Shown: piece after piece, positions 1-64,000 of the stretch
Numbering within the stretch: position 1 is the stretch's first letter
How the letters are laid out: each line of letters opens with the position of its first letter
Source: Laspinema palackyanum D2c
GTDB taxonomy: Bacteria > Cyanobacteriota > Cyanobacteriia > Cyanobacteriales > Laspinemataceae
Reading direction: 5' to 3'
Assembly (NCBI RefSeq): GCF_025370875.1
Contig: NZ_JAMXFD010000004.1
Location: 196,777-260,776 of the forward strand
Length of the DNA: 64,000 bases
Translations under genes and position numbers: made by a program
Notes under the pieces: model-generated
The model's database searches: none
Told to the model about the DNA's origin: nothing
What the model saw: the letters and a program-made list of their open reading frames with translations, nothing else

Positions 1-125
1 CCGCCGGTTGTTGCTTAAAACCCGCCGGTTGTTGCTTAAAACCCGCCGGTTGTTGCTTAAAACCCGCCGGTTGTTGCTTAAAACCCGCCGGTTGTTGCAA
101 CTTAAAACCCGCCGGTTGTTGCAAC
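1..125. repeat. Tandem repeat at the window edge, downstream of ureC: 21-bp unit CCGCCGGTTGTTGCTTAAAAC x4, then two 24-bp variants (GTTGCAACTTAAAAC). Probably continues beyond the window.
   Basis: Direct reading of the sequence: a perfect 21-bp period from position 1, and the last two units carry a 3-bp 'caa' insertion. Confidence 0.85.
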
Positions 126-1859
126 TTAAAACAGAAAATATCGCTGGGCCAAGGGCAACACTTGTGCCGGTTCACAGGTGAGTAATTGACCATCCGCCCA
201 AACTTGATAGGTTTCTGGATCTACCTCAATATAAGGCAGGGTCTCATTTAATTTCATATCCCGTTTCCCCACCTTGCGCGTGTCCGAAACGGCAATAGCT
301 GGTTTTCGCAAACCTAACTGAGTTGGTATTTCTAACTCCAATGCTGCTTGGGAGACAAATGTAAAAGATGTGGCAGTCCGAGACCCTCCAAAACTGGCAA
401 ACATCGGCTGAGAATGGATCGGTTGCGGAGTCGGAATACTGGCATTGGCATCTCCCATTTGGGCGTAGGCGATCGCCCCCCCTTTGATCACCAGTTCCGG
501 TTTCACCCCAAAAAATGCCGGACGCCACAAGCATAAATCCGCCAGTTTACCTTCTTCAATCGACCCCACATAATTAGAAATCCCGTGGGCAATTGCGGGA
601 TTAATCGTATATTTGGCAATATAACGTCGCGCCCGGAAATTATCCTGTTCTGTTGTACTGGGAATCCCATCTTTGCGGTCATCCGGGGACAAAAACCCGC
701 GCTGTACCTTCATTTTATGGGCGGTTTGCCAAGTGCGAATGATGGTTTCTCCCACTCGTCCCATTGCCTGAGAATCGGAGGAAATCATACTAAACGCCCC
801 GAGGTCATGTAAAATATCCTCGGCAGCAATGGTTTCCCGACGGATGCGGGATTCAGCAAAAGCGACATCTTCGGGGATACTGCGATCGAGGTGATGGCAC
901 ACCATCAGCATATCCAGATGTTCTTCTAAGGTATTTACAGTATAAGGGCGGGTGGGATTGGTGGAAGAGGGGAGGACATTTTTTTGTCCGCAAACCTTGA
1001 TAATATCCGGGGCGTGTCCTCCGCCAGCCCCTTCCGTATGGTAAGTATGAATGGTGCGGTCTTTAAAGGCGGCGATGGTTTGTTCTACAAATCCCGCTTC
1101 ATTCAGGGTATCGGTATGGATGGCAACTTGCACATCATACTCATCGGCAACCGTCAGACAAGTATCGATCGCCGCTGGAGTGGTTCCCCAGTCTTCATGT
1201 AATTTTAATCCCATTGCACCGGCGAGAACCTGTTCCACGAGGGCGCGGGGTCTGCTGCTGTTGCCTTTTCCCATAAATCCGAGATTCACAGGGAAGGCAT
1301 CGGCAGCTTGTAACATCCGGTGGATGTTCCAAGGTCCGGGGGTACAGGTGGTGGCATTCGTTCCCGTAGCGGGTCCGGTTCCCCCGCCTAACATGGTGGT
1401 AATTCCCGAGGCGATCGCCACCTCAATCTGTTGGGGACAAATAAAGTGTATATGGGCATCGATTCCCCCGGCAGTGAGAATCATCCCTTCCCCGGCGATC
1501 GCCTCGGTTCCTGGACCGATAATAATATCAACATGATCTTGGATATAAGGATTTCCCGCCTTACCAATTTTAAATATTTTGCCATCCCGGATTCCCACAT
1601 CGGCTTTAACCACTCCCCACCAATCGAGAATCACCGCATTGGTAATCACTAAATCCACCGCCCCGTTATCATTGGCAATGGGGGATTGTCCCATGCCATC
1701 GCGGATGACTTTTCCCCCGCCAAATTTCACTTCATCGCCGTAGGTGGTAAAGTCTTGTTCAACTTCAATAAATAATTCTGTATCGGCTAACCGAATGCGA
1801 TCGCCCACCGTTGGGCCATAAGTTTCCGCATAAGCGCGGCGGTCCATTTTATAACTCAT
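126..1859 (-). CDS. ureC: Urease alpha subunit (UreC). The six-frame ORF runs to 1904, but homology begins at [20 protein letters not shown], so the start is placed at 1859.
   Basis: Translation carries hallmark urease-alpha motifs ([75 protein letters not shown]). Protein length is about 577 aa. Confidence 0.9.
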
Positions 1860-2120
1860 TGACGTTCCCTCACTCCATTCTCGCCCATCATTTCTGGGTT
1901 CCAATTAGTTTATCCCATTTTAGGGAGAATTAAACCGGCGTTAGTGCTGTTGAGAACAGACGGGAGTAAAACAGCGGAATAAAGCTACCAAAATTCCCAA
2001 CAATCGATGACATCAACCGGGCGATCGAGATGCAGATTTTAGAGTAAACACCCCACACCCTTGCGGCTGGGGGTGTTTGTCAACCTCCGAAAACTGGATT
2101 GGCTATCAGTGCTAATCGGG

Positions 2121-4169
2121 TTAATTCCAGTTCCCAATCAGGGTAAACGCAGACCAAAAATAAGGGTGAGATAGGTTTATCGTTTTTTGTTCCCTCAATT
2201 CCGGGGGTAGGGGAACGGTTTTGCCATTCGATAGAACTAACATCCCATTTTCTATGCGAACCTCTCCCCTTAACAGCGCCAGTTGGGTTTGCCGTAAAGC
2301 TTCGGCTTTCAGTGGTTTTTCCCCTAATTGGGAATAAAATTCACTCATTAATCCCAGAGTTCCTGCATCGCTGACATACCAGAAACTGGCTAAGGATGCC
2401 TTAGCCCCAGAAAGTACAGCTAACCCCGCAAATCCCAACTCAGCCTCTGTATCTCCCACTGCGGTCCGACAGGCACTTAGGGTTAATAGTTCAATGGGAG
2501 GACTCTGGGAGGTATTCCACCCGAGTTCCGTGGCTAAGTCTCGAATTTGATTGAGTCCGACTCGGCTATCAAAAAACGTGATATAAGAGTTATCTAAATT
2601 TCCCCCTTGAAATTCGGCATGGGTTGCTAAATGGATAATTCCAAAGCGTTTTTCCTGGTTAATTTGTCGGAAATTAGCGGCAGTGAATTGTTCATTCAGA
2701 AAGACATTTCCCTTCCAGGGAGCGCTCACAATATTTTGCAATTCAGTCGGCACCGCAGGGAGGGGATTGAGGTCTTGAAAAATAGCAGAACCCATCCCTA
2801 ATACTTCTCGGTTCCGGATATCAGAATAGGTGACATCAGTTAAGCCAAAACTGGGGACTAAAGCAACGGCATATTTTTCTAATAAAAACTGTTCCCCATC
2901 ATGCAAGGCCACCAGGGGAAGGGTTCTCAACCCAGAATCCATTGAAAAAACTAAAGTTTCAATCCCATTGGCTTCCAGTTGTGCTTCCATTGGAGCAATT
3001 AGCGACTGATAAAGTGATTGGGCGATCGGTAAGTAACTTTTACTGTTGAGCCTTCGGGGATTAGTCAGTTCCGATCGCAAGTTTTGCACCTGTTCAAGAA
3101 GCTGTTCCCGCACGACATTGGGTACCGTTTCGCGAACCGCTACATCCGTGGTTCTCTCAATCAGTCCTTGGGCTAAATCCGCCGAAGCCACTAAGTCAGA
3201 ACTGCCCCCCGATACTCGAAAATTCTGGGGAAAAATCATCACCAGTTCTAATTGGTCCGCTAACGCTGAGACATAAATAAATGAACTCTTGTTACCCGTC
3301 GCTTGCCACAAATCATACAAGGTTTGAGCAATATCATCGGGAGTTGCGGTTTCCCCAAATAACTCCACTTCTAAATAATTGCTAAACTCCATTGCCTGAT
3401 ATTCTTCCAACATTTGAACCGCCACCCCAATATCAGCCGCAGCTAACTGAGTTTCATAACCCGGGCGATCAACTTCTTGGTCCGATAGACTACTCAAGGG
3501 CTGTGCTTCTCCCGTTGTGCTGGGCTCACCTTCGAGAATTTGACCCTCTATGGAATTGGTACTTTCAGTTGTGGGGTCGGGTTCTGGATTATTCTCGCTC
3601 ACCGGAGGAGGAATTTCCTCCTCCAGGGGAATCTCTGGATTCTCGGGGATGACAAGCGGGCCCGTGGGTTCGGGGGACTGAATGTTAATCGGTTCTTGGG
3701 TTTGAACGGGAATCGGTGTCAGCACTTCCCCTGGACTGTCAACAGGGATTACTGGGGTATCTCCAGGTGGTGTGTCTGTGGGAGTTTCTGGGGGAGTTTC
3801 TGTGGGAGTTTCTGCGGGAGTTTCTGTGGGAGTTTCTGTGGGAGTTTCTGCGGGAGTTTCTGCGGGAGTTTCTGCGGGAGTTTCTGCGGGAGTTTCTGCG
3901 GGAGTTTCGGTGGGAGTAGGTAGAGGGGTGATGCTTCCTGTGGGTGCGATCGTTGGCGGTGGCGGTAGCGGTTCCTCCGGTAGCGGTTCCTCCGGTAGCG
4001 GTTCCTCTGGTAGCGGTTCCTCTGGTAGCGGTTCCTCTGGTAGCGGTTCCTCTGGTAGGGGTCCCGTGACATCGGACTGGTTTCCCGTCTGGGTGATGGC
4101 AGGATCAGCAGCGATCGCCACCAATGTCATAGCCAGAAACAATTTCATCCATCCCTTAAACAGCTTCAT
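2121..4169 (-). CDS. Secreted CHAT-domain (caspase-like) peptidase. Has an N-terminal signal peptide, a long Pro/Glu/Thr-rich repetitive linker and a C-terminal CHAT domain.
   Basis: Signal peptide MKLFLAMTLVAIAA. Repeats (PEEPL)x7 and ([AT]ETP)x~12. C-terminal region carries the CHAT His/Cys dyad context (IIHLATHAEF ... LLTLSACRTAVGD). Confidence 0.8.
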   Translation of the reverse strand: MKLFKGWMKLFLAMTLVAIAADPAITQTGNQSDVTGPLPEEPLPEEPLPEEPLPEEPLPEEPLPEEPLPPPPTIAPTGSITPLPTPTETPAETPAETPAETPAETPAETPTETPTETPAETPTETPPETPTDTPPGDTPVIPVDSPGEVLTPIPVQTQEPINIQSPEPTGPLVIPENPEIPLEEEIPPPVSENNPEPDPTTESTNSIEGQILEGEPSTTGEAQPLSSLSDQEVDRPGYETQLAAADIGVAVQMLEEYQAMEFSNYLEVELFGETATPDDIAQTLYDLWQATGNKSSFIYVSALADQLELVMIFPQNFRVSGGSSDLVASADLAQGLIERTTDVAVRETVPNVVREQLLEQVQNLRSELTNPRRLNSKSYLPIAQSLYQSLIAPMEAQLEANGIETLVFSMDSGLRTLPLVALHDGEQFLLEKYAVALVPSFGLTDVTYSDIRNREVLGMGSAIFQDLNPLPAVPTELQNIVSAPWKGNVFLNEQFTAANFRQINQEKRFGIIHLATHAEFQGGNLDNSYITFFDSRVGLNQIRDLATELGWNTSQSPPIELLTLSACRTAVGDTEAELGFAGLAVLSGAKASLASFWYVSDAGTLGLMSEFYSQLGEKPLKAEALRQTQLALLRGEVRIENGMLVLSNGKTVPLPPELREQKTINLSHPYFWSAFTLIGNWN
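3780..3912. repeat. In-frame 12-bp tandem repeat (GGGAGTTTCTG[TC]), about 11 units, encoding the ETPA/ETPT repeats of the CHAT protein.
   Basis: Perfect 12-bp periodicity visible in the sequence. Candidate variable-number tandem repeat (VNTR). Confidence 0.85.
3964..4056. repeat. In-frame 15-bp tandem repeat (GGTAGCGGTTCCTC[CT]), about 6 units, encoding the PEEPL repeats of the CHAT protein.
   Basis: Perfect 15-bp periodicity visible in the sequence. Confidence 0.85.
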
Positions 4170-4199
4170 TGTGAGAATCCTTTTATAAATAAGCCTGTA

Positions 4200-5264
4200 C
4201 TACAACCGATCAAAGGTAAAACCATAACCAATCCCGAGAATAAACCGAGTGCCATCTCCCGCACTTCCAGTTATGTCCGTAATCGCGGGAGAAATCACCA
4301 AGGGAATATTCCGGAACGGCACAACGGAAACCCCCAAAGTGAGGTCCTGACCCGTCCATTCTGCGATCGCACTGACGGGAGGTGCAACCCGCAAAGCCAC
4401 GGATCCAAACAGTCCGACAGTCCCCTCTCCCGCCTCGATATCTGACTCCGATCGGTACTGTCCACCTCCGACCCCCAGGGTCACATACATTTGGCTCCAA
4501 AGGTTCTCCGGTTCATCTAAAACGAAGCGTTTCGTCACCACGCCATACCCAGAGGTCCCCCCATCGGTTTCTCCCCAAGTGAGAGCTCCCTGTATCCCTG
4601 CCGCAATGCCAAAATCGTTCGGCAATTGCCGATGCAATTTTAAGCTGAGACTGCCATCCTCAAAGGCATCACCCCATAAATCCGTCACCGTCACACCCAC
4701 GGTTAAGCCAATATTGTCCCTAGGATTTCCAAATCCGATGCCGAATCCAGCAACCCCATCGCTGCTATCTGTAAACCGCGTTCGTTCCTGTAAACCCAAC
4801 CCAAATCCCGCACTTCCCCAACCGGCACCATAGCCCGAGGGGGTCATCACCGTAATCCCCGGAGAGGCCAAGTAGGGTTTGCTTTGAGTGGTAACATCCG
4901 TACGCGGGCGAAACGGGATGCGTTGGGGCATGAACGGTTGTTCCCCGGGAATCCCCCGATGTAAGGGAGTCCCTGAGCGGGGGGCCGTTTCTTCCGGTGC
5001 TGTGGCGGGGTCTTCTTGGGCAATCTCACCTTGGGGGGAAACTGTCCCCTCCCAGGCATCCGGTTCGGGAAAAAGGACCTCAACCTCAGTGCGATCGCCC
5101 TGAAGGGGTTGGAAAAATAAAGGCTCCAGATGGGCAGCATCAGCAGATAATTCCAGATTGTCCCCGAACCCCCCGGCTTGCCAGGGTTCTACCTCGCCCG
5201 CTTGGGCGACATCAAGGGGAAATAAAATCCCGAAAAGAAGTAACTCAACGATCATACATTTCAT
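4200..5264 (-). CDS. Hypothetical secreted Gly-rich, beta-strand-rich protein, possibly an outer-membrane beta-barrel. Immediately upstream of, and co-directional with, the CHAT gene.
   Basis: Signal-like N-terminus MKCMIVELLLFGILFPLDVAQA. The C-terminal half has alternating hydrophobic/Gly patterns (GFGIGFG, ILGIGYGFTF). The gap to the CHAT gene is 30 bp. Start codon is uncertain (5330, 5264 or 5255). Confidence 0.55.
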   Translation of the reverse strand: MKCMIVELLLFGILFPLDVAQAGEVEPWQAGGFGDNLELSADAAHLEPLFFQPLQGDRTEVEVLFPEPDAWEGTVSPQGEIAQEDPATAPEETAPRSGTPLHRGIPGEQPFMPQRIPFRPRTDVTTQSKPYLASPGITVMTPSGYGAGWGSAGFGLGLQERTRFTDSSDGVAGFGIGFGNPRDNIGLTVGVTVTDLWGDAFEDGSLSLKLHRQLPNDFGIAAGIQGALTWGETDGGTSGYGVVTKRFVLDEPENLWSQMYVTLGVGGGQYRSESDIEAGEGTVGLFGSVALRVAPPVSAIAEWTGQDLTLGVSVVPFRNIPLVISPAITDITGSAGDGTRFILGIGYGFTFDRL

Positions 5265-5470
5265 TAGTGGCGAAGCTAAACAATAAAATACCCCTTCGAG
5301 GATTGTACCCGTTCTGATCTGCAAAATCACATTTTCTTTTCACTGAACTGAGGACAGTTAGGTTGCCCCTTCATCTTTTAGGGCAATCAGTTTAGTTAAA
5401 AATACTTATTTTTTCTCTCACCTCCGAGCAAAATAGGATTAGGGAACTCCAAAAAATAAAATCACCAAAA

Positions 5471-5535
5471 CGTTCGTAGTGACTCCTTGATTGAGTCATT
5501 TTTAGAGTAACCCCTGAAGGGGTTACTACGAAAAT
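5471..5535. repeat. Composite hairpin element in the MVP upstream region (GTGACTCCTTGATTGAGTCA and GTAGTAACCCCTGAAGGGGTTACTACGAA). Member of the dispersed hairpin-repeat family.
   Basis: Two perfect stem-loops. The outer arms GTAGTAAC/GTTACTAC are shared with copies at 8494, 19190, 27040, 61461 and 62925. Confidence 0.7.
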
Positions 5536-5721
5536 TCGGATGATTTATTTTTTGTAATTCCCTTAGCAATTGGACCCATTTGGAATCCAGCGATCGCCGT
5601 CATTCATCTAGGGTGATTTCTACCTGGGCAATCGCCTGATCGAAATCACTTCATCCCTGAAATCCTTGTTTATAGTAGAACTATCCTATCACCTATTCTC
5701 TGCGTAGAGAATATTCAAAAC

Positions 5722-8370
5722 ATGAGTAAACCCGATCAACTCTCCGAAAATCTCACCTTAAACTCGGATTTAGCCAGTGGAGTGATTCGTCTTAAACCCC
5801 AGGAATTTATTCATGTTTTAGATAATAATACGGGAATTACTCGCCTAGAAGTCGGCCCCCAAACGATTACCCTGCGAGATGGGGAACGACTTATCTTAAA
5901 ACCCCAACCCGCCATTGTTGTTCCCCCACGCCATTATTGCATCGTTGCCAATCCAGTCATGGTGGATGAAAATGGCGCACCCCTCACCGACCCTCGGGGA
6001 CAAATCCGACTCCGTTATGGCGATCGGGAAATTCGTTTATCCCAAGAACCCTTTCCCCTATATCCAGGGGAAGAACTTGCAGAAAGTGTCACCCAATTGC
6101 AAGTCGTCGAAACCAATCAAGCCTTGCGATTGCGCGCCTTACGGGATTTTAGCGAGACCCGGGCAATCCCCGGGGAAACTGTTCAAACCCAAATGATTGA
6201 GCGGGTTGCTGGAGATGAATGGCTATTTGAAGGACCCGGAACCTACATTCCTCGGGTAGAAGTGGCGATCGTTAAAACCGTCCAAGCCACTATTATTAAA
6301 ACCAATCAAGCCCTGCGATTATTCTCCCGTCAAAACTGCATCGATCGCCAGGGAATTCCCCGCCGCGCCGGAGAAGAATGGTTAGTACGAGAAGAAGGAG
6401 CTTATTTACCGGGCATTGATGAAGAAATCCTCGGTTTAATTGAGGCTTATGTCTTAACCGAGCGCAAAGCCTTGCATCTCAAAGCCAAACGCAGTTTTAC
6501 TGACATTTTTGGACGGCAACGGAAAGCCGGAGATGAATGGTTAGTTACCTTAGAAGATGCAGAAATTCATATTCCCGATGTCTATGAACAAGTCGTGGGG
6601 GAAGTCCAAGTCACCACATTGAATGACCGAGAATGGTGTATCGTCGTAGACCCCATCGATCGCCAAGGTAAACCCCAATTTGGGATGAGGGAAGTCCGAC
6701 AAGGGCGTATTACCTTCTTTTTACATCCCGGAGAATCCCTCCACAACGGCATCCAAAAAGTCTATGTGCTAGGGGAACAGGAAGCCTTGTTACTCCGGGC
6801 TTATGAAGCTTTTACCGAAGGAACCCCAGAGAACCCGATTCATCACCAACCCGGGGATTTATGGATGATTCATGGTCCCCGGGATTATATTCCTCCGGTA
6901 CAAGTCGAAGTCATCGAAACCCGCAAAGCGATTCCCTTAGATAAAAATGAAGGAATCTATGTGCGAGATATTCAAAATGGGGAACTGAAACTGGTGAGTG
7001 GGCCCCAAGCCTATCTGTTAGCCCCCCATGAAGAACCTTGGGAAAAAGAGTTACCCCCAGTGGTGGAAGAGTTGCTGCAACGCAAAAGTGACCCATTAGG
7101 CGATCGCGGGGAATATAGCGGCAGTGGTGAGGAAACCCGGGGACGAACCCAGAATCAGCGCAAACAACGGGATAAAACTCGTGCGGTTGTCTTTCATATT
7201 CCTCAAAATGCCGTGGTGCAAATTCACGACTATAAAGAACGAACTGCCCGGAATGTATTCGGTCCTGATTTAGTCATGTTAGGACCCGATGAAGCCTTTA
7301 CCGTGTTAAGTTTATCGGGGGATAAACCCAAACGACCCAATGCGATTAAATCGTTAGCTTTATTGTTGGGTCCGGATTTCATGACGGATATTTTCACCGT
7401 GGAAACTTCGGATCATGCGCGACTGCAATTACAATTATCTTATAATTGGTATTTTGAAGTCGATAAAAATAACGAAGAACAGACGGAGAAATTATTTCAA
7501 GTTCCCGATTTTGTCGGCGCTGCTTGCAAGGCGATCGCCTCCCGAGTGCGCGGTGCCGTTGCCGGAGTCCAATTCGATGAATTCCACCGCAACTCCGCCC
7601 GCATCATTCGTCAAGCCGTCTTTGGCGTCGATGACGAGGGACATATTCGGGAAGACTTCCGATTTCGGTCGAATAATCTCGTCATCACCAACATCGACAT
7701 TCAATCCGTCGAACCTGTAGATGAAGAAACCTTAAAAAGCCTGCAAAAATCCGTACAAATTGCCATTCAAATCACCACCGACGCCCAAGAAGCTGCGGCA
7801 AGACATGATGCCGAACGCATCGCCCAACAAGCCAAAGCCAGACTCGAAAGACAGGCGATTGTAGACAAAAGTGCCGCCGAAGCCGAACGCCGCAACCTGT
7901 TGGAATTAGAAGCAGAAAACGCCGCCATTTCCTCCACGGGACAAGCCACCGCCGAAGCCCGCGCCAAAGCCGAAGCCGCGCAGATTCAAGGGCAATTACA
8001 AGTGAATTTAGCCAGCCAAGAAGCCGAAGCCAACCGCATCCGCGCCGAAGTCGAACTCGCCCAACTGCGATCGCGCCAAGAAGCCGAACTCGCCCATCAA
8101 CAAGCCCTCACAAACCTAGAGATAGAAAAAGCCCAACGGATGGCGGAAATTACCAGTACCGAATTCGCCCAAAAAGTAGCTGCATTAGGACCGGAAACCC
8201 TGCGGGCGATCGCTCAAGCCGGACCGGAAATGCAAGCCCGACTCTTAGCGGGATTAGGTCTACAAAGTGTGCTCATTACCGACGGCAAAAGCCCGATTAA
8301 TTTGTTCAATACCGCCAATGGCTTAATCGGAGGTATGCCCTCTAATCCAGGGGGAAATGGGAGAGAATAG
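5722..8370 (+). CDS. Major vault protein (MVP) homolog, full length (N-terminal vault repeats, shoulder, C-terminal cap-helix coiled coil).
   Basis: 882-aa ORF. Long stretches match MVP motifs I recognise from metazoan MVP: [129 protein letters not shown]. Ala/Glu-rich heptad coiled coil at nt 7780-8110. Confidence 0.9.
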
Positions 8371-8493
8371 ACCTAATAGGGAATCCGGTTGTCAAAGTCT
8401 ATAAAAACCTGCACCCGTAGAGGGTTCAAACTCGCGGACATTAGCCCGCAAACCAAGAGGAAATCTGCCGCACAAGTCATCCGCCCATCTTCT

Positions 8494-8712
8494 GTTTGTA
8501 GTAACGACTTCAGTCGTTACCGCGTTACTTGGCGTCAGCCAAGTAACGCCCACCCTGGGTTTGCTCGTGTTATGGCAGGAGCCATAACACTCTTGGCAAC
8601 GACTAAAGTCGTTACTACAAACAAGGAGGAAAGCTGCCGCACAAGTCATGCACCCCTCTGAGATTTAAACTCCAGTCCTCGAATGTTTGTAGTAACGACT
8701 TCAGTCGTTCAT
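8494..8712. repeat. Composite cluster of palindromic hairpin repeats immediately downstream of MVP. Contains three GTAGTAACGACTTCAGTCGTTAC-type units, an 11-bp-stem hairpin (CGTTACTTGGC-GTCA-GCCAAGTAACG), a 10-bp-stem hairpin (GTGTTATGGC-AGGA-GCCATAACAC) and a direct repeat CTGCCGCACAAGTCAT x2.
   Basis: Read directly from the sequence. The ORFs 8389-8661(+) and 8392-8649(-) are mirror-image translation artefacts of this structure. Confidence 0.8.
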
Positions 8713-8928
8713 GCGTTCTTATAAGGACTTGTTGGTTGTCATGGATGTTGAAAAGCCGGTAGGGTTTCCAGCTATTGTAGCCCAAGGCTTGAAGTGCCGA
8801 TCGCCCGCTGTGAGGATGCAGACACTCATCAGAAAAGGTTTCTGAGTGTAGGCGATTTGGCATCCGCAACCCTTGGCGATCGCTCAAAAGCAAAATCACT
8901 CTATTTTATTCTGTTGCTGGGTCTTTTT

Positions 8929-9135
8929 TCACAAGTCCTCCTCGGTGAGATTGGCTACTTTCATCAATGCCTTTAAAGTGCCAATTTTTAAGTCCTGATT
9001 ACTATGGACAGGAATAGAGAGAATTTTTTGTTCTTCGGGATTGTTGTAAATATAGTGGCTTCCTGTAATTCTCTGTAAAACCCAGCCCTTCTTTTCCACA
9101 ATTTTACAAAGTTGTTTTCCCGAAATAGACTTCAT
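8929..9135 (-). CDS. hicA: HicA-family mRNA interferase toxin.
   Basis: 68-aa protein with the HicA pattern (GKQLCKIVEKKGWVLQRITGSHYIY...PVHSNQDLKIGTLKALMK). Overlaps the upstream antitoxin gene by 4 bp (ATGA). Confidence 0.75.
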   Translation of the reverse strand: MKSISGKQLCKIVEKKGWVLQRITGSHYIYNNPEEQKILSIPVHSNQDLKIGTLKALMKVANLTEEDL

Positions 9136-9338
9136 ACCGCAATTTCCACAATTTCGTCTGTGGACTTTGTTTTTTTCAGACTATTATTCGCAACACTCAG
9201 CCAACCCTCAACGGCGTCTTGTAAATTCTGGGTGACCTCTTCCAAGGTATCACCTTCGGTAATGCAACCGGGAAGGGCTGGAACTTCTGCCCAATAGCCC
9301 CCTTCTTCTGCTGGATGAATAATGGCTTTAATTTTCAT
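9132..9338 (-). CDS. hicB: HicB-family antitoxin (UPF0150-like).
   Basis: 68-aa protein MKIKAIIHPAEEGGYWAEVPALPGCITEGDTLEEV..., the typical HicB N-terminal domain. Lies immediately upstream of hicA and overlaps it. Confidence 0.75.
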   Translation of the reverse strand: MKIKAIIHPAEEGGYWAEVPALPGCITEGDTLEEVTQNLQDAVEGWLSVANNSLKKTKSTDEIVEIAV

Positions 9339-9499
9339 AAACTTAGCTTCATCACTTTTTTAAGTTCAATATAGCAGACTCAGACACAGTTTTCACGCCA
9401 AATGAGTAGCGGCGATCGCTTTCAGGTTTCGCAGGGAATCGTTAAGTTGTTAGACTAACAAATTGCAGAGGGTTGTTGAGTGTTGTTGCCTCAAACCCA

Positions 9500-9640
9500 T
9501 TGACTGGGCTGTCGAAGCATGAGTCAAGCCTGTCCCGCAGCCCGCTGTCCCGCAACCCCCCCGAAGGGTCGAAGGGTCGAAGGGCGGGCTTGGTCTGTGT
9601 AGCCCCACCATGCTTATGTGCGGGTTTTTACAGACCTATC
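9500..9640. repeat. Repeat-containing intergenic segment (GAAGGGTCGAAGGGTCGAAGGGCGGGC ... TGTGTAGCCCCACC ... GTGCGGGTTTTTA) related to the ndhF-ndhD spacer repeats.
   Basis: Shares the TAGCCCCACC...GTGCGGGTT(T) tail with the repeats at 58146-58262. Sits inside the 1.1-kb region upstream of adhE. Confidence 0.45.
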
Positions 9641-10468
9641 ACAACCGGATTCCGTATGAAATTGGGATAGAGCAGTTCCCGAACTCATGGGAGACAAATG
9701 CGATTAGGAGTGCGAGCATCTTGCTCGCTTGAGACAAGGGTGAATTGATATACAACGCGAGAAAAGCAGCATTACAGATTGAGGACGACCCAATTTTTCG
9801 GCTGTAGCAACGGGTTGGCGATCGCCAGGGAAAGGAACCATCCGAGACTGGGGTGGCACAGGATTCGGCAACCGGAGGCAGTTTCCCACTCATTATCCAT
9901 AGCATCAACTGCATCAACAAGCTCAAGAGAAAGCTTAAAATATAATAAAATCCTGGGCAATGTCCCCAGATAATCTTCCGCTTAGATCCTAGCCTGAGCT
10001 TCTGCATGGGTTGAACGCTGTGTTCCGGAGTCACCCGCATCGAGCCGGTGATTTTCAAAAAATGTAGAAAAATTTAAGATTTACGCCTCGGCAAAGTCGG
10101 AAAAAAGTGTTAAAATAGACAGAATCCCTAGATAAAAACCCTTCAAAAAATATTTTACCCCTTGCTGTCCTAAAATCCAAAAAATTGTTTATGATAGAGG
10201 TATAGAAGTTTAACGGACGGGGTAGCAATGGCGAAACGAGGTTAGATTTTAAAATTCCACCCCCTGATCAGCATCTAACACCTGATCTAAGCCATGAATT
10301 ACCCCCAGTCAGACTTTGAAAATGGGTAGTCTAGATTACAATTAATCCGCTCAAACCCGAGCAGGACTCGTTATCCCAGACCACTCATCAAAAACCGGCA
10401 ATTCTATCCTGATTGAGCCTATCTAAATGTTAATGTTGTGGTACTAGAGAGATAGGAAAATAATTAAC

Positions 10469-13171
10469 ATGAACAGCCAAGTCACCAACACTCAAGAACT
10501 CGAACAACTCATTCAGCGGGTCAAAGCGGCCCAAGAAAAATATGCCACCTACAGTCAGCAACAGGTGGATGAAATTTTCAAGAAAGCAGCCCTAGCCGCC
10601 AACTCAGCCCGAATTCCCCTGGCCAAGAAAGCGGTAGCAGAAACCGGCATGGGAGTCGTGGAAGACAAGGTGATCAAAAACCACTTTGCCTCAGAAATTA
10701 TCTACAACAAATATAAGCACGAAAAAACCTGCGGCATTATCGAAGAAGACAAATCTTTTGGCTTCCAGAAAATAGCCGAACCTGTGGGCATTCTGGCGGG
10801 GATCGTCCCCACAACCAACCCCACTTCTACGGCTATTTTTAAAGCCCTGCTTGCCCTGAAGACCCGGAACGGGATTATTTTCTCTCCCCACCCTCGGGCG
10901 AAAGAATGCACCCGAGATGCGGCAAAAATCATCCTGGAAGCTGCCGTAGCTGCCGGAGCACCCGAAGACCTCATCGGCTGGATTGACGAGCCCACGGTGC
11001 CGTTATCCCAGCACTTGATGCAGCATCCTGATATTAAATTAATCCTGGCAACCGGCGGTCCGGGTATGGTGAAAGCGGCCTATTCTTCCGGACATCCGTC
11101 TTTAGGGGTAGGTGCTGGAAATACTCCGGCGGTGATTGATGAAACTGCCCATATTAAAATGGCTGTTTCCTCGATTATTCTGAGCAAAACCTTTGACAAT
11201 GGGATGATTTGCGCCTCAGAACAATCGGTGATTGTGGTAGATGAGGTGTATGAGGAGGTCAAACAGGAATTTAGCGATCGCGGCGCATACTTCCTGAATC
11301 CGGAAGAACGGCAAAAACTCGGCAGCAAAATCATTGTCAACGGACGCTTAAATCCGGATATTGTCGGACAATCCATCCAAAAACTGGCTGAAATTGCCGG
11401 AATTTCCGTTCCAGAAGAGACGCGGGTCCTGATTGGGGAAGTAGAAGAGATTTCCGAAGCGGAACCCTTTGCCTACGAGAAACTCTCCGCTATCTTAGCC
11501 ATGTATCGGGCGACAGATTTTCACGATTCCGTCCATAAAGCCCATGACTTAGTGCAGTTTGGCGGACGGGGACATACTGCCGTACTCTATACATCTCCGG
11601 CGAATACCCAGAATATCCACGAATTTGAAGGGCAAATGCAAACGGCGCGGGTGCTGATTAATACTCCCTCCTCTCAAGGGGCGATCGGCGACCTATATAA
11701 CTTCCGCCTTGACCCCTCCCTGACCCTCGGTTGCGGCACCTGGGGAGGCAACTCCATCAGCGAAAACGTCGGTCCCCACCATCTGCTCAACATCAAAACC
11801 ATCTCGGAACGCCGGGAAAATATGCTTTGGTTCCGGATTCCGCCCAAAGTGTACTTTAAATATGGTTCCCTCCCGATCGCCCTGCGGGAACTCGCCGGAA
11901 AACAACGCGCCTTTATCGTCACCGATAAACCGTTGTACGACATGGGTCTCACCAAGTCCGTGGAAGAAGTCCTCGAAGAAATTGGCGTTAAATATGACAT
12001 CTTCTTCGACGTCGAACCCGATCCATCCCTGACTACGGTCAATAAGGGACTGGCGCGGATGAACTCTTTCAAACCCGACGTGATTATCGCCCTCGGGGGA
12101 GGTTCCCCGATGGATGCGGCGAAAGTCATGTGGTTGATGTATGAACATCCGGAAATCGAATTTGAAGGACTCGCCACCCGGTTTATGGACATCCGCAAAC
12201 GGGTGTACGAACTCCCGCCATTGGGTGTCAAAGCGATCATGGTTGCCATTCCCACCACTTCGGGAACGGGTTCAGAAGTCACCCCCTTCGCCGTCGTCAC
12301 GGACGATCGCACGGGGATCAAGTATCCCCTGGCAGATTACGCCCTCACTCCGAACATGGCGATCGTCGATCCGGAATTGGTGCTGAATATGCCCAAGAAA
12401 CTCACCGCCTACGGTGGCATCGACGCCCTCACCCATGCCTTAGAAGCCTACGTTTCCGTCTGTGCTTCTGAGTTTACCAACGGATTGGCCTTAGAAGCGA
12501 TTCGCCTGCTGTTTAAGTATCTGCCTTCCTCCTACAAAAACGGGGCCAAAGACCCGAAAGCGCGGGAGAAAGTGCATTATGCGGCGACGATCGCCGGGAT
12601 GGCATTTGCGAACGCCTTCCTCGGGGTCTGTCACTCAATGGCGCATAAACTGGGTTCGACCTTCCATGTCCCCCACGGGTTAGCCAATGCCCTGATGATT
12701 TCTCACGTCATCCGGTATAATGCCACGGACACGCCCTTTAAGCAAGCCATCTTCCCGCAATACAAATATCCCAATGCCAAATGGCGGTATGCGCGGATTG
12801 CCGACTATCTCGGACTCGGTGGGGATACCGAACAAGAGAAAATCGAGAAATTGGTAGAGGCGATCGAGAACCTCAAGAAAGAGTTAGACATTCCTCTGAC
12901 CCTGAAAGAAGCCCTCTCTGGGGATGACAAAGCCTTCTACGAAGAAGTGGAAGAAATGGCGGATCAGGCATTTGACGACCAATGTACAGGTGCCAATCCC
13001 CGCTATCCCCTGATTCGCGACCTTAAAGAGTTGTATGTCCTAGCTTACCGGGGTTGCCGCATCGATTCCGCTTTGTATCATCAAGAATCTCAGGAAGAGG
13101 TGTTACAAGGCAATGGCGCTGATGCTGTAACTTCTATCATCCAGCCGGTGATGGTGGAAAGTAACTCGTAA
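10469..13171 (+). CDS. adhE: Bifunctional acetaldehyde-CoA / alcohol dehydrogenase (AdhE).
   Basis: 900 aa. The N-terminal aldehyde dehydrogenase domain (RIPLAKKAVAETGMGVVEDKVIKNHFASE, FDNGMICASEQ) is fused to a C-terminal iron-type alcohol dehydrogenase domain (GGGSPMDAAK, HSMAHKLG). Confidence 0.92.
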   Translation: MNSQVTNTQELEQLIQRVKAAQEKYATYSQQQVDEIFKKAALAANSARIPLAKKAVAETGMGVVEDKVIKNHFASEIIYNKYKHEKTCGIIEEDKSFGFQKIAEPVGILAGIVPTTNPTSTAIFKALLALKTRNGIIFSPHPRAKECTRDAAKIILEAAVAAGAPEDLIGWIDEPTVPLSQHLMQHPDIKLILATGGPGMVKAAYSSGHPSLGVGAGNTPAVIDETAHIKMAVSSIILSKTFDNGMICASEQSVIVVDEVYEEVKQEFSDRGAYFLNPEERQKLGSKIIVNGRLNPDIVGQSIQKLAEIAGISVPEETRVLIGEVEEISEAEPFAYEKLSAILAMYRATDFHDSVHKAHDLVQFGGRGHTAVLYTSPANTQNIHEFEGQMQTARVLINTPSSQGAIGDLYNFRLDPSLTLGCGTWGGNSISENVGPHHLLNIKTISERRENMLWFRIPPKVYFKYGSLPIALRELAGKQRAFIVTDKPLYDMGLTKSVEEVLEEIGVKYDIFFDVEPDPSLTTVNKGLARMNSFKPDVIIALGGGSPMDAAKVMWLMYEHPEIEFEGLATRFMDIRKRVYELPPLGVKAIMVAIPTTSGTGSEVTPFAVVTDDRTGIKYPLADYALTPNMAIVDPELVLNMPKKLTAYGGIDALTHALEAYVSVCASEFTNGLALEAIRLLFKYLPSSYKNGAKDPKAREKVHYAATIAGMAFANAFLGVCHSMAHKLGSTFHVPHGLANALMISHVIRYNATDTPFKQAIFPQYKYPNAKWRYARIADYLGLGGDTEQEKIEKLVEAIENLKKELDIPLTLKEALSGDDKAFYEEVEEMADQAFDDQCTGANPRYPLIRDLKELYVLAYRGCRIDSALYHQESQEEVLQGNGADAVTSIIQPVMVESNS

Positions 13172-13192
13172 TGTCCAGCTAATGTACAAAGG

Positions 13193-13219
13193 AAAAGCCC
13201 GCTTAAGCGGGCTTTTTTC
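13193..13219 (+). terminator. Rho-independent terminator of adhE.
   Basis: AAGCCCGCTTAAGCGGGCTT perfect hairpin followed by TTTTTCT, 22 nt after the adhE stop. Confidence 0.8.
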
Positions 13220-14092
13220 TTGGAGAGGCGATCGGGCTTATAGGAAGATGCTATCTCCTTGAATCACTATACCTTCGCTATGCGGCTTCGCGTGCCGTCG
13301 GTGCATCACATCTTTCTCGCTTCTTCCATGATAATCTGATGTAGAAGCGCTACAGAGTTGATTTGCATTTTTTTAACCCAATCAATACTTCTGTATAAAG
13401 TCATTTAATAATCTACCTTTTTCACAGTAAGCCTATCCATCCTCACATTTTTCCCTCATGATTAAGGGGCCGATCGCTCAGTAGTAACATTCCTCTCAAT
13501 TGACGGGAGTGCGCCAGGGCCATTTTATCGATAAAAACAATTTAGAGAAAATTAGGGTATCTTGGCGCGATTCCTCTCTATCCCGGGGTAGATATTGAAA
13601 AATTTCTTAATTTCACTTAAACGAGAAATTTAAGTGAAATTATCTCTGAAATCTTTAAATAGGAGCGGATAAAATACAGAGGGAGTGATTTTTTTTGCTA
13701 AATCAATCTATCAAATATCCCGGTATTGTCACATTTAAGTAAGAATCATCCGCTCCCAGTTCATGGACTCACCCTTGAAAAAAATGGGTTTTCCATCCCC
13801 CGGATTTTTGGGGAGGACTGCCGGGGACTTTTCTTTATTATATCTCTAAAGTTATTGTGCTGCATGGATTTGATGGTTTTTATCGGGAGGATTATTTGAC
13901 CGATCGCCCCCTTCATCCGGGCGATCGCAATCCCTTGAATCCCCCACACAGAACTATTTCTGATAGAGAATAGGCCCCGCTATCCCAGGAATTTTGACAA
14001 ATTTTTCGCGGGAGTGGTCAAATTGAAAACCATCGTGTAACATTACTTCATATCTCGATATTTCGATTCTTCACTTATTAAGGAAAAACCTG

Positions 14093-14695
14093 ATGAAGTC
14101 TAAATTTTGGAACGGTTTCAACAAAAAAGTTGCTCTCTTTTTGGGTGTTGCAGGGACAAGTTTACTGATGGGATTGCCTGTGGTGGCAGGGGTTAGCACC
14201 GCAGCAGATAAGATGACCGATTCTAATGAGGCGATCGCTCAATCTGGGACTCAAACCCCCGCGAGCACAATGGAAACGAGTCAACAGACAATTGCTGACA
14301 TTGCTGCGGGTAGCGAATCCTTCTCCACCCTCACTACCGCTTTAGAAGCTGCCGGTTTAACCGATACCCTCTCCGGTGAAGGTCCCTTCACCGTGTTTGC
14401 ACCCACCGATGAGGCATTTGCCGCTTTACCCGAAGGCACTTTAGAGCAGTTATTACAGCCGGAAAACCGCCAGCTTTTGGTTCAAGTTTTAACCTATCAT
14501 GTCGTAGAGGGTTCAGTCATGTCTGGGGATTTGAGCACCACGCAAGTTCCCAGCATTGAAGGACGTTCCATCAATGTGACAGTGGGTGACGATGGCGTTA
14601 TGGTCAATAGTGCTAACGTGGTTCAAGCCGATATCCAAGCCAGTAACGGCGTGATTCATGTGATTGATAAAGTAATTCTGCCGCCTCAAATGTAG
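14093..14695 (+). CDS. Secreted fasciclin (FAS1) domain protein.
   Basis: Signal peptide, then a FAS1 signature (FTVFAPTDEAFAALPEGTLEQLL ... VLTYHVVEG ... NGVIHVIDKVILP). Confidence 0.8.
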   Translation: MKSKFWNGFNKKVALFLGVAGTSLLMGLPVVAGVSTAADKMTDSNEAIAQSGTQTPASTMETSQQTIADIAAGSESFSTLTTALEAAGLTDTLSGEGPFTVFAPTDEAFAALPEGTLEQLLQPENRQLLVQVLTYHVVEGSVMSGDLSTTQVPSIEGRSINVTVGDDGVMVNSANVVQADIQASNGVIHVIDKVILPPQM

Positions 14696-14819
14696 GAAAA
14701 TTTGTCCTAAAGGTAGCGACAATTTACTGCATTAAACCCAACGCTTGAGTCAATTGGGTTGGGGGTTTAGCTATGGAATGAGAGAGCTAAACTCCCTTTT
14801 TCCCCTGAAATGACACCGT

Positions 14820-15398
14820 TTACTTGGATAAATTTTCCCAATCTTCCCGCAAAATGGCATACAGTTTCATATCATCAAATCTGCCTTTGCTAAACATCTG
14901 TTGGCGGAGGATTCCTTCATATTTCATGCCAACTTTTTCCATCACCCTTGCGGAGGGGTGATTAGGCAGTTTACATCGCGCCTCAATCCGGTTTAAGTTA
15001 GTTTCCTGAAAGCCAAAGGCGAGGACAGCTTTTACAGCTTCGGGCATATATCCTTTTCCCCAATAGCGTCGGGATAAAGCATAGCCGATTTCAGCGTGAT
15101 GATCAGCTTGAACCCAGTTGACGAAACCACAAGTGCCGATTAATTTGCAGTCGCCTTTATGGATAATGCCCCAATCACCACTTTTATGGGTCTGATATTT
15201 TTCGAGGATAGAATTTAAAAAAATATAGCTGTCTTCTAGGGATTGATGGGGGTGCCAGGTTGTGTATTGGGCTACTTCAGGGTCTGAGGCATACTCAAAC
15301 AGATCCGGTGCATCCTCTCGGCTCATTTTTCTAAGAATGAGCCGATCGCTTTCCAGGGTTGGTAAGTCAGGATATAAAGTTAGAGTCATGAGGATCAT
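14820..15398 (-). CDS. GNAT-family N-acetyltransferase (RimJ/RimL-like).
   Basis: LILRKMSREDAPDLFEYASDPEV...IGYALSRRYWGKGYMPEAVKAVLAFGF...NLNRIEARCKLPNHPSARVMEKVGMKYEG. Confidence 0.8.
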   Translation of the reverse strand: MILMTLTLYPDLPTLESDRLILRKMSREDAPDLFEYASDPEVAQYTTWHPHQSLEDSYIFLNSILEKYQTHKSGDWGIIHKGDCKLIGTCGFVNWVQADHHAEIGYALSRRYWGKGYMPEAVKAVLAFGFQETNLNRIEARCKLPNHPSARVMEKVGMKYEGILRQQMFSKGRFDDMKLYAILREDWENLSK

Positions 15399-15489
15399 CT
15401 CCTAACAAAGTCTCACGGTATGATAAGAGTGCCGATCGCCCTCCATCTGGGCGACTGTCACTCAATTTGAGTTTGAGGTAAAACTGGCA

Positions 15490-15786
15490 TTATGGATTGA
15501 CATATTCTAAGCTTTTGAGGACTTTAATTTGTTCCTCTAACTCTAAAAATAGTTTATATTCTCCCGCCCATTCTAAATATTCTAAATCTCCCCCATCCAT
15601 ATCTTCTGCCGTCAGTCTATTTTTCAACTGATGGGAGGGTTGATTATATTTATCTTCAAACGCCTGAAGTCTTTTTTTTGTAAATTTCAGATTTTTTTCA
15701 ATGCGATCTATTTCAGCAGCGATCGCTCTTTTTATTAAGTCCGTCACTCGGTCTGGATTATCCGTTTTGAGAATAATTTCGGCCAC
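15490..15786 (-). CDS. Hypothetical 98-aa protein (charged, probably helical).
   Basis: ORF only. Co-directional with and upstream of the GNAT gene. No recognisable domain. Confidence 0.4.
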   Translation of the reverse strand: MAEIILKTDNPDRVTDLIKRAIAAEIDRIEKNLKFTKKRLQAFEDKYNQPSHQLKNRLTAEDMDGGDLEYLEWAGEYKLFLELEEQIKVLKSLEYVNP

Positions 15787-15962
15787 ATTCTTACCTCTTC
15801 ATGCTCTGCTGTTCCAGTATAAACCAATAGATCCTCGCTGAGGCGACTACTCCCGCCTAGGGTCTTTGGAGGCCGCGATCGCCACTGGCTTCAACTCAGA
15901 CTACCATTACGGGGTCTCTACCAGTACAATAAAACTGACCCATTACCGTTAACTGGTTTCCG

Positions 15963-17177
15963 ATGAAGCTGAGTCTTTGCACCATTGTCAAAAACGAAGA
16001 AGCTACCCTTCCCAAATGTCTTGCCAGCGTCAAGGATCTGGTAGATGAAATGGTGGTTCTTGATACCGGATCCACCGATCGCACCGTAGAAATCGCCCAA
16101 GAGTTTGGGGCTGATGTTCATCACTTCGACTGGTGCAATGATTTTGCTGCGGCGCGAAATGAATCCCTTAAATATGCTCAAGGGGACTGGATTCTCGTAT
16201 TAGATGCAGATGAAGTGTTAACCCCGGAAGTTGTCCCCCAAATCAAAGAATTGATTAATGGAAGTGGCAACGCCCAACCGAAACCCTATCTTTTAATGAA
16301 CTTAATTCGTCAAGAAGTCGGGGCGCAACAATCCCCTTATTCCCTGGTTTCACGCTTGTTTAGAAATCAACCGGGAATCCAGTTTGAGCGGCCCTATCAT
16401 GCCATGATTGATGATAGTGTGCAGCGGATGTTACAGCAGCAATCCAATCAATGGCAGGTGGGTTCGTTGATGGAGGTGGCAATTTTACATGAAGGGTATC
16501 AAGCCGAAGCGATCGCCTCCCGAGATAAATTGACCCGGGCCCGAGAATCAATGGAATCCTATCTCGCCGCCCATCCCAACGATGCTTATACTTGCAGCAA
16601 ACTCGGGGCCTTGTATGTGCAAACCGGAGAGATTAAACGGGGGATGCAGTTATTAAAACTGGGATTAGCCGCCAGTACAAGGTTAGAACCCCTGGTTGTG
16701 TATGAACTGCATTATCATTTGGGAATCGCCTATACGCGCCAGCAGAAACTGAGCAAAGCCAAAGCGCAGTATGAAAAAGCGGTTGCCCTGCCGATTTTAG
16801 AACCCATCAAATTGGGGGCGTATAATAACTTGGGGAACCTCCTGCTGGAAACCGGAAATCTCACCGGGGCGATCGCCACCTATCAAAAAGTCTTACAAAT
16901 CGACCCCTCCCTGAGTTCCGCCTATTTTAACCTGGGAATTGCCTTGAAAGAAAAAAAGCAAATTCCCCTGGCGATCGCCGCCTATTACAAAGCCATTCAA
17001 CTCAATCCCAACTATGCCGAAGCGTACCAAAATCTTGGCGTTGCCTTACTCAAAGGGGGGAATATTTTAGATGGATTAGAAGCCTTTCGACGGGCCGTTT
17101 CCCTCTATGAACAACGGAAATCCCCTGCGGGTCCAGCGTTGCGCCAAAGTTTAAAAGACATGGGATTTAAAATCTGA
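15963..17177 (+). CDS. Family-2 glycosyltransferase with C-terminal TPR repeats.
   Basis: N-terminal GT2 motifs (LSLCTIVKNEEATL, VVLDTGSTDRT, ARNESLKYAQGDWILVLDADE). C-terminal half has repeated TPR consensus (AYNNLGNLL, AYFNLGIAL, AYQNLGVAL). Confidence 0.8.
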   Translation: MKLSLCTIVKNEEATLPKCLASVKDLVDEMVVLDTGSTDRTVEIAQEFGADVHHFDWCNDFAAARNESLKYAQGDWILVLDADEVLTPEVVPQIKELINGSGNAQPKPYLLMNLIRQEVGAQQSPYSLVSRLFRNQPGIQFERPYHAMIDDSVQRMLQQQSNQWQVGSLMEVAILHEGYQAEAIASRDKLTRARESMESYLAAHPNDAYTCSKLGALYVQTGEIKRGMQLLKLGLAASTRLEPLVVYELHYHLGIAYTRQQKLSKAKAQYEKAVALPILEPIKLGAYNNLGNLLLETGNLTGAIATYQKVLQIDPSLSSAYFNLGIALKEKKQIPLAIAAYYKAIQLNPNYAEAYQNLGVALLKGGNILDGLEAFRRAVSLYEQRKSPAGPALRQSLKDMGFKI

Positions 17178-17308
17178 TAGGAACGCTCAAATTCCGTGGA
17201 ACCTATTGTCCGGCGGTTCTTCCGGTTCATCCGTGGGGTTGATGCGTGGGGATGAGGCCATACAATAAAAAGAATCAATAACCTGAGTTTCAACAGCGAG
17301 GAAAACAG

Positions 17309-18214
17309 ATGATACCTGGAGTTTTACCCGGAGATTTAGCCTGTGGTTGCCTGAGTACACTGATCCCAGAAGAACCCGACCCTGGGGCGGTTCCCGGACC
17401 GACAGCACCGGGAGCTCCCCCGGGTGAAGCCTTAAACCCGGCGGACTTTCTGGACCTCCAGGATGACGCCCTGCGCCCTGATGATTTTAGGCTGAGTCCG
17501 GGACAACTCGCTGAACGCCCAGGGGGAGTAAGAGCTTTAGCCGGGGATGATACGGTCATTGGTGCCACATCAAATGAACTGATCAACGGCAATTTGGGCA
17601 CCGATCTCTTATTTGGCCGAGGGGGTAATGATACCTTGCGCGGTGGACAGGATAATGATGCCGTTTATGGAGAAGAAGGGGATGATATTCTCAATGGCAA
17701 TCGCGGGGATGATTTAGTCCTCGGAGGTCGAGGAAACGATGTCGTGCGAGGGGGTCAAGACAACGATTTGCTGATAGGTGGGGAAGGAAATGATACCCTA
17801 ATCGGTGATTTCGGACTCGATCGCATGGTGGGGGGAAGTGGTACGGATTTATTTGTCCTTCGCACCGACGCCGCCTCCACCAATCCCGAACAAGCGGATA
17901 TTATTTTGGATTTTAATAACGATCGCATTGGACTCACCGAAGGCGTAACAGCCAATGATTTGGTATTTCAACCCTTTACTCGGGATTTACCAGCCGAACT
18001 TGATATTTTGCAAACCTATACGACCGATGATGTTTTGGTGTTAAGTGAATTGTCCCCAGGCCAACTGGACCCGAACGACAATGGACAGATAGAAGGGACA
18101 TTAATTCAACAGGAGTCCACAGGTAGAGTGTTAGCAGTTGTGCTCAATGCCACCGACAGCGAACTGCGAAGGGCAATCACCCCAGTACCGCCAGAGATTC
18201 TAGCCCTAGGGTAA
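17309..18214 (+). CDS. RTX / hemolysin-type calcium-binding repeat protein.
   Basis: Tandem nonapeptide repeats GGxGxDxLx (GGNDTLRGGQDNDAVYGEEGDDILNGNRGDDLVLGGRGNDVVRGGQDNDLLIGGEGNDTLIGD). Start codon is uncertain. Confidence 0.7.
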   Translation: MIPGVLPGDLACGCLSTLIPEEPDPGAVPGPTAPGAPPGEALNPADFLDLQDDALRPDDFRLSPGQLAERPGGVRALAGDDTVIGATSNELINGNLGTDLLFGRGGNDTLRGGQDNDAVYGEEGDDILNGNRGDDLVLGGRGNDVVRGGQDNDLLIGGEGNDTLIGDFGLDRMVGGSGTDLFVLRTDAASTNPEQADIILDFNNDRIGLTEGVTANDLVFQPFTRDLPAELDILQTYTTDDVLVLSELSPGQLDPNDNGQIEGTLIQQESTGRVLAVVLNATDSELRRAITPVPPEILALG

Positions 18215-18241
18215 CTTGAATAGGCGATCGCCCTCTTCCAG

Positions 18242-19105
18242 TTATTCCGGAGGCAATTCTAGGGGAATTTGACCTAACAATCCCTTGCGAAAATCATTGA
18301 GAATTTGCCGCGCCGCCCGTTCCACATCGCCTTCATATCGGGATTCGGCAAAATTATGGAGATAATCTTCCCCCGTCATGGGGAGAGGGTCAAGTTTATA
18401 GCGCGATCGCAACGCCTCCGGTGGCATCCATCCGGTCCCAATTGCCTCAATCTCTTTCACCATATCCACAAATGCCGATGCCACCCGTTGATTGTCATAA
18501 GCTGCCTCACCAATATCATCACAAATGGCTAACTTTAAAGCAGCATCTTGGTCCTCTAACTTACTGGGAATCACCCCAGGGGCATCCAACAGTTCCAGTT
18601 CATCGGAAATCCGCACCCAACGCAGTTGCTTAGTCACCCCCGCACGTCGGGCGCTTTCCACCACACGACGCCCAACTAAGCGATTAATCAACGCCGATTT
18701 GCCCACATTAGGAAACCCAATCACCACCGCACGAACAGCGCGAGGGCGCATCCCGCGATCGAGACGACGTTGATTCAGGGCAATCCCCGCCTCTTTTGCC
18801 GCCTTAGATATCGCCTTGATCCCCGTCCCATCTTGAGCATTGGTAAAATACGGCGTTTCTCCCTGACGTTGAAACCACAGATGCCAGCGATCGCGCAGGG
18901 GGGGCAAAATCGTATCCACCCGATTAATAATCAAAACTCGGCTTTTACTCCCCACCCACTGCGGCACCTGGGGATGATGGGTAGACAAAGGAATCCGCGC
19001 ATCCCGGACCTCCAACACCACATCCACCAGCTTCAATTGTTCCGCCAGTTGTTTTTCCGCCTTAGAAATATGGCCGGGATACCATTGAATGTCAGGAGTT
19101 GTCAT
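18242..19105 (-). CDS. rbgA: Ribosome biogenesis GTPase A (YlqF/RbgA), a circularly permuted GTPase.
   Basis: MTTPDIQWYPGHISKAEKQLAEQLKLVDVVLEVRDARIPLS ... VVIGFPNVGKSALINRL ... LLDAPGVIP. The six-frame ORF extends to 19180 through a low-complexity PSSPSSPS leader, so the start is placed at the conserved MTT (19105). Confidence 0.8.
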   Translation of the reverse strand: MTTPDIQWYPGHISKAEKQLAEQLKLVDVVLEVRDARIPLSTHHPQVPQWVGSKSRVLIINRVDTILPPLRDRWHLWFQRQGETPYFTNAQDGTGIKAISKAAKEAGIALNQRRLDRGMRPRAVRAVVIGFPNVGKSALINRLVGRRVVESARRAGVTKQLRWVRISDELELLDAPGVIPSKLEDQDAALKLAICDDIGEAAYDNQRVASAFVDMVKEIEAIGTGWMPPEALRSRYKLDPLPMTGEDYLHNFAESRYEGDVERAARQILNDFRKGLLGQIPLELPPE

Positions 19106-19120
19106 TGTTAAATACTTGAT

Positions 19121-19188
19121 AAATGCAGGATGGGGAGATGGGACAGATGGGGAAGATGGGGAGGATGGGGGAGAGACCATCCTCCCCT
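19121..19188. repeat. STRR-like short tandem repeat tract of octamers (GATGGGGA)n.
   Basis: GGATGGGGAGATGGGACAGATGGGGAAGATGGGGAGGATGGGGGAGAG. The same motif family recurs at 49859-49930 and 54596-54830. Contains four or more GGGG runs (G-quadruplex potential on the plus strand). Confidence 0.75.
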
Positions 19189-19282
19189 GTTCGTAGTAAC
19201 GACTTCAGTCGTTTCCGGCTTAACCAAGTCGAGGATTCAAACCATAAAGCTTAGGATGCTACATTTTAAGGAACCGGAAGAA

Positions 19283-19460
19283 CGACTGAAGTCGTTACTA
19301 CGAACAGAAGAGGGATAACGACTGAAGTCGTTACTACGAACAGAAGAGGGATAACGACTGAAGGCGTTACTACGAACAGAAGAGGGATAACGCCTGAAGG
19401 CGTTACTACGAACTAAGAGAAGATAACGACTGAAGTCGTTACTACAAACTAAGAGGGGAG
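19283..19460. repeat. Tandem array of five 36-bp units, each a 20-bp palindromic hairpin (AACGACTGAAGTCGTT flanked by GTAGTAAC-type arms) plus a conserved 16-bp linker (ACGAACAGAAGAGGGATA).
   Basis: Units begin at 19283, 19319, 19355, 19391 and 19427. Unit 4 carries a compensatory double change (CGCC/GGCG for CGAC/GTCG) and unit 3 is the hybrid. An isolated unit lies at 19190-19214. The ORF 19237-19494(-) with RSNDFSRYPSSV repeats is a translation artefact. Confidence 0.85.
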
Positions 19461-19469
19461 AAACTTGCC

Positions 19470-19883
19470 CTACGGTACAATCAGCACGGGACAAGGGGCC
19501 AGATTAATCACCCGGTTGGTGACACTATCGGCGAGACCCTCTTCCGTCAACCCGATCCCGCGACAACCCATAATCACGAGATCCGCATTGATTTCGTCCG
19601 CTACATCGCAAATGATAAAGGCAGGTTTTCCTTCCCGTTCAATGGTTTCCGCTGTGATACCTAGCTTAGAAAACATTGACTGAGCATTTTTGAGTAATTC
19701 TGCGATCGCCTCCGGGGTCATCACCCGTTCTGGAGGTGGCGGTTCCTCTCCCTCCACCTCAACCTCATTCACAGACAGCAAAATTAAGCGCGAGTTGAAG
19801 GTTTTGACCATTTGGGCCACCGTATCCGCCGCTTCACGGGACTCGCGACTTTCATCGATCGGAAAAAGAACAGTTTTAAACAT
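19470..19883 (-). CDS. Universal stress protein (UspA family).
   Basis: MFKTVLFPIDESRESREAADTVAQMV ... DLVIMGCRGIGLTEEGLADSVTNRVINLAPCPVLIVP. Confidence 0.8.
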   Translation of the reverse strand: MFKTVLFPIDESRESREAADTVAQMVKTFNSRLILLSVNEVEVEGEEPPPPERVMTPEAIAELLKNAQSMFSKLGITAETIEREGKPAFIICDVADEINADLVIMGCRGIGLTEEGLADSVTNRVINLAPCPVLIVP

Positions 19884-20077
19884 AGCAGCCGTGTTTAGGA
19901 CGCACTCAACGATAAAATGTTTACGGCAAACCTTCCAGATAGAGAGAGACTCATCTATCGTGACCCCATTAATGAGGTCAGTTTTGGGGTACTGCCTCGG
20001 CGCAGGAGTTAAATCCCACGCGCTATAAGCCGATTTTCTAGAAAACAGACCAAAAAACGCAATTAGGAGGGATCTTC

Positions 20078-21283
20078 ATGCCCAAGAAAACTGTAGCAAA
20101 TTTGTCAGCCTCAGACCTATCCGGTAAACGGGTGTTAGTTCGTGCTGACTTTAATGTACCCCTCGACGATGCTGGTAACATCACCGATGATACCCGGATT
20201 CGGGCTGCATTGCCGACGATTCAAGATTTAACGGGTAAAGGGGCCAAAGTTATTCTGTCCAGCCACTTTGGACGTCCCAAGGGTCAGGTGAATGAAAAAA
20301 TGCGCCTCACCCCAGTTGCCAAGCGCCTCTCGGAATTATTGGGTCAAGAAGTCATCAAATGCGATGACTGCATTGGCGATGAGGTGGCAAGCAAGGTCCA
20401 AGGCATGGAAAACGGCCAAGTTGCCTTACTGGAAAATGTCCGGTTCTATGCTGAGGAAGAGAAAAATGACCCAGAATTTGCCAAAAAGCTGGCTTCTGTG
20501 GCCGATTTGTATGTGAATGATGCCTTTGGAACGGCCCACCGTGCCCATGCTTCCACCGAAGGGGTGACCCATTACCTGAGTCCCTCGGTTGCTGGGTCTT
20601 TGATGGAGAAAGAACTGCAATACCTCAAAGGGGCGATCGAAGAACCTCAGCGTCCTCTGGCGGCGATTATTGGCGGTTCCAAGGTTTCTAGCAAAATTGG
20701 CGTCATCGAAACCTTGTTAGAGAAGTGTGACAAACTTCTCCTCGGTGGTGGGATGATTTTCACCTTCTTAAAAGCGCGCGGCATCAGCGTGGGGAATTCC
20801 TTGGTGGAAGATGACAAGCTAGAGTTAGCCAAGTCATTGGAAGCGAAGGCAAAAGAACGCGGCGTGGCGATGTTATTGCCAACCGATGTGGTGATTGCAG
20901 ACAAATTTGGTGCCGATGCCAATACGCAAATTGTCAGCGTGGAAAATATCCCGGATGGTTGGATGGGATTGGATATTGGTCCTGATTCCGTAAAAACCTT
21001 CCAAGACGCTCTTGCCGATTGCAAGACGGTGATTTGGAATGGACCGATGGGTGTGTTTGAAATCGACAAATTCGCCAAAGGAACCGAGGCGATCGCCCAT
21101 ACTTTATCCGAACTGACCCCCAAAGGCACTACCACCATCATCGGTGGTGGCGACTCCGTGGCAGCCGTGGAAAAAGTCGGATTGGCCGATAAAATGAGCC
21201 ACATTTCCACCGGCGGCGGTGCCAGCTTAGAATTACTCGAAGGCAAGGAACTCCCCGGAGTTGCCGCCTTAGATGAAGCCTAA
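20078..21283 (+). CDS. pgk: Phosphoglycerate kinase.
   Basis: 401 aa with canonical PGK motifs ([46 protein letters not shown]). A strong RBS AGGAGGG sits 8 bp upstream. Confidence 0.95.
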
Positions 21284-21367
21284 GTATTGGGATATTTAGA
21301 CCGGGTGGGATACCCAGTCCTAGGGTGTAACGCTGCCTGAACCGAGGATAACTCTTTCAGGAGTTGA

Positions 21368-21395
21368 GTAGGGGTAATTCATCCATTACCCCTAC
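21368..21395. terminator. Hairpin (GTAGGGGTAAT-TCATCC-ATTACCCCTAC) between the convergent pgk and 21424(-) genes. Candidate bidirectional terminator.
   Basis: 11-bp perfect stem. Only a weak T tract follows (CTTTAG), so confidence is modest. Confidence 0.4.
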
Positions 21396-21423
21396 TTTAG
21401 CCCGGGAACGGTAAACTTGAATA

Positions 21424-21651
21424 TTAGAGTTGAGATTCATTTTTTGCCGTTTCAAAGGTCTGAACTTTTTCATAAAGACTATCAACGGTTTCCTGGGTAA
21501 AAAGTTGGTCTTTGGTTTTTAAATAATCCCCTTCTCCCAGTTTAATAGCTGCTACAAACCGAGCATAATTCAAGGGTTCTAGGTGATTCGATAAGATATT
21601 TAAGGCTTGTTGAATAACTTTTTGTTCGGTTGGTCTTTTAATTTTCATCAT
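21424..21651 (-). CDS. Hypothetical 75-aa protein immediately downstream of, and overlapping, the PIN-domain gene. Possible cognate partner (antitoxin-like) in reversed gene order.
   Basis: ORF overlaps the PIN gene by 14 bp, which suggests translational coupling. No recognisable domain. Confidence 0.4.
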   Translation of the reverse strand: MMKIKRPTEQKVIQQALNILSNHLEPLNYARFVAAIKLGEGDYLKTKDQLFTQETVDSLYEKVQTFETAKNESQL

Positions 21652-22075
21652 CCATCTCCAAAATAAAATCAGCGGGATTCATGACGAGTAGGTTTAGGGT
21701 TTTACACCGATTAATTAATCGTTTATCACAGGTTATAAAATAATCGCTCTGGCTCGCTTCAGCGCAGGCAACGTGCAAGGCATCAATGGCTTTGAGTCCC
21801 ATTTTTTCTAAGGTTTGGGCGCGTTGTCGAATCGACTCGTTGGCGATTTGCCGGAATGTGGCCCGACTCAGGTAAAAGTCAACGAATTTTGCCCGCTCAG
21901 AATTAGAGTTTCGGCTATTTTCATATTCTAAAACGTTGGAGTTCACTAATTCTACTTGCTGATCTTGAATCAGTTGTAAAATCAGCAGGACTGCTTGGGT
22001 TTCCAGGAATATCTTAACTTGAGACTGGTCATCAAAGGGGCGATTGTAAGCGATGGTATCAAGGTAAAGCCGCAT
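21638..22075 (-). CDS. PIN-domain protein (VapC-like ribonuclease).
   Basis: N-terminal LYLDTIAYNRPFDD (first acidic residue of the PIN fold) and C-terminal AIDALHVACAEASQSDYFITCDKRLI (the PIN Asp-containing motif). Confidence 0.65.
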   Translation of the reverse strand: MRLYLDTIAYNRPFDDQSQVKIFLETQAVLLILQLIQDQQVELVNSNVLEYENSRNSNSERAKFVDFYLSRATFRQIANESIRQRAQTLEKMGLKAIDALHVACAEASQSDYFITCDKRLINRCKTLNLLVMNPADFILEMDDEN

Positions 22076-22732
22076 TATATCATTTCCTTCGGCGATCGGG
22101 GGACTGCCTCTTGGGGATTACCCGTAAAATGTTCGACTCAGTAATGGGACTGAGTACCCTTATTATATAACCGAATTAAATCGTTGCTCATGGGGGGCGT
22201 GAAGGCATCTGATTTAAGATTGATTCACAATTGAATTTATTTTAAAGATTTATTGTGATTTCAAGGAACTTTTTTATAAGTAAGTAGACCTAATCAAAAA
22301 TATAGAGAAGCTGCTCCCTGGAAAAATGACAGCCTGAATGTCTTGTCCAGTAATTGTTAATCTACTTTCTATTAAGCGACTTTATCGGTGCCGATCGCCC
22401 CAATCTGCAACTAAAATCATTCCCAATCGCGCTATAATAATCTTTTGTCATTATTCACCGGGTGACGACGACTCCAATGCAGGTTAGAGAAATAGGGTTT
22501 GGATTGATTCAGTTATCAAAACTTAGCAGTCACTTCTCACATACTGGGACGTTTGATGAGTAAAGTTTTATTACATCAACCTTGACCATCCCCCATTCTC
22601 AATCGTTTACTGGAGTCGGGTTAAGCTCAAAAATCCCCCAAGGGAATCTCAGTACAATCGGTCAGTGCAATCTGGCGCTGCACCGTTCTCAACAGTCAAT
22701 AACCCCACTAACCCTATCTATTCAGTGAAGTC

Positions 22733-23695
22733 ATGAAAATAGCTCGAAATATTACTGAACTCGTCGGTCGCACTCCTTTAGTCGATTTAAACCGCATTCC
22801 TCAAGCCGAAGGTTGTGTGGCTAGAATTGTGGTGAAATTAGAAGGAATGAACCCCGCCTCTTCCGTTAAGGATCGTATCGGCGTCAATATGATTAATGTC
22901 GCGGAAGAGGAGGGGAGAATTATTCCGGGAAAAACCATCTTAGTTGAACCGACCTCGGGAAATACCGGAATTGCTCTGGCAATGGCCGCTGCCGCCAAGG
23001 GCTATCAACTGATTCTAACGATGCCTGAAACCATGAGTCAAGAGCGCCGATTGATGTTAGGCGCTTATGGGGCTAAGGTGGAATTGACTCCGGGCAATAT
23101 GGGGATGAAAGGGGCCATCTCTCGCGCTCAAGAAATTGTGGACAGTACCGCGAATGCCTATATGTTGCAACAGTTTAGCAACCCCGCCAACCCGCAGATT
23201 CATCGGGAGACGACAGCGGAAGAAATTTGGGAAGATACCGATGGTGCTGTAGACTTTGTGGTTGCTGGGGTCGGAACGGGTGGGACTTTAACCGGAGTGG
23301 CAGAAGTGCTCAAGGCGCGCAAACCCGGTTTTAAGGCGATCGCCGTTGAACCCACCACCAGTCAAGTCCTCACCGGCGGATCTGCCGGTCCCCACAAAAT
23401 TCAAGGCATCGGGGCGGGATTCATTCCCGATGTGTTGAAGGTAGAACTCATTGATGAAGTAATTGTGGTCAGCGATGATGAATCAATGGCCTACAGTCGT
23501 CGTTTGGCCCGGGAAGAAGGTCTCCTCTCGGGTATTTCTGCGGGTGCTGCCTTATGCGCCGCGATCCGCCTCGCTCAACGGCCAGAAAATGAAGGTAAAC
23601 TGATTGTGATGATTCAGCCCAGTTTTGGAGAACGTTACCTGAGCACTCCCCTCTTCCAAGACCCTGAACTTCAAGAGGCAGCAGCGATTAGTTAA
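22733..23695 (+). CDS. cysK: Cysteine synthase A (O-acetylserine sulfhydrylase).
   Basis: PLP-lysine motif [11 protein letters not shown] and the [10 protein letters not shown] Gly-rich loop. Protein is 320 aa. Confidence 0.9.
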
Positions 23696-23722
23696 TATCC
23701 CTTGCTTGATTTTTCCCCTGAA

Positions 23723-23774
23723 CTCGACACCGTGACCCAGAAACCCAATTTCTCGGTTACGGTGTCGAGTTTTG
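23723..23774 (+). terminator. Candidate cysK terminator (CTCGACACCG ... CGGTGTCGAG followed by TTTTG).
   Basis: 10-bp perfect stem with an unusually long (27-nt) loop, then a T tract. Confidence 0.45.
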
Positions 23775-23906
23775 CTTGGGGAATGGGACCCCGGTCACCA
23801 GGGACCGGAGAACCCTCTGGAGGCGATCGCCCCCATCTCCTGTTTACCCGATTGTAAAGAATTGTAAAACCCCCTAGACTCTCCCCTTAAGCGGAGGGTT
23901 TATCCT

Positions 23907-24254
23907 GTGTTTAACAGGAAAAAATTAAGCCCTGGAGAAGTCGAAATGAACGCAAGTTTATTCACCAAAACCGTCCTAGGAACCGCCGCCGCAGGTGTGA
24001 CCCTCTTAGTCGTCAGTGCCAATCCTTTGTTCGCACAAAGACCCCAAGGAACGGTCCCCCCCATGACTCTGGAACAGATGCAGCAACAGCACCAGGAAAT
24101 GAGGGTGCAGATGGAGGAAATGAGGGGGCAAATGCAGGAAATGCAAGAAATGAAAGAACGTTGCAAAGCTAAAATGAATGGTGGCATGGGCGGCGGAGAA
24201 AATGCCCCCAACCATCAAAACCAAGAAAACCATCAAAACCCTACCGCGCAGTAA
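23907..24254 (+). CDS. Hypothetical small secreted Gln/Met/Glu-rich protein.
   Basis: Signal peptide (MNASLFTKTVLGTAAAGVTLLVVSANPLFAQ), then a low-complexity Q/M/E-rich helical region. Start may be the internal MNASLF. Confidence 0.45.
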   Translation: MFNRKKLSPGEVEMNASLFTKTVLGTAAAGVTLLVVSANPLFAQRPQGTVPPMTLEQMQQQHQEMRVQMEEMRGQMQEMQEMKERCKAKMNGGMGGGENAPNHQNQENHQNPTAQ

Positions 24255-24453
24255 TCCAAAGAAGCGATCGGCCTCCAGGGGAAAGGTGAATCCGTTGAGT
24301 TCATCCCCTGGGTCCGTCAGGGTATTAAAAGATGTTTTTGAGAAAGAGGTGAGCGATCGCCTCTTTCTGTTTTTCAGGAGAATTGATGAAATTTTTAGAG
24401 GGGTATGATATAATTTCCCAAAGGTTATCCATGAGGAAGCAAAATAATTTATT

Positions 24454-24648
24454 ATGCAAATCAAAGGAATTAAAAAAGGTCGAAATATTGAAATATTTGA
24501 AGATTTAGATATTCCCGATGGTCAAGAAATTAGGTTGTCGATTGAGACAGGGGGAGAATTTTGGCAACGGCTTCAGGCCTTTCGCCGAGAACTGGATTCT
24601 GAGGGAATATGGATCGAGTCCGATGTTTTTGATGGGGTGCGGGATTAA
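24454..24648 (+). CDS. Hypothetical 64-aa protein.
   Basis: ORF only. AT-rich context. No recognisable domain. Confidence 0.3.
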   Translation: MQIKGIKKGRNIEIFEDLDIPDGQEIRLSIETGGEFWQRLQAFRRELDSEGIWIESDVFDGVRD

Positions 24649-25115
24649 TATTATCAAAAATTTTTAGAGGGGGAAGTCGAGAACTCGTTTAAATATATCT
24701 CTTGCAAAAAAATGTAGATTAATCTGGCTAAAATCTCTTTCACTCCCATCGTATCGCCTGAGAACTTCATCAATATCCATTATTTCTATGCTTTCCCTGA
24801 AGGGGGTTAACTTCCTTTTAATTTTACCAAAAACTGTTTCTCATACAGCTTTTAATAAACGTAGGGAAAAATTTACCCAAATCAATTGGACCAATCTGCT
24901 GGATGCAGCTACGGTGGGGGGCTTTGCCTCGCTTTGAGTCGGTTTTTAGTGCCAGGGTCCGCGATGGAGAGAGTACCGGGCGATCGCTCCAGATACGGAG
25001 TGGGTTAATATTGAGGGGATACTGATGCAGTTTTTCCCCTAAAACTACTCCTAAAATTACAACATCTACAAACTGACCCTGTTACAATCTTCCTACCTTT
25101 TCCCCCTAATTCTCC

Positions 25116-27014
25116 ATGACTGACACCGTTCTTGACGTTCGCAATCTGCAAGTCCAATTTTTCACCGAAGGAAGACCCGTTCAAGCTGTTGACCAGATTT
25201 CGTTTAAAGTCCCACGCGGCCAAACCATAGGCATTGTCGGGGAGTCGGGTTCTGGGAAATCCGTCACTTCCCTGGCGGTGATGGGATTAGTGCCGACTCC
25301 GGGACGGATTTCCGGGGGCGAAATTTGGTTTCGAGGGACTCAGGAAGAAGAACCCATCGATTTATTGACCCTGCCTCCCCAAGCGAAACAGCAGTATCGC
25401 GGGGGCAAAATTTCGATGATTTTTCAGGAACCGATGAGTTCTCTGAACCCGGTTTATAATATCGGATTTCAACTCACTGAAGCGATTTTACTGCATCATC
25501 AAGTATCAGAATCTGAGGCGAGAAGACGGGCAGTTGCTGCGTTACAAGAGGTGAAGTTGCTCCCGAGTGATGCCGAATTGCGCGAACAGGTGCAGCTACC
25601 CGAAACGGCAACGGACCGGGAAATCATGCAACAGGTGAATCAGCAAAAATTGGCAATTTTGAAGCGCTATCCCCATGAATTGTCTGGGGGTCAAATTCAG
25701 CGGGTGATGATTGCTATGGCGATTTCCTGTGACCCCACGTTGCTGATTGCGGATGAACCGACAACGGCCTTGGATGTGACAGTCCAGGCGAGAATTCTCG
25801 AATTAATGCGGGATTTGCGCGATCGCCGGGGAATGTCCATGATGTTTATTACCCATGACCTTGGGGTGATTGCGGAAATCGCCGATCAAGTGGCGGTGAT
25901 GTATCAAGGGAAAATTGTCGAACAGGGTTCAGTTTTGCAAATATTTTCTAATCCCCAACATCCTTATACAAAAGGTTTATTAGCTTGTCGTCCCCGTCCC
26001 GATCGCCGGTTAATTTATCTGCCGACGGTTTCGGATTTTATGGAAGTGGTCACCAATGCCAGTGGCGATCGCGAAATTCGAGAAAAACACAGCGAAACTC
26101 ACGATTCTCTGGATGGAGTAACAAACATCCAAGAAGTCAGTGAGGCGGACATCGAAAAACGGTTAACTGAGTTACAGCAAAAGTCTCCTCTGCTAGAAGT
26201 TCGTAACCTAGAAGTCGCTTTTCCGGTGCGCGGTATCTTTGGAGAAACCCAACGGTATGTGATGGCAGTGAATGGGGTTTCTTTTGAAGTGTATCCGGGA
26301 GAAACCTTGGGATTAGTGGGAGAATCCGGTTGTGGTAAAACCACCCTTGCTCGCACTTTATTAAGATTAATTGAACCCACTGCCGGGAAAGTCTTATTTG
26401 AAGGGCAAGATGTCGGCAAACTGGAAGGGAGAAAGTTGCGACAAGTGCGCCGAGAAATGCAAATTGTTTTTCAAAATCCCTTTAGTTCCCTTAATCCCCG
26501 GATGAGCATTGGGAACTTGGTGATGGAACCGTTAAAAATACATGGAGTCGGAGAAAGTTCACGCCAACGACGAGAGCGATCGGCCTATTTATTAGAACGA
26601 GTGGGATTAAATGCGGAATTGATGAATCGCTATCCTCATGAGTTTTCTGGAGGTCAACGCCAACGGATTTGTATCGCGAGAGCATTAGCGCTGAATCCTA
26701 AGTTTATTATTTGTGATGAATCGGTTTCGGCCTTAGATGTATCGGTCCAGGCGCAGGTGTTGAATTTGTTAAAAGAATTACAGGAGGAGTTTAAACTCAC
26801 CTATATTTTTATTTCCCATGATTTGAGTGTGGTCAAGTTTATGAGCGATCGCATTCTAGTCATGAATAAAGGCAAGATAGAAGAAGTGGGTCCCGCCGAA
26901 AGCATCTACAGCAACCCTCAAAAAGACTACACGCGATCGCTCATCGCCTCCATCCCCACCGGCACCCTCGATCGCATCCAAGAACAACAAGCACAGCGGC
27001 AGGTGTCGGCGTAG
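25116..27014 (+). CDS. ABC transporter ATP-binding protein with two fused ATPase domains (oligopeptide/dipeptide/nickel DppD/DppF-type).
   Basis: Two Walker A motifs ([16 protein letters not shown]), two ABC signatures ([18 protein letters not shown]) and two Walker B motifs ([24 protein letters not shown]). Confidence 0.9.
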
Positions 27015-27039
27015 TTCGTGGAGGATGGGGGTCTTCCCA

Positions 27040-27300
27040 GTTCGTAGTAACGACTTCAGTCGTTCTCTTTCTTAGTTCGTAGTAACGACTTCAGTCGTTC
27101 TCTTTCTTAGTTCGTAGTAACGACTTCAGTCGTTCTCCCCCTTGGGAAGGGATAAGGTGACTCGGACCTTTAATATTTAAGATGCGACCTTTAACGAACT
27201 GAAGAAACGACTGAAGTCGTTACTACGAACATAAAGAAACGACTAAAGTCGTTACTACAAACATTGGAAACGACTGAAGTCGTTACTACGAACAAAGGGA
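27040..27300. repeat. Composite palindromic repeat structure: three tandem ~36-bp hairpin units (TTCGTAGTAACGACTTCAGTCGTTCTCTTTCTTAG), a ~55-bp centre, then three units in inverted orientation (AAACGACTGAAGTCGTTACTACGAACA...).
   Basis: Read directly. Lies between the convergent 3' ends of the ABC gene and the WecB-like gene. Confidence 0.85.
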
Positions 27301-27307
27301 AACCTTC

Positions 27308-28045
27308 TTACTGACGGAGGGCGCTTTTCAGGGAAATCCAGGCGAAATGGGGCAATGCTAACATCCGTCGCCAACGCCAGGGTTCTTGATAGAGACGGTA
27401 GGCCCACTCCATCTGGAGGCGTTGCAACCAAACAGGTGCTCGTTCTTTTTGACCTGACCAAATATCGAAACTACCGCCAACTCCCACCCAAATTGCGTCG
27501 GGACATAAATGGCGATTTTCTCGAATCCAAAACTCTTGTCGGGGAACGCCTAATCCGACTAAAATCAAGCGGGGTTGCAGTTGTTGAAGGCGCGCTTTGA
27601 ATGCAGGTTCATTCTCTGGAGACAGATATCCGTCCTGGGTCCCGGCGATCGCCAATCCGGGTAACTCCGTTTGCCATCGCTTCGCCGCTATTTCAGCAAT
27701 TCCCGGTTTCCCCCCAAAGAAAAAGGTGGAACAGTCCTCCCCCAAATCCCCCGCTAACTGCACCAAGGACTCCGCCAGTTCAATCCCAGGACATCGCTGG
27801 ATTTTTCGACCTCTGACGAGAAAGTAAAACACCACTCCGGCACCATCAGGAATCACCAAATCCGCCTGATGAATCACCTCAGCGAGGTCCAGATTTTCTA
27901 GCGCTTGCATCGCCATTTCCGCATTCAGCGTCACGACCTGAGTACCCTGGCGTTGCTGCAACCGTGACTGTAACCAGTCTCGATAATGAGTGGTAATATG
28001 AACCGGCAGTCCCAATACAGAAAATTTTTGCAACACCTGTAACAT
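27308..28045 (-). CDS. WecB/TagA/CpsF-family glycosyltransferase (GT26).
   Basis: LVIPDGAGVVFYF ... FFFGGKPGIAEIAAKRWQTELPGLAIAGTQDGY ... LILVGLGVPRQEFWIREN ... VGVGGSFDIWSG. Confidence 0.85.
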   Translation of the reverse strand: MLQVLQKFSVLGLPVHITTHYRDWLQSRLQQRQGTQVVTLNAEMAMQALENLDLAEVIHQADLVIPDGAGVVFYFLVRGRKIQRCPGIELAESLVQLAGDLGEDCSTFFFGGKPGIAEIAAKRWQTELPGLAIAGTQDGYLSPENEPAFKARLQQLQPRLILVGLGVPRQEFWIRENRHLCPDAIWVGVGGSFDIWSGQKERAPVWLQRLQMEWAYRLYQEPWRWRRMLALPHFAWISLKSALRQ

Positions 28046-28309
28046 AACCCTTTTATTTTTAGACCCTTACTTCCAGCTTGCTAACGCCTCAGCTTATTCT
28101 TGACTAAATTTGATTTTAATTATATTTTAATTTGATTACCATTAACCTCAGTTTTATAAAAATTACGGATAATAAGGTGCGCGCTTATTTATAAAAATTG
28201 GTATTAAAGCGCCCGGATATTCTCTAGGGAGGGTAAAAGCCCCTTGCACCACTGAGGATAAACCCGCACTGCTCCCAATCTTACTGTTTATTCAACCCCC
28301 AACAACCTC

Positions 28310-31300
28310 ATGACCCTAACCTCAACCGAACGTCAAACCCGATTAGACTATTACTATCACCAGATCCAGTCCCTCATTCTGGTTCGCCAAAATCCGATTA
28401 CAGGGCTGTTACCGGCTTCTACCGCCATCAACGCCCACGGGGACTATACCGATGCCTGGGTGCGCGACAATGTTTATAGCATTCTCGCCGTTTGGGGGTT
28501 GGCCCTCGCTTATCGCAAAATGGATGATTCCCAAGGACGCACTTATGAGTTAGAACATAGTGTGGTGAAGTTGATGCGGGGATTGCTGTTTTGTATGATG
28601 CGACAAGCGGACAAGGTGGAACGCTTCAAAGAAACCCAATCTCTGTTGGATTGTTTACACGCTAAATTCGATACCCATACCGGAGATACAGTCGTCGGAG
28701 ATAATGAATGGGGACATCTCCAACTTGATGCAACTTCAATCTTTTTGTTGATGTTAGCTCAAATGTCCGTTTCCGGGTTATCCATCATTTATACGGTGGA
28801 TGAGGTTAATTTTATTCAAAACTTGGTTTATTATATTGGCCGAGCGTATCGCACTCCGGATTATGGCATCTGGGAACGGGGAAATAAAATTAATAAAGGC
28901 AATCCGGAGTTAAATGCTTCTTCGATTGGCATGGCACTGGCGGCATTGGAAGCGATTAATGGGGTGAATTTGTTTGGGGTCAAAGGGTCTCAAAATTCGG
29001 TGATTCATGTCCTGGCGGATGAAATTGCCCGGGCAAGGCAGACGTTGGAATCGATTCTGCCTCGGGAATCGAGTTCTAAGGAAGTGGATGCGGCGTTGTT
29101 GAGTATTATCACATTTCCGGCGTTTGCGATCGAGGATGGTCCGTTATGCGATCGCACTAAACAGAAGGTCATCAAAAAATTACAAGGGAAATACGGCTGC
29201 AAGCGGTTTTTGCGGGATGGACATCAAACGGTTTTGGAAGACCCCTGGCGCTTGCATTACGAACCCTGGGAACTGAAAAAGTTTGAGAATATCGAATGTG
29301 AGTGGCCGTTATTTTTCACTTACTTGTTTTTGGATGGGATTTTTAGAGGCGATCGCACCCAAACCGAAGAGTATAAAGAACGCCTCAACTCCTTGGTTGT
29401 CGAATCCTACGGATTGAAACTCCTCCCTGAGTTGTATTACGTTCCCGCAGACAAGGTAGAAGCCGAACGTGCCAATCCCCAGACTCAACCGCGTCTCCCC
29501 AATGAAAATCTCCCCTTAGTCTGGGCGCAAAGTCTATATTTCCTGGGTCTGATGCTGGATGAAGGGTTATTAGACCGAGGGGATATCGACCCATTAGGAC
29601 GTCGCCGCACCCTCACAGGACGCCGCCAACCTGTGGTGCAAATCGCCTTGCTTGCGGAAGATGAAGACCTCCAAACCGAACTCGCCTATCATGGCATCGC
29701 CACCCAAACTCCGGCAGAAGTCGAACCGATCCAAGTGCGACAAGCACGAGACCTCTCCCAAGTCTATCGGCAAATTGGCCGAAATGATAAATTAGGGCTA
29801 ACCGGACGACCCGTGCGCCGGTTGCGGAGTCTCACAAGTTCTAATATTTTTCGGATTCGCGGAGAAACGATTGTCTTCTTGCCGTCATTTTTAAACCAGC
29901 AGGAGTTTTATCTCACCTTAGATTATCACTTTTTAGTGTCAAATATCAAGGGTGAACTGGCCTATATCCATCGCCATTGGTGGCGCTATCCTCAAATTGG
30001 GGGTCATGGAGTAGGACGTCCTACGGTAACCTTGCTGCTAACTCATGCCATGTTAGAAACCGATGGGCGTGGTGAGGGATTTCTCCCAGCATTGCTGGAA
30101 CTGATGAAAGAATTGCGCGATGGGCACTGTGCAGGAACCCCGGTGAAGTTGGGACGACTGAATCAATTGATGCTCACCGGCAGCATTGAACGGATTGATT
30201 TTCTCCATGAATTTCAGTTTAGTGAGAATCCCGTACAAAATGCGGCCCCCGCTTGTTATTTTTTGGCTTACGATGCGGAGAAAAATGGGCCGTTAAGTCA
30301 TACTCAGGAGTTCATGCTAGAGAGTGAAACCGATCCGGGATTATTGTTGGATAGCTTGCGCTCTTCTTGTAATTTGTATGAGCAAATCGAATTGTTGCAT
30401 ACCCTGTATCGCTTGCGGGGATTAGAGTTTGAGACGGGACTGGCAGGACCCGGACGCCGAGTGACGGTGGCCGATTTGCTGAATGAAGTCTATTTTAAGG
30501 CAGGAACCGGGAAGGCGATCGGGGATTGTACCCTTGCCGGAAGTACCAAACGAAAGACTCCGAGAACCGAGGGGAATAGCACCGAGAATGCGGCACAAAA
30601 GCAGATTCATTGGTCCGTTGTCCGTCGCGCCGCAGGGTTGTTGAATAAAGTAGATATTGGGTTATCCGATGCGGTGACGGATATCCTGGTCCGACAAAAG
30701 CAGATTACCGTCGGGAAAGCTTACAGTGAGGCATCCCTGATTTCTCGTCCGATGTCTTATACAGAAATTGTGGACAAAATTCGGCTGTTTTGCGGAGAGG
30801 ACATTCGCGATCGCGTCTTGACTCAGGAGATTTTACTCTATCTGGGGTTATTAATCAAAGCCGAACCCGACTTATTTGATGGATTGCTAACCCTGCGCGT
30901 GAGTTACTTAATCTTGCTGATTACCAGTGAACTCGCCAAAGAATTAAACCTCACCCAAGATGAAGCTTATGAACGGGTGATGGAATTAAGTCCCTTTGAA
31001 ATTAATAATCGCTTGCGGGAAGTCTTGAAAGGATATGCAGGGATGAATAAACTTTTGAAAAAACAAGAATCTCTGCACGTTCAACAACAGGAACAAGAAA
31101 TTGACTGGGTAGTGCTTCCTTCCCCCAATGAAACCGAGGAAATCTCAGGAAATTGGCACCGACGGCGACAGTTAGATGGCGCGGCAGGACGAGTCCCGAA
31201 AGAGTTTTATCCTCGGGTGTGGCAAGTCATGCAACATTGTAAAGGGTTAGTGATTGGGGATAAATTAGAGCGCCGCAACCGCTTAGATAGTGAGTTGATT

Positions 31301-31660
31301 TTAGCAGAAATGACCCCCGGAGAAAAGAATTTTGCTTTGCGGGTGGAACATTTGCTGAATAAAATTCAAGCACCGGAATACCGACAGGTAAATATTGAAA
31401 CTTTGATGGAACTCGCGGAAATTTGCGATCGCAACCCCGATTTACAGATTCAGGAATACATCGTCCTGGATGTATTAATTGGTCATGCGGTGCGATTAGC
31501 CTGGATTGAAGGTCATCCGGAACGAAGCGATTGCTATGATGAAGATAAAGCCTTGGCATGGCCTTCATTTTACAATACTTCCCCTTATGTTTGCGCCAGT
31601 TTTGTGGTGAAAGCATTCCGCTACCTGACCAAATTTGGCAAGGCGATCGCAGTCGGGTAA
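28310..31660 (+). CDS. Large glycoside-hydrolase-family-15 (glucoamylase-like) / phosphorylase-kinase alpha/beta-like protein.
   Basis: 1116 aa. N-terminal GH15-like domain ([24 protein letters not shown]...[20 protein letters not shown] ... [16 protein letters not shown]). The overall architecture matches the ~1100-aa phosphorylase b kinase regulatory-subunit homologs common in cyanobacteria. Confidence 0.75.
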   Translation: [1116 protein letters not shown]

Positions 31661-31920
31661 TTCAACCTTAGCACCCGTTGCAAAAACCGGCGGGGGATAA
31701 ATCCCCCGCCTCATAGCTAAAGTCGGTTGAAAACCGACTAAAAACACAATTAATTCAACCATATCATCCGTTGCAACAACCGGCGGGGGATAAATCCCCC
31801 GCCTCATAGCTAAAGTCGGTTGAAAACCGACTAAAGACACCATTTCATAAGACTTTCAGTCGGTTTCAACCGACTTAATTCTGTGAGGCGGGGGTTTTAA
31901 CCCCCGCCGGGTGTGGCAAC
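31661..31920. repeat. Two direct ~87-bp copies and one inverted ~70-bp copy of a double-hairpin element (GGCGGGGGATAAATCCCCCGCC + AGTCGGTTGAAAACCGACT).
   Basis: Copies at 31661-31747 and 31754-31840 (direct) and 31851-31920 (reverse complement). The ORF 31565-31843(-) with repeated LVGFQPTLAMRRGIYPPPV is an artefact of it. Confidence 0.85.
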
Positions 31921-31946
31921 TTTGAAATAGAGTGTTGAATTCATCT

Positions 31947-32510
31947 CTATTCTAACAGCCAGCCAAATATCTCTGCCACAGTTAGTCGCAAGTCACTGGC
32001 AAAGGCAGGAACAGGAATTTGCTGTTCAGGTTCATCAAAGACTTCGAGTGGTTGGTGAGGATAATATACCCAAATAGTCTGTTCCGTGGGGTCAATGAGC
32101 CAGCCCATTTGAGTCCCGTGTTTGAGAGCGTGTAGAATTTTTTTTGTTAATTTTGCAACTCTTTGTTCGGGAGAGAGTATTTCTATGATCCAATCGGGAG
32201 AGTCGTTAAACACATTGGCTACTCTACCATTTTCTCTCCTGGGAATTCGGTCCCACGTAAAGACAGCGATATCTGGCACAATGGTCCGTCCATCAAAGAT
32301 ACACCGCAATTCTGGGAAAGCTCGGGCTATTTTGGTGGGCTTAACAACGGCAGTAATCGCGATAATTAGTTCAGATTGAATTGTGCTATGTTCTCCTTGT
32401 GGCATTGGCTTTTGGATGATTTCGCCTTCAATATATTCACTCGCGGGTTTGGTTTCGGGGAGTTTGAGAAATTCTTCTAAGGTTAAAGATTTAGATGGGG
32501 TTTGGACCAT
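31947..32510 (-). CDS. Uma2-family (DUF820) putative endonuclease.
   Basis: LTLEEFLKLPETKPASEYIEGEIIQKPMPQGEHSTIQSELI ... TIVPDIAVFTW ... PDWIIEILSP. This family is highly expanded in cyanobacteria. Confidence 0.8.
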   Translation of the reverse strand: MVQTPSKSLTLEEFLKLPETKPASEYIEGEIIQKPMPQGEHSTIQSELIIAITAVVKPTKIARAFPELRCIFDGRTIVPDIAVFTWDRIPRRENGRVANVFNDSPDWIIEILSPEQRVAKLTKKILHALKHGTQMGWLIDPTEQTIWVYYPHQPLEVFDEPEQQIPVPAFASDLRLTVAEIFGWLLE

Positions 32511-32697
32511 GTTGGGGGACCTCCAAAATGAGGGGGGTTGAGTGCGCGATCGCCTCTCTCAATTTCCCCCTATTATAGCGCTCAATCCTAGAGCGCATTC
32601 CGTTTCCCAAAAAGAAACCGGGTTTCTAAGTCAGATTAAGGTTCTCTCCCTAATCGTTGTTCAGAAACCCGGTTTCTAATCTTCTGCTAAACTTGGA

Positions 32698-33933
32698 CTA
32701 GACTTTCAAATTTTCCGTAATCCGCTGCATCGCTTCCTCCACATTTTTCCGGCTATTAAAGGCAGAAATGCGGAAGTATCCTTCCCCAGCAGCGCCAAAA
32801 CCCGAACCGGGAGTTCCAACGACATTCACCACTTGCAGCAATTTATCAAAGAAATCCCAACTGGATAATCCATTTGGAGTTTTCACCCAGACGTAAGGTG
32901 CATTCACACCACCATAAACTGACAATCCGGCAGCGGTTAATTTCTCGCGGATAATTGTGGCATTTTCTAAATAGAAACTGACCAATTCTTTAACTTGTGC
33001 TTGTCCTTCCTCGGAGTAAACTGCTTCTGCACCGCGTTGGACAATGTAAGAAACGCCATTAAATTTGGTGGATTGGCGGCGATTCCAGAGTTTCCAAACT
33101 TCGACATCAGACCCATCGGAGGCTTTTGCCGTTAAGGTTTTTGGAACTACGGTTAAAGCGCAACGAGTGCCGGTAAATCCCGCATTTTTGGAGAAAGAAC
33201 GAAACTCGATCGCACAATCTTTTGCGCCTTCTATTTCATAGATGGAGTGAGGCAAATTGGGGTCAGTAATGAAGGCTTCGTATGCCGCATCAAAGAATAT
33301 AATGGAACCATTGGCTTTGGCATAGTCTACCCATTTTTTCAGGTAGTCTTTTGTGGCAGTTGCACCCGTGGGATTATTGGGGAAACAGAGGTAAATTAAA
33401 TCAACTTTCTCGGTGGGAAGTTCGGCGGTAAAATTATTTTCCGCACTAATGGGGAGATAGACTAATCCCTCATACTCTCCTTTATCATTGGCGGGTCCGG
33501 TATGTCCTGCCATGACGTTTGTATCAACGTAGACGGGATAAACCGGGTCAGTCACGGCGATTTTGTTGTTGTTGCCGAAAATGTCGAGAATGTTGCCGGT
33601 ATCGCACTTAGAACCATCGGAGATGAAGATTTCTGAGGCATCGATCGCGCATCCTCGGGATTGGAAGTCGTGGGTGGCAATTTTCTCGCGCAACCAGGCA
33701 TACCCTTGTTCGGGTCCGTACCCTTTAAATTGGCTGCGATCGCCCATATCTTCCACCGCTTTTACCATCGCTTTGCGGCAAGCTTCCGGTAGGGGTTCCG
33801 TGACATCGCCAATGCCAAGTTTGATGATTTTGGCGTCCGGATTCGCCTCGGCAAAGGCATTCACCCGACGAGCAATTTCGGGAAACAGGTAACCCGCTTT
33901 AAGTTTGAGGTAGTTGTCGTTAATCGTTGCCAT
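32698..33933 (-). CDS. dapL: LL-diaminopimelate aminotransferase.
   Basis: [49 protein letters not shown] ... [14 protein letters not shown]. The ORF track starts 2 codons earlier (MTM...). Confidence 0.9.
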
Positions 33934-34084
33934 CGTCAATCGTTAAAAACATCGTATTACAGTTTACTGCCAATGGTGGCATCCGGGATAGAGGTTAGCG
34001 TTGCTATTCCGGTTATGAGCAATTTCAAGTCTGGGGATACCCCAGTCAACCCGATTCGTGACGAGGGGTTTCTCGAATTGATTT

Positions 34085-34924
34085 TTAGCTGCCGATGGGT
34101 TTGCGTCCGACGATATAAAATAGGGTGATGTCGTTCCAGATCCCTTTATCCGTGACTAATGTTTCTAAGTCCGCTAAATATTGTGCTTTAGCAGCCTCTA
34201 ATTGTTCTGAATTCAAGAGTTGGACGAAGTTAAAAAAAGTGAGAGGATTTTTGATGATAATATCCCATAACTTTTGAGCAGACTCTAAGCTCAAATACTC
34301 TCCAAATTGTTCTTCGGTGACTTGAATTACTTCAAAACCAGATGTTTGTAAGAGGCGGTTACATTTTTCTACCGTTCCTATGGATTCGTTCCAATTCGGC
34401 AATTGGATTTCGTAACTTTTGGCGATTTTTGTTAAAATATGTCTAAACATATAAGCAGTTTCAGCAACTCCGGTAATCGCGATGATGCCACCGGGTTTGA
34501 GAAATCTTTGCCAACGGCGTAAATTAGTGGGAATGTTGGGAATGTAAGGAATACCGCAACAGCAAAAAATGCGGTCAAAGCTGTTATTTGGAAAGTCGAT
34601 GGTTTCGATATCTCCTTGTTGGAGTTCGATATTGGTTAAAGCAGCAGCGGTGATTTTGGCCTGCGATCGCCTTAACATTCCCTCGGACAAATCGACTCCC
34701 ACCACTGACCCGCTATTCCCTACAATTTGGGCTGCTTCAATAGCAACTAGACCCGTTCCCGTGGCGATGTCTAAGATATGCTGTCCCGGTTGAATGTCAG
34801 CGCATTGGATGAGATGATGGGCAACAATGGGATGAAAATCGCCTTCTTGGTCATAGTTAGTCCGGCGATTAAAGTAATCAGCAATTTGTTGTTTATAGTC
34901 ATTATGAATCCGAGAATTATTCAT
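34085..34924 (-). CDS. Class I SAM-dependent methyltransferase.
   Basis: Motif I HILDIATGTGLVAIEAA, motif post-I VVGVDLSEGML, motif II RIFCCCGIPYIP. Confidence 0.8.
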   Translation of the reverse strand: MNNSRIHNDYKQQIADYFNRRTNYDQEGDFHPIVAHHLIQCADIQPGQHILDIATGTGLVAIEAAQIVGNSGSVVGVDLSEGMLRRSQAKITAAALTNIELQQGDIETIDFPNNSFDRIFCCCGIPYIPNIPTNLRRWQRFLKPGGIIAITGVAETAYMFRHILTKIAKSYEIQLPNWNESIGTVEKCNRLLQTSGFEVIQVTEEQFGEYLSLESAQKLWDIIIKNPLTFFNFVQLLNSEQLEAAKAQYLADLETLVTDKGIWNDITLFYIVGRKPIGS

Positions 34925-35052
34925 GATTGTTATGGTTTTTTGTTTTGTTACAAGGGTTTTTAGGGGAGTAAAAAGATAAAATATTCTAGGAGAGATCCCC
35001 CCAACCCCCCTATAAGAAGGGGGGCTTTTGGGAGAATTAAATCAGATTTTTT

Positions 35053-35898
35053 TTAGGCAACGCCGTACTGTTCAAACCAAGTGAGAAGGCGACTCCAGGC
35101 ATCTGCTGCTTCGTCTGGGCGGTAGGTGGGACGGTAGTCGGCATAGAATCCGTGGGGGGTGTCGGGATAGAGGATGATTTCGGAGTTGGTGTTGCCGGAG
35201 GCGAGGCGATCGCGCATTTGTTCGACAGTATCGTTAGGAATCAAGTCATCGTCACCGCCGTATAATCCGAGGATGGGAACGGTTAATTCCTCGGCGATAT
35301 CGATGGGATGTTGGGGAGTTAGGGGGGTGGATTCACCGACTAATCGCCCATACCAGGCGACTCCTGCGGTGACTTGGGGGTTATGGGCGCTATACAACCA
35401 GACGATTCGTCCTCCCCAGCAAAATCCAGTGATGCCCAGCTTTTCGGGGTTGCCGTTACTGCTGTTTTGTGCCCAAGCAACGGTAGCATCGAGGTCCGAC
35501 ATCACTTGTTCATCGGGTACTTTAGATACGACTTCGGAGATTATTTGCTGGATGTCTTCCATTTGGGAGACATCTCCCTGTCGGGCAAACATTTCTGGGG
35601 CGATCGCCAGATAACCCTGTTTCGCAAATCTGCGGCAGACATCCTGGATATGTTCATGAACCCCGAAAATTTCCTGGATGACTAGCACAATCGGGAAGTT
35701 TTGTCCCCTGGCAGGCATGGCGCGATAGGCGGGGATTTCTCCATCAGCAACGGGGATAGTCACTTCACCAGCGGTTAATCCTTCGCTATCGGTGGTGATG
35801 ACTTGTTGGGCGAAAATTGGATGGGCGGCAAGGGCAAATCCAGCGGCGATCGCACTCACTTTGATGAATTGTCGGCGGGTTAAAGGTTTCATTGGCAA
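35053..35898 (-). CDS. Dienelactone hydrolase-family protein with a Tat signal peptide.
   Basis: Twin-arginine motif [24 protein letters not shown]. Alpha/beta-hydrolase nucleophile elbow GFCWGG. Also HGFY. Confidence 0.8.
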
Positions 35899-35986
35899 GG
35901 GGTCCTATGGGTTAAAGGAATCATTCGGTCTAATTGTAATCTAAACAAACAACTTTTCTATGACCCCTGCCATGATTTCCCCTCCT

Positions 35987-36775
35987 CTAAGACCACAAAA
36001 ACCCTAAAATTAGCATCCCGATCGCCACAATTCCTGCCACTAAAGTTGCCGTTTCATTGAGCTTTTTTTCCGGCTGTAACGGTTCTTCCGGAGAACTGGG
36101 GGCGTTTTGTCTCTCTCGAACCGGCGTCCAATCTTCCTCCTCTAAACTTTTGGATAATCCCCGCCAGACTCGCGATTGAATTAAGGCATCTTTGCTTTTA
36201 ATTCCGGTAACGACAACTAGGGGACCTTCTCGTTGAGGTAACCCATACTGTTCAAGTTGGGTGGCGAGGGTTTCTTTGGTGCGATCGCAATTTTTGGCGA
36301 GTTTATCGGTAGAATGTTCTTCTCGTTCTCGGTCGGATTTTTGGGGATGACTGGCAAGAGTTGCGCTTGCGGATAATTCTTTTAACAGTTCCCAGTTGAC
36401 GGTAAATCCGTCCGGTCCTCCCACGGGAATTGCTTGGTCAATTTCCGCATCTAATCCGTCTTGTTTTTCCTCTAAAAAAGTGCGTAAGGCGCGGACAGCA
36501 ATGGCCCGTAACTGTTGTTCATTCGTAGCAGAATCTTCGGCAACCCAGGCGATGGAATTGCGAATGGCGCGATCGCGAAAATCGGTCCGTCCCCTCGCCT
36601 CTAACCCAGTAATCAGCAATAGCAACCGTCCGCTATATCGCCCCAAGACGAGAGAGGGAGATTCGGTTTGAATGCAGTCATTAACCCGATTTAAGGTGAG
36701 AATTGAAGGGGTTTCCCGTAGCCAACAGTAGCCTTCTTCCTGAGCAAATCCCCGACTTTTTACATAAATTTCCAT
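35987..36775 (-). CDS. Hypothetical tail-anchored membrane protein, partner of the upstream P-loop GTPase-like gene.
   Basis: 262 aa. Single C-terminal TM helix (TATLVAGIVAIGMLILGFLWS). Start lies 10 bp after the stop of gene 36785-37747. No recognisable domain. Confidence 0.55.
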   Translation of the reverse strand: MEIYVKSRGFAQEEGYCWLRETPSILTLNRVNDCIQTESPSLVLGRYSGRLLLLITGLEARGRTDFRDRAIRNSIAWVAEDSATNEQQLRAIAVRALRTFLEEKQDGLDAEIDQAIPVGGPDGFTVNWELLKELSASATLASHPQKSDREREEHSTDKLAKNCDRTKETLATQLEQYGLPQREGPLVVVTGIKSKDALIQSRVWRGLSKSLEEEDWTPVRERQNAPSSPEEPLQPEKKLNETATLVAGIVAIGMLILGFLWS

Positions 36776-36784
36776 ACTCTTCTC

Positions 36785-37747
36785 CTATCCAATATTCAGC
36801 CAATTTTGACCCTGCAACACCGCATAAGCACCCGTATTTTTACAGCCTTTTGCAAATTCCCGGACTGCATCTTTGAGGTGATTATCCAATCCTAACCAAT
36901 CTCGGATAAAATTAAACAAGCCTAAATTGCGTCGGTCCAAATGCAGTCTTAGCAAAAACCGTAACAAATAGCGCAAAGGCTGTTCGCTGTCTTGGGGATT
37001 GTATTGGGCATCGTGACTGGTTTTTCTGAAAATAAATAACGGTTTACCATCCATCATTTCAATGCGGGAAAAGACCACAGTTCCTACGGTTTGAACTGGG
37101 GTGATAATCACCACGACTTTTGAGAGTAATGATTCCGAACGCAATAAATCTAATACCCTGGCATATCCCGCTTGTACCTGCCGGACTAATTCCGCACTGC
37201 TTTTTTCATCTTGTAAGTATTTTTCGCAGCGGACTGGGGCAAAAATCACCAATCGGGGAGACTCTAATTCGCGATAGACTCGTTGAAATAAATTGGCAAT
37301 TTGTTGGGGTTTATTGACCGCATCATGCCATTGGCCGTTTTTTTCCATTAAGGCAGGGGTATCAATGGCGATCGCCACTGCTGCCGATTCCCGCACAAAT
37401 GTCTCCACTCGTTCCTTTTCTTCCCGCGAACTTTTGGCGGCTAGATATTCTCCGGGATAATCTTGAAAGTGTAGCGCTAATGAGGGAATTGCCCCTCTTC
37501 TACCCAACTCAAATATAAAAGATTTATGGTCTTCCGTACTTTGCATCCATCCTTTGGTTTCAAAACTGTCCGGTAGGGTTTTCAGTTCAGCTAATCGTTC
37601 TTGTAGCAAAGCTGCACTTTCTAAATCTGGGGTCAGTTGCAAATTGGTTTGTCCAATACTGCGTTCAAATTGCTCATACATGGCAGTCAAAAGGCTGGTT
37701 TTACCCACGCCACTGGGTCCCAGCATGGTGACTTTTAATTCCTGCAT
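36785..37747 (-). CDS. P-loop NTPase, probably a small Ras-like GTPase with a C-terminal extension.
   Basis: G1 at the N-terminus (MLGPSGVGKTSLLTAMY), candidate G3 DYPGE, Walker-B-like VAIAIDTP. 320 aa. Confidence 0.6.
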   Translation of the reverse strand: MQELKVTMLGPSGVGKTSLLTAMYEQFERSIGQTNLQLTPDLESAALLQERLAELKTLPDSFETKGWMQSTEDHKSFIFELGRRGAIPSLALHFQDYPGEYLAAKSSREEKERVETFVRESAAVAIAIDTPALMEKNGQWHDAVNKPQQIANLFQRVYRELESPRLVIFAPVRCEKYLQDEKSSAELVRQVQAGYARVLDLLRSESLLSKVVVIITPVQTVGTVVFSRIEMMDGKPLFIFRKTSHDAQYNPQDSEQPLRYLLRFLLRLHLDRRNLGLFNFIRDWLGLDNHLKDAVREFAKGCKNTGAYAVLQGQNWLNIG

Positions 37748-37794
37748 TATGTTCTTGGGTTTAGGGTTGACCTGATTGTTTTTGTAGTTACTTT

Positions 37795-38110
37795 TATGTC
37801 AGCAGCATCAAAGGCAGTTGTCCTTTAACCTCTCCTGACTGTCTAATAATCCGGCGATAAACTCGCTATAAGCGGCCTTCATCGGCAAGGCTTCATCAAT
37901 TTTAATTCGCCGTCCGGTGGCAACGACTTCTTGCCCTATAATCGGATTATACCCGATTTTGGAGTAATTTTCCCAATATAACCCTGTCCCGTGACGCTGT
38001 TATCAGGGTAATTCATTAAAGTTTATCCCATAAGGAGTGGCATAAGCTTGTCGCCACCGAAAGCAATCTACCACCTGGGATAGATTGTGGAAATAGTCCA
38101 GTTGCCTAAT
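37795..38110 (-). pseudogene. Decayed ORF between the kinase and GTPase genes. Two in-frame segments separated by a frameshift/stop.
   Basis: Manual translation of the minus strand gives ...FDRQIRQLDYFHNLSQVVDCFRWRQAYATPYGINFNELP*, then (other frame) QRHGTGLYWENYSKIGYNPIIGQEVVATGRRIKIDEALPMKAAYSEFIAGLLDSQERLKDNCL*. Protein-like composition but no intact ORF of 60 aa or more. Confidence 0.35.
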
Positions 38111-38117
38111 TTGGCGG

Positions 38118-38711
38118 TCAAATTGATTCGGGTCCAAGGTTTTCCTCCGGGGTCCAAGGATGAATTTCAAAGGTTCCTGGATTCTGGGCTATTTTGACCT
38201 GAAATAACTGATGAAATCCTTCGGAGTAGTTCGGGGGGACTAATTTATTGCGAGTCATATAGAGTGCGTAATCCGGGATTCGGGCTTTTCCATCTCGTTG
38301 TCGATTGCGGGTGAGGCAATCGGCAATTTTGGAGTTAAAATAATAGCCGATAATCTTGGCCTGATAGTTTTGTGCAATTTCAATGATAGCGAGGCGATCG
38401 CCCAGGGTGGGATTGGTATTATCCACCACTAAAGAGGTTCCAGATTTGAGATGTTCGGCGATTAAAAAGGCTTGTCTGCGGGCGGGTCTTTTATTGTTTC
38501 GCATCAAATCTTTACTCACCAAAGCATGGGTTTCGGCGAAATGGGTTTGATAAAAGGTGCTTTTCCCCGCCCCTTGCAAGCCGATAAATATTACCAATTC
38601 TATCCCCGGATTTACGCCATTGGTAACCTTGTTATCTAAATGTAGAGGCGATTCGCGAATCGCCTCTACGTTTAGGGTTCGCCTTTTGATAATTTCCAAG
38701 TCATCTATCAT
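38118..38711 (-). CDS. P-loop kinase of the AAA_33 / polynucleotide-kinase-like family.
   Basis: Walker A LVIFIGLQGAGKSTF, Walker B/Asp LVVDNTNP, lid-like CLTRNRQRDGKARIPD. Resembles the kinase domain of Pnkp/T4 Pnk and zeta-toxin-like kinases. Confidence 0.7.
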   Translation of the reverse strand: MIDDLEIIKRRTLNVEAIRESPLHLDNKVTNGVNPGIELVIFIGLQGAGKSTFYQTHFAETHALVSKDLMRNNKRPARRQAFLIAEHLKSGTSLVVDNTNPTLGDRLAIIEIAQNYQAKIIGYYFNSKIADCLTRNRQRDGKARIPDYALYMTRNKLVPPNYSEGFHQLFQVKIAQNPGTFEIHPWTPEENLGPESI

Positions 38712-38888
38712 AAAATGGAGATTAAATCAACCCAAATTCTGAAAATATTTGCCGCAATGAAGTGGTGGCCTAATAGCGGTTAGAAACCGGGTTTTTCACA
38801 CAATCTTTGGTAAAGAGTCATAAATTGGGGTAAAAACCCGGTTTCTTGTCCCACTGAAGGAAGCCTAAATCTGCACTTTCACCCGGTT

Positions 38889-41102
38889 TCAACCGCGATT
38901 CCCCGGCAGAAATTGCATCAATTCCAATTGATTCCCCGCTTCTACGGTATCCACCGCAGCAAACCATTCTCGACGGAGGCGATCGCGACTGCCTAGACGG
39001 TCAAATTCATCTTGCCACACCTCGGACCGAACTTGTTCTAAAAAGATTTGCCACTCGGTTTTCACCCCTTCCACGCGCAATACGCGATCCACAAATTCCT
39101 CAACGATCGCAAACGCTGCCTGATTCGGTTCAACTAACAAATCTTCCAGGGCGGTTTCACAATTATAAACGGCTTCGGCATGAAGGGTTTTTAGGTTTCC
39201 TAAAACTTCAGATGCCGAAACCCCTTGATTCGATAATTTCAATCCCGTCTTATCTGGATTTAATCCATCCAACTGCTGACGAATCCGATGTTGAATCAGT
39301 CCCCGATAGGATAAATTAAATTCATCTAAAATTCTAAACCCTAGTTTGAGTTTCTGTAAATCTTCCGGTAATAGTTCCGCCATTACGCCTAAAAATTCAC
39401 TTCCCCGAACTGGGGTGAGGTTTCCTAATCGTCCCTGTTCTATCAGAACATCCGCGACTCGGGACTTGACTCGCTCGATCGCCTGCTTCAATCCATCATC
39501 TAAGGTCAAAAAATGTTGGGATAAATGGGCGCGAATTTCGTTCAAATATTGATAGTAAGCATTGGGATATCCTCCCACGCGATCGCGTCGTGTTTCTATC
39601 TCTTCTAAAGTGGGAATTCCCGGGTCCTGGCGACAATTTGTAATGGCAATTTGGACTTGCTTTTTAAACTCCAAATCTTCTGCTTCTCGCTGGTGAAACA
39701 GACCCCGCAAAAATCCCTCTAACCCACTGGTTAAGTTATTCCAGAGGGCATCAAATAACCGCAGAAATAGGGGAAATTCGCTCTCTCGTTGGGCCGCTTG
39801 GCCCATGACTTGCCTTGCCTTGACCAGTTCGGCAGCGAGGCGATCTCGCAGGTGCAAGAGTCGGTCTTGACAAGCTGCCGCATACTGTCGGTCCAGTTCG
39901 GTAATTTTAGCCATCAAATACTCCAAAACTCCCTCTAAAATCTGCTCATTCACCGCCACAGAATCAGCGCAATTCACCGTTAGGGTTTTGACCACTTCCA
40001 GATGTTTTTCCGCCATTGTTTCGGCTAAATCTTGGCAATTTTTGCCATTATCTCCATTGCCAGAACCGGCACTGGTTTGGTTGAGAATCATCATCGACCA
40101 AAGGGCGATCGGCAGTTCGGTTAAGGCTGCCGCAGCAGTGTCGTACAACTTGACATCAACATCGGCCCAATAATCCCCCGAGGACTTAGGCATTCTCACA
40201 AATAGAACAAAATCCACCTCATGACCGAGGGTTTCAATCAGTCTCACTTCATCGCCAATGCCGGTATCCCCCAATCCGGGCATATCCACTAAGGCAATGG
40301 TTCCCACATCCCCATTGGGGAAGGTGCAGACAATTTTTACTTGACGCACAGCCAGATAGTTGAAAAAGACGCGCTGACCATCGGGGGTATCTTGTGCGAC
40401 ATATTCGCGAATTTCCCCTTGAGAAATTCGCCGTGGGGAGGGCTGCTGGAGGAGAGTCCGATACTGGTCCAGGTGGGTGTGATAGCGCCGGAGATGTTCG
40501 TGTTTTGCCCCGGTTTGTGCGCCGTAGAGGTCGCGAGGCAGGGGCGGAAGAGACTGTCTTGCAAAGTCATCCAGGGACTGGGGGGCGGGTCCTAGCTGGA
40601 GTTGGTCGTAATAGGGCGCGATCGCCTCGTCTAAAAACGATCGCTCACTATGAAAGAACACTTCCCCGTGAGTTTCCAGGGTGGGATTGTGGTAGATGGT
40701 ACTGAGGACGCCGGTACAATGTTGGCGATCGCCGTCGGGAATTTCCGAGGCAGTCAGTCCCGTTAAACTTTGTAACAGGCGACTTTTCCCTTGTCTAGCG
40801 CGTCCGACAACGCCTATATTCAGGGTATCCCGGGAAAACCGCGCTTTCAGTTTCGCCGTTGCCTCTAATTCTCTGGCAATTTCCACCTGAATTTTCCAAA
40901 AATCCACGTCTTGGAGATGTCCAACGATCGCCAGATCCTCCACGGAATCCAAAAGGCGATCGCGGTGGTCCTGTAAGGTCCGAAGGGCCTGTGCGAGGGA
41001 CCTCAAATTGTCCTCAACCCGACTAATTTTTTCGGCTAAAGGGCGACGTTTTTCGACAATCTGAGCAATTTGTGCGGTTCTGTGATTATTCATTATGGGC
41101 AA
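38889..41102 (-). CDS. Bacterial dynamin-like protein (BDLP-type large GTPase).
   Basis: 737 aa. G1 NIGVVGRARQGKSRLLQSLTG, G3 LVDMPGLGDTG. Long helical stalk/paddle region. Size and order match BDLPs. Confidence 0.8.
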   Translation of the reverse strand: MPIMNNHRTAQIAQIVEKRRPLAEKISRVEDNLRSLAQALRTLQDHRDRLLDSVEDLAIVGHLQDVDFWKIQVEIARELEATAKLKARFSRDTLNIGVVGRARQGKSRLLQSLTGLTASEIPDGDRQHCTGVLSTIYHNPTLETHGEVFFHSERSFLDEAIAPYYDQLQLGPAPQSLDDFARQSLPPLPRDLYGAQTGAKHEHLRRYHTHLDQYRTLLQQPSPRRISQGEIREYVAQDTPDGQRVFFNYLAVRQVKIVCTFPNGDVGTIALVDMPGLGDTGIGDEVRLIETLGHEVDFVLFVRMPKSSGDYWADVDVKLYDTAAAALTELPIALWSMMILNQTSAGSGNGDNGKNCQDLAETMAEKHLEVVKTLTVNCADSVAVNEQILEGVLEYLMAKITELDRQYAAACQDRLLHLRDRLAAELVKARQVMGQAAQRESEFPLFLRLFDALWNNLTSGLEGFLRGLFHQREAEDLEFKKQVQIAITNCRQDPGIPTLEEIETRRDRVGGYPNAYYQYLNEIRAHLSQHFLTLDDGLKQAIERVKSRVADVLIEQGRLGNLTPVRGSEFLGVMAELLPEDLQKLKLGFRILDEFNLSYRGLIQHRIRQQLDGLNPDKTGLKLSNQGVSASEVLGNLKTLHAEAVYNCETALEDLLVEPNQAAFAIVEEFVDRVLRVEGVKTEWQIFLEQVRSEVWQDEFDRLGSRDRLRREWFAAVDTVEAGNQLELMQFLPGNRG

Positions 41103-41194
41103 TATAATTATTCGTTTCCGTCCCCTCTCTTGATGCTGTTAGCGAAGGATTCATCGCCCGTCAAGAACTGAAAAGACTGCTTGGGGGATTGCAA

Positions 41195-41270
41195 AAAATA
41201 AATCATCCAAACGTTCAACGTCCCCCCTTCAGGGGTTTCTTTAATAAGATGACTCGATGAAGGAGTCACT
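41195..41270. repeat. Hairpin-repeat family member (CCCCCTTCAGGGG / GACTCGATGAAGGAGTCAC variant).
   Basis: Related to copies at 5471 and 62925. Downstream of the dynamin-like gene. Confidence 0.5.
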
Positions 41271-41456
41271 CCGAACAGTTTAGCGGTTTTATTTTTTGGA
41301 GTTCCCTTGGAGGGATACAAGAAAAAAATAAGACCCTTTCATCTTACGGGATGGGGGTCTTATTGAACCATTCTAAATCGTCTTAATTTCAGGGAAACAG
41401 GTAAAAACAATCAAAGTTTTGAAACTTATAACCCTTAAAAATTCAGCGATTTGATG

Positions 41457-42764
41457 TTAGTTAGCAGGGATACGTCTAGCCCGGGCGGTGGCAATTTCTT
41501 GGCGGAGAACTTCCATCGCTTTCGTGTATTGCGGGTCTTGAGCGGAACCAATTAAGGTGCGATCGCCCCGTAAGAGTTTTTGTTGGTCCTCGGTGAGTTC
41601 GATCGCCACATCCGGAGTAATCCCCTCCTGGTTAATATCCGTGCCATTGGGGGTGAGATACTTGGCGATCGTCACCGCCAGTCCAGATCCATCTCCCAAT
41701 CCGCGTACCGACTGCACTAAGCCCTTCCCGAAGGTTTTAGATCCCACGAGAACCGCCCGTTCATTGTCTCGCAAGGCCCCCGAAAGAATTTCACTAGCAC
41801 TGGCGGAACCCCCATCCACTAACACCACTAACGGTTTATTGGTGAGGGCGCGTCCGTTGGCAGACTGAAGGTCCATCTCTCCAACGCGGTTCACCGTGGA
41901 GACAATGCTGCCGGAATTAAGCCACATCCGAGCGATTTCAATGCTGGAATGGAGCAAACCCCCGGGGTTAGACCGCAGATCCAGAATATAGCCGGAGACA
42001 TTCTGACCTTCCAAGTCCTGGATAGCATCGCGCATTTCTTCAGCAGCGATCGCGTTAAAATTCGTCAGACGGATGTAACCGACCCCACCCATCGGGCTTT
42101 CCTGATAGCTGTAGCGAACCGGATGGAGTTCGATGCGTTCGCGGCGAATCGTATAATCTTTCGTCTCTTTCGTCCCGCGTTCTTCGTCAAGCACCCGTTC
42201 AATAGTCAGGGTCACCTCCGTGCCAACGGGACCCCGAATCAGGGACACCGCCTCATTGATATCCATCCCCTCGGTACTTTGTCCATTAATTTGGAGGATG
42301 GCGTCTCTAGCTTGAATTCCCATCGAGAAAGCCGGTGTATCCTCGATCGGCGAAATCACGATCAGTTGCTTTGTTTCTTCATCCTGGGAGAGTTGAATCC
42401 CCACCCCTGTCAGTTCTCCAGAGGTATCAATCTGCATACTCTTGAACTCTTCTGGATTCATAAACCGGGTGTAAGGGTCCCCCAGTTGTTCCAGCATTTC
42501 TTGAATCGCGGTGTAAGCTTCCTCCTTATTGGTATAAGGTCGGTTCAGATACTCTTGACGAACCGTCTCCCAATCCACTTGGTTAAACGTGGCATCCACA
42601 TAATTGCGGTTAATGATTTGCCAAACTTCGTCTACCAGTTCTTTGGGACTCTCTTGAAAAAATGCTTGACTTTGGGACAGATGAAGTCCCGCCCCCGTGA
42701 CCGTAACAGCAGTTAAGGCTACTGCTGTTGCACCTACTATAAGTCCGCGTTTTGTAATCACCAT
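41457..42764 (-). CDS. ctpA: Carboxyl-terminal processing protease (S41 peptidase with a PDZ domain).
   Basis: N-terminal TM/signal. PDZ region. S41 catalytic motifs (LVVLVDGGSASASEILSGAL, TFGKGLVQSV). Confidence 0.9.
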   Translation of the reverse strand: MVITKRGLIVGATAVALTAVTVTGAGLHLSQSQAFFQESPKELVDEVWQIINRNYVDATFNQVDWETVRQEYLNRPYTNKEEAYTAIQEMLEQLGDPYTRFMNPEEFKSMQIDTSGELTGVGIQLSQDEETKQLIVISPIEDTPAFSMGIQARDAILQINGQSTEGMDINEAVSLIRGPVGTEVTLTIERVLDEERGTKETKDYTIRRERIELHPVRYSYQESPMGGVGYIRLTNFNAIAAEEMRDAIQDLEGQNVSGYILDLRSNPGGLLHSSIEIARMWLNSGSIVSTVNRVGEMDLQSANGRALTNKPLVVLVDGGSASASEILSGALRDNERAVLVGSKTFGKGLVQSVRGLGDGSGLAVTIAKYLTPNGTDINQEGITPDVAIELTEDQQKLLRGDRTLIGSAQDPQYTKAMEVLRQEIATARARRIPAN

Positions 42765-43156
42765 AAATATTCAATCAGGAAGGAAAAACTACGATTAAGG
42801 AGGACCCCGGTTGACTCTTCTATCTTTCGACAAAGAAGGTAGTACGATGGAAGCAATCGACAGGGAAGGGATGGGGGTTAATGAAGGGAAAGCACCGGGT
42901 TGATAGTGAACGATAGATGACTAACCCGACGAGAAAGCGCCTGCCCTGATTTTATTTTCCCCACTAGGCCGGGAACAGCTCAAATAAGGAATAGAGGATT
43001 GTCAGGATTGTAGGGATAAGGTTTGTCCCTAGCCCTACGATAACACAGGCTTTGCTGAGGTAACAGACCGGCCTGATTCGGTTCAATTTTGCCTACAAAC
43101 CGCTCTGAACTCTCCCCCCTGCCCCCTCCCCTTGCAGAGGAGGGGGGAATTTAAGT

Positions 43157-43212
43157 ATTCAGTAGGGTGGGCAATGCCCACCTTAATATCGGTGGGCATT
43201 GCCCACCCTACA
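43157..43212. repeat. Near-perfect 19-bp-stem palindrome (AGGGTGGGCAATGCCCACC-TTAATATC-GGTGGGCATTGCCCACCCT) immediately downstream of ispG.
   Basis: Read directly. Likely terminator or REP-like element. The upstream C-rich/G-rich tract (CCCCCCTGCCCCCTCCCC...GAGGAGGGGGG) also self-pairs. Confidence 0.7.
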
Positions 43213-43215
43213 ATA

Positions 43216-44442
43216 CTAGGGATCAACCCATCGCCCATCGGCTTGAATCAACTTAATTAACTCATCAACCCCTTGAGATTCCGGGACCTTTTTAATTTCA
43301 TCCCGACCTCGATAGAGGGAAATATATCCCGGTTGCTTACCCACATAACCATAATCGGCATCGGCCATTTCTCCGGGTCCATTAACAATGCAACCCATTA
43401 CAGCAATATCCAGTCCCGTCAGGTGTTTAGTTGCTTCGCGGACCTGATGGAGGACCTCTTCTAAATTAAAGAGGGTGCGACCACAAGAGGGACAGGCCAC
43501 ATATTCCACCATCGTCTTTCGCAGACCCAGGGCTTGTAAGATACTGTAACAGACCGGAATTTCTTTTTCTGGCGCTTCCGTCAGGGACACGCGAATGGTG
43601 TCGCCAATCCCTTCGGCGAGTAAGGTGCCGATGCCAGCGGTGGATTTAATCCGACCATATTCTCCATCTCCAGCTTCGGTGACCCCGAGGTGCAGGGGAT
43701 AGTCCATTCCCAACTGATCCATGCGCTGCACCATCAGGCGATAGGCGGCCAGCATCACCGGAACGCGGGATGCTTTCATAGAAATGACCAGGTTGCGGAA
43801 GTCTAACGATTCACAAATTCTGATAAATTCGAGGGCGGATTCTACCATCCCCTCGGGCGTATCCCCATAACTAAACAGCATCCGTTCAGCGAGGGACCCG
43901 TGATTGACCCCAATTCGCATGGATTTACCTTGGTCGCGTAGAGAAATGACCAAGGGTTCTAGGGTTTCCCGGATTTTTTCCCCAATTTCTGCAAATTCGG
44001 TCGGGGTGTATTCGGTGCGGTTAGGGTTGGGTTTTTCAAAGACGTAGAGTCCGGGATTGATTCTGACCTTATCGACGTGCTTGGCGACTTCTAGGGCAAT
44101 TTTCATGCCGTTGTGATGGACATCGGCGACGAGGGGGACGAGTTGATAAGTTCGCGCCAGTCTTTGCTTAATTTCCGCCAAGGCTTTGGCATGGGCCATA
44201 CTGGGGACGGTGACGCGGACAATTTCGCAGCCGATTTCATGGAGACGACGAATTCCGGCCACGGACCCCTCGATATCTAAGGTGTCTTCGTTAATCATGG
44301 ACTGGACCACCACCGGATTACCGCCTCCGATGGTGATGTTACCCACGGGAACCGGGCGGGTTTTGCGACGGTGGATGGTGGTGTCCGTCAGGGCGGTATT
44401 GGGAGTCGGTTGGGGGGTGGTTGGGTTCGGGAGTGTTTGCAT
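43216..44442 (-). CDS. ispG: 4-hydroxy-3-methylbut-2-enyl diphosphate synthase (IspG/GcpE).
   Basis: [21 protein letters not shown] ... RVTVP ... C-terminal 4Fe-4S cysteines CPSCGRT...GC. The ORF track starts 31 codons upstream in a non-conserved leader, so the start is placed at MQTLPNP (44442). Confidence 0.88.
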
Positions 44443-45197
44443 ACTGGCGATCGCAATCCGATAGTTGCTGTGCAGGGTGGTTGATTGGGTTAAAACCCGG
44501 GCGATCGCATTCAGGCTTCTAGGTTTGGGGCTCATACCCCTTCTCGATCAGCCAATGGACGCACCGGGGTCTTCTAGTCTGGGTTATGTTTTTCAGGTTG
44601 CCATAAATTGGGTCAATTTGGCGGAAAATCCTGAGAGAAAACTTCCCTCGGTTCCCTCAATCTCTCGTCACCCACAGACTGATGCATTCTCCCCTCCCGT
44701 CACGCGCCCTCGTTTTACCCCACCTCCGAGAGATTTTTGGATGGGGTTGATGACAGGGGACGAGAAACCGATAAGATAGGAAGATATTTTCGCCGATGGC
44801 AAGTCCGATGGCTTGCGATCGCGCCACGCTAAGTTCTCAAAGGGTGCGATTCTTGCTGTAAAAAACCTTTGTTGTTCAACGGATTGCTTGCATGGAAATC
44901 AATCGATGTGTTGTTAGTGCCAGAGCTGTTTATCCTGAATGCAAGTGCTTCAAAATGCCAGGAGCGCTCGAACGAAGGCCCCTATTCAACCCATTGCAGG
45001 GGTCGTAACCCCCCGAGGCGATCGCAGCGGTGATTTGATTTTCTCTGTCCCCTATCAGATTTTCTCAACCCGCGAAAGGGTGCCACCCGTCTAAATCATC
45101 ATCCTAAACCTCGCGATCGCACCCAAAAACTCCATAACCAAGGGGCTCTCTCGCCCCGGAAAACTATTCACTCAACCGCCGCCGCAGATCTAAAGCT

Positions 45198-48100
45198 ATG
45201 CAACTGATGAACGCCATGACCGGACAGCTCATCCAAGGGCGCTATCAACTCATCAAAGACCTCAAGCGAGGTGCTTTTGGTAAACTCTATCTGGCTGAAG
45301 ACCGACAACAGCCGGACCAACCGCGCCCCTGTGTCATTAAACAACTCCAGCCGAATCTTTCCAATCCCACCCTGGTTGAAGAAGCCCGTGGGCGCTTGCA
45401 ACGAGAAATCGAAGTCATGCAAAAATTAAGCGCTCATCCCCTGATTCCGGGAATTTTGGATGGGTTTGAGGAGGAGCAAAAATTTTATATTGTTGAAGAA
45501 TTTATCCCAGGTCAAGACCTCAGTCAAGAAATTATCCGAGGCAACCGCTGGAGTGAAGGCTTGGTGATGGCACTATTGCATCAAGTCCTGGAAGTGTTAG
45601 CGTTCATTCATCAGCACTCGGTGATTCATCGCAATATTAAACCCTCTAATTTAATCCGACGGACTGGCGATCGCAAAATTATCCCGGTGGATTTTGGAGC
45701 GCTTAAAGAAATCGAAACTTTAGCTATCAATCCTCAAGGTCAAATTGGCACAGCGGCGATCGGCACTCCAGGTTATGTCCCCATCGAACAACTCGGGGGC
45801 AAACCTCGCTTTAATAGCGATATTTATGCCCTCGGTATGACCGCGATTCAAGCCTTAACCGGCGTCCCCCCCCGGGAGTTAGAACGGGACCCCAAAACGG
45901 GTCAAACGATCTGGCACCATTTGGCCCCGGTGAACCCGAAGTTGGCTCAGATTCTGGATAAAATGGTGCGTTCAGACTATCAAGACCGCTACCAACAGGC
46001 GACGGAGGTCATCGCTGATTTACGGTCTTTACATGAAATTGGCAATCTCCTCGATGGTCGCTATCAACTGGTGAGTTTGTTAGCCGAACGCCGCTTTAGT
46101 AAAACCTTTTTAGGGGAGGATTTACAACGCCAGGAAATGCCCTGGTGTACGGTAGAGCAAATTAAACCGGCTCAACAAGAGACCTTTCCCTGGTGGGAAG
46201 CGAAAAGCTTTTTTGATGCGGAAGCGCAATTGTTACACCGTTTAGGCACTCATGACCGCATCCCCACGTTGCTGGCAGATTTTGAGCAAAATGGGGCATT
46301 TTATTTGGTCCAGGAGCAGATTGAGGGACAGTCCCTTTCTCATGAATTGCTCCAGGGCAAAAAGTACGAGGAAAAAGAGGCAGTCGCTTTATTACAAGAG
46401 GTCCTAGAAACTCTCGCCTTCGTTCATGAACATCATGCCATTCATTTGGATTTAACCCCCTGGAGTATCTTCCGGCGTCAGTCCGACGGTAAGGTGATGC
46501 TGACCAATTTTGGCGCGGTGAAGCAAATTGGCACCTTGACGATTGACCAGGGCCAGCTCACGACTTCGACGGCGATCGGCACTCCGGGCTATATGCCGAA
46601 GGAACAAATGGTGGGCAATCCCCGCCCGAATAGTGATATCTATGCTCTGGGAGCAGTGGCCCTGCAAGCGTTAACCGGGGTGCGTCCGGATTATCTGGGG
46701 ACGGAACCCCATACGGGCGAGCTCAGTTGGCGCAAGCACGTTCAGGTGAGCGATCGCTTTGGGGCAATTCTGGATAAAATGGTGCGCTCTTATTTCCGCG
46801 AGCGCTATGAATCGGCTCAGGAGGTGTTAGCGGATCTGCGCGCCCTCCAAGAGCCGGTCATTGCCCCCTTGGAGGAGTCGGTCCCGGTGCCGATGGGGGC
46901 GGAGGGTTTTGTCTCTCCCCAGGTCCCCCCAGAACAGCCCCAGGCAGACCTAGGGGCGAGTCCCCCAGTTGCGAATAAAGCGAAGGCTCCCATCGGCGCT
47001 GCCGCTGTAGCCGGGGTGACCCAAGTTTCCAAAAAGTTACCCTTTGCCAAACCCTGGCCGATTCTGGCAGCGGTGGCCCTGATGGGAACGGCAGGGGTGG
47101 CGATCGCCCTGAGCAATTCTCAGCAAACGCGCCAAGCGCGTCAAGACTCGGACCAATTTATCGAAAATGCCAGCCTGCTTTTGGAGTCTCAGGAGTACCT
47201 GGAAGCCCTGGATGAGTGCGATCAGGCGATCGGGATTACGGCGGATTATGCCTTGGCTTGGAAATGTCGTGGGGATGCGCTTTATCTGCTTGATCGCTAT
47301 GACTCGGCTCTCGTGGCTTATGACAATGCCAGTCGTTTAGAACCGAAAAATGCCCGGTATTGGAACAATCGTGGGGAAACTTTGTATCAATTACAGCGCT
47401 ACGAGGAGGCGATCGCAGCTCATGATCGCGCTTTAGAACTTCGTCGCAATGATGTGAATGCCCTGAAGGGTCGGGGTCTGGCTTTACTCAGTTTACATCG
47501 CTACGATGAGGCTCTAGGAGCCCTGGACCAAGCCCTAGAAGAGGAGCCGAATGACCCGCAAGGCTGGGAACGCAAGGCGTTAGTTTTAGACTATTTGCAA
47601 CGTCCCCAGGAGGCCGATCGCGCTTTTGAACGCTCTCTGGCTGCTTACGATAGCCAGTTGGCAAGCAACCCGGATGATTTGAATGCCTGGTTGGAACGGG
47701 GTCGATTACTCAATCAGTTACAGCGTCTGGATGAGGCGATCGCTTCGTTTGATCGCGCTTTGGAGATTAATCCGGAGTTTTATCTCGCCTGGAATGCCAA
47801 GGGAACGACGCTGTATAGTGCGTCTCAATTTACGGAGGCGTTAGCGGCTTACGATCAGGCTCTGGCGATCGAACCGGATTTTTATAAAGGCTGGCATAAT
47901 CGCGGCGTCTTGCTGAGTCTGGGGTTGGGTCGTCACTTTGAGGCGATCGAGGCGTTTGATCGCGCTTTGGCGATTGAGGAGAGTTTTCATCTAGGTTGGC
48001 GCGATCGCGGTTTGGCACAAATGGAACTACGCCGTTATGAAGAGGCAGTGACCTCGTTTGATCAAGCGGTTAAGATTGAGCCAAGGGATGGCAGATCCTG

Positions 48101-48344
48101 GGCGAATCGGGGGATCGCACTCAATGAACTCCGGCGTTATACTGATGCGATCGAATCGTTTGATCAGGCGATCGCCGCTCAAACCCAAGATGCCTTAGTC
48201 TGGACTCAACGGGGAATCGCCCTGGAGTCCATTGAACGGTACGATGAGGCTCTAGTTTCCTACGAAAAAGCCCTAGAAATTCAACCGGATTTCTCTCTGG
48301 CAGAGGAGTCCCGGGACTGGGTTTTAGTCAAGATGGGCCGCTAG
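45198..48344 (+). CDS. Receptor-like protein: two tandem degenerate Ser/Thr protein-kinase-like domains, one TM helix, and 12 or more TPR repeats.
   Basis: Domain 1: GAFGKLY, VIKQL, HRNIKPSNL (Asn at the catalytic Asp position), DFG, GTPGYVPIE. Domain 2: HLDLTPWSIF, NFG (DFG to NFG), GTPGYMPKE. TM helix PILAAVALMGTAGVAIAL. TPR consensus AWxxRGxAL repeated. Confidence 0.8.
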   Translation: MQLMNAMTGQLIQGRYQLIKDLKRGAFGKLYLAEDRQQPDQPRPCVIKQLQPNLSNPTLVEEARGRLQREIEVMQKLSAHPLIPGILDGFEEEQKFYIVEEFIPGQDLSQEIIRGNRWSEGLVMALLHQVLEVLAFIHQHSVIHRNIKPSNLIRRTGDRKIIPVDFGALKEIETLAINPQGQIGTAAIGTPGYVPIEQLGGKPRFNSDIYALGMTAIQALTGVPPRELERDPKTGQTIWHHLAPVNPKLAQILDKMVRSDYQDRYQQATEVIADLRSLHEIGNLLDGRYQLVSLLAERRFSKTFLGEDLQRQEMPWCTVEQIKPAQQETFPWWEAKSFFDAEAQLLHRLGTHDRIPTLLADFEQNGAFYLVQEQIEGQSLSHELLQGKKYEEKEAVALLQEVLETLAFVHEHHAIHLDLTPWSIFRRQSDGKVMLTNFGAVKQIGTLTIDQGQLTTSTAIGTPGYMPKEQMVGNPRPNSDIYALGAVALQALTGVRPDYLGTEPHTGELSWRKHVQVSDRFGAILDKMVRSYFRERYESAQEVLADLRALQEPVIAPLEESVPVPMGAEGFVSPQVPPEQPQADLGASPPVANKAKAPIGAAAVAGVTQVSKKLPFAKPWPILAAVALMGTAGVAIALSNSQQTRQARQDSDQFIENASLLLESQEYLEALDECDQAIGITADYALAWKCRGDALYLLDRYDSALVAYDNASRLEPKNARYWNNRGETLYQLQRYEEAIAAHDRALELRRNDVNALKGRGLALLSLHRYDEALGALDQALEEEPNDPQGWERKALVLDYLQRPQEADRAFERSLAAYDSQLASNPDDLNAWLERGRLLNQLQRLDEAIASFDRALEINPEFYLAWNAKGTTLYSASQFTEALAAYDQALAIEPDFYKGWHNRGVLLSLGLGRHFEAIEAFDRALAIEESFHLGWRDRGLAQMELRRYEEAVTSFDQAVKIEPRDGRSWANRGIALNELRRYTDAIESFDQAIAAQTQDALVWTQRGIALESIERYDEALVSYEKALEIQPDFSLAEESRDWVLVKMGR

Positions 48345-48411
48345 TCACCGATTCAGGGGAATCAATCGGTGCCTTATTCCTGTATGACACCGATGGGTTC
48401 TCCCGTCCAGG

Positions 48412-48600
48412 TTATAACGGTTGGCACTTTCCGGCGCGAATCAAACCCACACGGCGGGCGATCGCCTCCTCTCGGGACTCAAAGGGTCCCCAGTTCTCCC
48501 CGAGTTCCGGCGGGTCCGTCCCTTCCAGGCTGCTGCTGGGGAGAATTTCACAAGTTCCGTTTTTGCCCTTGACAATATAGTATTTGGAGGGTTCAGCCAT
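48412..48600 (-). CDS. Hypothetical small protein (62 aa) downstream of the SPFH gene.
   Basis: ORF 46 bp downstream of the SPFH gene, same strand. Plausible conserved small protein (YYIVKGKNGTCEI) but no assignable family. Confidence 0.4.
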   Translation of the reverse strand: MAEPSKYYIVKGKNGTCEILPSSSLEGTDPPELGENWGPFESREEAIARRVGLIRAGKCQPL

Positions 48601-48646
48601 CGGTTTAGATTAAGAAAAAGGGGGTTACAGCAAAATGGGCGATCGT

Positions 48647-49528
48647 CTAGGGTTGCAGAATCACCGGCGTAGTCGCATTATTGCCGGACCCGCCCATAAT
48701 TACCACTTTACTGTTATTAGAATTGGCAAGGCGATCGGTTGCTTCAATACTGCGCCATTGCAAGAATTGCGACGTTAAACCCGGGGAAATAATTTGTTGA
48801 TACTCCGCAATTCCCAAGGCTTCAATCCGCTTGCGTTCCGCTTCTTGCCGCTCTTTTTCTAGCACTAACTCCATGCGCTGATTGTCCTGTTCTACCTCCA
48901 TTTTCTGTTCAATGGCAGCTTGCAATTTCTCCGGTAGCGCCACATCCTTGAGAAAGGCTTCTTCTACAATAAAACCCAGAGGCGTTAAAGACTCCCGCAT
49001 GGACAACCGCAGTCGCCGGGTGACTTCCTCTCGTTTAGCCGTGTAAATGTCTCTAGCGGGATAACTGGATGTAATTTCCCGCATAATCGCTTGAAACCGC
49101 GATCGCACGATTTCACCATCATTGACACCCACATTTTGATACAGATCCGCTGCACTATTCGGGTCTAAGCGATACTGGATCGTCCCCTCTACCACCAGGT
49201 TTAACCCTTCTTGGGAGGTAGCTGCAATTTTTTCCGGCATATCCCGCAAGCGCGTGGAAAACTTCAAAACATTTCCAAATGGGTTCACCCAATGCACCCC
49301 GGGATTCAAGGGTTGGGGGTCTACCTTCCCAAACACCTCAATCACCCCAACCTTGCCCGATGGGATAATCGTAAAGGTTTTCAACAAGGAAACTGTCGCC
49401 GCCAAAATGCCGATTAAAAGGGCAACAGCGCGCACAGTATTGCGATGTTTCTCATCCGAAAACTTCGGCCCGACAAGAACCACCAGAATTGAGAGGAGAC
49501 TGGTGAGGATTGTGGCAATGAAGGTCAT
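48647..49528 (-). CDS. SPFH/band-7 (prohibitin/HflC-like) domain membrane protein.
   Basis: N-terminal TM helix, SPFH core (IIPSGKVGVIEVFGKV ... NLVVEGTIQYRL), C-terminal coiled coil. Confidence 0.85.
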   Translation of the reverse strand: MTFIATILTSLLSILVVLVGPKFSDEKHRNTVRAVALLIGILAATVSLLKTFTIIPSGKVGVIEVFGKVDPQPLNPGVHWVNPFGNVLKFSTRLRDMPEKIAATSQEGLNLVVEGTIQYRLDPNSAADLYQNVGVNDGEIVRSRFQAIMREITSSYPARDIYTAKREEVTRRLRLSMRESLTPLGFIVEEAFLKDVALPEKLQAAIEQKMEVEQDNQRMELVLEKERQEAERKRIEALGIAEYQQIISPGLTSQFLQWRSIEATDRLANSNNSKVVIMGGSGNNATTPVILQP

Positions 49529-49858
49529 GGGATTACCTCAAACTGCTGTAATGAACAGGACATCGACAATAAAATACAATTCAGTTTAAATCAATCAACG
49601 CGATGAGAGTCTTTCAAGTTTTCCCCGGGGCAATCCAACTGCTGCCCCACGAATCTTGCTAGGATACCACACCGGATACCCCACCCGAGCGATCGCTGGA
49701 CAACAACTTGCCATAAATTTTTTTGATGGATTGGGGACTTACCCTAGTCAATCAATCAATTCATGATCACCGCAAAACCCCTAAACAGAGCCTTGGTGCG
49801 CTTGTTTCAACAAAAAACCCCCTAAGTCCGGAAACTGCCCGGAAGTTTCTATCATGGA

Positions 49859-49992
49859 GGGGATGGGGGAGATGGGGAAGATAGGGGAGATGGGGAAGAT
49901 AGAGGAGATAGGGAAGATGGGGAGTATTCAACGTCCCGACTTCAGTCGTTTCCCCTGTTCAACGTCCCGACTTCAGTCGTTTCTTCCCTTTA
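49859..49992. repeat. STRR-like (GATGGGGA/GATAGGGA)n tract followed by two ~30-bp hairpin-family units (TTCAACGTCCCGACTTCAGTCGTTTC x2).
   Basis: Same two-part architecture (G-rich octamer tract plus hairpin units) as at 19121-19460. Confidence 0.75.
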
Positions 49993-50234
49993 ATCCTGCT
50001 AACAATACAAAGTGACTCAAAACCAGACTACATTATCCCTCCAACTTTCTTCACCGCACCCTATATCTCACAAGCAATATCCCCCCCCTTCCCCAACACC
50101 GATCGCGCTGCAACCCGAAGCAGATTTAGACCCCAATTTCTGTTAATTTCCCTAAACTTATATTAATTATTCCCTCAAATCTGCGGTACAATTAAATGCG
50201 TCTTTTCGATTAGATCTGACCTGCCCCCAAATTC

Positions 50235-51548
50235 ATGCTAGAAATCAACGCTCCTAACTTATATTTATTTAGTTACCATCTCAAAGAAGGGTTAGGCATC
50301 AGCCTAGAAAGCAGTCAACGGAATTATCACTCAGTTTTAGAAAAAATAGTGGGGGATATTTCTCGATTAATCCCCGATGCGATCGCCCCGGATTGTCAGG
50401 AAACTTTCCTCGCTCTCCAGTCCCAACCCACCGCCGATTTAAAATTTAAAGGAACCCTCCATAACCACACCATCCTCGGACGCTATCTGCGGCGTAGTCT
50501 CCATCAGACTTATGCCTTAATCTTTGATGGTTCAGTTCAGGAAAGATATAACGCCCATCAAATTCAGAGTCTGCTGAGTACCCTCAAACCCCTAACCCCT
50601 AACCCCTATTCCCCCGATAATTTAGGACAAACTTGGCTAATTTCAGGAGTTTGGGAACATGGCAATTCCACTCAAATCGAAAAACTGGCCGAAGAGAGCT
50701 ATAAAACCTTAATCTCTCCGGAAGGATGGCATCATCGCGCAACAGGAGACTATGTGGGGGTGAAACTGCATGAGTTTTGGCGGACATCTCGGGGAAACAC
50801 TGGGGCGACAATTGAAGGCAATAGTTATTTACTCCTGCTTCTGTATCCCGATCGCGAAATGTTTCAAGCGGGATGGGGATTTTATGAACAATGGCAACAA
50901 GTTTTATTATCTCGCCATCAAATTGTTTGGGCCCACTGCCAGAGTCAACAGCTCAAACAACAGCTAATCGACAAATATCACCAGATTGAGGCGATCGCTG
51001 ATTATTCTGAGCTAAGTCTCTATCACCTCAAAACCACGAGGGATGCTCTCTGCGGATTGCTCACCGGATTCACGACGTTAGAGAGCTATTTCAATTGGAT
51101 GGAAATCTATATCGACCATTATGATCAATATTGCCATCAGTTAGAACAAGATGCTGATGGTTTAGGGTTAACAGACCTCACGTTTTTAAAACAATTCAGC
51201 ACCTCCGTCAAACAAACTTACCTCCCTCGACTGCAAGGGGATATCAATGCATTCCGCTTAAATTTGGAACGGATACAACATCTAACCCAGATGATTCAGG
51301 GTCAGGTGGAAATTCGTCAGGCCCAGCGCGATCGCACCGTTAAAACCGCAGTGGCGATCGGGGGAGTCGGTGTGGCGACAGGTTGTATAGTAGCCGTCGC
51401 TTCTTCGATGAATCCTCCTGTTTCCTCCGTGAATCCGGGGACAAATTCAGGCTTGACTGGGCTCTTATTGTTAAGTGTAATTTGCGGAGGGGTCGCCAGT
51501 TTAGTCACTTTTGTAGCCCTCTCCCTCTGGCAAAAACTCGGGAAGTGA
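50235..51548 (+). CDS. Hypothetical protein with two C-terminal TM helices.
   Basis: 437 aa, no recognisable domain. C-terminal TM segments AVAIGGVGVATGCIVAVASS and LTGLLLLSVICGGVASLVTFVALSLW. Confidence 0.5.
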   Translation: MLEINAPNLYLFSYHLKEGLGISLESSQRNYHSVLEKIVGDISRLIPDAIAPDCQETFLALQSQPTADLKFKGTLHNHTILGRYLRRSLHQTYALIFDGSVQERYNAHQIQSLLSTLKPLTPNPYSPDNLGQTWLISGVWEHGNSTQIEKLAEESYKTLISPEGWHHRATGDYVGVKLHEFWRTSRGNTGATIEGNSYLLLLLYPDREMFQAGWGFYEQWQQVLLSRHQIVWAHCQSQQLKQQLIDKYHQIEAIADYSELSLYHLKTTRDALCGLLTGFTTLESYFNWMEIYIDHYDQYCHQLEQDADGLGLTDLTFLKQFSTSVKQTYLPRLQGDINAFRLNLERIQHLTQMIQGQVEIRQAQRDRTVKTAVAIGGVGVATGCIVAVASSMNPPVSSVNPGTNSGLTGLLLLSVICGGVASLVTFVALSLWQKLGK

Positions 51549-51623
51549 TGCGGGGGTTGATCCGGCGATCGCACGTTTCTCCTGCTAAAATTAAGTCTAG
51601 CACAACCCCCCGGAGAAATAGCT

Positions 51624-52322
51624 ATGGTTACAGAAGTGCGATCGCCTGAACCCCAGGCAACCGTCATCTACCCGGATAGCGATGGTCAACCAATGGCAGA
51701 CAATACCCAACAATTTGCGCTGATCGTCTGGATTAAAGAAAATTTAGAACGGGTCTATGCTCCCGATCCGAATGTCTTCGTCGCCGGAGATTTATTGTGG
51801 TATCCCGTTGAAGGAAATAATAAACTCAGACAAGCGCCGGATGTGATGGTAGCATTCGGACGACCCAAAGGATATCGAGGGTCTTACCAACAATGGAAGG
51901 AAGAGAATATCCCCCCGCAGGTAGTTTTTGAAATTTGGTCTCCCGGGAACCGTCCCTCGGAAATGGCCAAGAAATTGGCGTTTTATCAGAACTACGGTGT
52001 AGAAGAATATTATCTCTATCATCCCGATTTACTGGATTTAGCAGGATGGTGCAAGGGTGAGGAGGGTTTACAACCGATCGAACAAATGGACGGCTGGGTG
52101 AGTCCCCGCCTTGGGGTACGCTTTCAAATGGCAGACACGGGATTGCAACTGTATCGTCCCGATGGCGAACCATTTCTCACCACGTTGGAATTAGAGGAAC
52201 GGGCGCTACAGGCCGAAGAACGGGCGCGACAAGCGGAATCGGAACTGGAACGAGAACGCCAGAAATCCCAGGTACTCGCCGATCGCCTACGCTCTATGGG
52301 AATTGATCCAGATGAGTTGTAG
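51624..52322 (+). CDS. Uma2-family (DUF820) putative endonuclease with a C-terminal coiled-coil extension.
   Basis: TVIYPDSDGQPMADNTQQFALI ... APDVMVAFG ... VVFEIWSPGN ... YQNYGVEEYYLYHPD. The tail LELEERALQAEERARQAESELERERQKS is coiled-coil-like. Confidence 0.8.
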   Translation: MVTEVRSPEPQATVIYPDSDGQPMADNTQQFALIVWIKENLERVYAPDPNVFVAGDLLWYPVEGNNKLRQAPDVMVAFGRPKGYRGSYQQWKEENIPPQVVFEIWSPGNRPSEMAKKLAFYQNYGVEEYYLYHPDLLDLAGWCKGEEGLQPIEQMDGWVSPRLGVRFQMADTGLQLYRPDGEPFLTTLELEERALQAEERARQAESELERERQKSQVLADRLRSMGIDPDEL

Positions 52323-52492
52323 GGATATCTAAATCGCTCATCCCGACCCGGATGCGATCGCATTTATCCCCGGGGCGATCGCACCACTTCTGGCAAAAAT
52401 TCTCCCGATAAACTACTCCAATCCATCCGGGATTCCTCGAAAATGTCCTGAGAAATTTCCACCGGGATTACCCTCTCATACGAGTCCATATC

Positions 52493-52960
52493 ATGCAAAT
52501 CAATTTAGAATCTTCAACTTTTGCGATCGCTCCTGGCAGTTTGCGACAAGTTCACCATATCGCATTTAACGTCAGGGATTTGGCAGCATCCCGCCATTTT
52601 TATGGCCGGATCCTCGGGTTAGAGGAACTAACTGGGGAGTCTGTTCCCACCACGTTGCGCGAATTAGTCGCAACGGGGAAAGTTGCCAATTTTGTTACCC
52701 CAGATGGGACGGTTATCGATTTATTTTACGAACCGGATTTATTACCCCCGGACCCGGACCCGAAACGTGCCTTTACCCGTGCCAATCATCTCGCCTTCGA
52801 TATCGATCCGCAGTTATTTGACGACGCAGTTGAGGCACTTAAAGCGCATCAGGTGGCGATCGATAGCGGTCCCGTCACCCGTCCGACTGGACGCGGTATC
52901 TACTTTTACGATCCCGATGGGTTTATTATCGAGATCCGTTGCAATCCTCTCGACAGTTGA
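52493..52960 (+). CDS. VOC-family (glyoxalase/bleomycin-resistance/extradiol dioxygenase) protein.
   Basis: VHHIAFNVRDLAASRHFYGRILGL ... ANHLAFDID ... GIYFYDPDGFIIEI. Confidence 0.8.
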   Translation: MQINLESSTFAIAPGSLRQVHHIAFNVRDLAASRHFYGRILGLEELTGESVPTTLRELVATGKVANFVTPDGTVIDLFYEPDLLPPDPDPKRAFTRANHLAFDIDPQLFDDAVEALKAHQVAIDSGPVTRPTGRGIYFYDPDGFIIEIRCNPLDS

Positions 52961-53633
52961 CCGATAAAAGTCCGAGGCGAGTCCGGGGAAAGTGGGGTTT
53001 GAGACTGTGGAAACCTGAGAATATCTCCCGTTTCCTCCCTATCGAGTAACTTGAGTTGCCATTGGAATAAAAATCCCTGAAGATTTATCTGTAAAACGGG
53101 ATACCAAATCCCGCTTTTAACCAGTCGCCGTTAACCTCTTCTCGTTAGAAGAGTCGGGGTTGATGTTGCCACGAAGGGTCAATCCTTCCTATGAATCATC
53201 CACAGGATTCCTGCTTGAGGATACCTCGGCGATCGCCTCGGATATCCCCCCAGGAACTGCCTCTTTAAATAAAGAAGCCTTTCGCGATCGCGAAAGGCTT
53301 TTCCATTACATCCACCGAAACGATGGTATCCCATCGGTTAGGGTCTTTCCTCGCAAACCCATTTCAGAATATTTAAGCGAAAATCCAGGGCTTCCGGACC
53401 TTCCTGACGTATTTGCCCCCGGAAAAATCTCTCCCTAATCCATGCTAAAAACAAGTTTTCCTGGGGATTTTACTGAAGAGGACAGCGGGTCAGAACCTCC
53501 TGCCCTGGGGCTGTTACAAGGTTTTTTCTCCCTCTACAGGTTTTCTTGAGAGAGAGAAACCCTGTTGATTTTCTTAAGTAGAAACTCCCAAAAAGGACTC
53601 TATATTAATGATCGCTCCCCCCGATGCTCTGAA

Positions 53634-54029
53634 TTAAGCCGCTTCGGTTTCGCCGTCTTTTTCTGACTCGTCCACTTGAATTAAATGGATATGCTTGTAA
53701 CCTAGCTTAATTTCAAACTCATCACCGGGCTTCAACCCCATTGCTTGGGTGTAGGTTGAACCAATCACGAGTTGACCATTTTGGTGGACGGAAACCCGAT
53801 AGCTTGCTTCTCTGCCACGAGTGCTCTTTTTGGCTTCCGGATCCAAGGCGATGCCTCTGGCTTCGAGCAGTGCATCATAAAAGTCAGTCAGATTGACCCG
53901 AGTTTCCCCACCTTTTGTGGTGGTATAGTAACCACAAGCCTTTGCTAACTCTCGCCGGGGTAAGTTGGCGAGTTCTTTTGCCTTCTTGAGCAGCGCTTTT
54001 CCTCTTAGGGCAGTTGCTGTTTCAGCCAT
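53634..54029 (-). CDS. Cyanobacterial AbrB-like transcriptional regulator (cyAbrB/CalA family).
   Basis: C-terminal AbrB/SpoVT swapped-hairpin domain (YRVSVHQNGQLVIGSTYTQAMGLKPGDEFEIKL). N-terminal domain typical of cyAbrB (LLKKAKELANLPRRELAKACGYYT). Confidence 0.8.
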   Translation of the reverse strand: MAETATALRGKALLKKAKELANLPRRELAKACGYYTTTKGGETRVNLTDFYDALLEARGIALDPEAKKSTRGREASYRVSVHQNGQLVIGSTYTQAMGLKPGDEFEIKLGYKHIHLIQVDESEKDGETEAA

Positions 54030-54595
54030 TATTAATTCCTTACTAACTCTTCTTACAAGAATTATTATAAACGAACTTCTAAAAAATACAACACCTATTT
54101 TTAAAATTTAATTACTCAGACACGACATTGCCGATCCTGCGATCAAAGGAATTTATCAAGTCGTGGCCCTTAGCATTGAACCGCTATTTTTGCAGTGACA
54201 GACCACTGACTCCTCTATATAGCAGAGGCTTCCTCCTTGTCACTCCATCTCCTTAAGATTTTTCACTCCCTCCTCTCCCTTAAAAGCTTTGTCTTTCAGA
54301 AAAAAGAAAACTTGATAAAATTGCCCAGATTTATGATAAGGGCTGAAATAGGCGAGTAGGAGGAAGGTGATACTCAATCCGTCCCGTCGCCACTTCCCTC
54401 ATTCACGTCAATTCCACCCAACTCTTCCCTCACCACAATCCCTAACCCGTTTTGGTATTAATAGCCTTGATTCGGTTTCCACAGAGTAAATCCACTGAAA
54501 AATTCCCCCGAATGGGACGCAAGGGATATTTCTCTAATTGATCATCTCAGCAGAGGGCAATCTTCTATTTTTAGGTCTCTGTAAAATCCTGACCC

Positions 54596-54860
54596 GGGAA
54601 AGTGGGGAGAAGTGGGGTGGGTATCTCACATCAGAGGATGGGGGGATGGGTCTTATGTCATTGGTCTTATGTCCCTCGTTGATGGGGGTATGGGTCATTT
54701 GTTGTTGGTCTTATGTCTTATGTCCTTGGTCCTTGGTCCTTGGTTCTTGGTTGATGGGGGGGATGGGTCTTATGTCTTATGTCCTTGGTTGATGGGGGAG
54801 ATGGGGTATTGCTGACAACAAATGACCAACAACAAATGGCCAACAACAAATCGCTAATTA
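54596..54860. repeat. Complex microsatellite region: (GATGGGGG)n octamers, GGTCTTATGTC repeats, (CCTTGGT)5, and (CCAACAACAAATG[AG])3.
   Basis: Read directly. Overlaps the 5' part of the long ORF 54779-55444. Several GGGG runs in 54640-54800 (G-quadruplex potential). Confidence 0.8.
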
Positions 54861-55072
54861 CTAACTTAAGAAGTGTTATTTTTTCCTTGGGTTACATGAA
54901 AACCCTCAAGACTTTGTGGAGAGAGCGTTTTGAGCTTATAAATGGACCAAATTTTGCCTGGGGTTGGGGGCAAAACTGGAAACTGATGACTCAGGGGGAT
55001 AGCCAGACGATCCCAAATCGATGTACCATGATCCCGGTGTTGATATCCAAACCGATTCAATCAAGAGGTCTC

Positions 55073-55444
55073 ATGGTGTTGTCTCTTAATGAAAGGTCCT
55101 TTAAACAAGAAGTTTTAGAAGCTCCCACTCCTGTTCTCGTGAATTTTTGGGCACCGTGGTGCGGTATTTGTTTGCTGATTAACCCGATTTTGAAGGGATT
55201 TGAGGCTGAATGGGGCGAAACGGTGAAAATTGGCGGAATTAATGCCGATCAAACCTTAAAGCTGGCAAGTACCTATCGGATCGCGACGTTGCCCACCCTG
55301 ATTTTGTTTGATGGAGGATCCATTATCCATCGGATTGAAGGGTTCCAAGGACGAGATGACTTAACTCGTGAATTAAGGTCCCTGCTCCTGAACACTCAAA
55401 AAGCCCATTCTTATTCCCAGTTACAACCGGCCATCAATTCCTGA
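55073..55444 (+). CDS. Thioredoxin-fold protein with a non-canonical WCGIC active site. Start chosen at MVLSLNE.
   Basis: VLVNFWAPWCGICLLINPIL...IATLPTLILFDGGSII is a classic thioredoxin fold. The six-frame ORF extends upstream to 54779 through microsatellite sequence and is unlikely to be coding there. Alternative starts are 54896 (MKTL) and 54986 (MTQG). Confidence 0.65.
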   Translation: MVLSLNERSFKQEVLEAPTPVLVNFWAPWCGICLLINPILKGFEAEWGETVKIGGINADQTLKLASTYRIATLPTLILFDGGSIIHRIEGFQGRDDLTRELRSLLLNTQKAHSYSQLQPAINS

Positions 55445-55813
55445 TGAGAGTTTCTCGTCAGGAATTTTTTACAGCAATCCGCTTTTTTGGGGATGAATCA
55501 CGGGCCCTGTACTACGGGTGAGCCCGTGTTTCGTTCTTAAAAATTGGAACTCCTAAACCCCATCTAGTCTAATCTGCGTGGGGTTTTTCCTTTGGGGTTC
55601 AGGGGTGAGGAGAATTCTGTTTGAGGGGTGGGGAAAATCGGTGAGGCCCACCTCGGGATTCAAACCGTTAGGGATTATATCAGAAAACCCCAAAAATGCA
55701 AATGAGTGAATATCGCTATGATATCCCTAGTCTCCCGTTTCTATGACGGGTCTATGTCAAAATGTTAACCAGTGAGTTAACTCAGTAAAGAAGTATTTAA
55801 GTGGGCGTCAGCG

Positions 55814-57883
55814 ATGGAACCAATTTATCAGTATGCTTGGCTGATTCCAGTTTTGCCTTTATTAGCGGCAATGCTGGTCGGCTTGGGCCTGATTTCTTAT
55901 AACAAGACGACCAATAATTTGCGGCAAGCAACTGCCGCATTCTTGGTCTCCTCCGTAGGTGGGGCAATGGTTTTGTCCTTTGCCTTGCTCTGGAGTCAAA
56001 TCCAAGGACATGAAACTTACACCCGCACCCTGGAATGGGCGGCAGCGGGGAATTTTCACCTAACAATGGGTTACACCATTGACCACCTCTCGGCGCTGAT
56101 GCTGGCGATCGTGACTACGGTGGCCCTGTTGGTGATGATTTACACCGATGGCTACATGGCTCATGATCCCGGATATGTGCGCTTTTACACCTACCTGAGC
56201 CTGTTTAGCTCCTCAATGTTGGGTCTGGTGATCAGTCCGAACCTGGTTCAGGTTTATATTTTCTGGGAACTCGTGGGGATGTGTTCCTATTTGCTGATCG
56301 GCTTTTGGTTCGATCGCAAACCGGCAGCCGATGCTTGTCAGAAAGCCTTTGTCACCAACCGCGTCGGTGACTTTGGTCTGCTGTTGGGAATGTTGGGCTT
56401 ATATTGGGCAACGGATAGTTTTGATTTTCAAATCATGGGCGATCGCCTGCAAGATCTCGTCCAATCTGGGGCGATCGGTGCAGGAGTCGCGGCCCTTCTC
56501 GCCATCCTAGTCTTTCTGGGACCCGTTGCCAAATCTGCTCAATTCCCCCTCCATGTCTGGTTACCGGACGCAATGGAAGGCCCCACACCCATCTCGGCCT
56601 TAATCCACGCCGCCACGATGGTGGCTGCCGGAGTCTTCTTAATCGCCCGGATGTATCCCGTCTTTGAACATATCCCCAGCGCCATGACCGTCATTGCCTG
56701 GACCGGATGTTTCACCGCCTTCCTGGGGGCCACCATCGCCCTCACCCAAACCGACATCAAAAAAGGGTTAGCCTACTCCACCATGTCCCAACTGGGTTAC
56801 ATGGTCATGGCAATGGGAATCGGGGCTTACAGCGCCGGACTCTTTCACCTCATGACCCACGCCTACTTCAAAGCCATGCTGTTTCTCGGGTCTGGATCCG
56901 TGATTCATGGCATGGAAGAAGTCGTGGGTCATGACCCCACCCTGGCCCAAGATATGCGGCTAATGGGGGGACTGCGGAAATTTATGCCGATTACCGCCAT
57001 TACCTTCGCGATCGGCACCCTCGCCATTTGTGGCATCCCGCCCTTTGCTGGATTCTGGTCCAAAGACGAGATCCTCGGGGCCGCCTTTGAAGCCAATCCC
57101 GCCCTCTGGGGCGTCGGCTGGCTGACCGCTGGGATGACCGCCTTCTATATGTTCCGGATGTACTTCATGACCTTTGAAGGACCCTTCCGAGGCAACGACA
57201 CCGAAATTCGTCACCAACTCAAAAGCGAAGCCGAAGCCGGGGAACCCATCCTCGCCTTTGGTCCTGGAGCAATGGACCCTCGGGAACTGGAAGCCAGCCA
57301 CGATGACCACTCTCACGGTCATCACAGCGAATATCCCCATGAGTCTCCCCTAGCCATGACCTTCCCCTTGATGGCCCTGGCCGTGCCTTCGGTCCTGATT
57401 GGGTTGGTGGGGACTCCCTTTGCCAATTACTTTGAGGCATTTATTCATCCTCCCAGTGAATCCATGCTGGAAATTGCTGAACACGCCGAAGAATTCAACC
57501 TCACCGAATTCTTAGTCATGGGCGGCAGTTCCGTGGGAATTGCCTTGATTGGGATTACCGTGGCATCCCTGATGTACTTGAGTCGGAAAATCGACCCAGG
57601 GGCGATCGCCGCCCAAATCAAACCCCTTTACTTGCTTTCCCGCAAGAAATGGTACTTTGACGAAATCTACAACTCCCTGTTTGTCGTCGGTTCTCGCCGA
57701 TTAGCCAGACAGGTGATGGAAGTGGATTATCGCGTCGTTGATGGGGCCGTCAACCTCACCGGGTTGATTACCGTCATCAGTGGCGAAGGACTCAAATACT
57801 TTGAAAATGGTCGCGCCCAGTTCTATGCCTTGATCGTCTTTGTTGCCGTTCTAGGCTTAGTCATCCTCTCCGGCGTGACTTAA
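55814..57883 (+). CDS. ndhF: NAD(P)H-quinone oxidoreductase subunit 5 / NDH-1 subunit F (NdhF1-like by length).
   Basis: 689 aa, polytopic. Conserved NuoL/NdhF motifs (GWEGVGLCSYLLIGFW-like WELVGMCSYLLIGFWF, HAATMVAAGVFLIAR, TMSQLGYMV). Confidence 0.9.
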   Translation: MEPIYQYAWLIPVLPLLAAMLVGLGLISYNKTTNNLRQATAAFLVSSVGGAMVLSFALLWSQIQGHETYTRTLEWAAAGNFHLTMGYTIDHLSALMLAIVTTVALLVMIYTDGYMAHDPGYVRFYTYLSLFSSSMLGLVISPNLVQVYIFWELVGMCSYLLIGFWFDRKPAADACQKAFVTNRVGDFGLLLGMLGLYWATDSFDFQIMGDRLQDLVQSGAIGAGVAALLAILVFLGPVAKSAQFPLHVWLPDAMEGPTPISALIHAATMVAAGVFLIARMYPVFEHIPSAMTVIAWTGCFTAFLGATIALTQTDIKKGLAYSTMSQLGYMVMAMGIGAYSAGLFHLMTHAYFKAMLFLGSGSVIHGMEEVVGHDPTLAQDMRLMGGLRKFMPITAITFAIGTLAICGIPPFAGFWSKDEILGAAFEANPALWGVGWLTAGMTAFYMFRMYFMTFEGPFRGNDTEIRHQLKSEAEAGEPILAFGPGAMDPRELEASHDDHSHGHHSEYPHESPLAMTFPLMALAVPSVLIGLVGTPFANYFEAFIHPPSESMLEIAEHAEEFNLTEFLVMGGSSVGIALIGITVASLMYLSRKIDPGAIAAQIKPLYLLSRKKWYFDEIYNSLFVVGSRRLARQVMEVDYRVVDGAVNLTGLITVISGEGLKYFENGRAQFYALIVFVAVLGLVILSGVT

Positions 57884-57906
57884 TCTAATTCATCTGTCGC
57901 CCAAGC

Positions 57907-57954
57907 AGAAGCCAGAATTCCAGCATCATTGCCTCGGATTTAATTCTGGCTTCT
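57907..57954 (+). terminator. Hairpin after ndhF (AGAAGCCAGAATT ... AATTCTGGCTTCT, 13-bp stem).
   Basis: Perfect inverted repeat 24 nt after the stop. No clean T tract. Confidence 0.4.
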
Positions 57955-57978
57955 GTAGTGTGACGGGTGAGTTTTCCA

Positions 57979-58092
57979 TACTCAATCCGGTTGAAAAAGA
58001 CCCGCAGGCTGAAGCCTGGGGCTACACGAACGAAGCCCGCCTGCGCGGGCTAAGACGAAGAAAAAAGACTTTTGACCACCGGATTGAGGGTA
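57979..58092. mobile_element. MITE-like insertion. A ~55-bp GC-hairpin repeat copy (inverted relative to 58146/58208) is bounded by a 10-bp perfect terminal inverted repeat (CTCAATCCGG ... CCGGATTGAG).
   Basis: Terminal inverted repeat at 57981-57990 / 58079-58088. Internal copy 57998-58052 is the reverse complement of the direct repeats at 58146-58262. Confidence 0.5.
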
Positions 58093-58145
58093 TTCCAACA
58101 AATAAATCATCCAAATCCCATTGTTAAGGACCTCCTTTACTCTCT

Positions 58146-58262
58146 TAGCCTGCGAAGGCAGGCTTCGTCCGTATAGCCCCACCCTTCAGGGTGCGGGTTA
58201 TTGTTCTTAGCCTGCGAAGGCAGGCTTCGTCCGTATAGCCCCAGGCTTCAGCCTGCGGGTTT
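58146..58262. repeat. Two direct ~55-bp copies (TTAGCCTGCGAAGGCAGGCTTCGTCCGTATAGCCCCA..CTTCAG..TGCGGGTT), each with a GCCTGCGAAGGCAGGC hairpin.
   Basis: Copies at 58146-58200 and 58208-58262. An inverted copy lies at 57998-58052. Related tail at 9580-9640. Confidence 0.85.
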
Positions 58263-58326
58263 TGGATATTTTATTTTTTGGGATTCCCTTAGTCTCTTTG
58301 ATGAATTTTGTTAGCGATCTATAAAC

Positions 58327-59904
58327 ATGGCTGAATTTCCTTGGCTGACTACAATTATCCTGTTTCCGATCGCGGCATCCCTACTCATCCCTGTTATCCC
58401 CGATAAAGATGGGCGCACGGTGCGTTGGTATGCCCTAATCGTCGGACTCATGGACTTTGCCCTCATTGTCTACACCTTCTGTAATCATTACGACCTCAGT
58501 AACCCGAATATCCAGCTTTTTGAAAGCTATTCCTGGGTTCCTGCCTTAGACCTCAACTGGTCAGTCGGGGCCGATGGCTTATCCATGCCCCTGATTATCC
58601 TCACCGGATTTATCACCACCCTGGCAATTTTGGCCTCCTGGCCCGTCACCTTAAAGCCAAAACTCTTTTTCTTCTTGATTTTGGCCATGTATGGCGGACA
58701 GATTGCCGTTTTTGCCGTCCAGGATATGCTCTTGTTCTTCCTGGTATGGGAATTGGAACTGATTCCGGTGTACCTGCTGCTGTCCATTTGGGGCGGTAAA
58801 AAACGCCTCTATGCAGCCACCAAATTTATCCTCTACACCGCAGGCGGTTCCCTGTTTATTCTCCTGGCGGGCCTCGCAATGGCCTTCTACGGCGATACCG
58901 TCACCTTTGATATGCAGTCCCTCGCGGCGAAGGATTACGCCATTAACTTAGAACTGTTGCTCTATGCAGCATTTTTAATTGCCTACGGCGTCAAACTGCC
59001 TATCTTCCCCTTACATACCTGGTTACCCGACGCCCACGGGGAAGCCACCGCCCCAGTGCATATGTTACTCGCCGGAATTCTGCTGAAGATGGGAGGATAC
59101 GCCATCATCCGCATGAATGCCCAAATGTTACCCGATGCTCACGCGGTGTTTGCACCGATGTTAGTCATCCTCGGGGTAGTGAATATCATTTATGCCGCTC
59201 TCACCTCCTTTGCCCAACGCAACCTCAAACGGAAAATTGCCTATTCCTCCATTTCTCACATGGGATTTGTGCTAATTGGGATTGGCTCATTTACCGACCT
59301 AGGGTTAAGCGGTGCTGTCCTGCAAATGGTCTCTCATGGACTGATTGGGGCGAGTTTGTTCTTCATGGTGGGAGCAACTTACGATCGCACCCATACCCTG
59401 ATGTTGGATGAAATGGGCGGCATTGGCAAAAAGATGAAAAAGTCCTTTGCCATGTGGACCACCTGTTCCCTAGCCTCCTTAGCGTTGCCGGGAATGAGTG
59501 GATTTGTGGCTGAATTAATGGTCTTTGTCGGCTTTGCCACCAGCGATGCCTACAGCCTGACATTCCGCGTCGTCGTCGTCTTCTTAGCGGCAGTCGGCGT
59601 CATTCTCACTCCGATTTATCTCCTGTCCATGTTGCGAGAAATGTTATACGGACCGGAAAACAAGGAATTAGTGGAACATGAAGCCCTGATTGATTCCGAA
59701 CCCCGGGAAGTGTTTATCATTGCTTGCCTGTTGGTGCCGATTATTGGGATTGGCTTATATCCCAAGATTCTCACCCAAATCTACGATGCAACCACGGTAC
59801 AGTTAACCGCAAGATTGCGGAACTCAGTACCGACGTTGGCGGAAAATGCCTCGGTTGCCTTAGCCGAACCGATGAAAGCCCCGGTAATTGGGAGTCCTCG
59901 ATAG
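58327..59904 (+). CDS. ndhD: NAD(P)H-quinone oxidoreductase chain 4 / NDH-1 subunit D.
   Basis: 525 aa, polytopic. NuoM/NdhD motifs ([40 protein letters not shown]). Confidence 0.9.
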
Positions 59905-59922
59905 GTTCTCTACAATTTATTT

Positions 59923-59947
59923 AAGGACACGGCAATCCCGTGTCCTT
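59923..59947 (+). terminator. Hairpin after ndhD (AAGGACACGG-CAATC-CCGTGTCCTT).
   Basis: 10-bp perfect stem 19 nt after the stop. A T-rich tract lies ~14 nt downstream. Confidence 0.45.
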
Positions 59948-60005
59948 GCTGTCAAGGTAGTTTTAATTAGCTACCTTTTTTTATAATCATTTATACTTCC
60001 AACCC

Positions 60006-61472
60006 ATGACTTCCCAACCCATTCTCCTCTGGTATCGCAACGATTTGCGTGTCCATGATCACGAACCGCTGTATCGCGCCATCCAAACCCATGCGCCGAT
60101 TATCCCGATCTATTGTTTCGACCCCAGACAATTTTCTAAAACTTCTTATGGATTTCCAAAAACCGGCCCATTCCGCGCCCAGTTTTTACTCGAAAGTGTG
60201 GCGAACCTGCGTCAATCCCTGCAAAACTTGGGCAGTAACTTAATTATTAAAATTGGAAAACCTGAATCAATTTTACCGCAAATCGCCCAACAAGTCAATG
60301 CCTCAGCGATTTATTTCCATCAGGAAGTAACAGCGGAAGAAATTGCAGTAGAAACGGCACTGTCTCAAGGGGTTAAACCTCTGAACATTGCGCTCAAATC
60401 CTTCTGGGGACATACTCTATATCATCGCGATCGCCTCCCCTTTGATATTCCCAATATTCCCGAACTGTTCACCCACTTTCGCAAACAAGTGGAAAAAACA
60501 GCTACCCCAGATTCCTGCTTTCCCACTCCCACCGAGTTGCCACCGTTACCGGAAATTGAGACAGGAAAATTACCCAGATTAACAGAATTAGGCGTGGAAA
60601 AAGTTGCGATCGCCTCCAAAGCAGTCCTCCCCTTTACCGGAGGAGAAAGCGCCGGAATTGCGCGATTGCAGGACTATTTTTGGAGTGGCGATCGTCTGCA
60701 AACCTACAAAGAAACCCGCAACGGAATGCTAGGTCCCGATTATTCCTCCAAATTTTCCCCCTGGTTATCCTTGGGTTGCCTCTCCCCCCGCTACATTTAC
60801 CAACAAGTCCAAGACTACGAAACCCAACGCCTCAAAAACGACTCCACCTATTGGCTCATTTTCGAGTTACTTTGGCGAGATTACTTCCGGTTCATCTGTG
60901 CCAAACATGGCAACGCCATCTTCCGTCAATCCGGATTACAAGGAGTAAGCATTCCCTGGGAAGAAGACTGGCAAAAGTTCACCCTCTGGCAACAAGGAAA
61001 AACCGGCTTTCCTCTTGTAGATGCCAATATGCGGGAACTCGCTGCCACCGGATTCATGTCCAATCGAGGCAGACAAAACGTCGCCAGTTTCCTAACTAAA
61101 AACCTCGGCATCAATTGGCAGATGGGGGCGGAATGGTTTGAGTCTCTGCTGATTGATTATGATGTTTGTAGCAATTGGGGAAATTGGAACTACACTGCTG
61201 GAGTGGGAAATGATGCCCGGGGATTTAGATTTTTTAATATTATCAAACAATCCAAAGATTATGACCCCGACGGCAAGTATGTAAAGCATTGGTTACCGGA
61301 ATTGGCAGCAGTTCCGGCAGCTAAAGTGCATGAACCTGGGAAATTATTGCCAGTGGAACAGCAGCGGTTCGGAGTAAAAATTGGAGTAGATTATCCCCAT
61401 CCTATCGTTGATTTATTTGAGTCAGCAAAAGCCAATGAGCAGGTCTACAAATCCGCTTTCAAACGTTCGTAG
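60006..61472 (+). CDS. Cryptochrome DASH (photolyase family).
   Basis: LLWYRNDLRVHDHEPL at the N-terminus. FAD-binding C-terminal motifs (TGFPLVDANMREL, FMSNRGRQNVASFL, WGNWNYTAGVGND). The TAG stop is supplied by a hairpin-repeat unit. Confidence 0.9.
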   Translation: MTSQPILLWYRNDLRVHDHEPLYRAIQTHAPIIPIYCFDPRQFSKTSYGFPKTGPFRAQFLLESVANLRQSLQNLGSNLIIKIGKPESILPQIAQQVNASAIYFHQEVTAEEIAVETALSQGVKPLNIALKSFWGHTLYHRDRLPFDIPNIPELFTHFRKQVEKTATPDSCFPTPTELPPLPEIETGKLPRLTELGVEKVAIASKAVLPFTGGESAGIARLQDYFWSGDRLQTYKETRNGMLGPDYSSKFSPWLSLGCLSPRYIYQQVQDYETQRLKNDSTYWLIFELLWRDYFRFICAKHGNAIFRQSGLQGVSIPWEEDWQKFTLWQQGKTGFPLVDANMRELAATGFMSNRGRQNVASFLTKNLGINWQMGAEWFESLLIDYDVCSNWGNWNYTAGVGNDARGFRFFNIIKQSKDYDPDGKYVKHWLPELAAVPAAKVHEPGKLLPVEQQRFGVKIGVDYPHPIVDLFESAKANEQVYKSAFKRS

Positions 61473-61539
61473 TAACGACTTCAGTCGTTTCCGGATGTAG
61501 GGAGAGACGGGAATTTTCTCGTCTCTCCCATTGCTCTCA
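61461..61539. repeat. Hairpin-family unit (TTCGTAGTAACGACTTCAGTCGTTTCC) overlapping the cry stop codon, then a second hairpin (GGGAGAGACG-GGAATTTTCT-CGTCTCTCCC). Candidate bidirectional terminator between the convergent Cry-DASH and LepB-like genes.
   Basis: Read directly. Confidence 0.7.
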
Positions 61540-61570
61540 TTCTCCGGTTTGGATGACTGGATTATGCCAA

Positions 61571-62623
61571 TTATTGAATCGCCCCTTGCCTATCCGGTGG
61601 CCAAAATATTTTGTTGGCTTTTCCCACAATATTTTCTTTAGGGACAAATCCCCAGTAGTGGCTATCATAGCTATTATTGCGGTTATCTCCTAACACTAAA
61701 TAATTATTTTCAGGAATCGTAACGGGTCCGTACTGATAGGTAGGAGGTTCAGCAATGTAAGGTTCTTCCAAAGGTTGGTTATTAATCTTAACCTGTCCAT
61801 TACTGACTTCCACTGTTTCTCCGGGTAAACCGATAAGTCGTTTAATAAAATCGTCTTTGAAATTTTGTTCTTGGAGAGTTTGAGTGGGTGAAAAAATGAT
61901 AACATCCCCCCGTTCAGGTGCATTGAATTTATAAGTTATTTTGTCAATAATTAGTCGATCATCTATTTGCAAGGTAGGTATCATAGCTCCCGAGGGTATA
62001 TAGCGAGTTTCAATGACAGACCTTTGGAGAGAAAGCATTGCGAATGATACAACCAGAGAAGCAATAACGAATAAACCAATGAGTAAGGGTGCTTTCTCTT
62101 GAGAAATGTCTTTTTTCTTGTTCATCAATTGATAAACATGGAAAGCGGCCCCAAATCGCAATATTACCACAAATATTTTAGGTGCAAGTACGGCAACGAC
62201 TATCGTAGCGATAGCAAAAACAAGTCCTTCACCTATTTTTTTAATGTAAAAATGACCCAACCCTGGAAACAATAGGGAAAGGAAAACTGCTAACCACGGG
62301 TCTTTTTTTGATTTTCTTAAATTTTCAAATTGTGGGCTATTACTCTTTCTTGCCGAGGCATGAGCATCAAAGAGATTCCAGAGAGTTAAACCCAAAATTA
62401 TCAGTAAGGCAAGCAGGGTCAACAGCCAATTAATAGTAGGCAGTAATAATGACCACAGAAACAGTCCGAAACTTCCCAGCCAAACTGCTATAATTATCAG
62501 TCCTCGGAATAGATTACCTGCGTAAATTTGCCCAGCACCTGGGATAATTCGTGATAAAATTACCGCAATCCAAGGTTGCTTTTCTGCTTGAGATGATGAG
62601 GAACTTGTAGAAGATAGAGTCAT
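61571..62623 (-). CDS. Signal peptidase I (S26) homolog with the catalytic Ser replaced by Ala, and a ~200-aa N-terminal multi-TM extension containing a duplicated GxGxxY motif.
   Basis: Box B reads IPSGAMIPTL, where canonical is SGSMxPTL with the nucleophile immediately before Met. Box D Lys is retained (KRLIGLPGE). Box E is retained (GDNRNNSYDSHYWGFVP). N-terminal repeats PWIAVILSRIIPGAGQIYAGNLFRGL and PWLAVFLSLLFPGLGHFYIKKIGEGL. Confidence 0.75.
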   Translation of the reverse strand: MTLSSTSSSSSQAEKQPWIAVILSRIIPGAGQIYAGNLFRGLIIIAVWLGSFGLFLWSLLLPTINWLLTLLALLIILGLTLWNLFDAHASARKSNSPQFENLRKSKKDPWLAVFLSLLFPGLGHFYIKKIGEGLVFAIATIVVAVLAPKIFVVILRFGAAFHVYQLMNKKKDISQEKAPLLIGLFVIASLVVSFAMLSLQRSVIETRYIPSGAMIPTLQIDDRLIIDKITYKFNAPERGDVIIFSPTQTLQEQNFKDDFIKRLIGLPGETVEVSNGQVKINNQPLEEPYIAEPPTYQYGPVTIPENNYLVLGDNRNNSYDSHYWGFVPKENIVGKANKIFWPPDRQGAIQ

Positions 62624-62924
62624 GGTTTTTTGACAATAATTAGGGATTCATCAGAAACAAGTCGATACCCTTATTGCGTGAAATAATTGTATCGATGTGA
62701 AAGCCAATTAAAGGGGAGATCAAAGGGGTAGATGTTATTAAAAGGAACCTCGGAAAGGACTAAAGTCCTGACAGTGGCGTTGATAAGCCCGATGCCAGAT
62801 CAGCCCTGTAGCAAGTTACCCTCTAAGAACCTGGGAACAGACTGCCCGATCGCCCTACTTTTAATTTAACCACAAATCTGCCTTTGAAACCGAGTATCCC
62901 GGTGAATCCCTTGAGGGGTTCCAT

Positions 62925-63045
62925 GAAGATGACTCCTGAAGGAGTCACTACGAACGTTTGTAGTAACCCCTTGAGGGGTTGCCTGAAGATGACTCCTGAA
63001 GGAGTCCCTACGAACGTTTGTTTGTAGTAACCCCATGTACAGAAA
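62925..63045. repeat. Two tandem ~52-bp composite hairpin units (GTAGTAACCCCTTGAGGGGTTGCCTGAAGATGACTCCTGAAGGAGTCACTACGAACG).
   Basis: Direct repeat units at about 62947 and 62999, each with two stem-loops. Same family as 5471-5535. Confidence 0.8.
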
Positions 63046-63105
63046 TAGTCCAATTGATTGAGATGCGCGATAAACTGTTATAAAATAACGCTTTATTTTA
63101 CGCCG

Positions 63106-63795
63106 ATGACTGCTATTTCTGTGCTGAATACTCCCCCTTTAGAAAGTGGCGATCGCCTCACTCGTGAGGAGTTCGAGCATCGCTACGATGTTGCACCGGA
63201 TATTAAAAAAGCTGAATTAGTTGAAGGAGTTGTTTTTGTGCCGTCCCCCGTTCGTGCGAATCGGCATGGTAACCCTCATGCAATTATGATGGCTTGGTTA
63301 GGCACTTATTGGATGGCAACACCGGGGGTAGGGTTCTATGACAATGCCACGGTTCGTCTGGATGAAGAGAATGAACCTCAACCGGATGCTTTATTACGCC
63401 TTGAACCGGCAGTGGGTGGCAATTCTTGGATTAGTGAGGATGACTATATTGAAGGGTCACCGGAATTGATTGTGGAAATTGCTGCTTCTAGTGCCAGTTA
63501 TGACTTGAATGATAAGCTGAATGCCTATCAACGGAACGGGGTTCAGGAATATATTGTCTGGCAAATTTATGAAAATAAATTGGATTGGTTTATTTTAGAA
63601 GAAGGTCGATATGTTTCCCTAGTGCCGGATGAACAAGGAATTTTGCGATCGCAGGTATTTCCGGGTCTCTGGTTGTCTGTAGAAGCCTTACAACAAAAAG
63701 AGGGTGCGACTCTCAATGCTATTTTGCAGCAAGGGTTACAAACAGCAGAACATCAAGAATTTGTGCAGCGTTTAGGGCAGTTTTCAGGGGAGTGA
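63106..63795 (+). CDS. Uma2-family (DUF820) putative endonuclease.
   Basis: LTREEFEHRYDVAPDIKKAELVEGVVFVPSPVRANRHGNPHAIMMAW ... PDALLRLEP ... PELIVEIAASS. The ORF track starts at 63058, so the conserved region suggests the Met at 63106. Confidence 0.75.
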   Translation: MTAISVLNTPPLESGDRLTREEFEHRYDVAPDIKKAELVEGVVFVPSPVRANRHGNPHAIMMAWLGTYWMATPGVGFYDNATVRLDEENEPQPDALLRLEPAVGGNSWISEDDYIEGSPELIVEIAASSASYDLNDKLNAYQRNGVQEYIVWQIYENKLDWFILEEGRYVSLVPDEQGILRSQVFPGLWLSVEALQQKEGATLNAILQQGLQTAEHQEFVQRLGQFSGE

Positions 63796-64000
63796 AGGAC
63801 AGGATATTCAGATTGAGGTAAAAAACCGGGTTCCTCTCGTCAATATCTCTCCATTCCCTCCTGGAATCATCCCCCATCCTTTAACACCGCTAAACCCCCT
63901 GACTCCCTAACATCCCTTTAACTCACGATAAAATAAAGAGATAAAGAGTTCGGAGGGCCAGTTTCCTGGTCAATACGCCTATCGAAACGATATATGGACA

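Follow-up and report, generated by a model that had tools for sequence, protein, structure and literature searches.

The short hairpin repeats scattered over this part of the Laspinema palackyanum D2c genome are very probably (we put the probability at about 0.85) GTAG-tagged REPs, occurring as singles, as REPIN doublets and as head-to-tail arrays, and serving as the DNA partners of a REP-associated tyrosine transposase (RAYT, or TnpA_REP). Rather than a new kind of element, they are a new example of the known REP/REPIN-RAYT system; the RAYTs next to this REP in other genomes match subclass 2.8. That this genome encodes such an enzyme, which would cleave and move the units, is our inference, as are the routes by which the arrays formed. 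In what follows, the window is the whole stretch of 64,000 nucleotides that was analysed.

Read tag-first, the unit is 5'-GTTY-GTAG-T-(6-7 bp stem)-TTYA-(stem)-3', an asymmetric element of 25 nt whose GTAG/CTAC tag is found on one side of the hairpin only, invariably 5' of the stem, and is unpaired. In the canonical unit, GTTY-GTAG-T is followed by the stem arm AACGAC, the loop TTCA and the return arm GTCGTT. The 25-mer AACGACTGAAGTCGTTACTACGAAC has 16 matches in the window at up to 3 mismatches, against 0 expected; eight of them are perfect, and none of the 16 departs from the consensus at more than two positions. The original prediction had given the unit as a 32-nt palindrome, TTCGTAGTAACGACTTCAGTCGTTACTACGAA, a description that has to be abandoned, as this string has 0 matches even at 3 mismatches and the tag is one-sided. 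A scan for tag plus hairpin (GTAG and one further base, then a stem of 6 bp enclosing a loop of 4 nt) recovered 21 full copies (5476, 5509, 8498, 8598, 8689, 19193, 19281, 19317, 19353, 19389, 19425, 27044, 27079, 27114, 27206, 27238, 27269, 61469, 62931, 62960 and 62991) and about five degenerate ones (41214, 41248, 49929, 49959 and 63025), distributed across 9 intergenic spacers. The idea of one dispersed hairpin family thus holds, every locus that had been listed for it containing a member.

The 36-bp tandem array at the centre of the prediction is real: Tandem Repeats Finder reports period 36 and 4.9 copies at 19281-19457, together with further arrays at 27039-27137 (period 35), 27194-27294 (period 31) and 62908-63021 (period 60). 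Units are arranged as singles, as head-to-tail arrays of 5, 3 and 3, and as inverted doublets (inverted pairs I3-I12). The array units make up 11 of the 21 full copies and are joined by linkers of 6-11 nt that are themselves repeated. A second type of doublet, with the stems AACCCC and GACTCC, is present at 5472-5535, at 62927-63015 (two in tandem) and, decayed, at 41210-41276; an inverted terminal repeat of 27-29 nt encloses two of the AACCCC/GACTCC doublets as well as a third element at 58089-58287. The features are as follows.

5441..5561, no strand assigned: doublet whose two stems differ, with the GACTCC unit at 5472-5497 (tag-first on the plus strand) and the AACCCC unit at 5509-5535 (tag-first on the minus strand); an inverted terminal repeat of 27-29 nt, GGGAAYTCCAAAAAATAAA..CCAAA, encloses both
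8494..8622, no strand assigned: REPIN-type doublet with a structured spacer, made of one REP at 8494-8518 (plus) and one at 8598-8622 (tag-first on the minus strand), with two inner hairpins, GCGTTACTTGGC..GCCAAGTAACGC and GTGTTATGGC..GCCATAACAC
8685..8709, plus strand: single REP unit
19189..19305, no strand assigned: REPIN-type inverted doublet with tags outward (inverted repeat I3), whose arms are 19189-19213 (tag-first on the plus strand) and 19281-19305 (the first array unit), with a 67-nt spacer that has complementary TCCGG/CCGGA ends
19281..19449, minus strand: five-unit head-to-tail REP array of period 36, unit plus 11-nt linker
19353-19377, minus strand: array unit 3, one arm changed (AACGAC..GGCGTT)
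19389-19413, minus strand: array unit 4, both arms changed (AACGCC/GGCGTT)
27040..27134, plus strand: three identical head-to-tail REP units of period 35, 26-28 nt past the stop of an ABC-ATPase ORF
27206..27293, minus strand: three head-to-tail REP units with periods of 32 and 31, oriented opposite to 27040-27134 and adjoining the 3' end of a WecG-family gene
41184..41306, no strand assigned: degenerate doublet bounded by terminal repeats (inverted repeat I20)
43162..43211, no strand assigned: pair of inverted units from a second GTAG-tagged REP family that is unrelated to the first, GTAGGGTGGGCAATGCCCACC (inverted repeat I23), with 8 nt between the arms
49929..49980, plus strand: tandem pair of variant units that lack the tag, GTTCAACGTCCCGACTTCAGTCGTT
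61465..61489, plus strand: single REP unit, whose GTAG gives the stop of a photolyase-family ORF
62927..63035, no strand assigned: two tandem copies of the AACCCC plus GACTCC doublet, period 60, then a truncated unit at 63021-63035

Several of these features have counterparts elsewhere or have lost part of the design. The layout of the 8494..8622 doublet, with REPs enclosing inner hairpins, is found again in many Laspinema and Oscillatoria loci. At 41184..41306, one unit is without GTAG (GTTCAACGTCCCCCCTTCAGGGGTT) and the other has GGAG instead of it. The tag-less variant at 49929..49980 is left with a 4-bp stem of -2.1 kcal/mol, no better than shuffles; in two other loci (L052 and L103) it is interleaved with canonical units. 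The doublet of the unrelated family at 43162..43211 folds at -29.8 kcal/mol (z -10.6). As a separate observation, units often abut G-rich (GGGGARGAT)n tandem repeats.

Folding of the units, proposed at the outset, was carried out. The canonical unit folds at -5.0 kcal/mol as DNA (z -3.8) and -8.4 as RNA, unit 3 at -2.3 and -3.4, and unit 4 at -6.3 and -10.5, respectively. As single-stranded DNA, the two REPIN-type doublets form long hairpins, of -37.1 kcal/mol (z -10.6) for 19189-19305 (folded 19185-19309) and of -48.4 kcal/mol (z -12.3) for 8494-8622 (folded 8490-8626). Stem covariation was evaluated on 70 distinct sequences from the window and from fetched loci, chosen for GTAGT, six bases and a TTYA loop regardless of pairing. 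At least five of the six Watson-Crick pairs are formed in 55 of the 70; stem cells pair at 88.1% against 65% in shuffles, none of 500 shuffles being as high; changes on both sides are seen at all six stem pairs, and slid controls pair at 14-69%. The stem of these tag- and loop-chosen sequences covaries, hence it varies freely provided that pairing is kept, and the earlier statement that the constraint bears on pairing and not on primary sequence is well founded. GTAGT, T12, T13 and A15 are fixed in this set, these columns being the criterion by which it was selected. Conservation of the loop is seen independently in REPs beside RAYT genes that were chosen by protein, where 216 of 242 have TTCA or TTTA.

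Within the five-unit array, unit 4 has indeed changed in both arms and unit 3 in one, as had been noticed from the sequence. Unit 3 may be a half-converted intermediate; since the AACGCC/GGCGTT variant and the unit-3 hybrid are also present in other genomes, it may equally well be a recombinant of two subfamilies.

On the long-ORF map, where most genes have Pfam support and 77.5% of the window is coding, REPs are present in 9 of the 40 intergenic spacers and in the interior of none of the ORFs. The only overlap with an ORF is found at 61461-61472: the photolyase-family ORF 60006-61472 takes its three C-terminal residues (K-R-S) and its stop from the extended tag AAACGTTCGTAG, the TAG stop (61470-61472) being the TAG of the unit's GTAG. 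Of the two host stop codons attributed to repeat copies, the one of this photolyase-family gene (cry), TAG 61470, is therefore inside a unit; the other, the ABC-protein TAG at 27012, is within GCGTAGTTCGTGG and outside any unit, in a tag-like fragment at most. The occupied spacers comprise 3 convergent, 3 tandem and 3 divergent gene pairs, so that the suggested location at 3' ends, often between convergent genes, does not appear as a preference in the window sample.

The units could instead work chiefly through RNA, as intrinsic terminators or as hairpins at 3' ends that shield the upstream mRNA from exonucleases, and could have spread by selection for such a role, which we consider unlikely. 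An intrinsic terminator is a G+C-rich stem directly 5' of a U-tract on the transcribed strand, and REPs of E. coli have been reported to stabilise the upstream mRNA. In five spacers (8494, 19425, 27040, 27269 and 61465) the first unit past the stop codon is tag-first when read in the upstream gene's direction, as such a role would have it, and the RNA hairpin reaches -8.4 kcal/mol. Similarly, four units, two of them in 27040..27134, are followed by a T-rich run and were flagged in the terminator scan; however, that scan covered two array regions with 12 units, of which only 4 pass even a loose rule (5 T in 8), most units are without a T-tract, and the stem has G-C at 3 of its 6 pairs. Up to 11 repeated weak hairpins would moreover be superfluous for termination. 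A 3'-end bias is described for REP-rich genomes in the survey by Di Nocera et al. (2013, PMC3733652). In the window, 3 of the 9 occupied spacers are between divergent genes. Stem mismatches compatible with G-U pairing (23) and those of C-A type (16) are similar in number, thus giving no strand-specific RNA signal. The Rfam search that had been recommended matched no family: for the whole window at the gathering threshold there was no hit on the units, and for 19100-19520 at E <= 1 the hits were sub-threshold miRNA-precursor, archaeal RNase P and CsrC models only. Finally, termination or mRNA protection leaves unexplained both the invariant unpaired GTAG and the 42-fold enrichment beside RAYT genes described below. 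A secondary effect of the units on transcripts is possible, given the orientation of the first unit in the five spacers named above.

Regularly spaced palindromic repeats, with periods of 31-36, also recall CRISPR arrays or sites bound by a protein, for instance a nucleoid-structuring one, in which case the units would not be transposase substrates. Clusters of REPs in E. coli have been reported to bind gyrase and IHF. In a CRISPR array, the repeats alternate with spacers that are each unique and alike in length (about 26-72 nt), and cas genes usually accompany them. The linkers here are 6-11 nt and repeated, hence they are not spacers, which rules out a CRISPR array; no cas genes were found among the ORFs scanned in the window. 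Units also occur singly and as inverted doublets, which speaks against both forms of this explanation, and we hold it to be very improbable as a whole.

The identification as REPs of a RAYT draws on other genomes. According to PMC3733652, GTAG REPs are thought to be mobilised by RAYTs, the E. coli enzyme cleaving at the GTAG of the single-stranded REP, and the enzyme gene was therefore sought. The exact 21-mer GTAGTAACGACTTCAGTCGTT, scanned in one genome per species, was found at no fewer than 120 loci. Among the matches listed, the cyanobacterial hosts include Laspinema palackyanum, L. olomoucense, Oscillatoria sp. HE19RPO, Phormidium pseudopriestleyi and others; the remaining ones are, unexpectedly, many Chloroflexota (Anaerolineae, Caldilineales, Chloroflexia) and a few Acidobacteriota and members of other phyla. 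With RAYT sequences from the supplement of PMC3733652 as queries, RAYT-like ORFs were detected in six of the 120 loci listed. The exact 21-mer is within about 70 bp of the ORF in four of them (L009, L067, L076 and L117), at both ORF ends in L074, and about 535 bp off in L064. The cyanobacterial loci in which the identical 21-mer flanks RAYT genes are L064, L117 and L198. The NCBIfam model NF047646 (REP-associated tyrosine transposase) gave 89.4 and 83.1 bits against a cut-off of 80, and database relatives in Allocoleopsis, Coleofasciculus and Nostoc carry the RAYT name. The aligned proteins share NHYH, W-Y and NYIHYNP motifs, a length of about 198 aa and a Pro-rich N-terminus, with in-frame REP insertions in some. 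More than 1,100 relatives were retrieved by protein search, many of them from Chloroflexota.

An independent test started from the protein alone. Eighty metagenome RAYT loci were chosen in this way, of which 62 had at least 200 bp on both sides. A REP of the same design was present upstream in 48 and downstream in 49 of these 62 loci, on both sides in 45 and on neither in 10. The density of REPs was 8.06 per kb within 200 bp of the RAYT against 0.19 farther away, that is, a 42-fold enrichment. The commonest extended tags beside the RAYTs are GTTC-GTAGT and GTTT-GTAGT, and the stems vary by locus. Mobile small elements, one of several options offered by the original prediction, are thus the best-supported one, the units being GTAG-tagged REPs whose exact 21-mer flanks RAYT genes elsewhere.

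In the host itself and its relatives, tblastn with three RAYT seeds found no RAYT in the 64-kb window, where the small ORFs are Usp, PIN, Uma2, GNAT and similar, none of them a RAYT; the same search found none in the fetched loci of the Laspinema clade, which represent a small share of those genomes. Nine RAYTs from the database (P0054, P0033, P0028, P0077, P0017, P0108, P0138, P0002 and P0005), each followed to its contig, all come from outside the Laspinema clade. The best 120 matches of two protein searches, the second made with the L164 RAYT, whose flanks have AACGAC-stem REPs, include none labelled Laspinema, Phormidium pseudopriestleyi or Oscillatoria HE19RPO, and plasmid records contained no match to the RAYT or to the 8490-8626 doublet.

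These results would suit fossil or independent miniature repeats without a dedicated RAYT, multiplied by slippage, unequal recombination, gene conversion or another enzyme. Genomes with REPs and no adjacent RAYT do exist, as reported in PMC3733652. The distribution of arrays has some bearing here: among the matches listed, a non-random sample, 130 of 213 canonical copies in cyanobacterial loci (61%) belong to head-to-tail arrays (2-11 units, periods 30-37), against 2 of 101 (2%) in other phyla, and simple slippage could make such arrays. However, the RAYT search covered a small part of the genomes of the clade, near-identical copies (8 of 16 perfect, the rest with at most two differences) are dispersed over 9 spacers, and other cyanobacteria have RAYT genes with the identical 21-mer at their flanks. 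The comparison with a close relative also argues against decay. A cyanobacterial metagenome-assembled genome (L091) is syntenic with positions 13786-21799 of the window at about 90% identity. Both 25-nt arms of its doublet are identical to those of 19189-19305, whereas the spacer differs at 7 of 67 positions (10%), which points to ongoing maintenance of the arms. The array at the 19281 locus has 5 units in the window and 2 in this relative, a comparison of array lengths that the original prediction had called for. Array length is thus labile and the REP arms are maintained, as judged from this pair of sequences. An exact 31-mer from the neighbouring Usp gene, used in a metagenome scan for array lengths in further strains, had no match. 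Taken together, repeats without a RAYT of their own seem an improbable explanation.

We return to REPs served by a RAYT, for which the following mechanism is proposed. The RAYT would be a single-copy HUH/Y1 enzyme, a relative of the IS200/IS605 transposases, that acts on single-stranded DNA, in which each unit would fold into a hairpin of 6-7 bp. It would read the shape of this hairpin and the GTAG left unpaired at the 5' base of the stem, with the TTYA loop probably contributing too, which could explain why the stem covaries and the tag and loop are fixed. By cutting and rejoining at the hairpin and GTAG, it would copy REP doublets into new intergenic sites over time. Arrays may grow or shrink either through repeated insertion beside an existing copy or through slippage and unequal recombination. 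Effects of the units on transcripts, if any, would be secondary.

The 61% share of arrays in cyanobacterial loci is not explained by the standard REPIN model by itself, and the arrays might represent a distinct, RAYT-driven mode of insertion next to self. A further peculiarity concerns the phylogenetic range. The RAYTs next to the shared 21-mer are only about 40-48% identical across the phyla that share it, and the stem covaries freely; an identical 21-mer across phyla in spite of this, in the non-random sample of matches listed, hints at horizontal transfer. A recent inter-phylum transfer of the REP-RAYT pair, plausibly in a shared habitat and followed by an expansion of arrays specifically in cyanobacterial hosts, is a tentative and rather doubtful proposal. 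REPIN-RAYT systems are generally pictured as vertically inherited and lineage-specific, a picture that such a transfer, if true, would contradict. Only the cross-phylum 21-mer and the host-specific array habit could shift views on the inheritance of these systems.

More practically, puzzling arrays become a feature class that can be annotated in genomes of the Laspinema, Oscillatoria and Phormidium type. The arrays are a likely cause of assembly breaks and, because their copy number differs between close relatives (5 against 2), possible strain markers. The unit GTTCGTAGTAACGACTTCAGTCGTT, with its fixed GTAG and TTYA loop and its freely covarying stem, offers a clean biochemical substrate.

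Among known systems, the GTAG REP families come closest to the repeats of the window. They are defined in PMC3733652 as extragenic stem-loops in which GTAG stays unpaired at one end, the stem has 6-9 bp and shows complementary substitutions, and the loop is short; they occur single, inverted, in tandem and clustered, with occasional overlap of gene ends (Di Nocera et al., 2013). The window units are likewise multi-copy, extragenic stem-loops, of 25 nt and so within the 20-40 bp range of such repeats, with a one-sided GTAG and complementary stem changes, forming dimers and clusters, so that tag, stem, loop, location and arrangements are alike. That survey also reports GTAG REPs in cyanobacteria (families GTAG-12, GTAG-15 and GTAG-16), to which the present family is likened by description and not by consensus. 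As a string, the canonical consensus is absent from the literature searched, where it produced chance primer matches only. One difference is clear: head-to-tail dimers are rare in most GTAG REP families according to PMC3733652, whereas head-to-tail arrays, reaching 11 units joined by linkers of 6-11 nt, prevail here.

The TnpA_REP of E. coli reads the hairpin and the 5' GTAG on single-stranded DNA (PDB 4ER8, as cited in PMC6006769). Its catalytic motifs align with those of the RAYTs described here, and it is 37% identical to a reference RAYT (P0040). The REP stems of E. coli are nevertheless longer and bulged, and its clusters alternate in orientation, unlike the head-to-tail arrays reported above. 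The small dispersed repeats (SDR) of heterocyst-forming cyanobacteria, attributed to Elhai et al. 2008, are said to be palindromic mobile repeats of about 21-27 nt, often inside other repeats; the units here are similarly small and palindromic and abut other repeats, a likeness that goes by this description and serves as a lead only.

REPIN-RAYT systems, which have been described in Nostoc punctiforme among others (Bertels and Rainey, 2011, PMC3116915), also comprise inverted doublets that form long hairpins and tandem clusters, and have REP clusters immediately beside the RAYT gene, as is the case for this REP in other genomes; they differ in that array units, as opposed to doublets, account for most copies in the window (11 of 21). 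The nearest relatives on the side of the enzyme are the eight cyanobacterial proteins of TnpA_REP subclass 2.8, which have canonical 5' GT[AG]G REP flanks and relatives in other phyla, an NHYH HuH motif, W[YH], YIHYNP, a length of about 199 aa, a Pro-rich N-terminus and, in some, REP insertions (Quentin et al., 2018, PMC6006769). The RAYTs adjoining this REP match them in motifs, length, N-terminus, REP insertions and flanking REPs. Whereas this little-studied subclass had 8 members, all cyanobacterial, when it was described (PMC6006769), more than 1,100 relatives appear here, many from Chloroflexota, and the design of its cognate REP is now defined.

The RAYT gene, the inferred transposase partner of the REP units (short GTAG-tagged hairpin repeats), lies at a conserved chromosomal locus in five cyanobacterial assemblies (loci L064, L117, L212, L216 and L217), with a DNA methylase on one side; on the other side come XisH/XisI or Uma2 genes and then a ResIII helicase. 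DNA identity over the RAYT region amounts to 72-88% among these assemblies, a level suggesting that RAYT was inherited vertically within their lineage. The RAYT ORF of L064 (2746-3405) harbors an in-frame insertion, EGLSPHYKQDKHACSKGFSPYEQ, at about 3040-3110, between the HuH and Tyr motifs, and the L117 gene contains, at the equivalent position (7049-7067), a REP from the gene's own family, GTAGTGAGGAC.... A different insertion occupies the identical site in the RAYT protein P0021 of Prochlorothrix.

Within the window, a GTAG-tagged REP family other than the main one is present just past the 3' end of the gene for GcpE (ispG), as a doublet with a fold energy of -29.8 kcal/mol:

43162-43211: perfect inverted REP doublet, GTAGGGTGGGCAATGCCCACC, arms 8 nt apart

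Three small elements (5441-5561, 41184-41306 and 58089-58287) share as boundary an inverted terminal repeat of 27-29 nt, GGGAWTNCAAAAAATAAAWCAYCCAAA, of which no exact copy was found in the 217 fetched loci. The third one contains a 62-bp tandem repeat that carries longer TTCA-loop hairpins and GTATAG-type tags. Just upstream, at 58029-58052, a borderline match to the Rfam family CRISPR-DR28 (35.7 bits vs a threshold of 35) is probably another palindrome like those of this element.

Other repeats were also encountered. The region 31658-31920 comprises two copies of a 93-bp tandem repeat and a partial copy in inverted orientation, with hairpins GGCGGGGGATAAATCCCCCGCC and AGTCGGTTGAAAACCGACT in each copy; it is a further intergenic repeat family, located downstream of a gene encoding 1116 amino acids. 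A 21-bp tandem repeat (5.7 copies) occupies the window edge (1-122), and the 12- and 15-bp tandem repeats (3775-4062) of a CHAT-domain ORF (2121-4169) would encode peptide repeats in the protein.

Among the coding regions, an 882-aa ORF in this apparently cyanobacterial genome strongly matches domains of the eukaryotic major vault protein:

5722-8370, + strand: ORF with matches to the Vault repeat (6e-66), MVP shoulder (2e-55) and Vault_2/3/4 domains

The ORF for the urease alpha subunit (126-1904, - strand) has an Rfam match to 5_ureB_sRNA on its antisense strand (87 bits; 1418-1708, + strand); this match most likely stems from conservation of the urease-coding DNA rather than from an sRNA gene.

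G-rich tandem repeats, (GGGGARGAT)n with 7-9 nt per unit, directly abut the tag side of REP units at 19129-19174 and 49854-49924, and the same contact recurs at many loci of related genomes (e.g., L012, L013, L018, L052, L060 and L115). Such repeats may represent a preferred insertion context for REP units, an arrangement reminiscent of the small cyanobacterial repeats that reportedly occur within heptamer repeats.

Follow-up and report, generated by a model that had tools for sequence, protein, structure and literature searches.

The gene analysed here lies in a 64,000-nucleotide stretch of Laspinema palackyanum D2c DNA (the window) and encodes a 1048-aa protein which, judged from its sequence, is probably (rough probability 0.6) a single-pass membrane double pseudokinase, whose two kinase folds would have been kept for non-catalytic signalling. 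We read the protein best as a transmembrane scaffold or allosteric receptor with no catalytic activity, or very little at most, that most likely signals without phosphorylating anything itself. By architecture and motifs it is a member of a widespread, unnamed cyanobacterial family of tandem Hanks kinase/TM/TPR proteins, whose members carry the sole annotation 'serine/threonine protein kinase'. The features are as follows:

45198..48344, + strand: whole gene of the putative tandem pseudokinase/TM/TPR protein, 1048 aa (ORF with ATG start, Pfam, full-length orthologs)
45225..46034, + strand: kinase-like domain 1 (D1), aa ~10-279 (Pfam, alignments, AF2 pLDDT >90, omega 0.03-0.12)
45633..45635, + strand: codon AAT for Asn146, in place of the D1 catalytic HRD Asp (codon comparison across orthologs)
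46044..46853, + strand: kinase-like domain 2 (D2), aa ~283-552 (Pfam, alignments, AF2 pLDDT >90, omega 0.03-0.11)
46155..46157, + strand: codon GAG for Glu320 at the D2 β3 (VAIK) Lys position, CTVE320 (alignments, codons)
46443..46466, + strand: D2 catalytic loop HLDLTPWS (H416-L-D418), with Asp kept, Lys changed to Thr and Asn to Ser (alignments)
46506..46514, + strand: NFG replacing DFG in D2 (alignments, codons)
46857..47051, + strand: Pro/Ala-rich disordered linker, aa 554-618 (pLDDT <50 at aa 557-618; omega 0.33-0.8)
47052..47120, + strand: single predicted transmembrane helix, aa ~619-641 (Kyte-Doolittle, model, family-wide presence, positive-inside pattern)
47148..48341, + strand: 12 TPR repeats (aa 651-1032) and a C-terminal capping helix (Pfam, repeat register, all-helical model)

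Along the chain come two Hanks-type kinase domains, then a disordered linker, a single TM helix and the 12 TPRs. A Pfam scan of the product returned two Pkinase stretches and many TPR families; the Pkinase score (PF00069, 182.8 bits against a cut-off of 31.7, in two stretches) assigns the protein to the Hanks-type superfamily, and phmmer matches the kinase domains to CaMKI, StkP and PknB with E-values of 1e-21 to 1e-12. In a self-alignment D1 and D2 are 45% identical. The AF2 model of aa 1-581 has a pLDDT of 91.8 and a pTM of 0.81, and a Foldseek search against the PDB gave Stk1, PknB, PknI and PknA as best matches, with TM-scores to the target of 0.75-0.81 (Stk1, PknB, PknI) that correspond to a bilobal kinase fold; single-domain kinases only were matched in the PDB, and no solved tandem arrangement. 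The putative membrane anchor is one hydrophobic 19-mer (Kyte-Doolittle 1.98), with the helix starting at aa 620 in the predicted model. Such a segment is found in 102 of 118 tandem-family members and is weak in one HRN-clade relative, L010 (Kyte-Doolittle 1.43). Lys plus Arg residues flanking it average 4.6 on the N-terminal versus 1.9 on the C-terminal side (113 family proteins), and the D1-D2 module is predicted to be cytoplasmic, with the TPR array across the membrane in the periplasm or thylakoid lumen. The TPR region is detected by Pfam TPR_1 at 2e-64. A sequence-only reading of this DNA had described a TM helix and '12 or more' TPRs, which agrees with the single TM and the 12 repeats plus capping helix found here, and the sensor/scaffold architecture it proposed fits the receptor- or scaffold-like combination of kinase folds, TM and TPRs. 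Rfam, promoter and terminator scans at the locus gave nothing informative.

Active-site residues were assigned from alignments to CaMKI and other solved kinases, from the D1/D2 self-alignment and from family alignments. D1 keeps a Gly loop (KRGAFG, with Lys for the first Gly of GxGxxG), VIK48 and the αC Glu E70, followed by H144-R-N146-IKPSN151, in which N151 is the Mg-binding Asn, D165FG and GTPGYVPIE. These motifs bear out the sequence-only reading, which had listed the Gly loop, a VAIK-like Lys, DFG and GTPGY-PIE as kept and had placed HRN for HRD at just the codon where AAT is found. D2 is without a Gly loop (AERRFS) and has NFG437 for DFG and PKE for APE. Here the same reading had correctly named the retained Asp, NFG, the missing Gly loop and PKE, but had omitted the exchange of the β3 Lys for Glu and of the catalytic-loop Lys and Asn for Thr and Ser. 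The catalytic triad (β3 Lys/HRD Asp/DFG Asp) reads K48/N146/D165 in D1 and E320/D418/N437 in D2 and is complete in neither; both domains miss essential catalytic residues, as had been claimed, and both fall under the sequence definition of a pseudokinase, for which one missing residue among VAIK Lys, HRD Asp and DFG Asp suffices. By their residues the halves are asymmetric, D1 being a near-intact ATP site that lacks the catalytic base alone and D2 a gutted site. Like HER3 and JAK JH2, D1 probably still binds nucleotide; D2 probably binds none. In CaMKII, D136, which we take to be the HRD catalytic-base Asp, was reportedly changed to Asn to inactivate the kinase, and the D136N structure (PDB ID: 5hu3) contains Mg-ADP and a bound substrate-derived fragment, so that a D-to-N kinase mutant can keep nucleotide.

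Orthologs were recovered by scans of genome and metagenome DNA; an exact-sequence look-up of the 1048-aa protein gave no match, and a search of 5.8 billion proteins gave no relative above 50% identity. Full-length orthologs measure 1046-1057 aa, with the reading frame intact in every one. In nine Laspinema-group orthologs (84-96% identity) HRN, CTVE, HLDLTPWS, NFG and AERRFS are invariant, which answers the question whether HRN and NFG are conserved under selection or strain-specific in favour of the former, and HRN is also present in the more distant L010 (64% identity) and L018 (47%). The Asn146 codon is AAT in the window, in eight Laspinema-group orthologs and in L010 and L018, and the synonymous AAC in L008; L013 and L017 of the sister clade have GAT (Asp) at this position. 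The dN/dS ratio (omega) lies at 0.03-0.12 in D1 and 0.03-0.11 in D2, with higher values in the TPRs (0.13-0.19) and in the linker (0.33-0.8). Measured against L008, D1 (0.081) and D2 (0.057) compare with ispG (0.056), the S41 peptidase (0.064) and SPFH (0.064). Purifying selection on both kinase folds is as strong as on housekeeping genes, and the exchanges of catalytic residues are old and have become fixed.

The HRN clade (12 sequences, identity down to 47%) is monophyletic with 100% bootstrap, and its sister clade (100% bootstrap) keeps the D1 Asp, which together fits one ancient D-to-N change. Within the HRN clade the catalytic residues of D2 have decayed differently per branch and the Asp was lost in two branches (HGN in L010, HSN in L018; D418 is kept in Laspinema), whereas the sister-clade D2 keeps K/D/DFG; this branch-specific decay beside an intact sister D2 is the signature of lost catalysis with retention of the fold. 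In L010 the D1 β3 Lys has been lost as well. Only seven residues are both fixed in the HRN clade and specific to it (M7, N146, D260, P331, W333, D361, E535), and a 'migrated catalytic base' in D1 was rejected, since none of them is acidic near the D1 cleft. As a counterpoint, D1 has kept all catalytic elements but the base over very long divergence, a pattern that also fits residual or atypical catalysis.

The gene is situated between ispG and the SPFH gene in all Laspinema-group loci and is a core gene of Laspinema-type cyanobacteria. Its surroundings comprise an S41 peptidase, ispG, a 62-aa ORF, SPFH, an unknown 437-aa protein, Uma2, a glyoxalase, a thioredoxin and NdhF. The window holds 90 HIP1 sites (GCGATCGC) versus 0.84 expected, seven of them inside the gene. 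Being HIP1-dense and syntenic across Laspinema genomes, the gene is native, as HIP1 frequency had already been taken to indicate.

With its family the protein shares the domain order, a linker-free D1-D2 junction, the TM after D2 and the C-terminal TPR array, and with its nearest subfamily (a clade with 100% bootstrap) also an LKRGxFGK Gly loop and a length of ~1050-1075 aa. It differs from all 118 relatives in that both domains are degenerate: 53 of these are kinase-kinase (D1-D2), 64 kinase-pseudokinase, one is pseudokinase-kinase and none pseudokinase-pseudokinase. The D1 triad is intact in 117 of the 118, from which the window protein departs by HRN146, and the HRN clade is the only pseudokinase-pseudokinase lineage found. 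Literature searches brought up no work on tandem Hanks kinases of bacteria, and for tandem, cyanobacterial or bacterial Hanks pseudokinases they gave nothing on the tandem-kinase/TM/TPR family. As a tentative wider picture, this large family of transmembrane tandem-kinase receptors may be an independently evolved cyanobacterial counterpart of JAKs and plant tandem kinase-pseudokinases (TKPs), in which D2 repeatedly turned pseudokinase; the HRN clade would then be the fully non-catalytic end point, with a nucleotide-switch D1 and HER3-like pairing with an active paralogue upon ligand binding to the extracytoplasmic TPRs.

An ordinary kinase-pseudokinase member, in which D1 still works as a slow or atypical Ser/Thr kinase with D2 as its regulatory pseudokinase, is the rival that deserves most attention, even if we consider it rather unlikely. 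Kinase-pseudokinase is the commonest family state (64/118), and the Gly loop, K48, E70, K148, N151, DFG and the P+1 loop are kept in Laspinema and in L018 at ~47% identity. Moreover, the Asn-for-Asp pseudokinases HER3 and JAK2 JH2 have measurable, weak kinase activity; for JAK2 JH2, activity as well as Mg-ATP binding have been reported (PMC5770812). However, exchange of the catalytic-base Asp for Asn is the classic way to render a kinase dead (compare CaMKII D136N, 5hu3), and 117 of 118 family members keep Asp at this position. The loss of the D1 β3 Lys in L010 and the missing clade-specific acidic residue by the cleft likewise speak against a working D1, as does the finding that, between the HRN clade and its sister, the catalytic residues of D2 decayed only where the D1 Asp was lost. 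The sequence-only reading had also considered two complementary half-sites, that is, a composite active site with ATP bound by D1 and the catalytic Asp supplied by D2. It is true that the Asp is absent from D1 and present in D2 (D418) both in the window protein and in its Laspinema orthologs, and the pTM of 0.81 suggests a fixed D1-D2 arrangement in the model; yet D418 is replaced by Asn in L010 (HGN) and L018 (HSN), and this lack of conservation within the clade leads us to reject the idea. The D2 loop around D418 is moreover devoid of its Lys and Asn, and no case of a trans-domain catalytic base among Hanks kinases is known to us, which makes the composite site highly improbable.

That the substitutions reflect a lesion of this one strain, an error in sequencing or the decay of a pseudogene has practically no probability left. 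N146 is just one G-to-A transition away from the Asp codon, but the same residues recur across nine independent assemblies as well as in two relatives further removed, the frame is intact throughout at an omega of 0.03-0.12, and ortholog conservation, codons and HRN clade phylogeny together refute this explanation. An anti-phage role, be it as a PD-T4-6-like kinase or as a decoy sensor after the fashion of plant tandem kinase-pseudokinase immune receptors, was suggested by the PADLOC PD-T4-6 profile PDLC04045, which matches at 565 bits. TPR arrays are common sensor modules, and plant TKPs are immune receptors, with a decoy function proposed for their pseudokinase (PMC6170490). The PD-T4-6 profiles lack specificity, however: the housekeeping kinase domain of M. 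tuberculosis PknB scores 594 bits, and after this control the PD-T4-6 reading was rejected. Every tandem-family member matches these profiles, and the 'PD-T4-6' that every S. thermophilus genome carries is a kinase whose kinase-associated modules are repeated (PMC11514479), which we read as a PASTA-type housekeeping kinase. Against defence stand also the core, syntenic position in Laspinema, flanked by ispG, S41 peptidase and SPFH with no defence-island context, the strong purifying selection, and the apparent lack of the kinase activity that such systems would need; we regard this role as very unlikely.

For the favoured non-catalytic double pseudokinase, a mechanism can be sketched as follows. 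A protein or peptide ligand on the TPR array would alter oligomerisation or orientation of the protein. In D1, with Gly loop, K48-E70 pair, N151 and DFG kept, bound nucleotide may serve as a conformational or stability switch, while D2, without Gly loop, β3 Lys and DFG Asp, could provide a rigidly attached regulatory or docking surface. The cytoplasmic module might then recruit or allosterically regulate an active Hanks kinase encoded elsewhere, or alternatively act as a phospho-acceptor platform for such a kinase. None of the neighbouring genes encodes a phosphatase, an FHA protein or a partner kinase, and the 64-kb window contains no further Hanks kinase; with no such partner gene nearby, the downstream route is purely what we infer.

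JAKs are central to animal cytokine signalling and TKPs to cereal disease resistance, and to our knowledge bacterial pseudokinases have scarcely been studied by experiment. Here a widespread cyanobacterial receptor family shows the same tandem logic, and one subfamily contains a natural series of kinase-kinase, kinase-pseudokinase and pseudokinase-pseudokinase proteins, apparently ordered by a single ancient D1 Asp-to-Asn change and subsequent independent D2 decay. This makes testable in a bacterium what role a kinase fold plays after catalysis, whether nucleotide binding is kept as a switch and whether the D2 apparatus depends on D1 activity. If the end-point reading holds, the protein would represent the first tandem pseudokinase receptor from a bacterium and offer simple access to the evolution and signalling of kinase-pseudokinase tandems. 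For annotation, an active 'serine/threonine protein kinase' label is unsuitable for this gene, and PADLOC PD-T4-6 matches on such genes should not be taken for defence systems.

Among known systems, the receptor kinases PknB, Stk1 and StkP share the fold and the layout of N-terminal cytoplasmic kinase, one TM and C-terminal extracytoplasmic repeats; they are built with a single active kinase domain and PASTA repeats, the window protein with a TPR array and two domains that are degenerate. The bacterial pseudokinase families on record (CP1, DYD, DLHK, GLW, ActPs1-3; bioRxiv 10.1101/2025.01.12.632604, PMC12599244) resemble it in that a Hanks-type fold has undergone conserved loss of one or more of the residues VAIK Lys, HRD Asp and DFG Asp. 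Both sources lack the word 'tandem', and the atlas places its TPR-linked families GN-NS1, Myxo1, Strep1 and Strep2 outside its pseudokinase families. CP1, common in cyanobacteria and also present in proteobacteria, has no TM regions and is always fused to a COG3899 ATPase domain (PMC12599244); the window protein, with its TM, its TPRs and no Pfam or NCBIfam match to an ATPase domain, does not belong to CP1.

Like HER3 (ErbB3), the window protein shows a single-pass receptor architecture with Asn for the HRD Asp and kept ATP-binding elements. HER3, which is thought to act via allosteric pairing with an active relative, differs as a eukaryotic tyrosine-kinase family member whose single kinase domain has a mutated αC Glu and whose ectodomain is N-terminal, whereas the window protein has two N-terminal Hanks Ser/Thr-like domains, a C-terminal sensor and E70 kept. 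The JAK JH2-JH1 pair likewise combines two tandem kinase folds per chain, one degenerate and regulatory, and JH2 carries Asn at the HRD Asp position. JH2 binds Mg-ATP without normal catalysis and is stabilised by ATP binding (PMC5770812). JAKs, however, have a fully active JH1, run from pseudokinase to kinase and are soluble and receptor-associated, whereas the window protein is degenerate in both domains and, by prediction, itself anchored in the membrane. Plant TKPs (WTK1/Yr15, RPG1) contain tandem kinase folds that arose by duplication or fusion, with a degenerate second domain (PMC6170490), as in 64 of the 118 family members. They differ by one putatively active domain, a mostly cytoplasmic location, an immunity role and independent evolution, as compared to pseudokinase-pseudokinase, TM plus TPRs and a housekeeping context. 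Two kinase folds on one polypeptide are thus common to JAKs, TKPs and the window protein, which departs from both in having no complete catalytic apparatus. Since bacterial Hanks kinases are its nearest relatives in sequence and structure and the tandem family is a cyanobacterial one, the likeness to the JAK and plant TKP tandems is convergent and not due to common descent.

The gene studied here encodes a protein in which Pfam detects two Pkinase stretches (182.8 bits against a cut-off of 31.7) and a long TPR array (TPR_1, E = 2e-64). Its two kinase-like domains, D1 and D2, share 45% identity (self-alignment, E = 4e-83). Hereby, an AF2 model of residues 1-581 shows two confident kinase folds with no linker between them (pLDDT 91.8, pTM 0.81), and a structure search against the PDB places them nearest to the bacterial receptor kinases Stk1, PknB, PknI and PknA. 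By homology and fold, the protein thus belongs to the Hanks kinase superfamily. The catalytic positions were set by aligning each half to solved kinases, D1 to D2, and both to 120 homologs:

45198-48344, + strand: open reading frame, 1048 aa, ATG start
Residues ~10-279: D1, with KRGAFG, VIK48, alphaC E70, H144-R-N146-I-K148-P-S-N151, D165-F-G and GTPGYVPIE
45633-45635, + strand: AAT codon of Asn146, a single transition from GAT
Residues ~283-552: D2, with AERRFS, CTVE320, alphaC E342, H416-L-D418-L-T-P-W-S, N437-F-G and GTPGYMPKE
Residues 554-618: Pro/Ala-rich linker, disordered (pLDDT <50 in the full-length model)
Residues ~619-641: single hydrophobic segment, predicted TM (Kyte-Doolittle 1.98; modelled helix from residue 620)
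Residues 651, 685, 719, 753, 787, 828, 862, 896, 931, 965 and 999: starts of the twelve TPRs, which are followed by a capping helix; the block 787-828 is broken by a 7-residue insertion

In D1, Lys replaces the first Gly of the GxGxxG loop and Asn the HRD Asp; judged by its residues, the domain has a nearly complete ATP site devoid of the catalytic base alone. D2 has no Gly loop (AERRFS) and carries Glu for the beta3 Lys (CTVE320) as well as Thr and Ser for the catalytic-loop Lys and Asn, so that most nucleotide-binding and catalytic residues are gone. A preceding sequence-only reading had described HRN, DFG, a VAIK-like Lys and GTPGY-PIE in D1, all of which are seen in the alignments to solved kinases and homologs. 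Its description of D2 (HxD, NFG, no Gly loop, PKE) likewise stands, but understated the degeneracy by omitting the beta3 and catalytic-loop substitutions; the two halves are thus asymmetric. The TM helix and long TPR array that it proposed were recovered as one hydrophobic segment and twelve repeats. In terms of sequence, both D1 and D2 satisfy the definition of a pseudokinase.

An exact-sequence look-up returned no identical entry for the protein, and the closest match among 5.8 billion proteins is just 48-50% identical. A DNA scan of species-representative genomes provided nine orthologs at 84-96% identity (L001-L009, from Laspinema palackyanum D2a, Laspinema sp. D2d, L. olomoucense D3b, Oscillatoria sp. 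HE19RPO, Phormidium pseudopriestleyi FRX01 and several MAGs), a 64% ortholog in Phormidium sp. CCY1219 (L010) and a 41% relative in a Trichodesmium MAG (L013). Every ortholog ORF is intact (1046-1057 aa). In the Laspinema group the locus is syntenic, comprising the S41 peptidase, ispG, the tandem-kinase gene, a 62-aa ORF, the SPFH gene, a 437-aa protein and Uma2. HIP1 (GCGATCGC) occurs 90 times in the 64-kb window, compared to 0.84 sites expected by chance, and 7 times within the gene. The native origin previously suggested from HIP1 is thus borne out, and within the Laspinema lineage the gene belongs to the core. Taken with the orthologs, the HIP1 density marks the source as an oscillatorian cyanobacterium of the Laspinema type.

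Several neighbours deserve mention. The 62-aa ORF (48412-48600, - strand), located between the tandem-kinase and SPFH genes, has no Pfam match; since it is conserved in position and sequence in all Laspinema-group loci (69-97% amino-acid identity), this ORF probably represents a genuine small gene. The syntenic 437-aa protein (50235-51548, + strand) has no Pfam match and a hydrophobic C-terminal tail, and is fast-evolving (65% identical to the ortholog in L008, with omega 0.25; neighbours about 0.06). A 737-aa ORF (38889-41102, - strand) with a weak Dynamin_N match (E = 7e-4, under the gathering score) may encode a bacterial dynamin-like protein. The first ATG of the ispG (GcpE) ORF (43216-44535, - strand) leaves about 58 residues ahead of the GcpE domain, and the ORF in L008 is 8 aa shorter; the annotated start may lie downstream.

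To the sequence-only reading, canonical HRD/DFG motifs in orthologs would have indicated a strain-specific lesion; none were found. HRN, CTVE, HLDLTPWS (with minor L/S/V variation), NFG and AERRFS are identical in 9/9 Laspinema-group orthologs, and L008 encodes Asn146 by AAC, not AAT. Nei-Gojobori dN/dS values, with the window sequence as reference, are 0.03-0.12 for D1, 0.03-0.11 for D2, 0.13-0.19 for the TPR array and 0.33-0.8 for the linker. In the comparison with L008, constraint on D1 (0.081) and D2 (0.057) is as tight as that on ispG (0.056), the S41 peptidase (0.064) and SPFH (0.064). The degenerate state of both domains is hence a selected one and no lesion.

The protein is one of a large family in cyanobacteria (Oscillatoriales, Nostocales, Pleurocapsales, Chroococcales) sharing the order kinase domain-kinase domain-TM-TPR, with the TM segment after D2 in 102 of 118 long members. 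Of 118 homologs scored for the three triad residues beta3 Lys, HRD Asp and DFG Asp, 53 are kinase-kinase, 64 kinase-pseudokinase, one pseudokinase-kinase (P0025, with degenerate D1 and intact D2) and none pseudokinase-pseudokinase; the D1 Asp is retained in 117/118. Degenerate D2 domains of the wider family usually show HGN and NFG without Gly loop (e.g. P0033, P0078 and P0101 of the Pleurocapsales group), a form recalling JAK JH2. In P0023, P0047, P0049, P0050 and P0052, a GUN4 domain (PF05419) replaces the TPR array, the tandem kinase module thus being joined to differing C-terminal sensor domains.

D1 and D2 are each nearest to the same-position domain of L010, the homolog P0003 and L013, not to each other; within this subfamily the duplication is therefore older than the divergence. 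Scanning of metagenomes yielded four further full-length relatives (about 1060-1075 aa): L017 (55% identity; HRD in D1, HCD in D2), L019 (50%; HRD, HLD), L020 (43%; HGD, HLD) and L018 (47%; HRN, HSNIHPAN). Neighbour joining on the kinase region (539 columns, 100 bootstraps) supports the subfamily at 100% and splits it into an HRN clade {L018, (L010, Laspinema group)} and an Asp-retaining sister clade {L017, (L013, (L020, (P0003, L019)))}, both at 100%. The D1 Asp was thus lost once, anciently, with Asn held since; identity inside the HRN clade now reaches down to about 47%. Sister-clade D2 domains keep Lys, Asp and DFG. Within the HRN clade, Laspinema D2 has lost the Gly loop and shows Lys->Glu, LTPWS and NFG with D418 kept; L010 keeps Gly loop and DFG with Lys->Val and HGN; L018 keeps Lys and DFG with HSN and a catalytic-loop Lys->His. 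D2 has hence decayed independently in each branch. L010 additionally lacks the D1 beta3 Lys (K48A, AAA->GCC). Drifting catalytic residues together with tight constraint elsewhere would be expected if phosphotransfer was abandoned while both folds remained essential. The HRN clade has just seven clade-specific fixed positions (M7, N146, D260, P331, W333, D361, E535); as no acidic residue close to the D1 cleft is among them, there is no evidence of a relocated base. P331, W333 and D361 lie together in the D2 N-lobe and, speculatively, might mark a changed interface.

The most serious competing explanation, although an improbable one, is that D1 works as a weak or atypical kinase, which would make the protein an ordinary kinase-pseudokinase member of its family. 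The long retention of every other D1 catalytic element speaks for it; the D2 decay pattern, K48A in L010 and the near-universal Asp of the family speak against it. While the double pseudokinase proposed by the sequence-only reading is supported by the lack of triad residues in both domains, its alternative of complementary half-sites in D1 and D2 is refuted by Asn at D418 in L010 and L018 and can be given hardly any weight. Still less credible is a lesion, error or pseudogene, which is refuted by shared motifs, low omega and the fully supported HRN clade.

An anti-phage defence or decoy role, suggested by a PADLOC PD-T4-6 profile match of 565 bits, is very unlikely: the housekeeping M. tuberculosis PknB kinase domain, used as control, scores 594 bits, the profiles match every family member, and both the gene's neighbourhood and the selection acting on it are typical of a core gene. 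The PD-T4-6 profiles (PDLC04039-04064) give very high scores to any Hanks kinase domain. The 'PD-T4-6' of every S. thermophilus genome consists of a Ser/Thr kinase domain with repeated kinase-associated modules (PMC11514479), in our reading a housekeeping kinase of the PASTA type. In cyanobacteria and other phyla rich in kinases, most PD-T4-6 calls are likely to be false positives.

We thus consider the protein, with a probability of roughly 60%, to be non-catalytic, acting as a transmembrane scaffold or allosteric receptor, the details being less certain. Exchange of the catalytic-base Asp for Asn is a classic inactivating change. CaMKII D136N (PDB 5hu3), among the structure matches and mutated at what we take to be the catalytic base, binds Mg-ADP and a substrate fragment. 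As Gly loop, K48-E70 pair, N151 and DFG of D1 are kept in two of three HRN lineages, D1 probably still binds Mg-nucleotide; D2, without Gly loop, beta3 Lys and DFG Asp, has probably lost nucleotide binding. JAK JH2 domains bind Mg-ATP and are stabilised by it (PMC5770812). The single TM segment and the N-side excess of Lys and Arg flanking it (mean over 113 family proteins 4.58, versus 1.86 C-terminally) predict cytoplasmic kinase folds and an outside TPR array. Binding of a ligand or protein to the TPR array would then rearrange the cytoplasmic module, which could recruit or allosterically regulate an active Hanks kinase whose gene lies elsewhere, or be phosphorylated by it; both domains carry activation-loop Thr/Ser residues. 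As no partner gene lies near the gene in the 64-kb window, the step involving this kinase is one we purely infer.

HER3, a receptor with HRN, binds ATP and signals by pairing, and the proposed working resembles that of HER3 and JAK JH2. In architecture the protein is similar to JAKs, plant tandem kinase-pseudokinases (PMC6170490) and PknB-type receptor kinases. It shares no common descent with JAKs and the plant proteins, and lacks the one active domain that defines kinase-pseudokinase tandems. Nor does it belong to CP1, a family of bacterial pseudokinases without TM whose members are always COG3899-fused (PMC12599244). A kinome atlas (bioRxiv 10.1101/2025.01.12.632604) and a 2025 review (PMC12599244) describe seven families of bacterial pseudokinases and also deal with kinases linked to TPRs; tandem kinase domains are mentioned in neither. 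A 2007 cyanobacterial survey gives STK-TPR proteins, tandems being absent, and our literature search on tandem kinases in cyanobacteria and bacteria returned plant and animal work alone, although the family may still be described. The HRN clade is a deep, selected pseudokinase-pseudokinase lineage in an apparently uncharacterised cyanobacterial family of tandem Hanks-kinase receptors. This result corrects both the 'active kinase' and the 'defence system' annotation; it leaves the paradigm unbroken, with the family representing a clean natural series for the change from tandem kinase to pseudokinase.

Follow-up and report, generated by a model that had tools for sequence, protein, structure and literature searches.

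A gene of Laspinema palackyanum D2c named signal peptidase I probably encodes a non-catalytic paralogue of LepB, which, judging from its sequence and those of its relatives, most likely binds peptides without cutting them. The gene lies within the 64,000-nt stretch of DNA analysed here (the window). In its 350-aa product, a duplicated membrane module and an anchor helix precede a peptidase S26 domain in which alanine occupies the position of the nucleophilic serine. The gene and its parts are as follows.

61571..62623, minus strand: whole gene for the 350-aa S26-like membrane protein, with an ATG start and the stop codon at 61571-61573 (from the list of open reading frames)
62354..62581, minus strand: N-terminal repeat 1, residues 15-90 (internal alignment; AlphaFold2 helices with pLDDT >85; DUF5683 match at residues 15-53)
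62114..62305, minus strand: N-terminal repeat 2, residues 107-170 (internal alignment; AlphaFold2 pLDDT >85; DUF6677 match at residues 111-194; sub-threshold TM2 match at 105-142)
62015..62092, minus strand: predicted anchor transmembrane helix, residues 178-203 (AlphaFold2 helix; K+R counts per loop across the family)
61574..62014, minus strand: S26 (signal peptidase I-like) beta domain, residues 204-350 (Pfam, NCBIfam, Foldseek)
61970..62002, minus strand: box B, YIPSGAMIPTL, residues 208-218 (phmmer alignment to 1B12, 1T7D and 1KN9; codons read)
61817..61855, minus strand: box D, DDFIKRLIGLPGE, residues 257-269 (phmmer alignment; codons read)
61640..61690, minus strand: box E, GDNRNNSYDSHYWGFVP, residues 312-328 (Ser318 is the equivalent of E. 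coli Ser278)

The product is a 100% match to the NCBI entry 'signal peptidase I [Laspinema palackyanum]', and the start is supported by the Met of 95 out of 120 homologues, which lines up with the N-terminus of the 350-aa protein. The gene is flanked by ndhD, a cry-DASH photolyase gene and a Uma2-like gene. A scan around it found no promoter or terminator signals over shuffle expectation, and a phmmer search of all six-frame ORFs found no second S26 gene in the window.

Both the S26 fold and boxes B-E are present. Residues 187-341 match Pfam Peptidase_S26 (PF10502) with an E-value of 8e-47, the NCBIfam equivalog TIGR02227 'signal peptidase I' scores 145.9 bits (cut-off 47), and Foldseek pairs the domain with E. 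coli SPase I, SpsB and SipA at a probability of 1.00 (including 1T7D, 4WVJ and 1B12). As in LepB (MEROPS S26A), a transmembrane (TM) anchor stands directly before the domain, which is 50-60% identical to canonical cyanobacterial LepBs. The sequence-only reading had proposed recognisable S26 boxes with an intact lysine and box E, and an alanine where the nucleophile should be; alignment to the E. coli SPase I structures (phmmer) bears this out. Box B of the query, IPSGAMIPTL, is aligned with IPSGSMMPTL of E. coli LepB, and Ala213 (codon GCT, plus-strand positions 61985-61987) falls on the nucleophile Ser90. Lys261 (AAA, 61841-61843; DFIKRLIGLPGE) corresponds to the general base Lys145 within a box D aligned as 'dfikrliglpge' against 'dyikravglpgd' of E. 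coli, whereas box E, GDNRNNSYDSHYWG, is unaltered. The supporting residues Ser88 and Ser278 have their equivalents in Ser211 and Ser318, both kept, as are the GDNRNNSxDSHxWG motif and residues I209, M214, L218 and I260, which we take to be the equivalents of the E. coli S1/S3 pocket residues. In E. coli LepB, the S90A and K145A mutants are inactive, and the activity of the S88A and S278A mutants is reduced several hundred-fold; by analogy with the former two, the Laspinema protein would be catalytically inactive. Sequencing error is an unlikely source of Ala213, because P0002, the closest separate homologue (79% identity), likewise has PSGAM. Besides the alanine, the protein differs from canonical LepBs, which have 184-227 aa and one short N-terminal anchor region, in the 177-aa duplicated multi-pass module that precedes its anchor.

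The 120 closest homologues (clade A), all of about 350 aa and with the same architecture, were scored at positions 211/213/261/318, the equivalents of E. coli S88/S90/K145/S278. Copies of this clade are also found in Nostocales, e.g., Calothrix and Desmonostoc (L004, L005 and L010). None of these residues is replaced in 6 homologues, exactly one is replaced in 102 (~85%) and two in 12, with SAKS (55), ASKS (20), SS-nonK-S (about 17) and SSKA (5) being the commonest combinations. By contrast, among the matches listed, canonical LepBs obtained with the same search method have SSKS in 120 out of 120 cases, and S26-only LepB genes of cyanobacterial genomes are intact in 66 of 68. The site is likewise intact in 29 of 29 proteins of clade B, which carry the same N-terminal module. 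Members of clade B, from Leptolyngbyaceae, Kastovskya, Spirulina and Candidatus Sericytochromatia (e.g., P0151, P0164, L011 and L012), share the domain architecture of the Laspinema protein and are 33-42% identical to it over the full length; they differ from it in that all of S, S, K and S are retained, that three residues are deleted ahead of the Lys (columns 256-258) and that box D reads VKRVIGxPGQ, and are presumably true peptidases. With 6 versus 120 intact sites, and with fold and pockets kept, these comparisons favour the earlier suggestion of an inactive pseudoenzyme that may bind substrates. Conservation of the alanine in orthologues had been put forward as a check: Ala is the commonest state at position 213 (61/120), but it is not conserved as such, and the replaced residue varies among the four positions. 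Nor do the orthologues all read SGSM around one recently ruined copy.

The prevalence of single replacements is due neither to chance nor to shared ancestry, since simulated independent evolution never produced 102 single-replacement members: independent two-state simulation on the neighbour-joining tree of the family gave 54 +/- 9, the highest count in 3000 runs being 84. Under parsimony, the minimum number of changes is 26 at position 213, 17 at 261 and 17 at 211. Of 149 S26 positions, those invariant in canonical LepB and relaxed in clade A are 204, 213, 243, 261, 339 and 341, whereas boxes B-E and I209, M214, L218 and I260 stay conserved, and the remaining S26 domain shows the degree of conservation seen in true LepBs. 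Because 6 of the 120 homologues keep all four residues, including P0004, which is 77% identical to the Laspinema protein, some family members may be active enzymes.

A functional model is provided by SipA of Streptococcus pyogenes, which has the S26 fold and a conserved peptide groove, with Asp48 and Gly85 in place of the Ser/Lys pair, lacks peptidase activity and fulfils an essential non-enzymatic role (PMC4049620). The Laspinema protein resembles SipA/LepA, a protein of pilus assembly (PDB 4N31, 4K8W), in that the peptide cleft is kept and the catalytic apparatus disabled; the target-normalised TM-score against 4N31 is 0.78-0.81 (Foldseek), and the pocket equivalents are conserved. Unlike SipA, however, in which both Ser and Lys are gone, it is devoid of the Ser only, with Lys261 present; it carries the TM2-like module instead of a single TM, and it has no pilus or sortase neighbours, whereas SipA resides in a Firmicutes sortase/pilus cluster and is needed for pilin polymerisation. 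Furthermore, its sequence is much nearer to those of real LepBs (phmmer E 1e-19) than to that of SipA (3e-5). SipA is a model of function (it binds and does not cut), and the Laspinema protein stands outside the SipA family. Among the results examined in a literature search on S26 pseudoenzymes, there was no cyanobacterial dead LepB.

We propose that, with the Ser nucleophile replaced by Ala213, an acyl-enzyme could not form, and the selected function would therefore most likely be binding rather than cutting. The fold of the S26 domain appears to be retained, as do the groove for the substrate, including the S1/S3 pockets, and most hydrogen-bonding residues of the active site, and the domain, which is predicted to face the periplasm or the thylakoid lumen, would bind Ala-X-Ala-type peptide segments at the outer membrane face, e.g., the cleavage regions of exported precursors or similar. 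The N-terminal module would represent a conserved membrane accessory, found also on the apparently active signal peptidases of clade B, and its role is probably to place the S26 domain in the membrane or to couple it there.

In a more specific account, which we find doubtful but worth weighing, catalytic death is itself the selected trait. The protein would be a natural substrate trap, with selection acting against a fully active site while the other three residues are kept for ligand binding, and lineages would shift between single knock-outs at the equivalents of Ser90, Ser88, Lys145 and Ser278. Acting as a receptor or holdase for the cleavage regions of signal peptides, possibly coupled to the TM2-like module, it might hold back or sort particular precursors, or pass them on, at the cyanobacterial plasma or thylakoid membrane. 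The pattern may alternatively be entropic: with activity neutral and any three of the four residues enough for binding, states with one replacement would prevail because they are the most numerous. Under this alternative, too, catalysis would not be what is selected for.

The gene is probably an extra paralogue beside canonical LepB, as judged from co-occurrence at the species and genus levels. In Argonema antarcticum, a clade-A protein (P0029) occurs together with a canonical LepB of 200 aa (P0411), and the two kinds of protein also co-occur in the genera Stenomitos, Nodosilinea, Phormidesmis and Waterburya. No canonical LepB of Laspinema is among the 120 matches listed for the canonical-LepB query, and Laspinema is likewise absent among the matches listed in the genome scan for S26 genes. 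The presence of both proteins in one species would suit a non-catalytic subunit or regulator that pairs with an active LepB or with one of the Sec, YidC and Tat machineries. Its S26 domain would then be a surface for interaction and not a binder of substrates in its own right, and the mitochondrial paralogue pair Imp1/Imp2 offers a parallel. Pointing the same way, on a Pseudanabaena contig (L014), a canonical LepB is followed directly downstream by a full-length copy in which His replaces Lys, and the N-terminal module is conserved to the same degree as the S26 domain. Nevertheless, we consider such a partnership unlikely: tandem linkage to lepB occurs at only 1 of 22 loci, no neighbour family other than the gene itself recurs in at least 3 of these loci (all-against-all BLAST), and the conserved surface extends beyond a putative interface to take in the substrate pockets. 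The photolyase and ndhD neighbours are shared with Laspinema sp. D1 only, those in Leptolyngbya NIES-3755 and Ancylothrix being different. An operon partner for the gene was rejected on the same survey of 22 loci.

An active signal peptidase with a re-wired site, e.g., with Ser211 as nucleophile alongside Lys261 where residue 213 is Ala, or Ser213 where residue 211 is Ala, seems to us quite improbable. The distribution of serines across the family is compatible with it: 119 out of 120 homologues have kept one or both serines of the P-S-x-S pair, Ser211 is kept in 68 of the 69 with a non-Ser residue at 213, and Ala211 is combined with non-Ser213 in just 1 of 21; moreover, Lys261 is retained in 92 of the 120. 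However, the other 28 have S, Q, F, C, A, H, Y, M, E, D, G or N at this position, with no compensating basic residue elsewhere in the S26 domain, and no S26-domain column is enriched for Lys or Ser in the classes devoid of one. In canonical LepBs, the 211-equivalent is freely Ser or Thr, whereas Ser is found at the 213-equivalent in 188 out of 188, which argues that 211 is not the nucleophile there, and in E. coli the S90A protein is inactive although Ser88 is present. Finally, no single alternative mechanism fits all four replacement classes.

The N-terminal part contains an internal duplication, as had been noticed from the motif: residues 15-90 and 107-170 are 32% identical and share the signature K-x-P-W-[IL]-A-V-x-L-S-x3-P-G-x-G-x2-Y. 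The likeness to TM2-type domains holds for two related families, DUF5683 (32.6 bits, cut-off 26.7) and DUF6677 (29.7 bits, cut-off 24.3), but TM2 itself, which matches 43 of 108 family members at E<0.01, scores 19.1 bits in the Laspinema protein against a cut-off of 27.9. As in TM2, DUF5683 and DUF6677 (PF05154, PF18935 and PF20382), further TM helices come after a short helix with G-x-G-[HQ]-x-[FY] at its end; unlike in these families, the module is tandemly duplicated and fused to an S26 domain. The four or more TM segments of the sequence-only reading are, in the predicted structure, better described as two units, each made up of a kinked re-entrant helix and a TM hairpin, with the anchor helix after the second. 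In repeat 1, the kinked helix 17-34 with PW-AV-LS-PGxGQxY leads into hairpin 38-60 and 66-93, with NLFDAH at the end, and P17, W18, A20, G29, G31, Q32, G41 and D86 are invariant in the 108-sequence alignment; in repeat 2, helix 109-126 with PW-AV-LS-PGxGHxY leads into hairpin 130-146 and 149-168, with YHxY at the end, the invariant residues being D108, W110, G121 and Y126. The loop NKKKDISQEK directly before the anchor helix is predicted to be cytoplasmic from the K+R counts per loop. A word-index search with the N-terminal 177 aa alone returned 5 matches.

These features could be taken to mean that the TM2-like module is the functional core, i.e., a small channel, transporter or membrane enzyme, with the dead S26 domain as an extracytoplasmic sensor or gate. 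The N-terminal 177 aa include 16 invariant positions, some of them polar and at the cytoplasmic ends of helices, and conserved polar residues comprise Q32, D86, H88, H124, H162 and Y164; PGxG[QH]xY is placed on the kinked, re-entrant-like helices, and no solved-structure relative of the module was found. We nonetheless hold this to be very unlikely. Since all 29 clade-B proteins examined combine this module with an intact site, the module is not tied to inactivity and would instead serve a peptidase-type domain. To our knowledge, TM2, DUF5683 and DUF6677 have no known function, and our literature search yielded no paper on their function or on a TM2-S26 fusion.

The gene is intact and under purifying selection, and 35 columns are invariant across the 108 aligned family sequences. 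Compared with the orthologue in Laspinema sp. D1, its dN/dS is 0.36 over the whole gene and 0.21 in the S26 domain; the former exceeds the value for the neighbouring cry-DASH gene 3.6-fold and that for ndhD about 8-fold, with dS being comparable (neighbours 0.04-0.10), and could be a sign of partly relaxed constraint instead of a well-defined binding function. That this is a recently inactivated, decaying copy of an active enzyme family, devoid of any selected function, is scarcely credible: the raised dN/dS would agree with it, a single G-to-T change (GCT to TCT) would give the Ser back and the close relative P0004 has all four residues, but the 350-codon frame is intact, PSGAM recurs in the 79%-identical homologue, Ala is the majority state across the clade, single replacements prevail with no build-up of further ones, and the S26 domain is at least as conserved as canonical LepB.

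The PGAP name 'signal peptidase I' is probably an over-annotation in this case, and as clade-A proteins bear this name in databases, counts of active signal peptidases in filamentous cyanobacteria are probably inflated. For the study of pseudoenzyme evolution, the family offers a large and clean natural case, in which four catalytic positions are singly dispensable and seldom lost together, with strictly conserved sister clades as built-in controls. The protein provides a first functional handle on TM2, DUF5683 and DUF6677. If the protein binds cleavage regions without cutting them, it would be a candidate factor in holding or sorting precursors between the plasma membrane and the thylakoid.

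The S26-like gene of the filamentous cyanobacterium Laspinema palackyanum D2c (Oscillatoriales, Laspinemataceae) encodes a LepB-like protein in which the position of the catalytic serine is occupied by alanine. From the ORF list, the gene and its neighbors are:

58327-59904, forward strand, ndhD
60006-61472, forward strand, cry-DASH/photolyase gene, convergent with the S26-like gene
61571-62623, reverse strand, S26-like gene, an ORF of 350 codons with an ATG start
63058-63795, forward strand, Uma2-like gene, divergent from the S26-like gene

The product is identical to an NCBI entry, "signal peptidase I [Laspinema palackyanum]", a name explained by its score against the NCBIfam signal-peptidase-I equivalog TIGR02227 (145.9 bits; cut-off, 47); Pfam Peptidase_S26 spans residues 187-341 (E 8e-47). 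In phmmer searches of PDB sequences, "ipsgamiptl" of the query pairs with "ipsgsmmptl" of Escherichia coli signal peptidase I, and "dfikrliglpge" with "dyikravglpgd", which places Ala213 (codon GCT) at the nucleophile Ser90 and Lys261 (codon AAA) at the general base Lys145; Ser211 and Ser318 correspond to Ser88 and box E Ser278. Since M214, P216, T217, and L218 are invariant across all homologues and fix the register, the box B alignment is unambiguous, and the sequence-only reading was correct that the catalytic serine is absent and the general-base lysine present. The AlphaFold2 model (108 sequences; mean pLDDT 88.8) matches E. coli SPase I, Staphylococcus aureus SpsB, and Streptococcus pyogenes SipA with a Foldseek probability of 1.00.

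The 120 best database matches of the protein (clade A) all come from cyanobacteria, measure about 350 aa, and have the same architecture. Position 211 holds Ser in 99 and Ala in 21 of them, position 213 Ala in 61, Ser in 51, Thr in 3, Gly in 3, and Asn in 2, position 261 Lys in 92 and other residues in 28, and position 318 Ser in 112 and Ala in 8. All four residues are kept in 6 members, exactly one is replaced in 102, two in 12, and more than two in none. The commonest combinations, in the order 211/213/261/318, are SAKS (55), ASKS (20), SS-nonK-S (about 17), SSKA (5), and STKS (3). These states are dispersed across the tree, requiring by parsimony at least 26 changes at position 213 and 17 each at 261 and 211; within the Laspinema group, P0001-P0006 read SAK, SAK, SSF, SSK, SSC, and SSC at 211/213/261. 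Between the D2c gene and its Laspinema sp. D1 orthologue, codon 261 is AAA (Lys) versus TTC (Phe), with all three bases changed, and codon 213 is GCT (Ala) versus TCT (Ser), with one base changed. When independent two-state evolution per site was fitted and simulated on a neighbor-joining tree, one-replacement members numbered 54 +/- 9 and never exceeded 84 in 3000 runs, against the observed 102; the outcome was the same with three sites. The excess fits a model in which selection disfavors the intact site and maintains the remaining residues, and it also fits a neutral landscape in which any three of the four suffice and one-replacement states dominate by number. Under either model, proteolysis is not the selected function.

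With the same database and method, the best 120 matches of a canonical, S26-only LepB (Geitlerinema sp. BBD, L037) were 184-227 aa long and SSKS without exception. All four residues were likewise intact in 66 of 68 S26-only LepB genes from cyanobacterial genome loci and in 29/29 members of clade B, the sister clade with the same N-terminal module (Leptolyngbyaceae, Kastovskya, Spirulina, and Candidatus Sericytochromatia). Among these sets, active-site degeneration is thus confined to clade A, and it recurs frequently in a more distant, partly non-cyanobacterial, module-bearing group. It is not general to cyanobacterial S26 proteins, to the module, or to metagenome-derived sequences. We note that the architecture of two TM2-like repeats plus S26 extends beyond oxygenic cyanobacteria, to a Planctomycetota MAG (L033, CP070830.1; 33% identity, Lys kept, both box B serines absent) and a Candidatus Sericytochromatia MAG (L012; 40% identity, intact set). 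Canonical LepB genes occur as tandem pairs at L018, L070, L075, L077, and L081, each pair having Ser in one copy (IPSxSM) and Thr in the other (IPTGSM) at the residue equivalent to E. coli Ser88; all Microcoleus LepBs retrieved have Thr there.

The gene is probably an extra, stand-alone paralogue of canonical LepB; a less likely alternative is that the protein acts as a partner of LepB or the translocon. Both protein kinds occur in Argonema antarcticum (clade A protein P0029 and the 200-aa canonical LepB P0411) and, at the genus level, in Stenomitos, Nodosilinea, Phormidesmis, and Waterburya. On a Pseudanabaena MAG contig (L014, about 1064-3370), a canonical LepB with intact S-S-K immediately precedes, in the same orientation, a full-length module-bearing copy in which Lys is replaced by His; this is the sole linkage to lepB among 22 loci. 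These loci share no recurring neighbor family, and the gene context is kept only within Laspinema. The 64-kb window holds no second S26-like ORF, and no canonical LepB from Laspinema was found among the best 120 matches listed for the canonical query.

The Uma2-like gene, whose translation we take to resemble Uma2-family (putative restriction endonuclease-like) proteins, a family strongly expanded in cyanobacteria, is not kept beside the homologues. Between the convergent cry-DASH and S26-like genes, an almost perfect inverted repeat (61500-61529; 14-nt arms GGGAGAGACGGGAA / TTCTCGTCTCTCCC, 2 nt apart) may form a shared bidirectional terminator hairpin; no T-run follows it, and it was therefore not flagged in the terminator scan. 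Upstream of the S26-like gene, two intergenic tandem copies of a 57-nt repeat (62905-63021; 60-nt spacing, 93% identity) each contain an internal hairpin, GACTCCTGAAGGAGTC. The 23-25-nt core recurs, inverted, shortly past the opposite gene end (61460-61484) and again at one distant site (5467-5489), giving four copies in the window with none expected by chance. The element resembles the small dispersed repeats of cyanobacteria, and the short ORF at 62823-63053 on the reverse strand is probably only its translation.

A function centered on the N-terminal module is a second, less likely alternative. As the sequence-only reading proposed, this module is duplicated: residues 15-90 and 107-170 are 32% identical and have in common the motif K-x-P-W-[IL]-A-V-x-L-S-x3-P-G-x-G-x2-Y. 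DUF5683 and DUF6677 exceed their cut-offs; TM2 is sub-threshold in the protein itself and matches 43/108 relatives. Literature searches returned no paper on the module-S26 fusion or on DUF5683/DUF6677 function. In structure models, each repeat comprises a short helix with a kink at PGxG (17-26/30-34 and 109-118/122-126) followed by a helical hairpin (38-60/66-93 and 130-146/149-168), and an anchor helix (178-203) leads into the beta domain. Family-wide K+R counts assign the N-terminus and loops 35-40, 86-108, 127-129, and 167-177 to the positive, putatively cytoplasmic, side and loops 61-65 and 147-148 to the opposite one. This pattern fits a predicted topology of kinked helices re-entrant from the cytoplasm, four helices and the anchor crossing the membrane, and an S26 domain outside. 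In the last beta strand, residues 337-338 (nt about 61610-61615) consistently distinguish module-bearing from canonical proteins: Lys/Gln occupies position 338 in clades A and B, versus Val/Phe in S26-only LepBs, and position 337 is Thr/Ser in clade A, Tyr in clade B, and Val/Ile in canonical LepBs. They may form a contact surface toward the module or the membrane.

The Ser nucleophile and Lys base are indispensable in S26 enzymes; in E. coli LepB, the S90A or K145A substitution abolishes activity, and S88A or S278A lowers it several hundred-fold. Given that 95% of clade A lacks one of these residues, the clade is not selected for Ser/Lys catalysis, and the Laspinema protein is very probably not a Ser/Lys peptidase. 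Use of an alternative nucleophile is a third, less likely alternative. No S26-domain column is enriched in Lys/Arg/His in the Lys-less class or in Ser/Thr/Cys in the Ser-less class; nothing therefore suggests that a catalytic residue has migrated. By per-column entropy over positions 200-348, clade A is at least as conserved as canonical LepB almost everywhere; positions 204, 213, 243, 261, 339, and 341 are invariant in the latter and relaxed in the former. Boxes B-E and I209, M214, L218, and I260, which we take from the E. coli structure to be S1/S3 pocket residues, are conserved. Between the gene (window 61571-62623) and its orthologue in Laspinema sp. D1 (L001 6001-7062), which share 78% identity, dN/dS is 0.36 overall, 0.21 for the S26 domain, and 0.45 for the N-terminal part. 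At similar dS, the neighboring genes give 0.10 (cry-DASH) and 0.04 (ndhD). These values indicate purifying selection on a gene evolving several-fold faster than cry-DASH and ndhD, unusually fast given the 35 invariant columns in its family. Retention of the other three residues in 85% of members and the still conserved groove speak against simple decay. Together these features suggest that the function depends on a near-intact active-site region; with moderate confidence, the most plausible such role is to bind peptide and not cut it.

SipA of S. pyogenes offers the closest precedent: an S26 fold with a conserved peptide-binding cleft and Asp/Gly replacing Ser/Lys, which is inactive and plays an essential role that is not enzymatic (PMC4049620). 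By analogy, the Laspinema protein would work alike, outside the SipA family. Unlike SipA, it loses Ser only, is far closer in sequence to LepB, carries a multi-pass module, and lacks a pilus/sortase context. The earlier reading of an inactive, substrate-binding pseudoenzyme is thus supported and sharpened by the family replacement pattern and the conserved groove. Judged from its sequence, the protein is an S26 homologue, putatively non-catalytic, whose architecture has not been described before and whose evolutionary signature is unusual.
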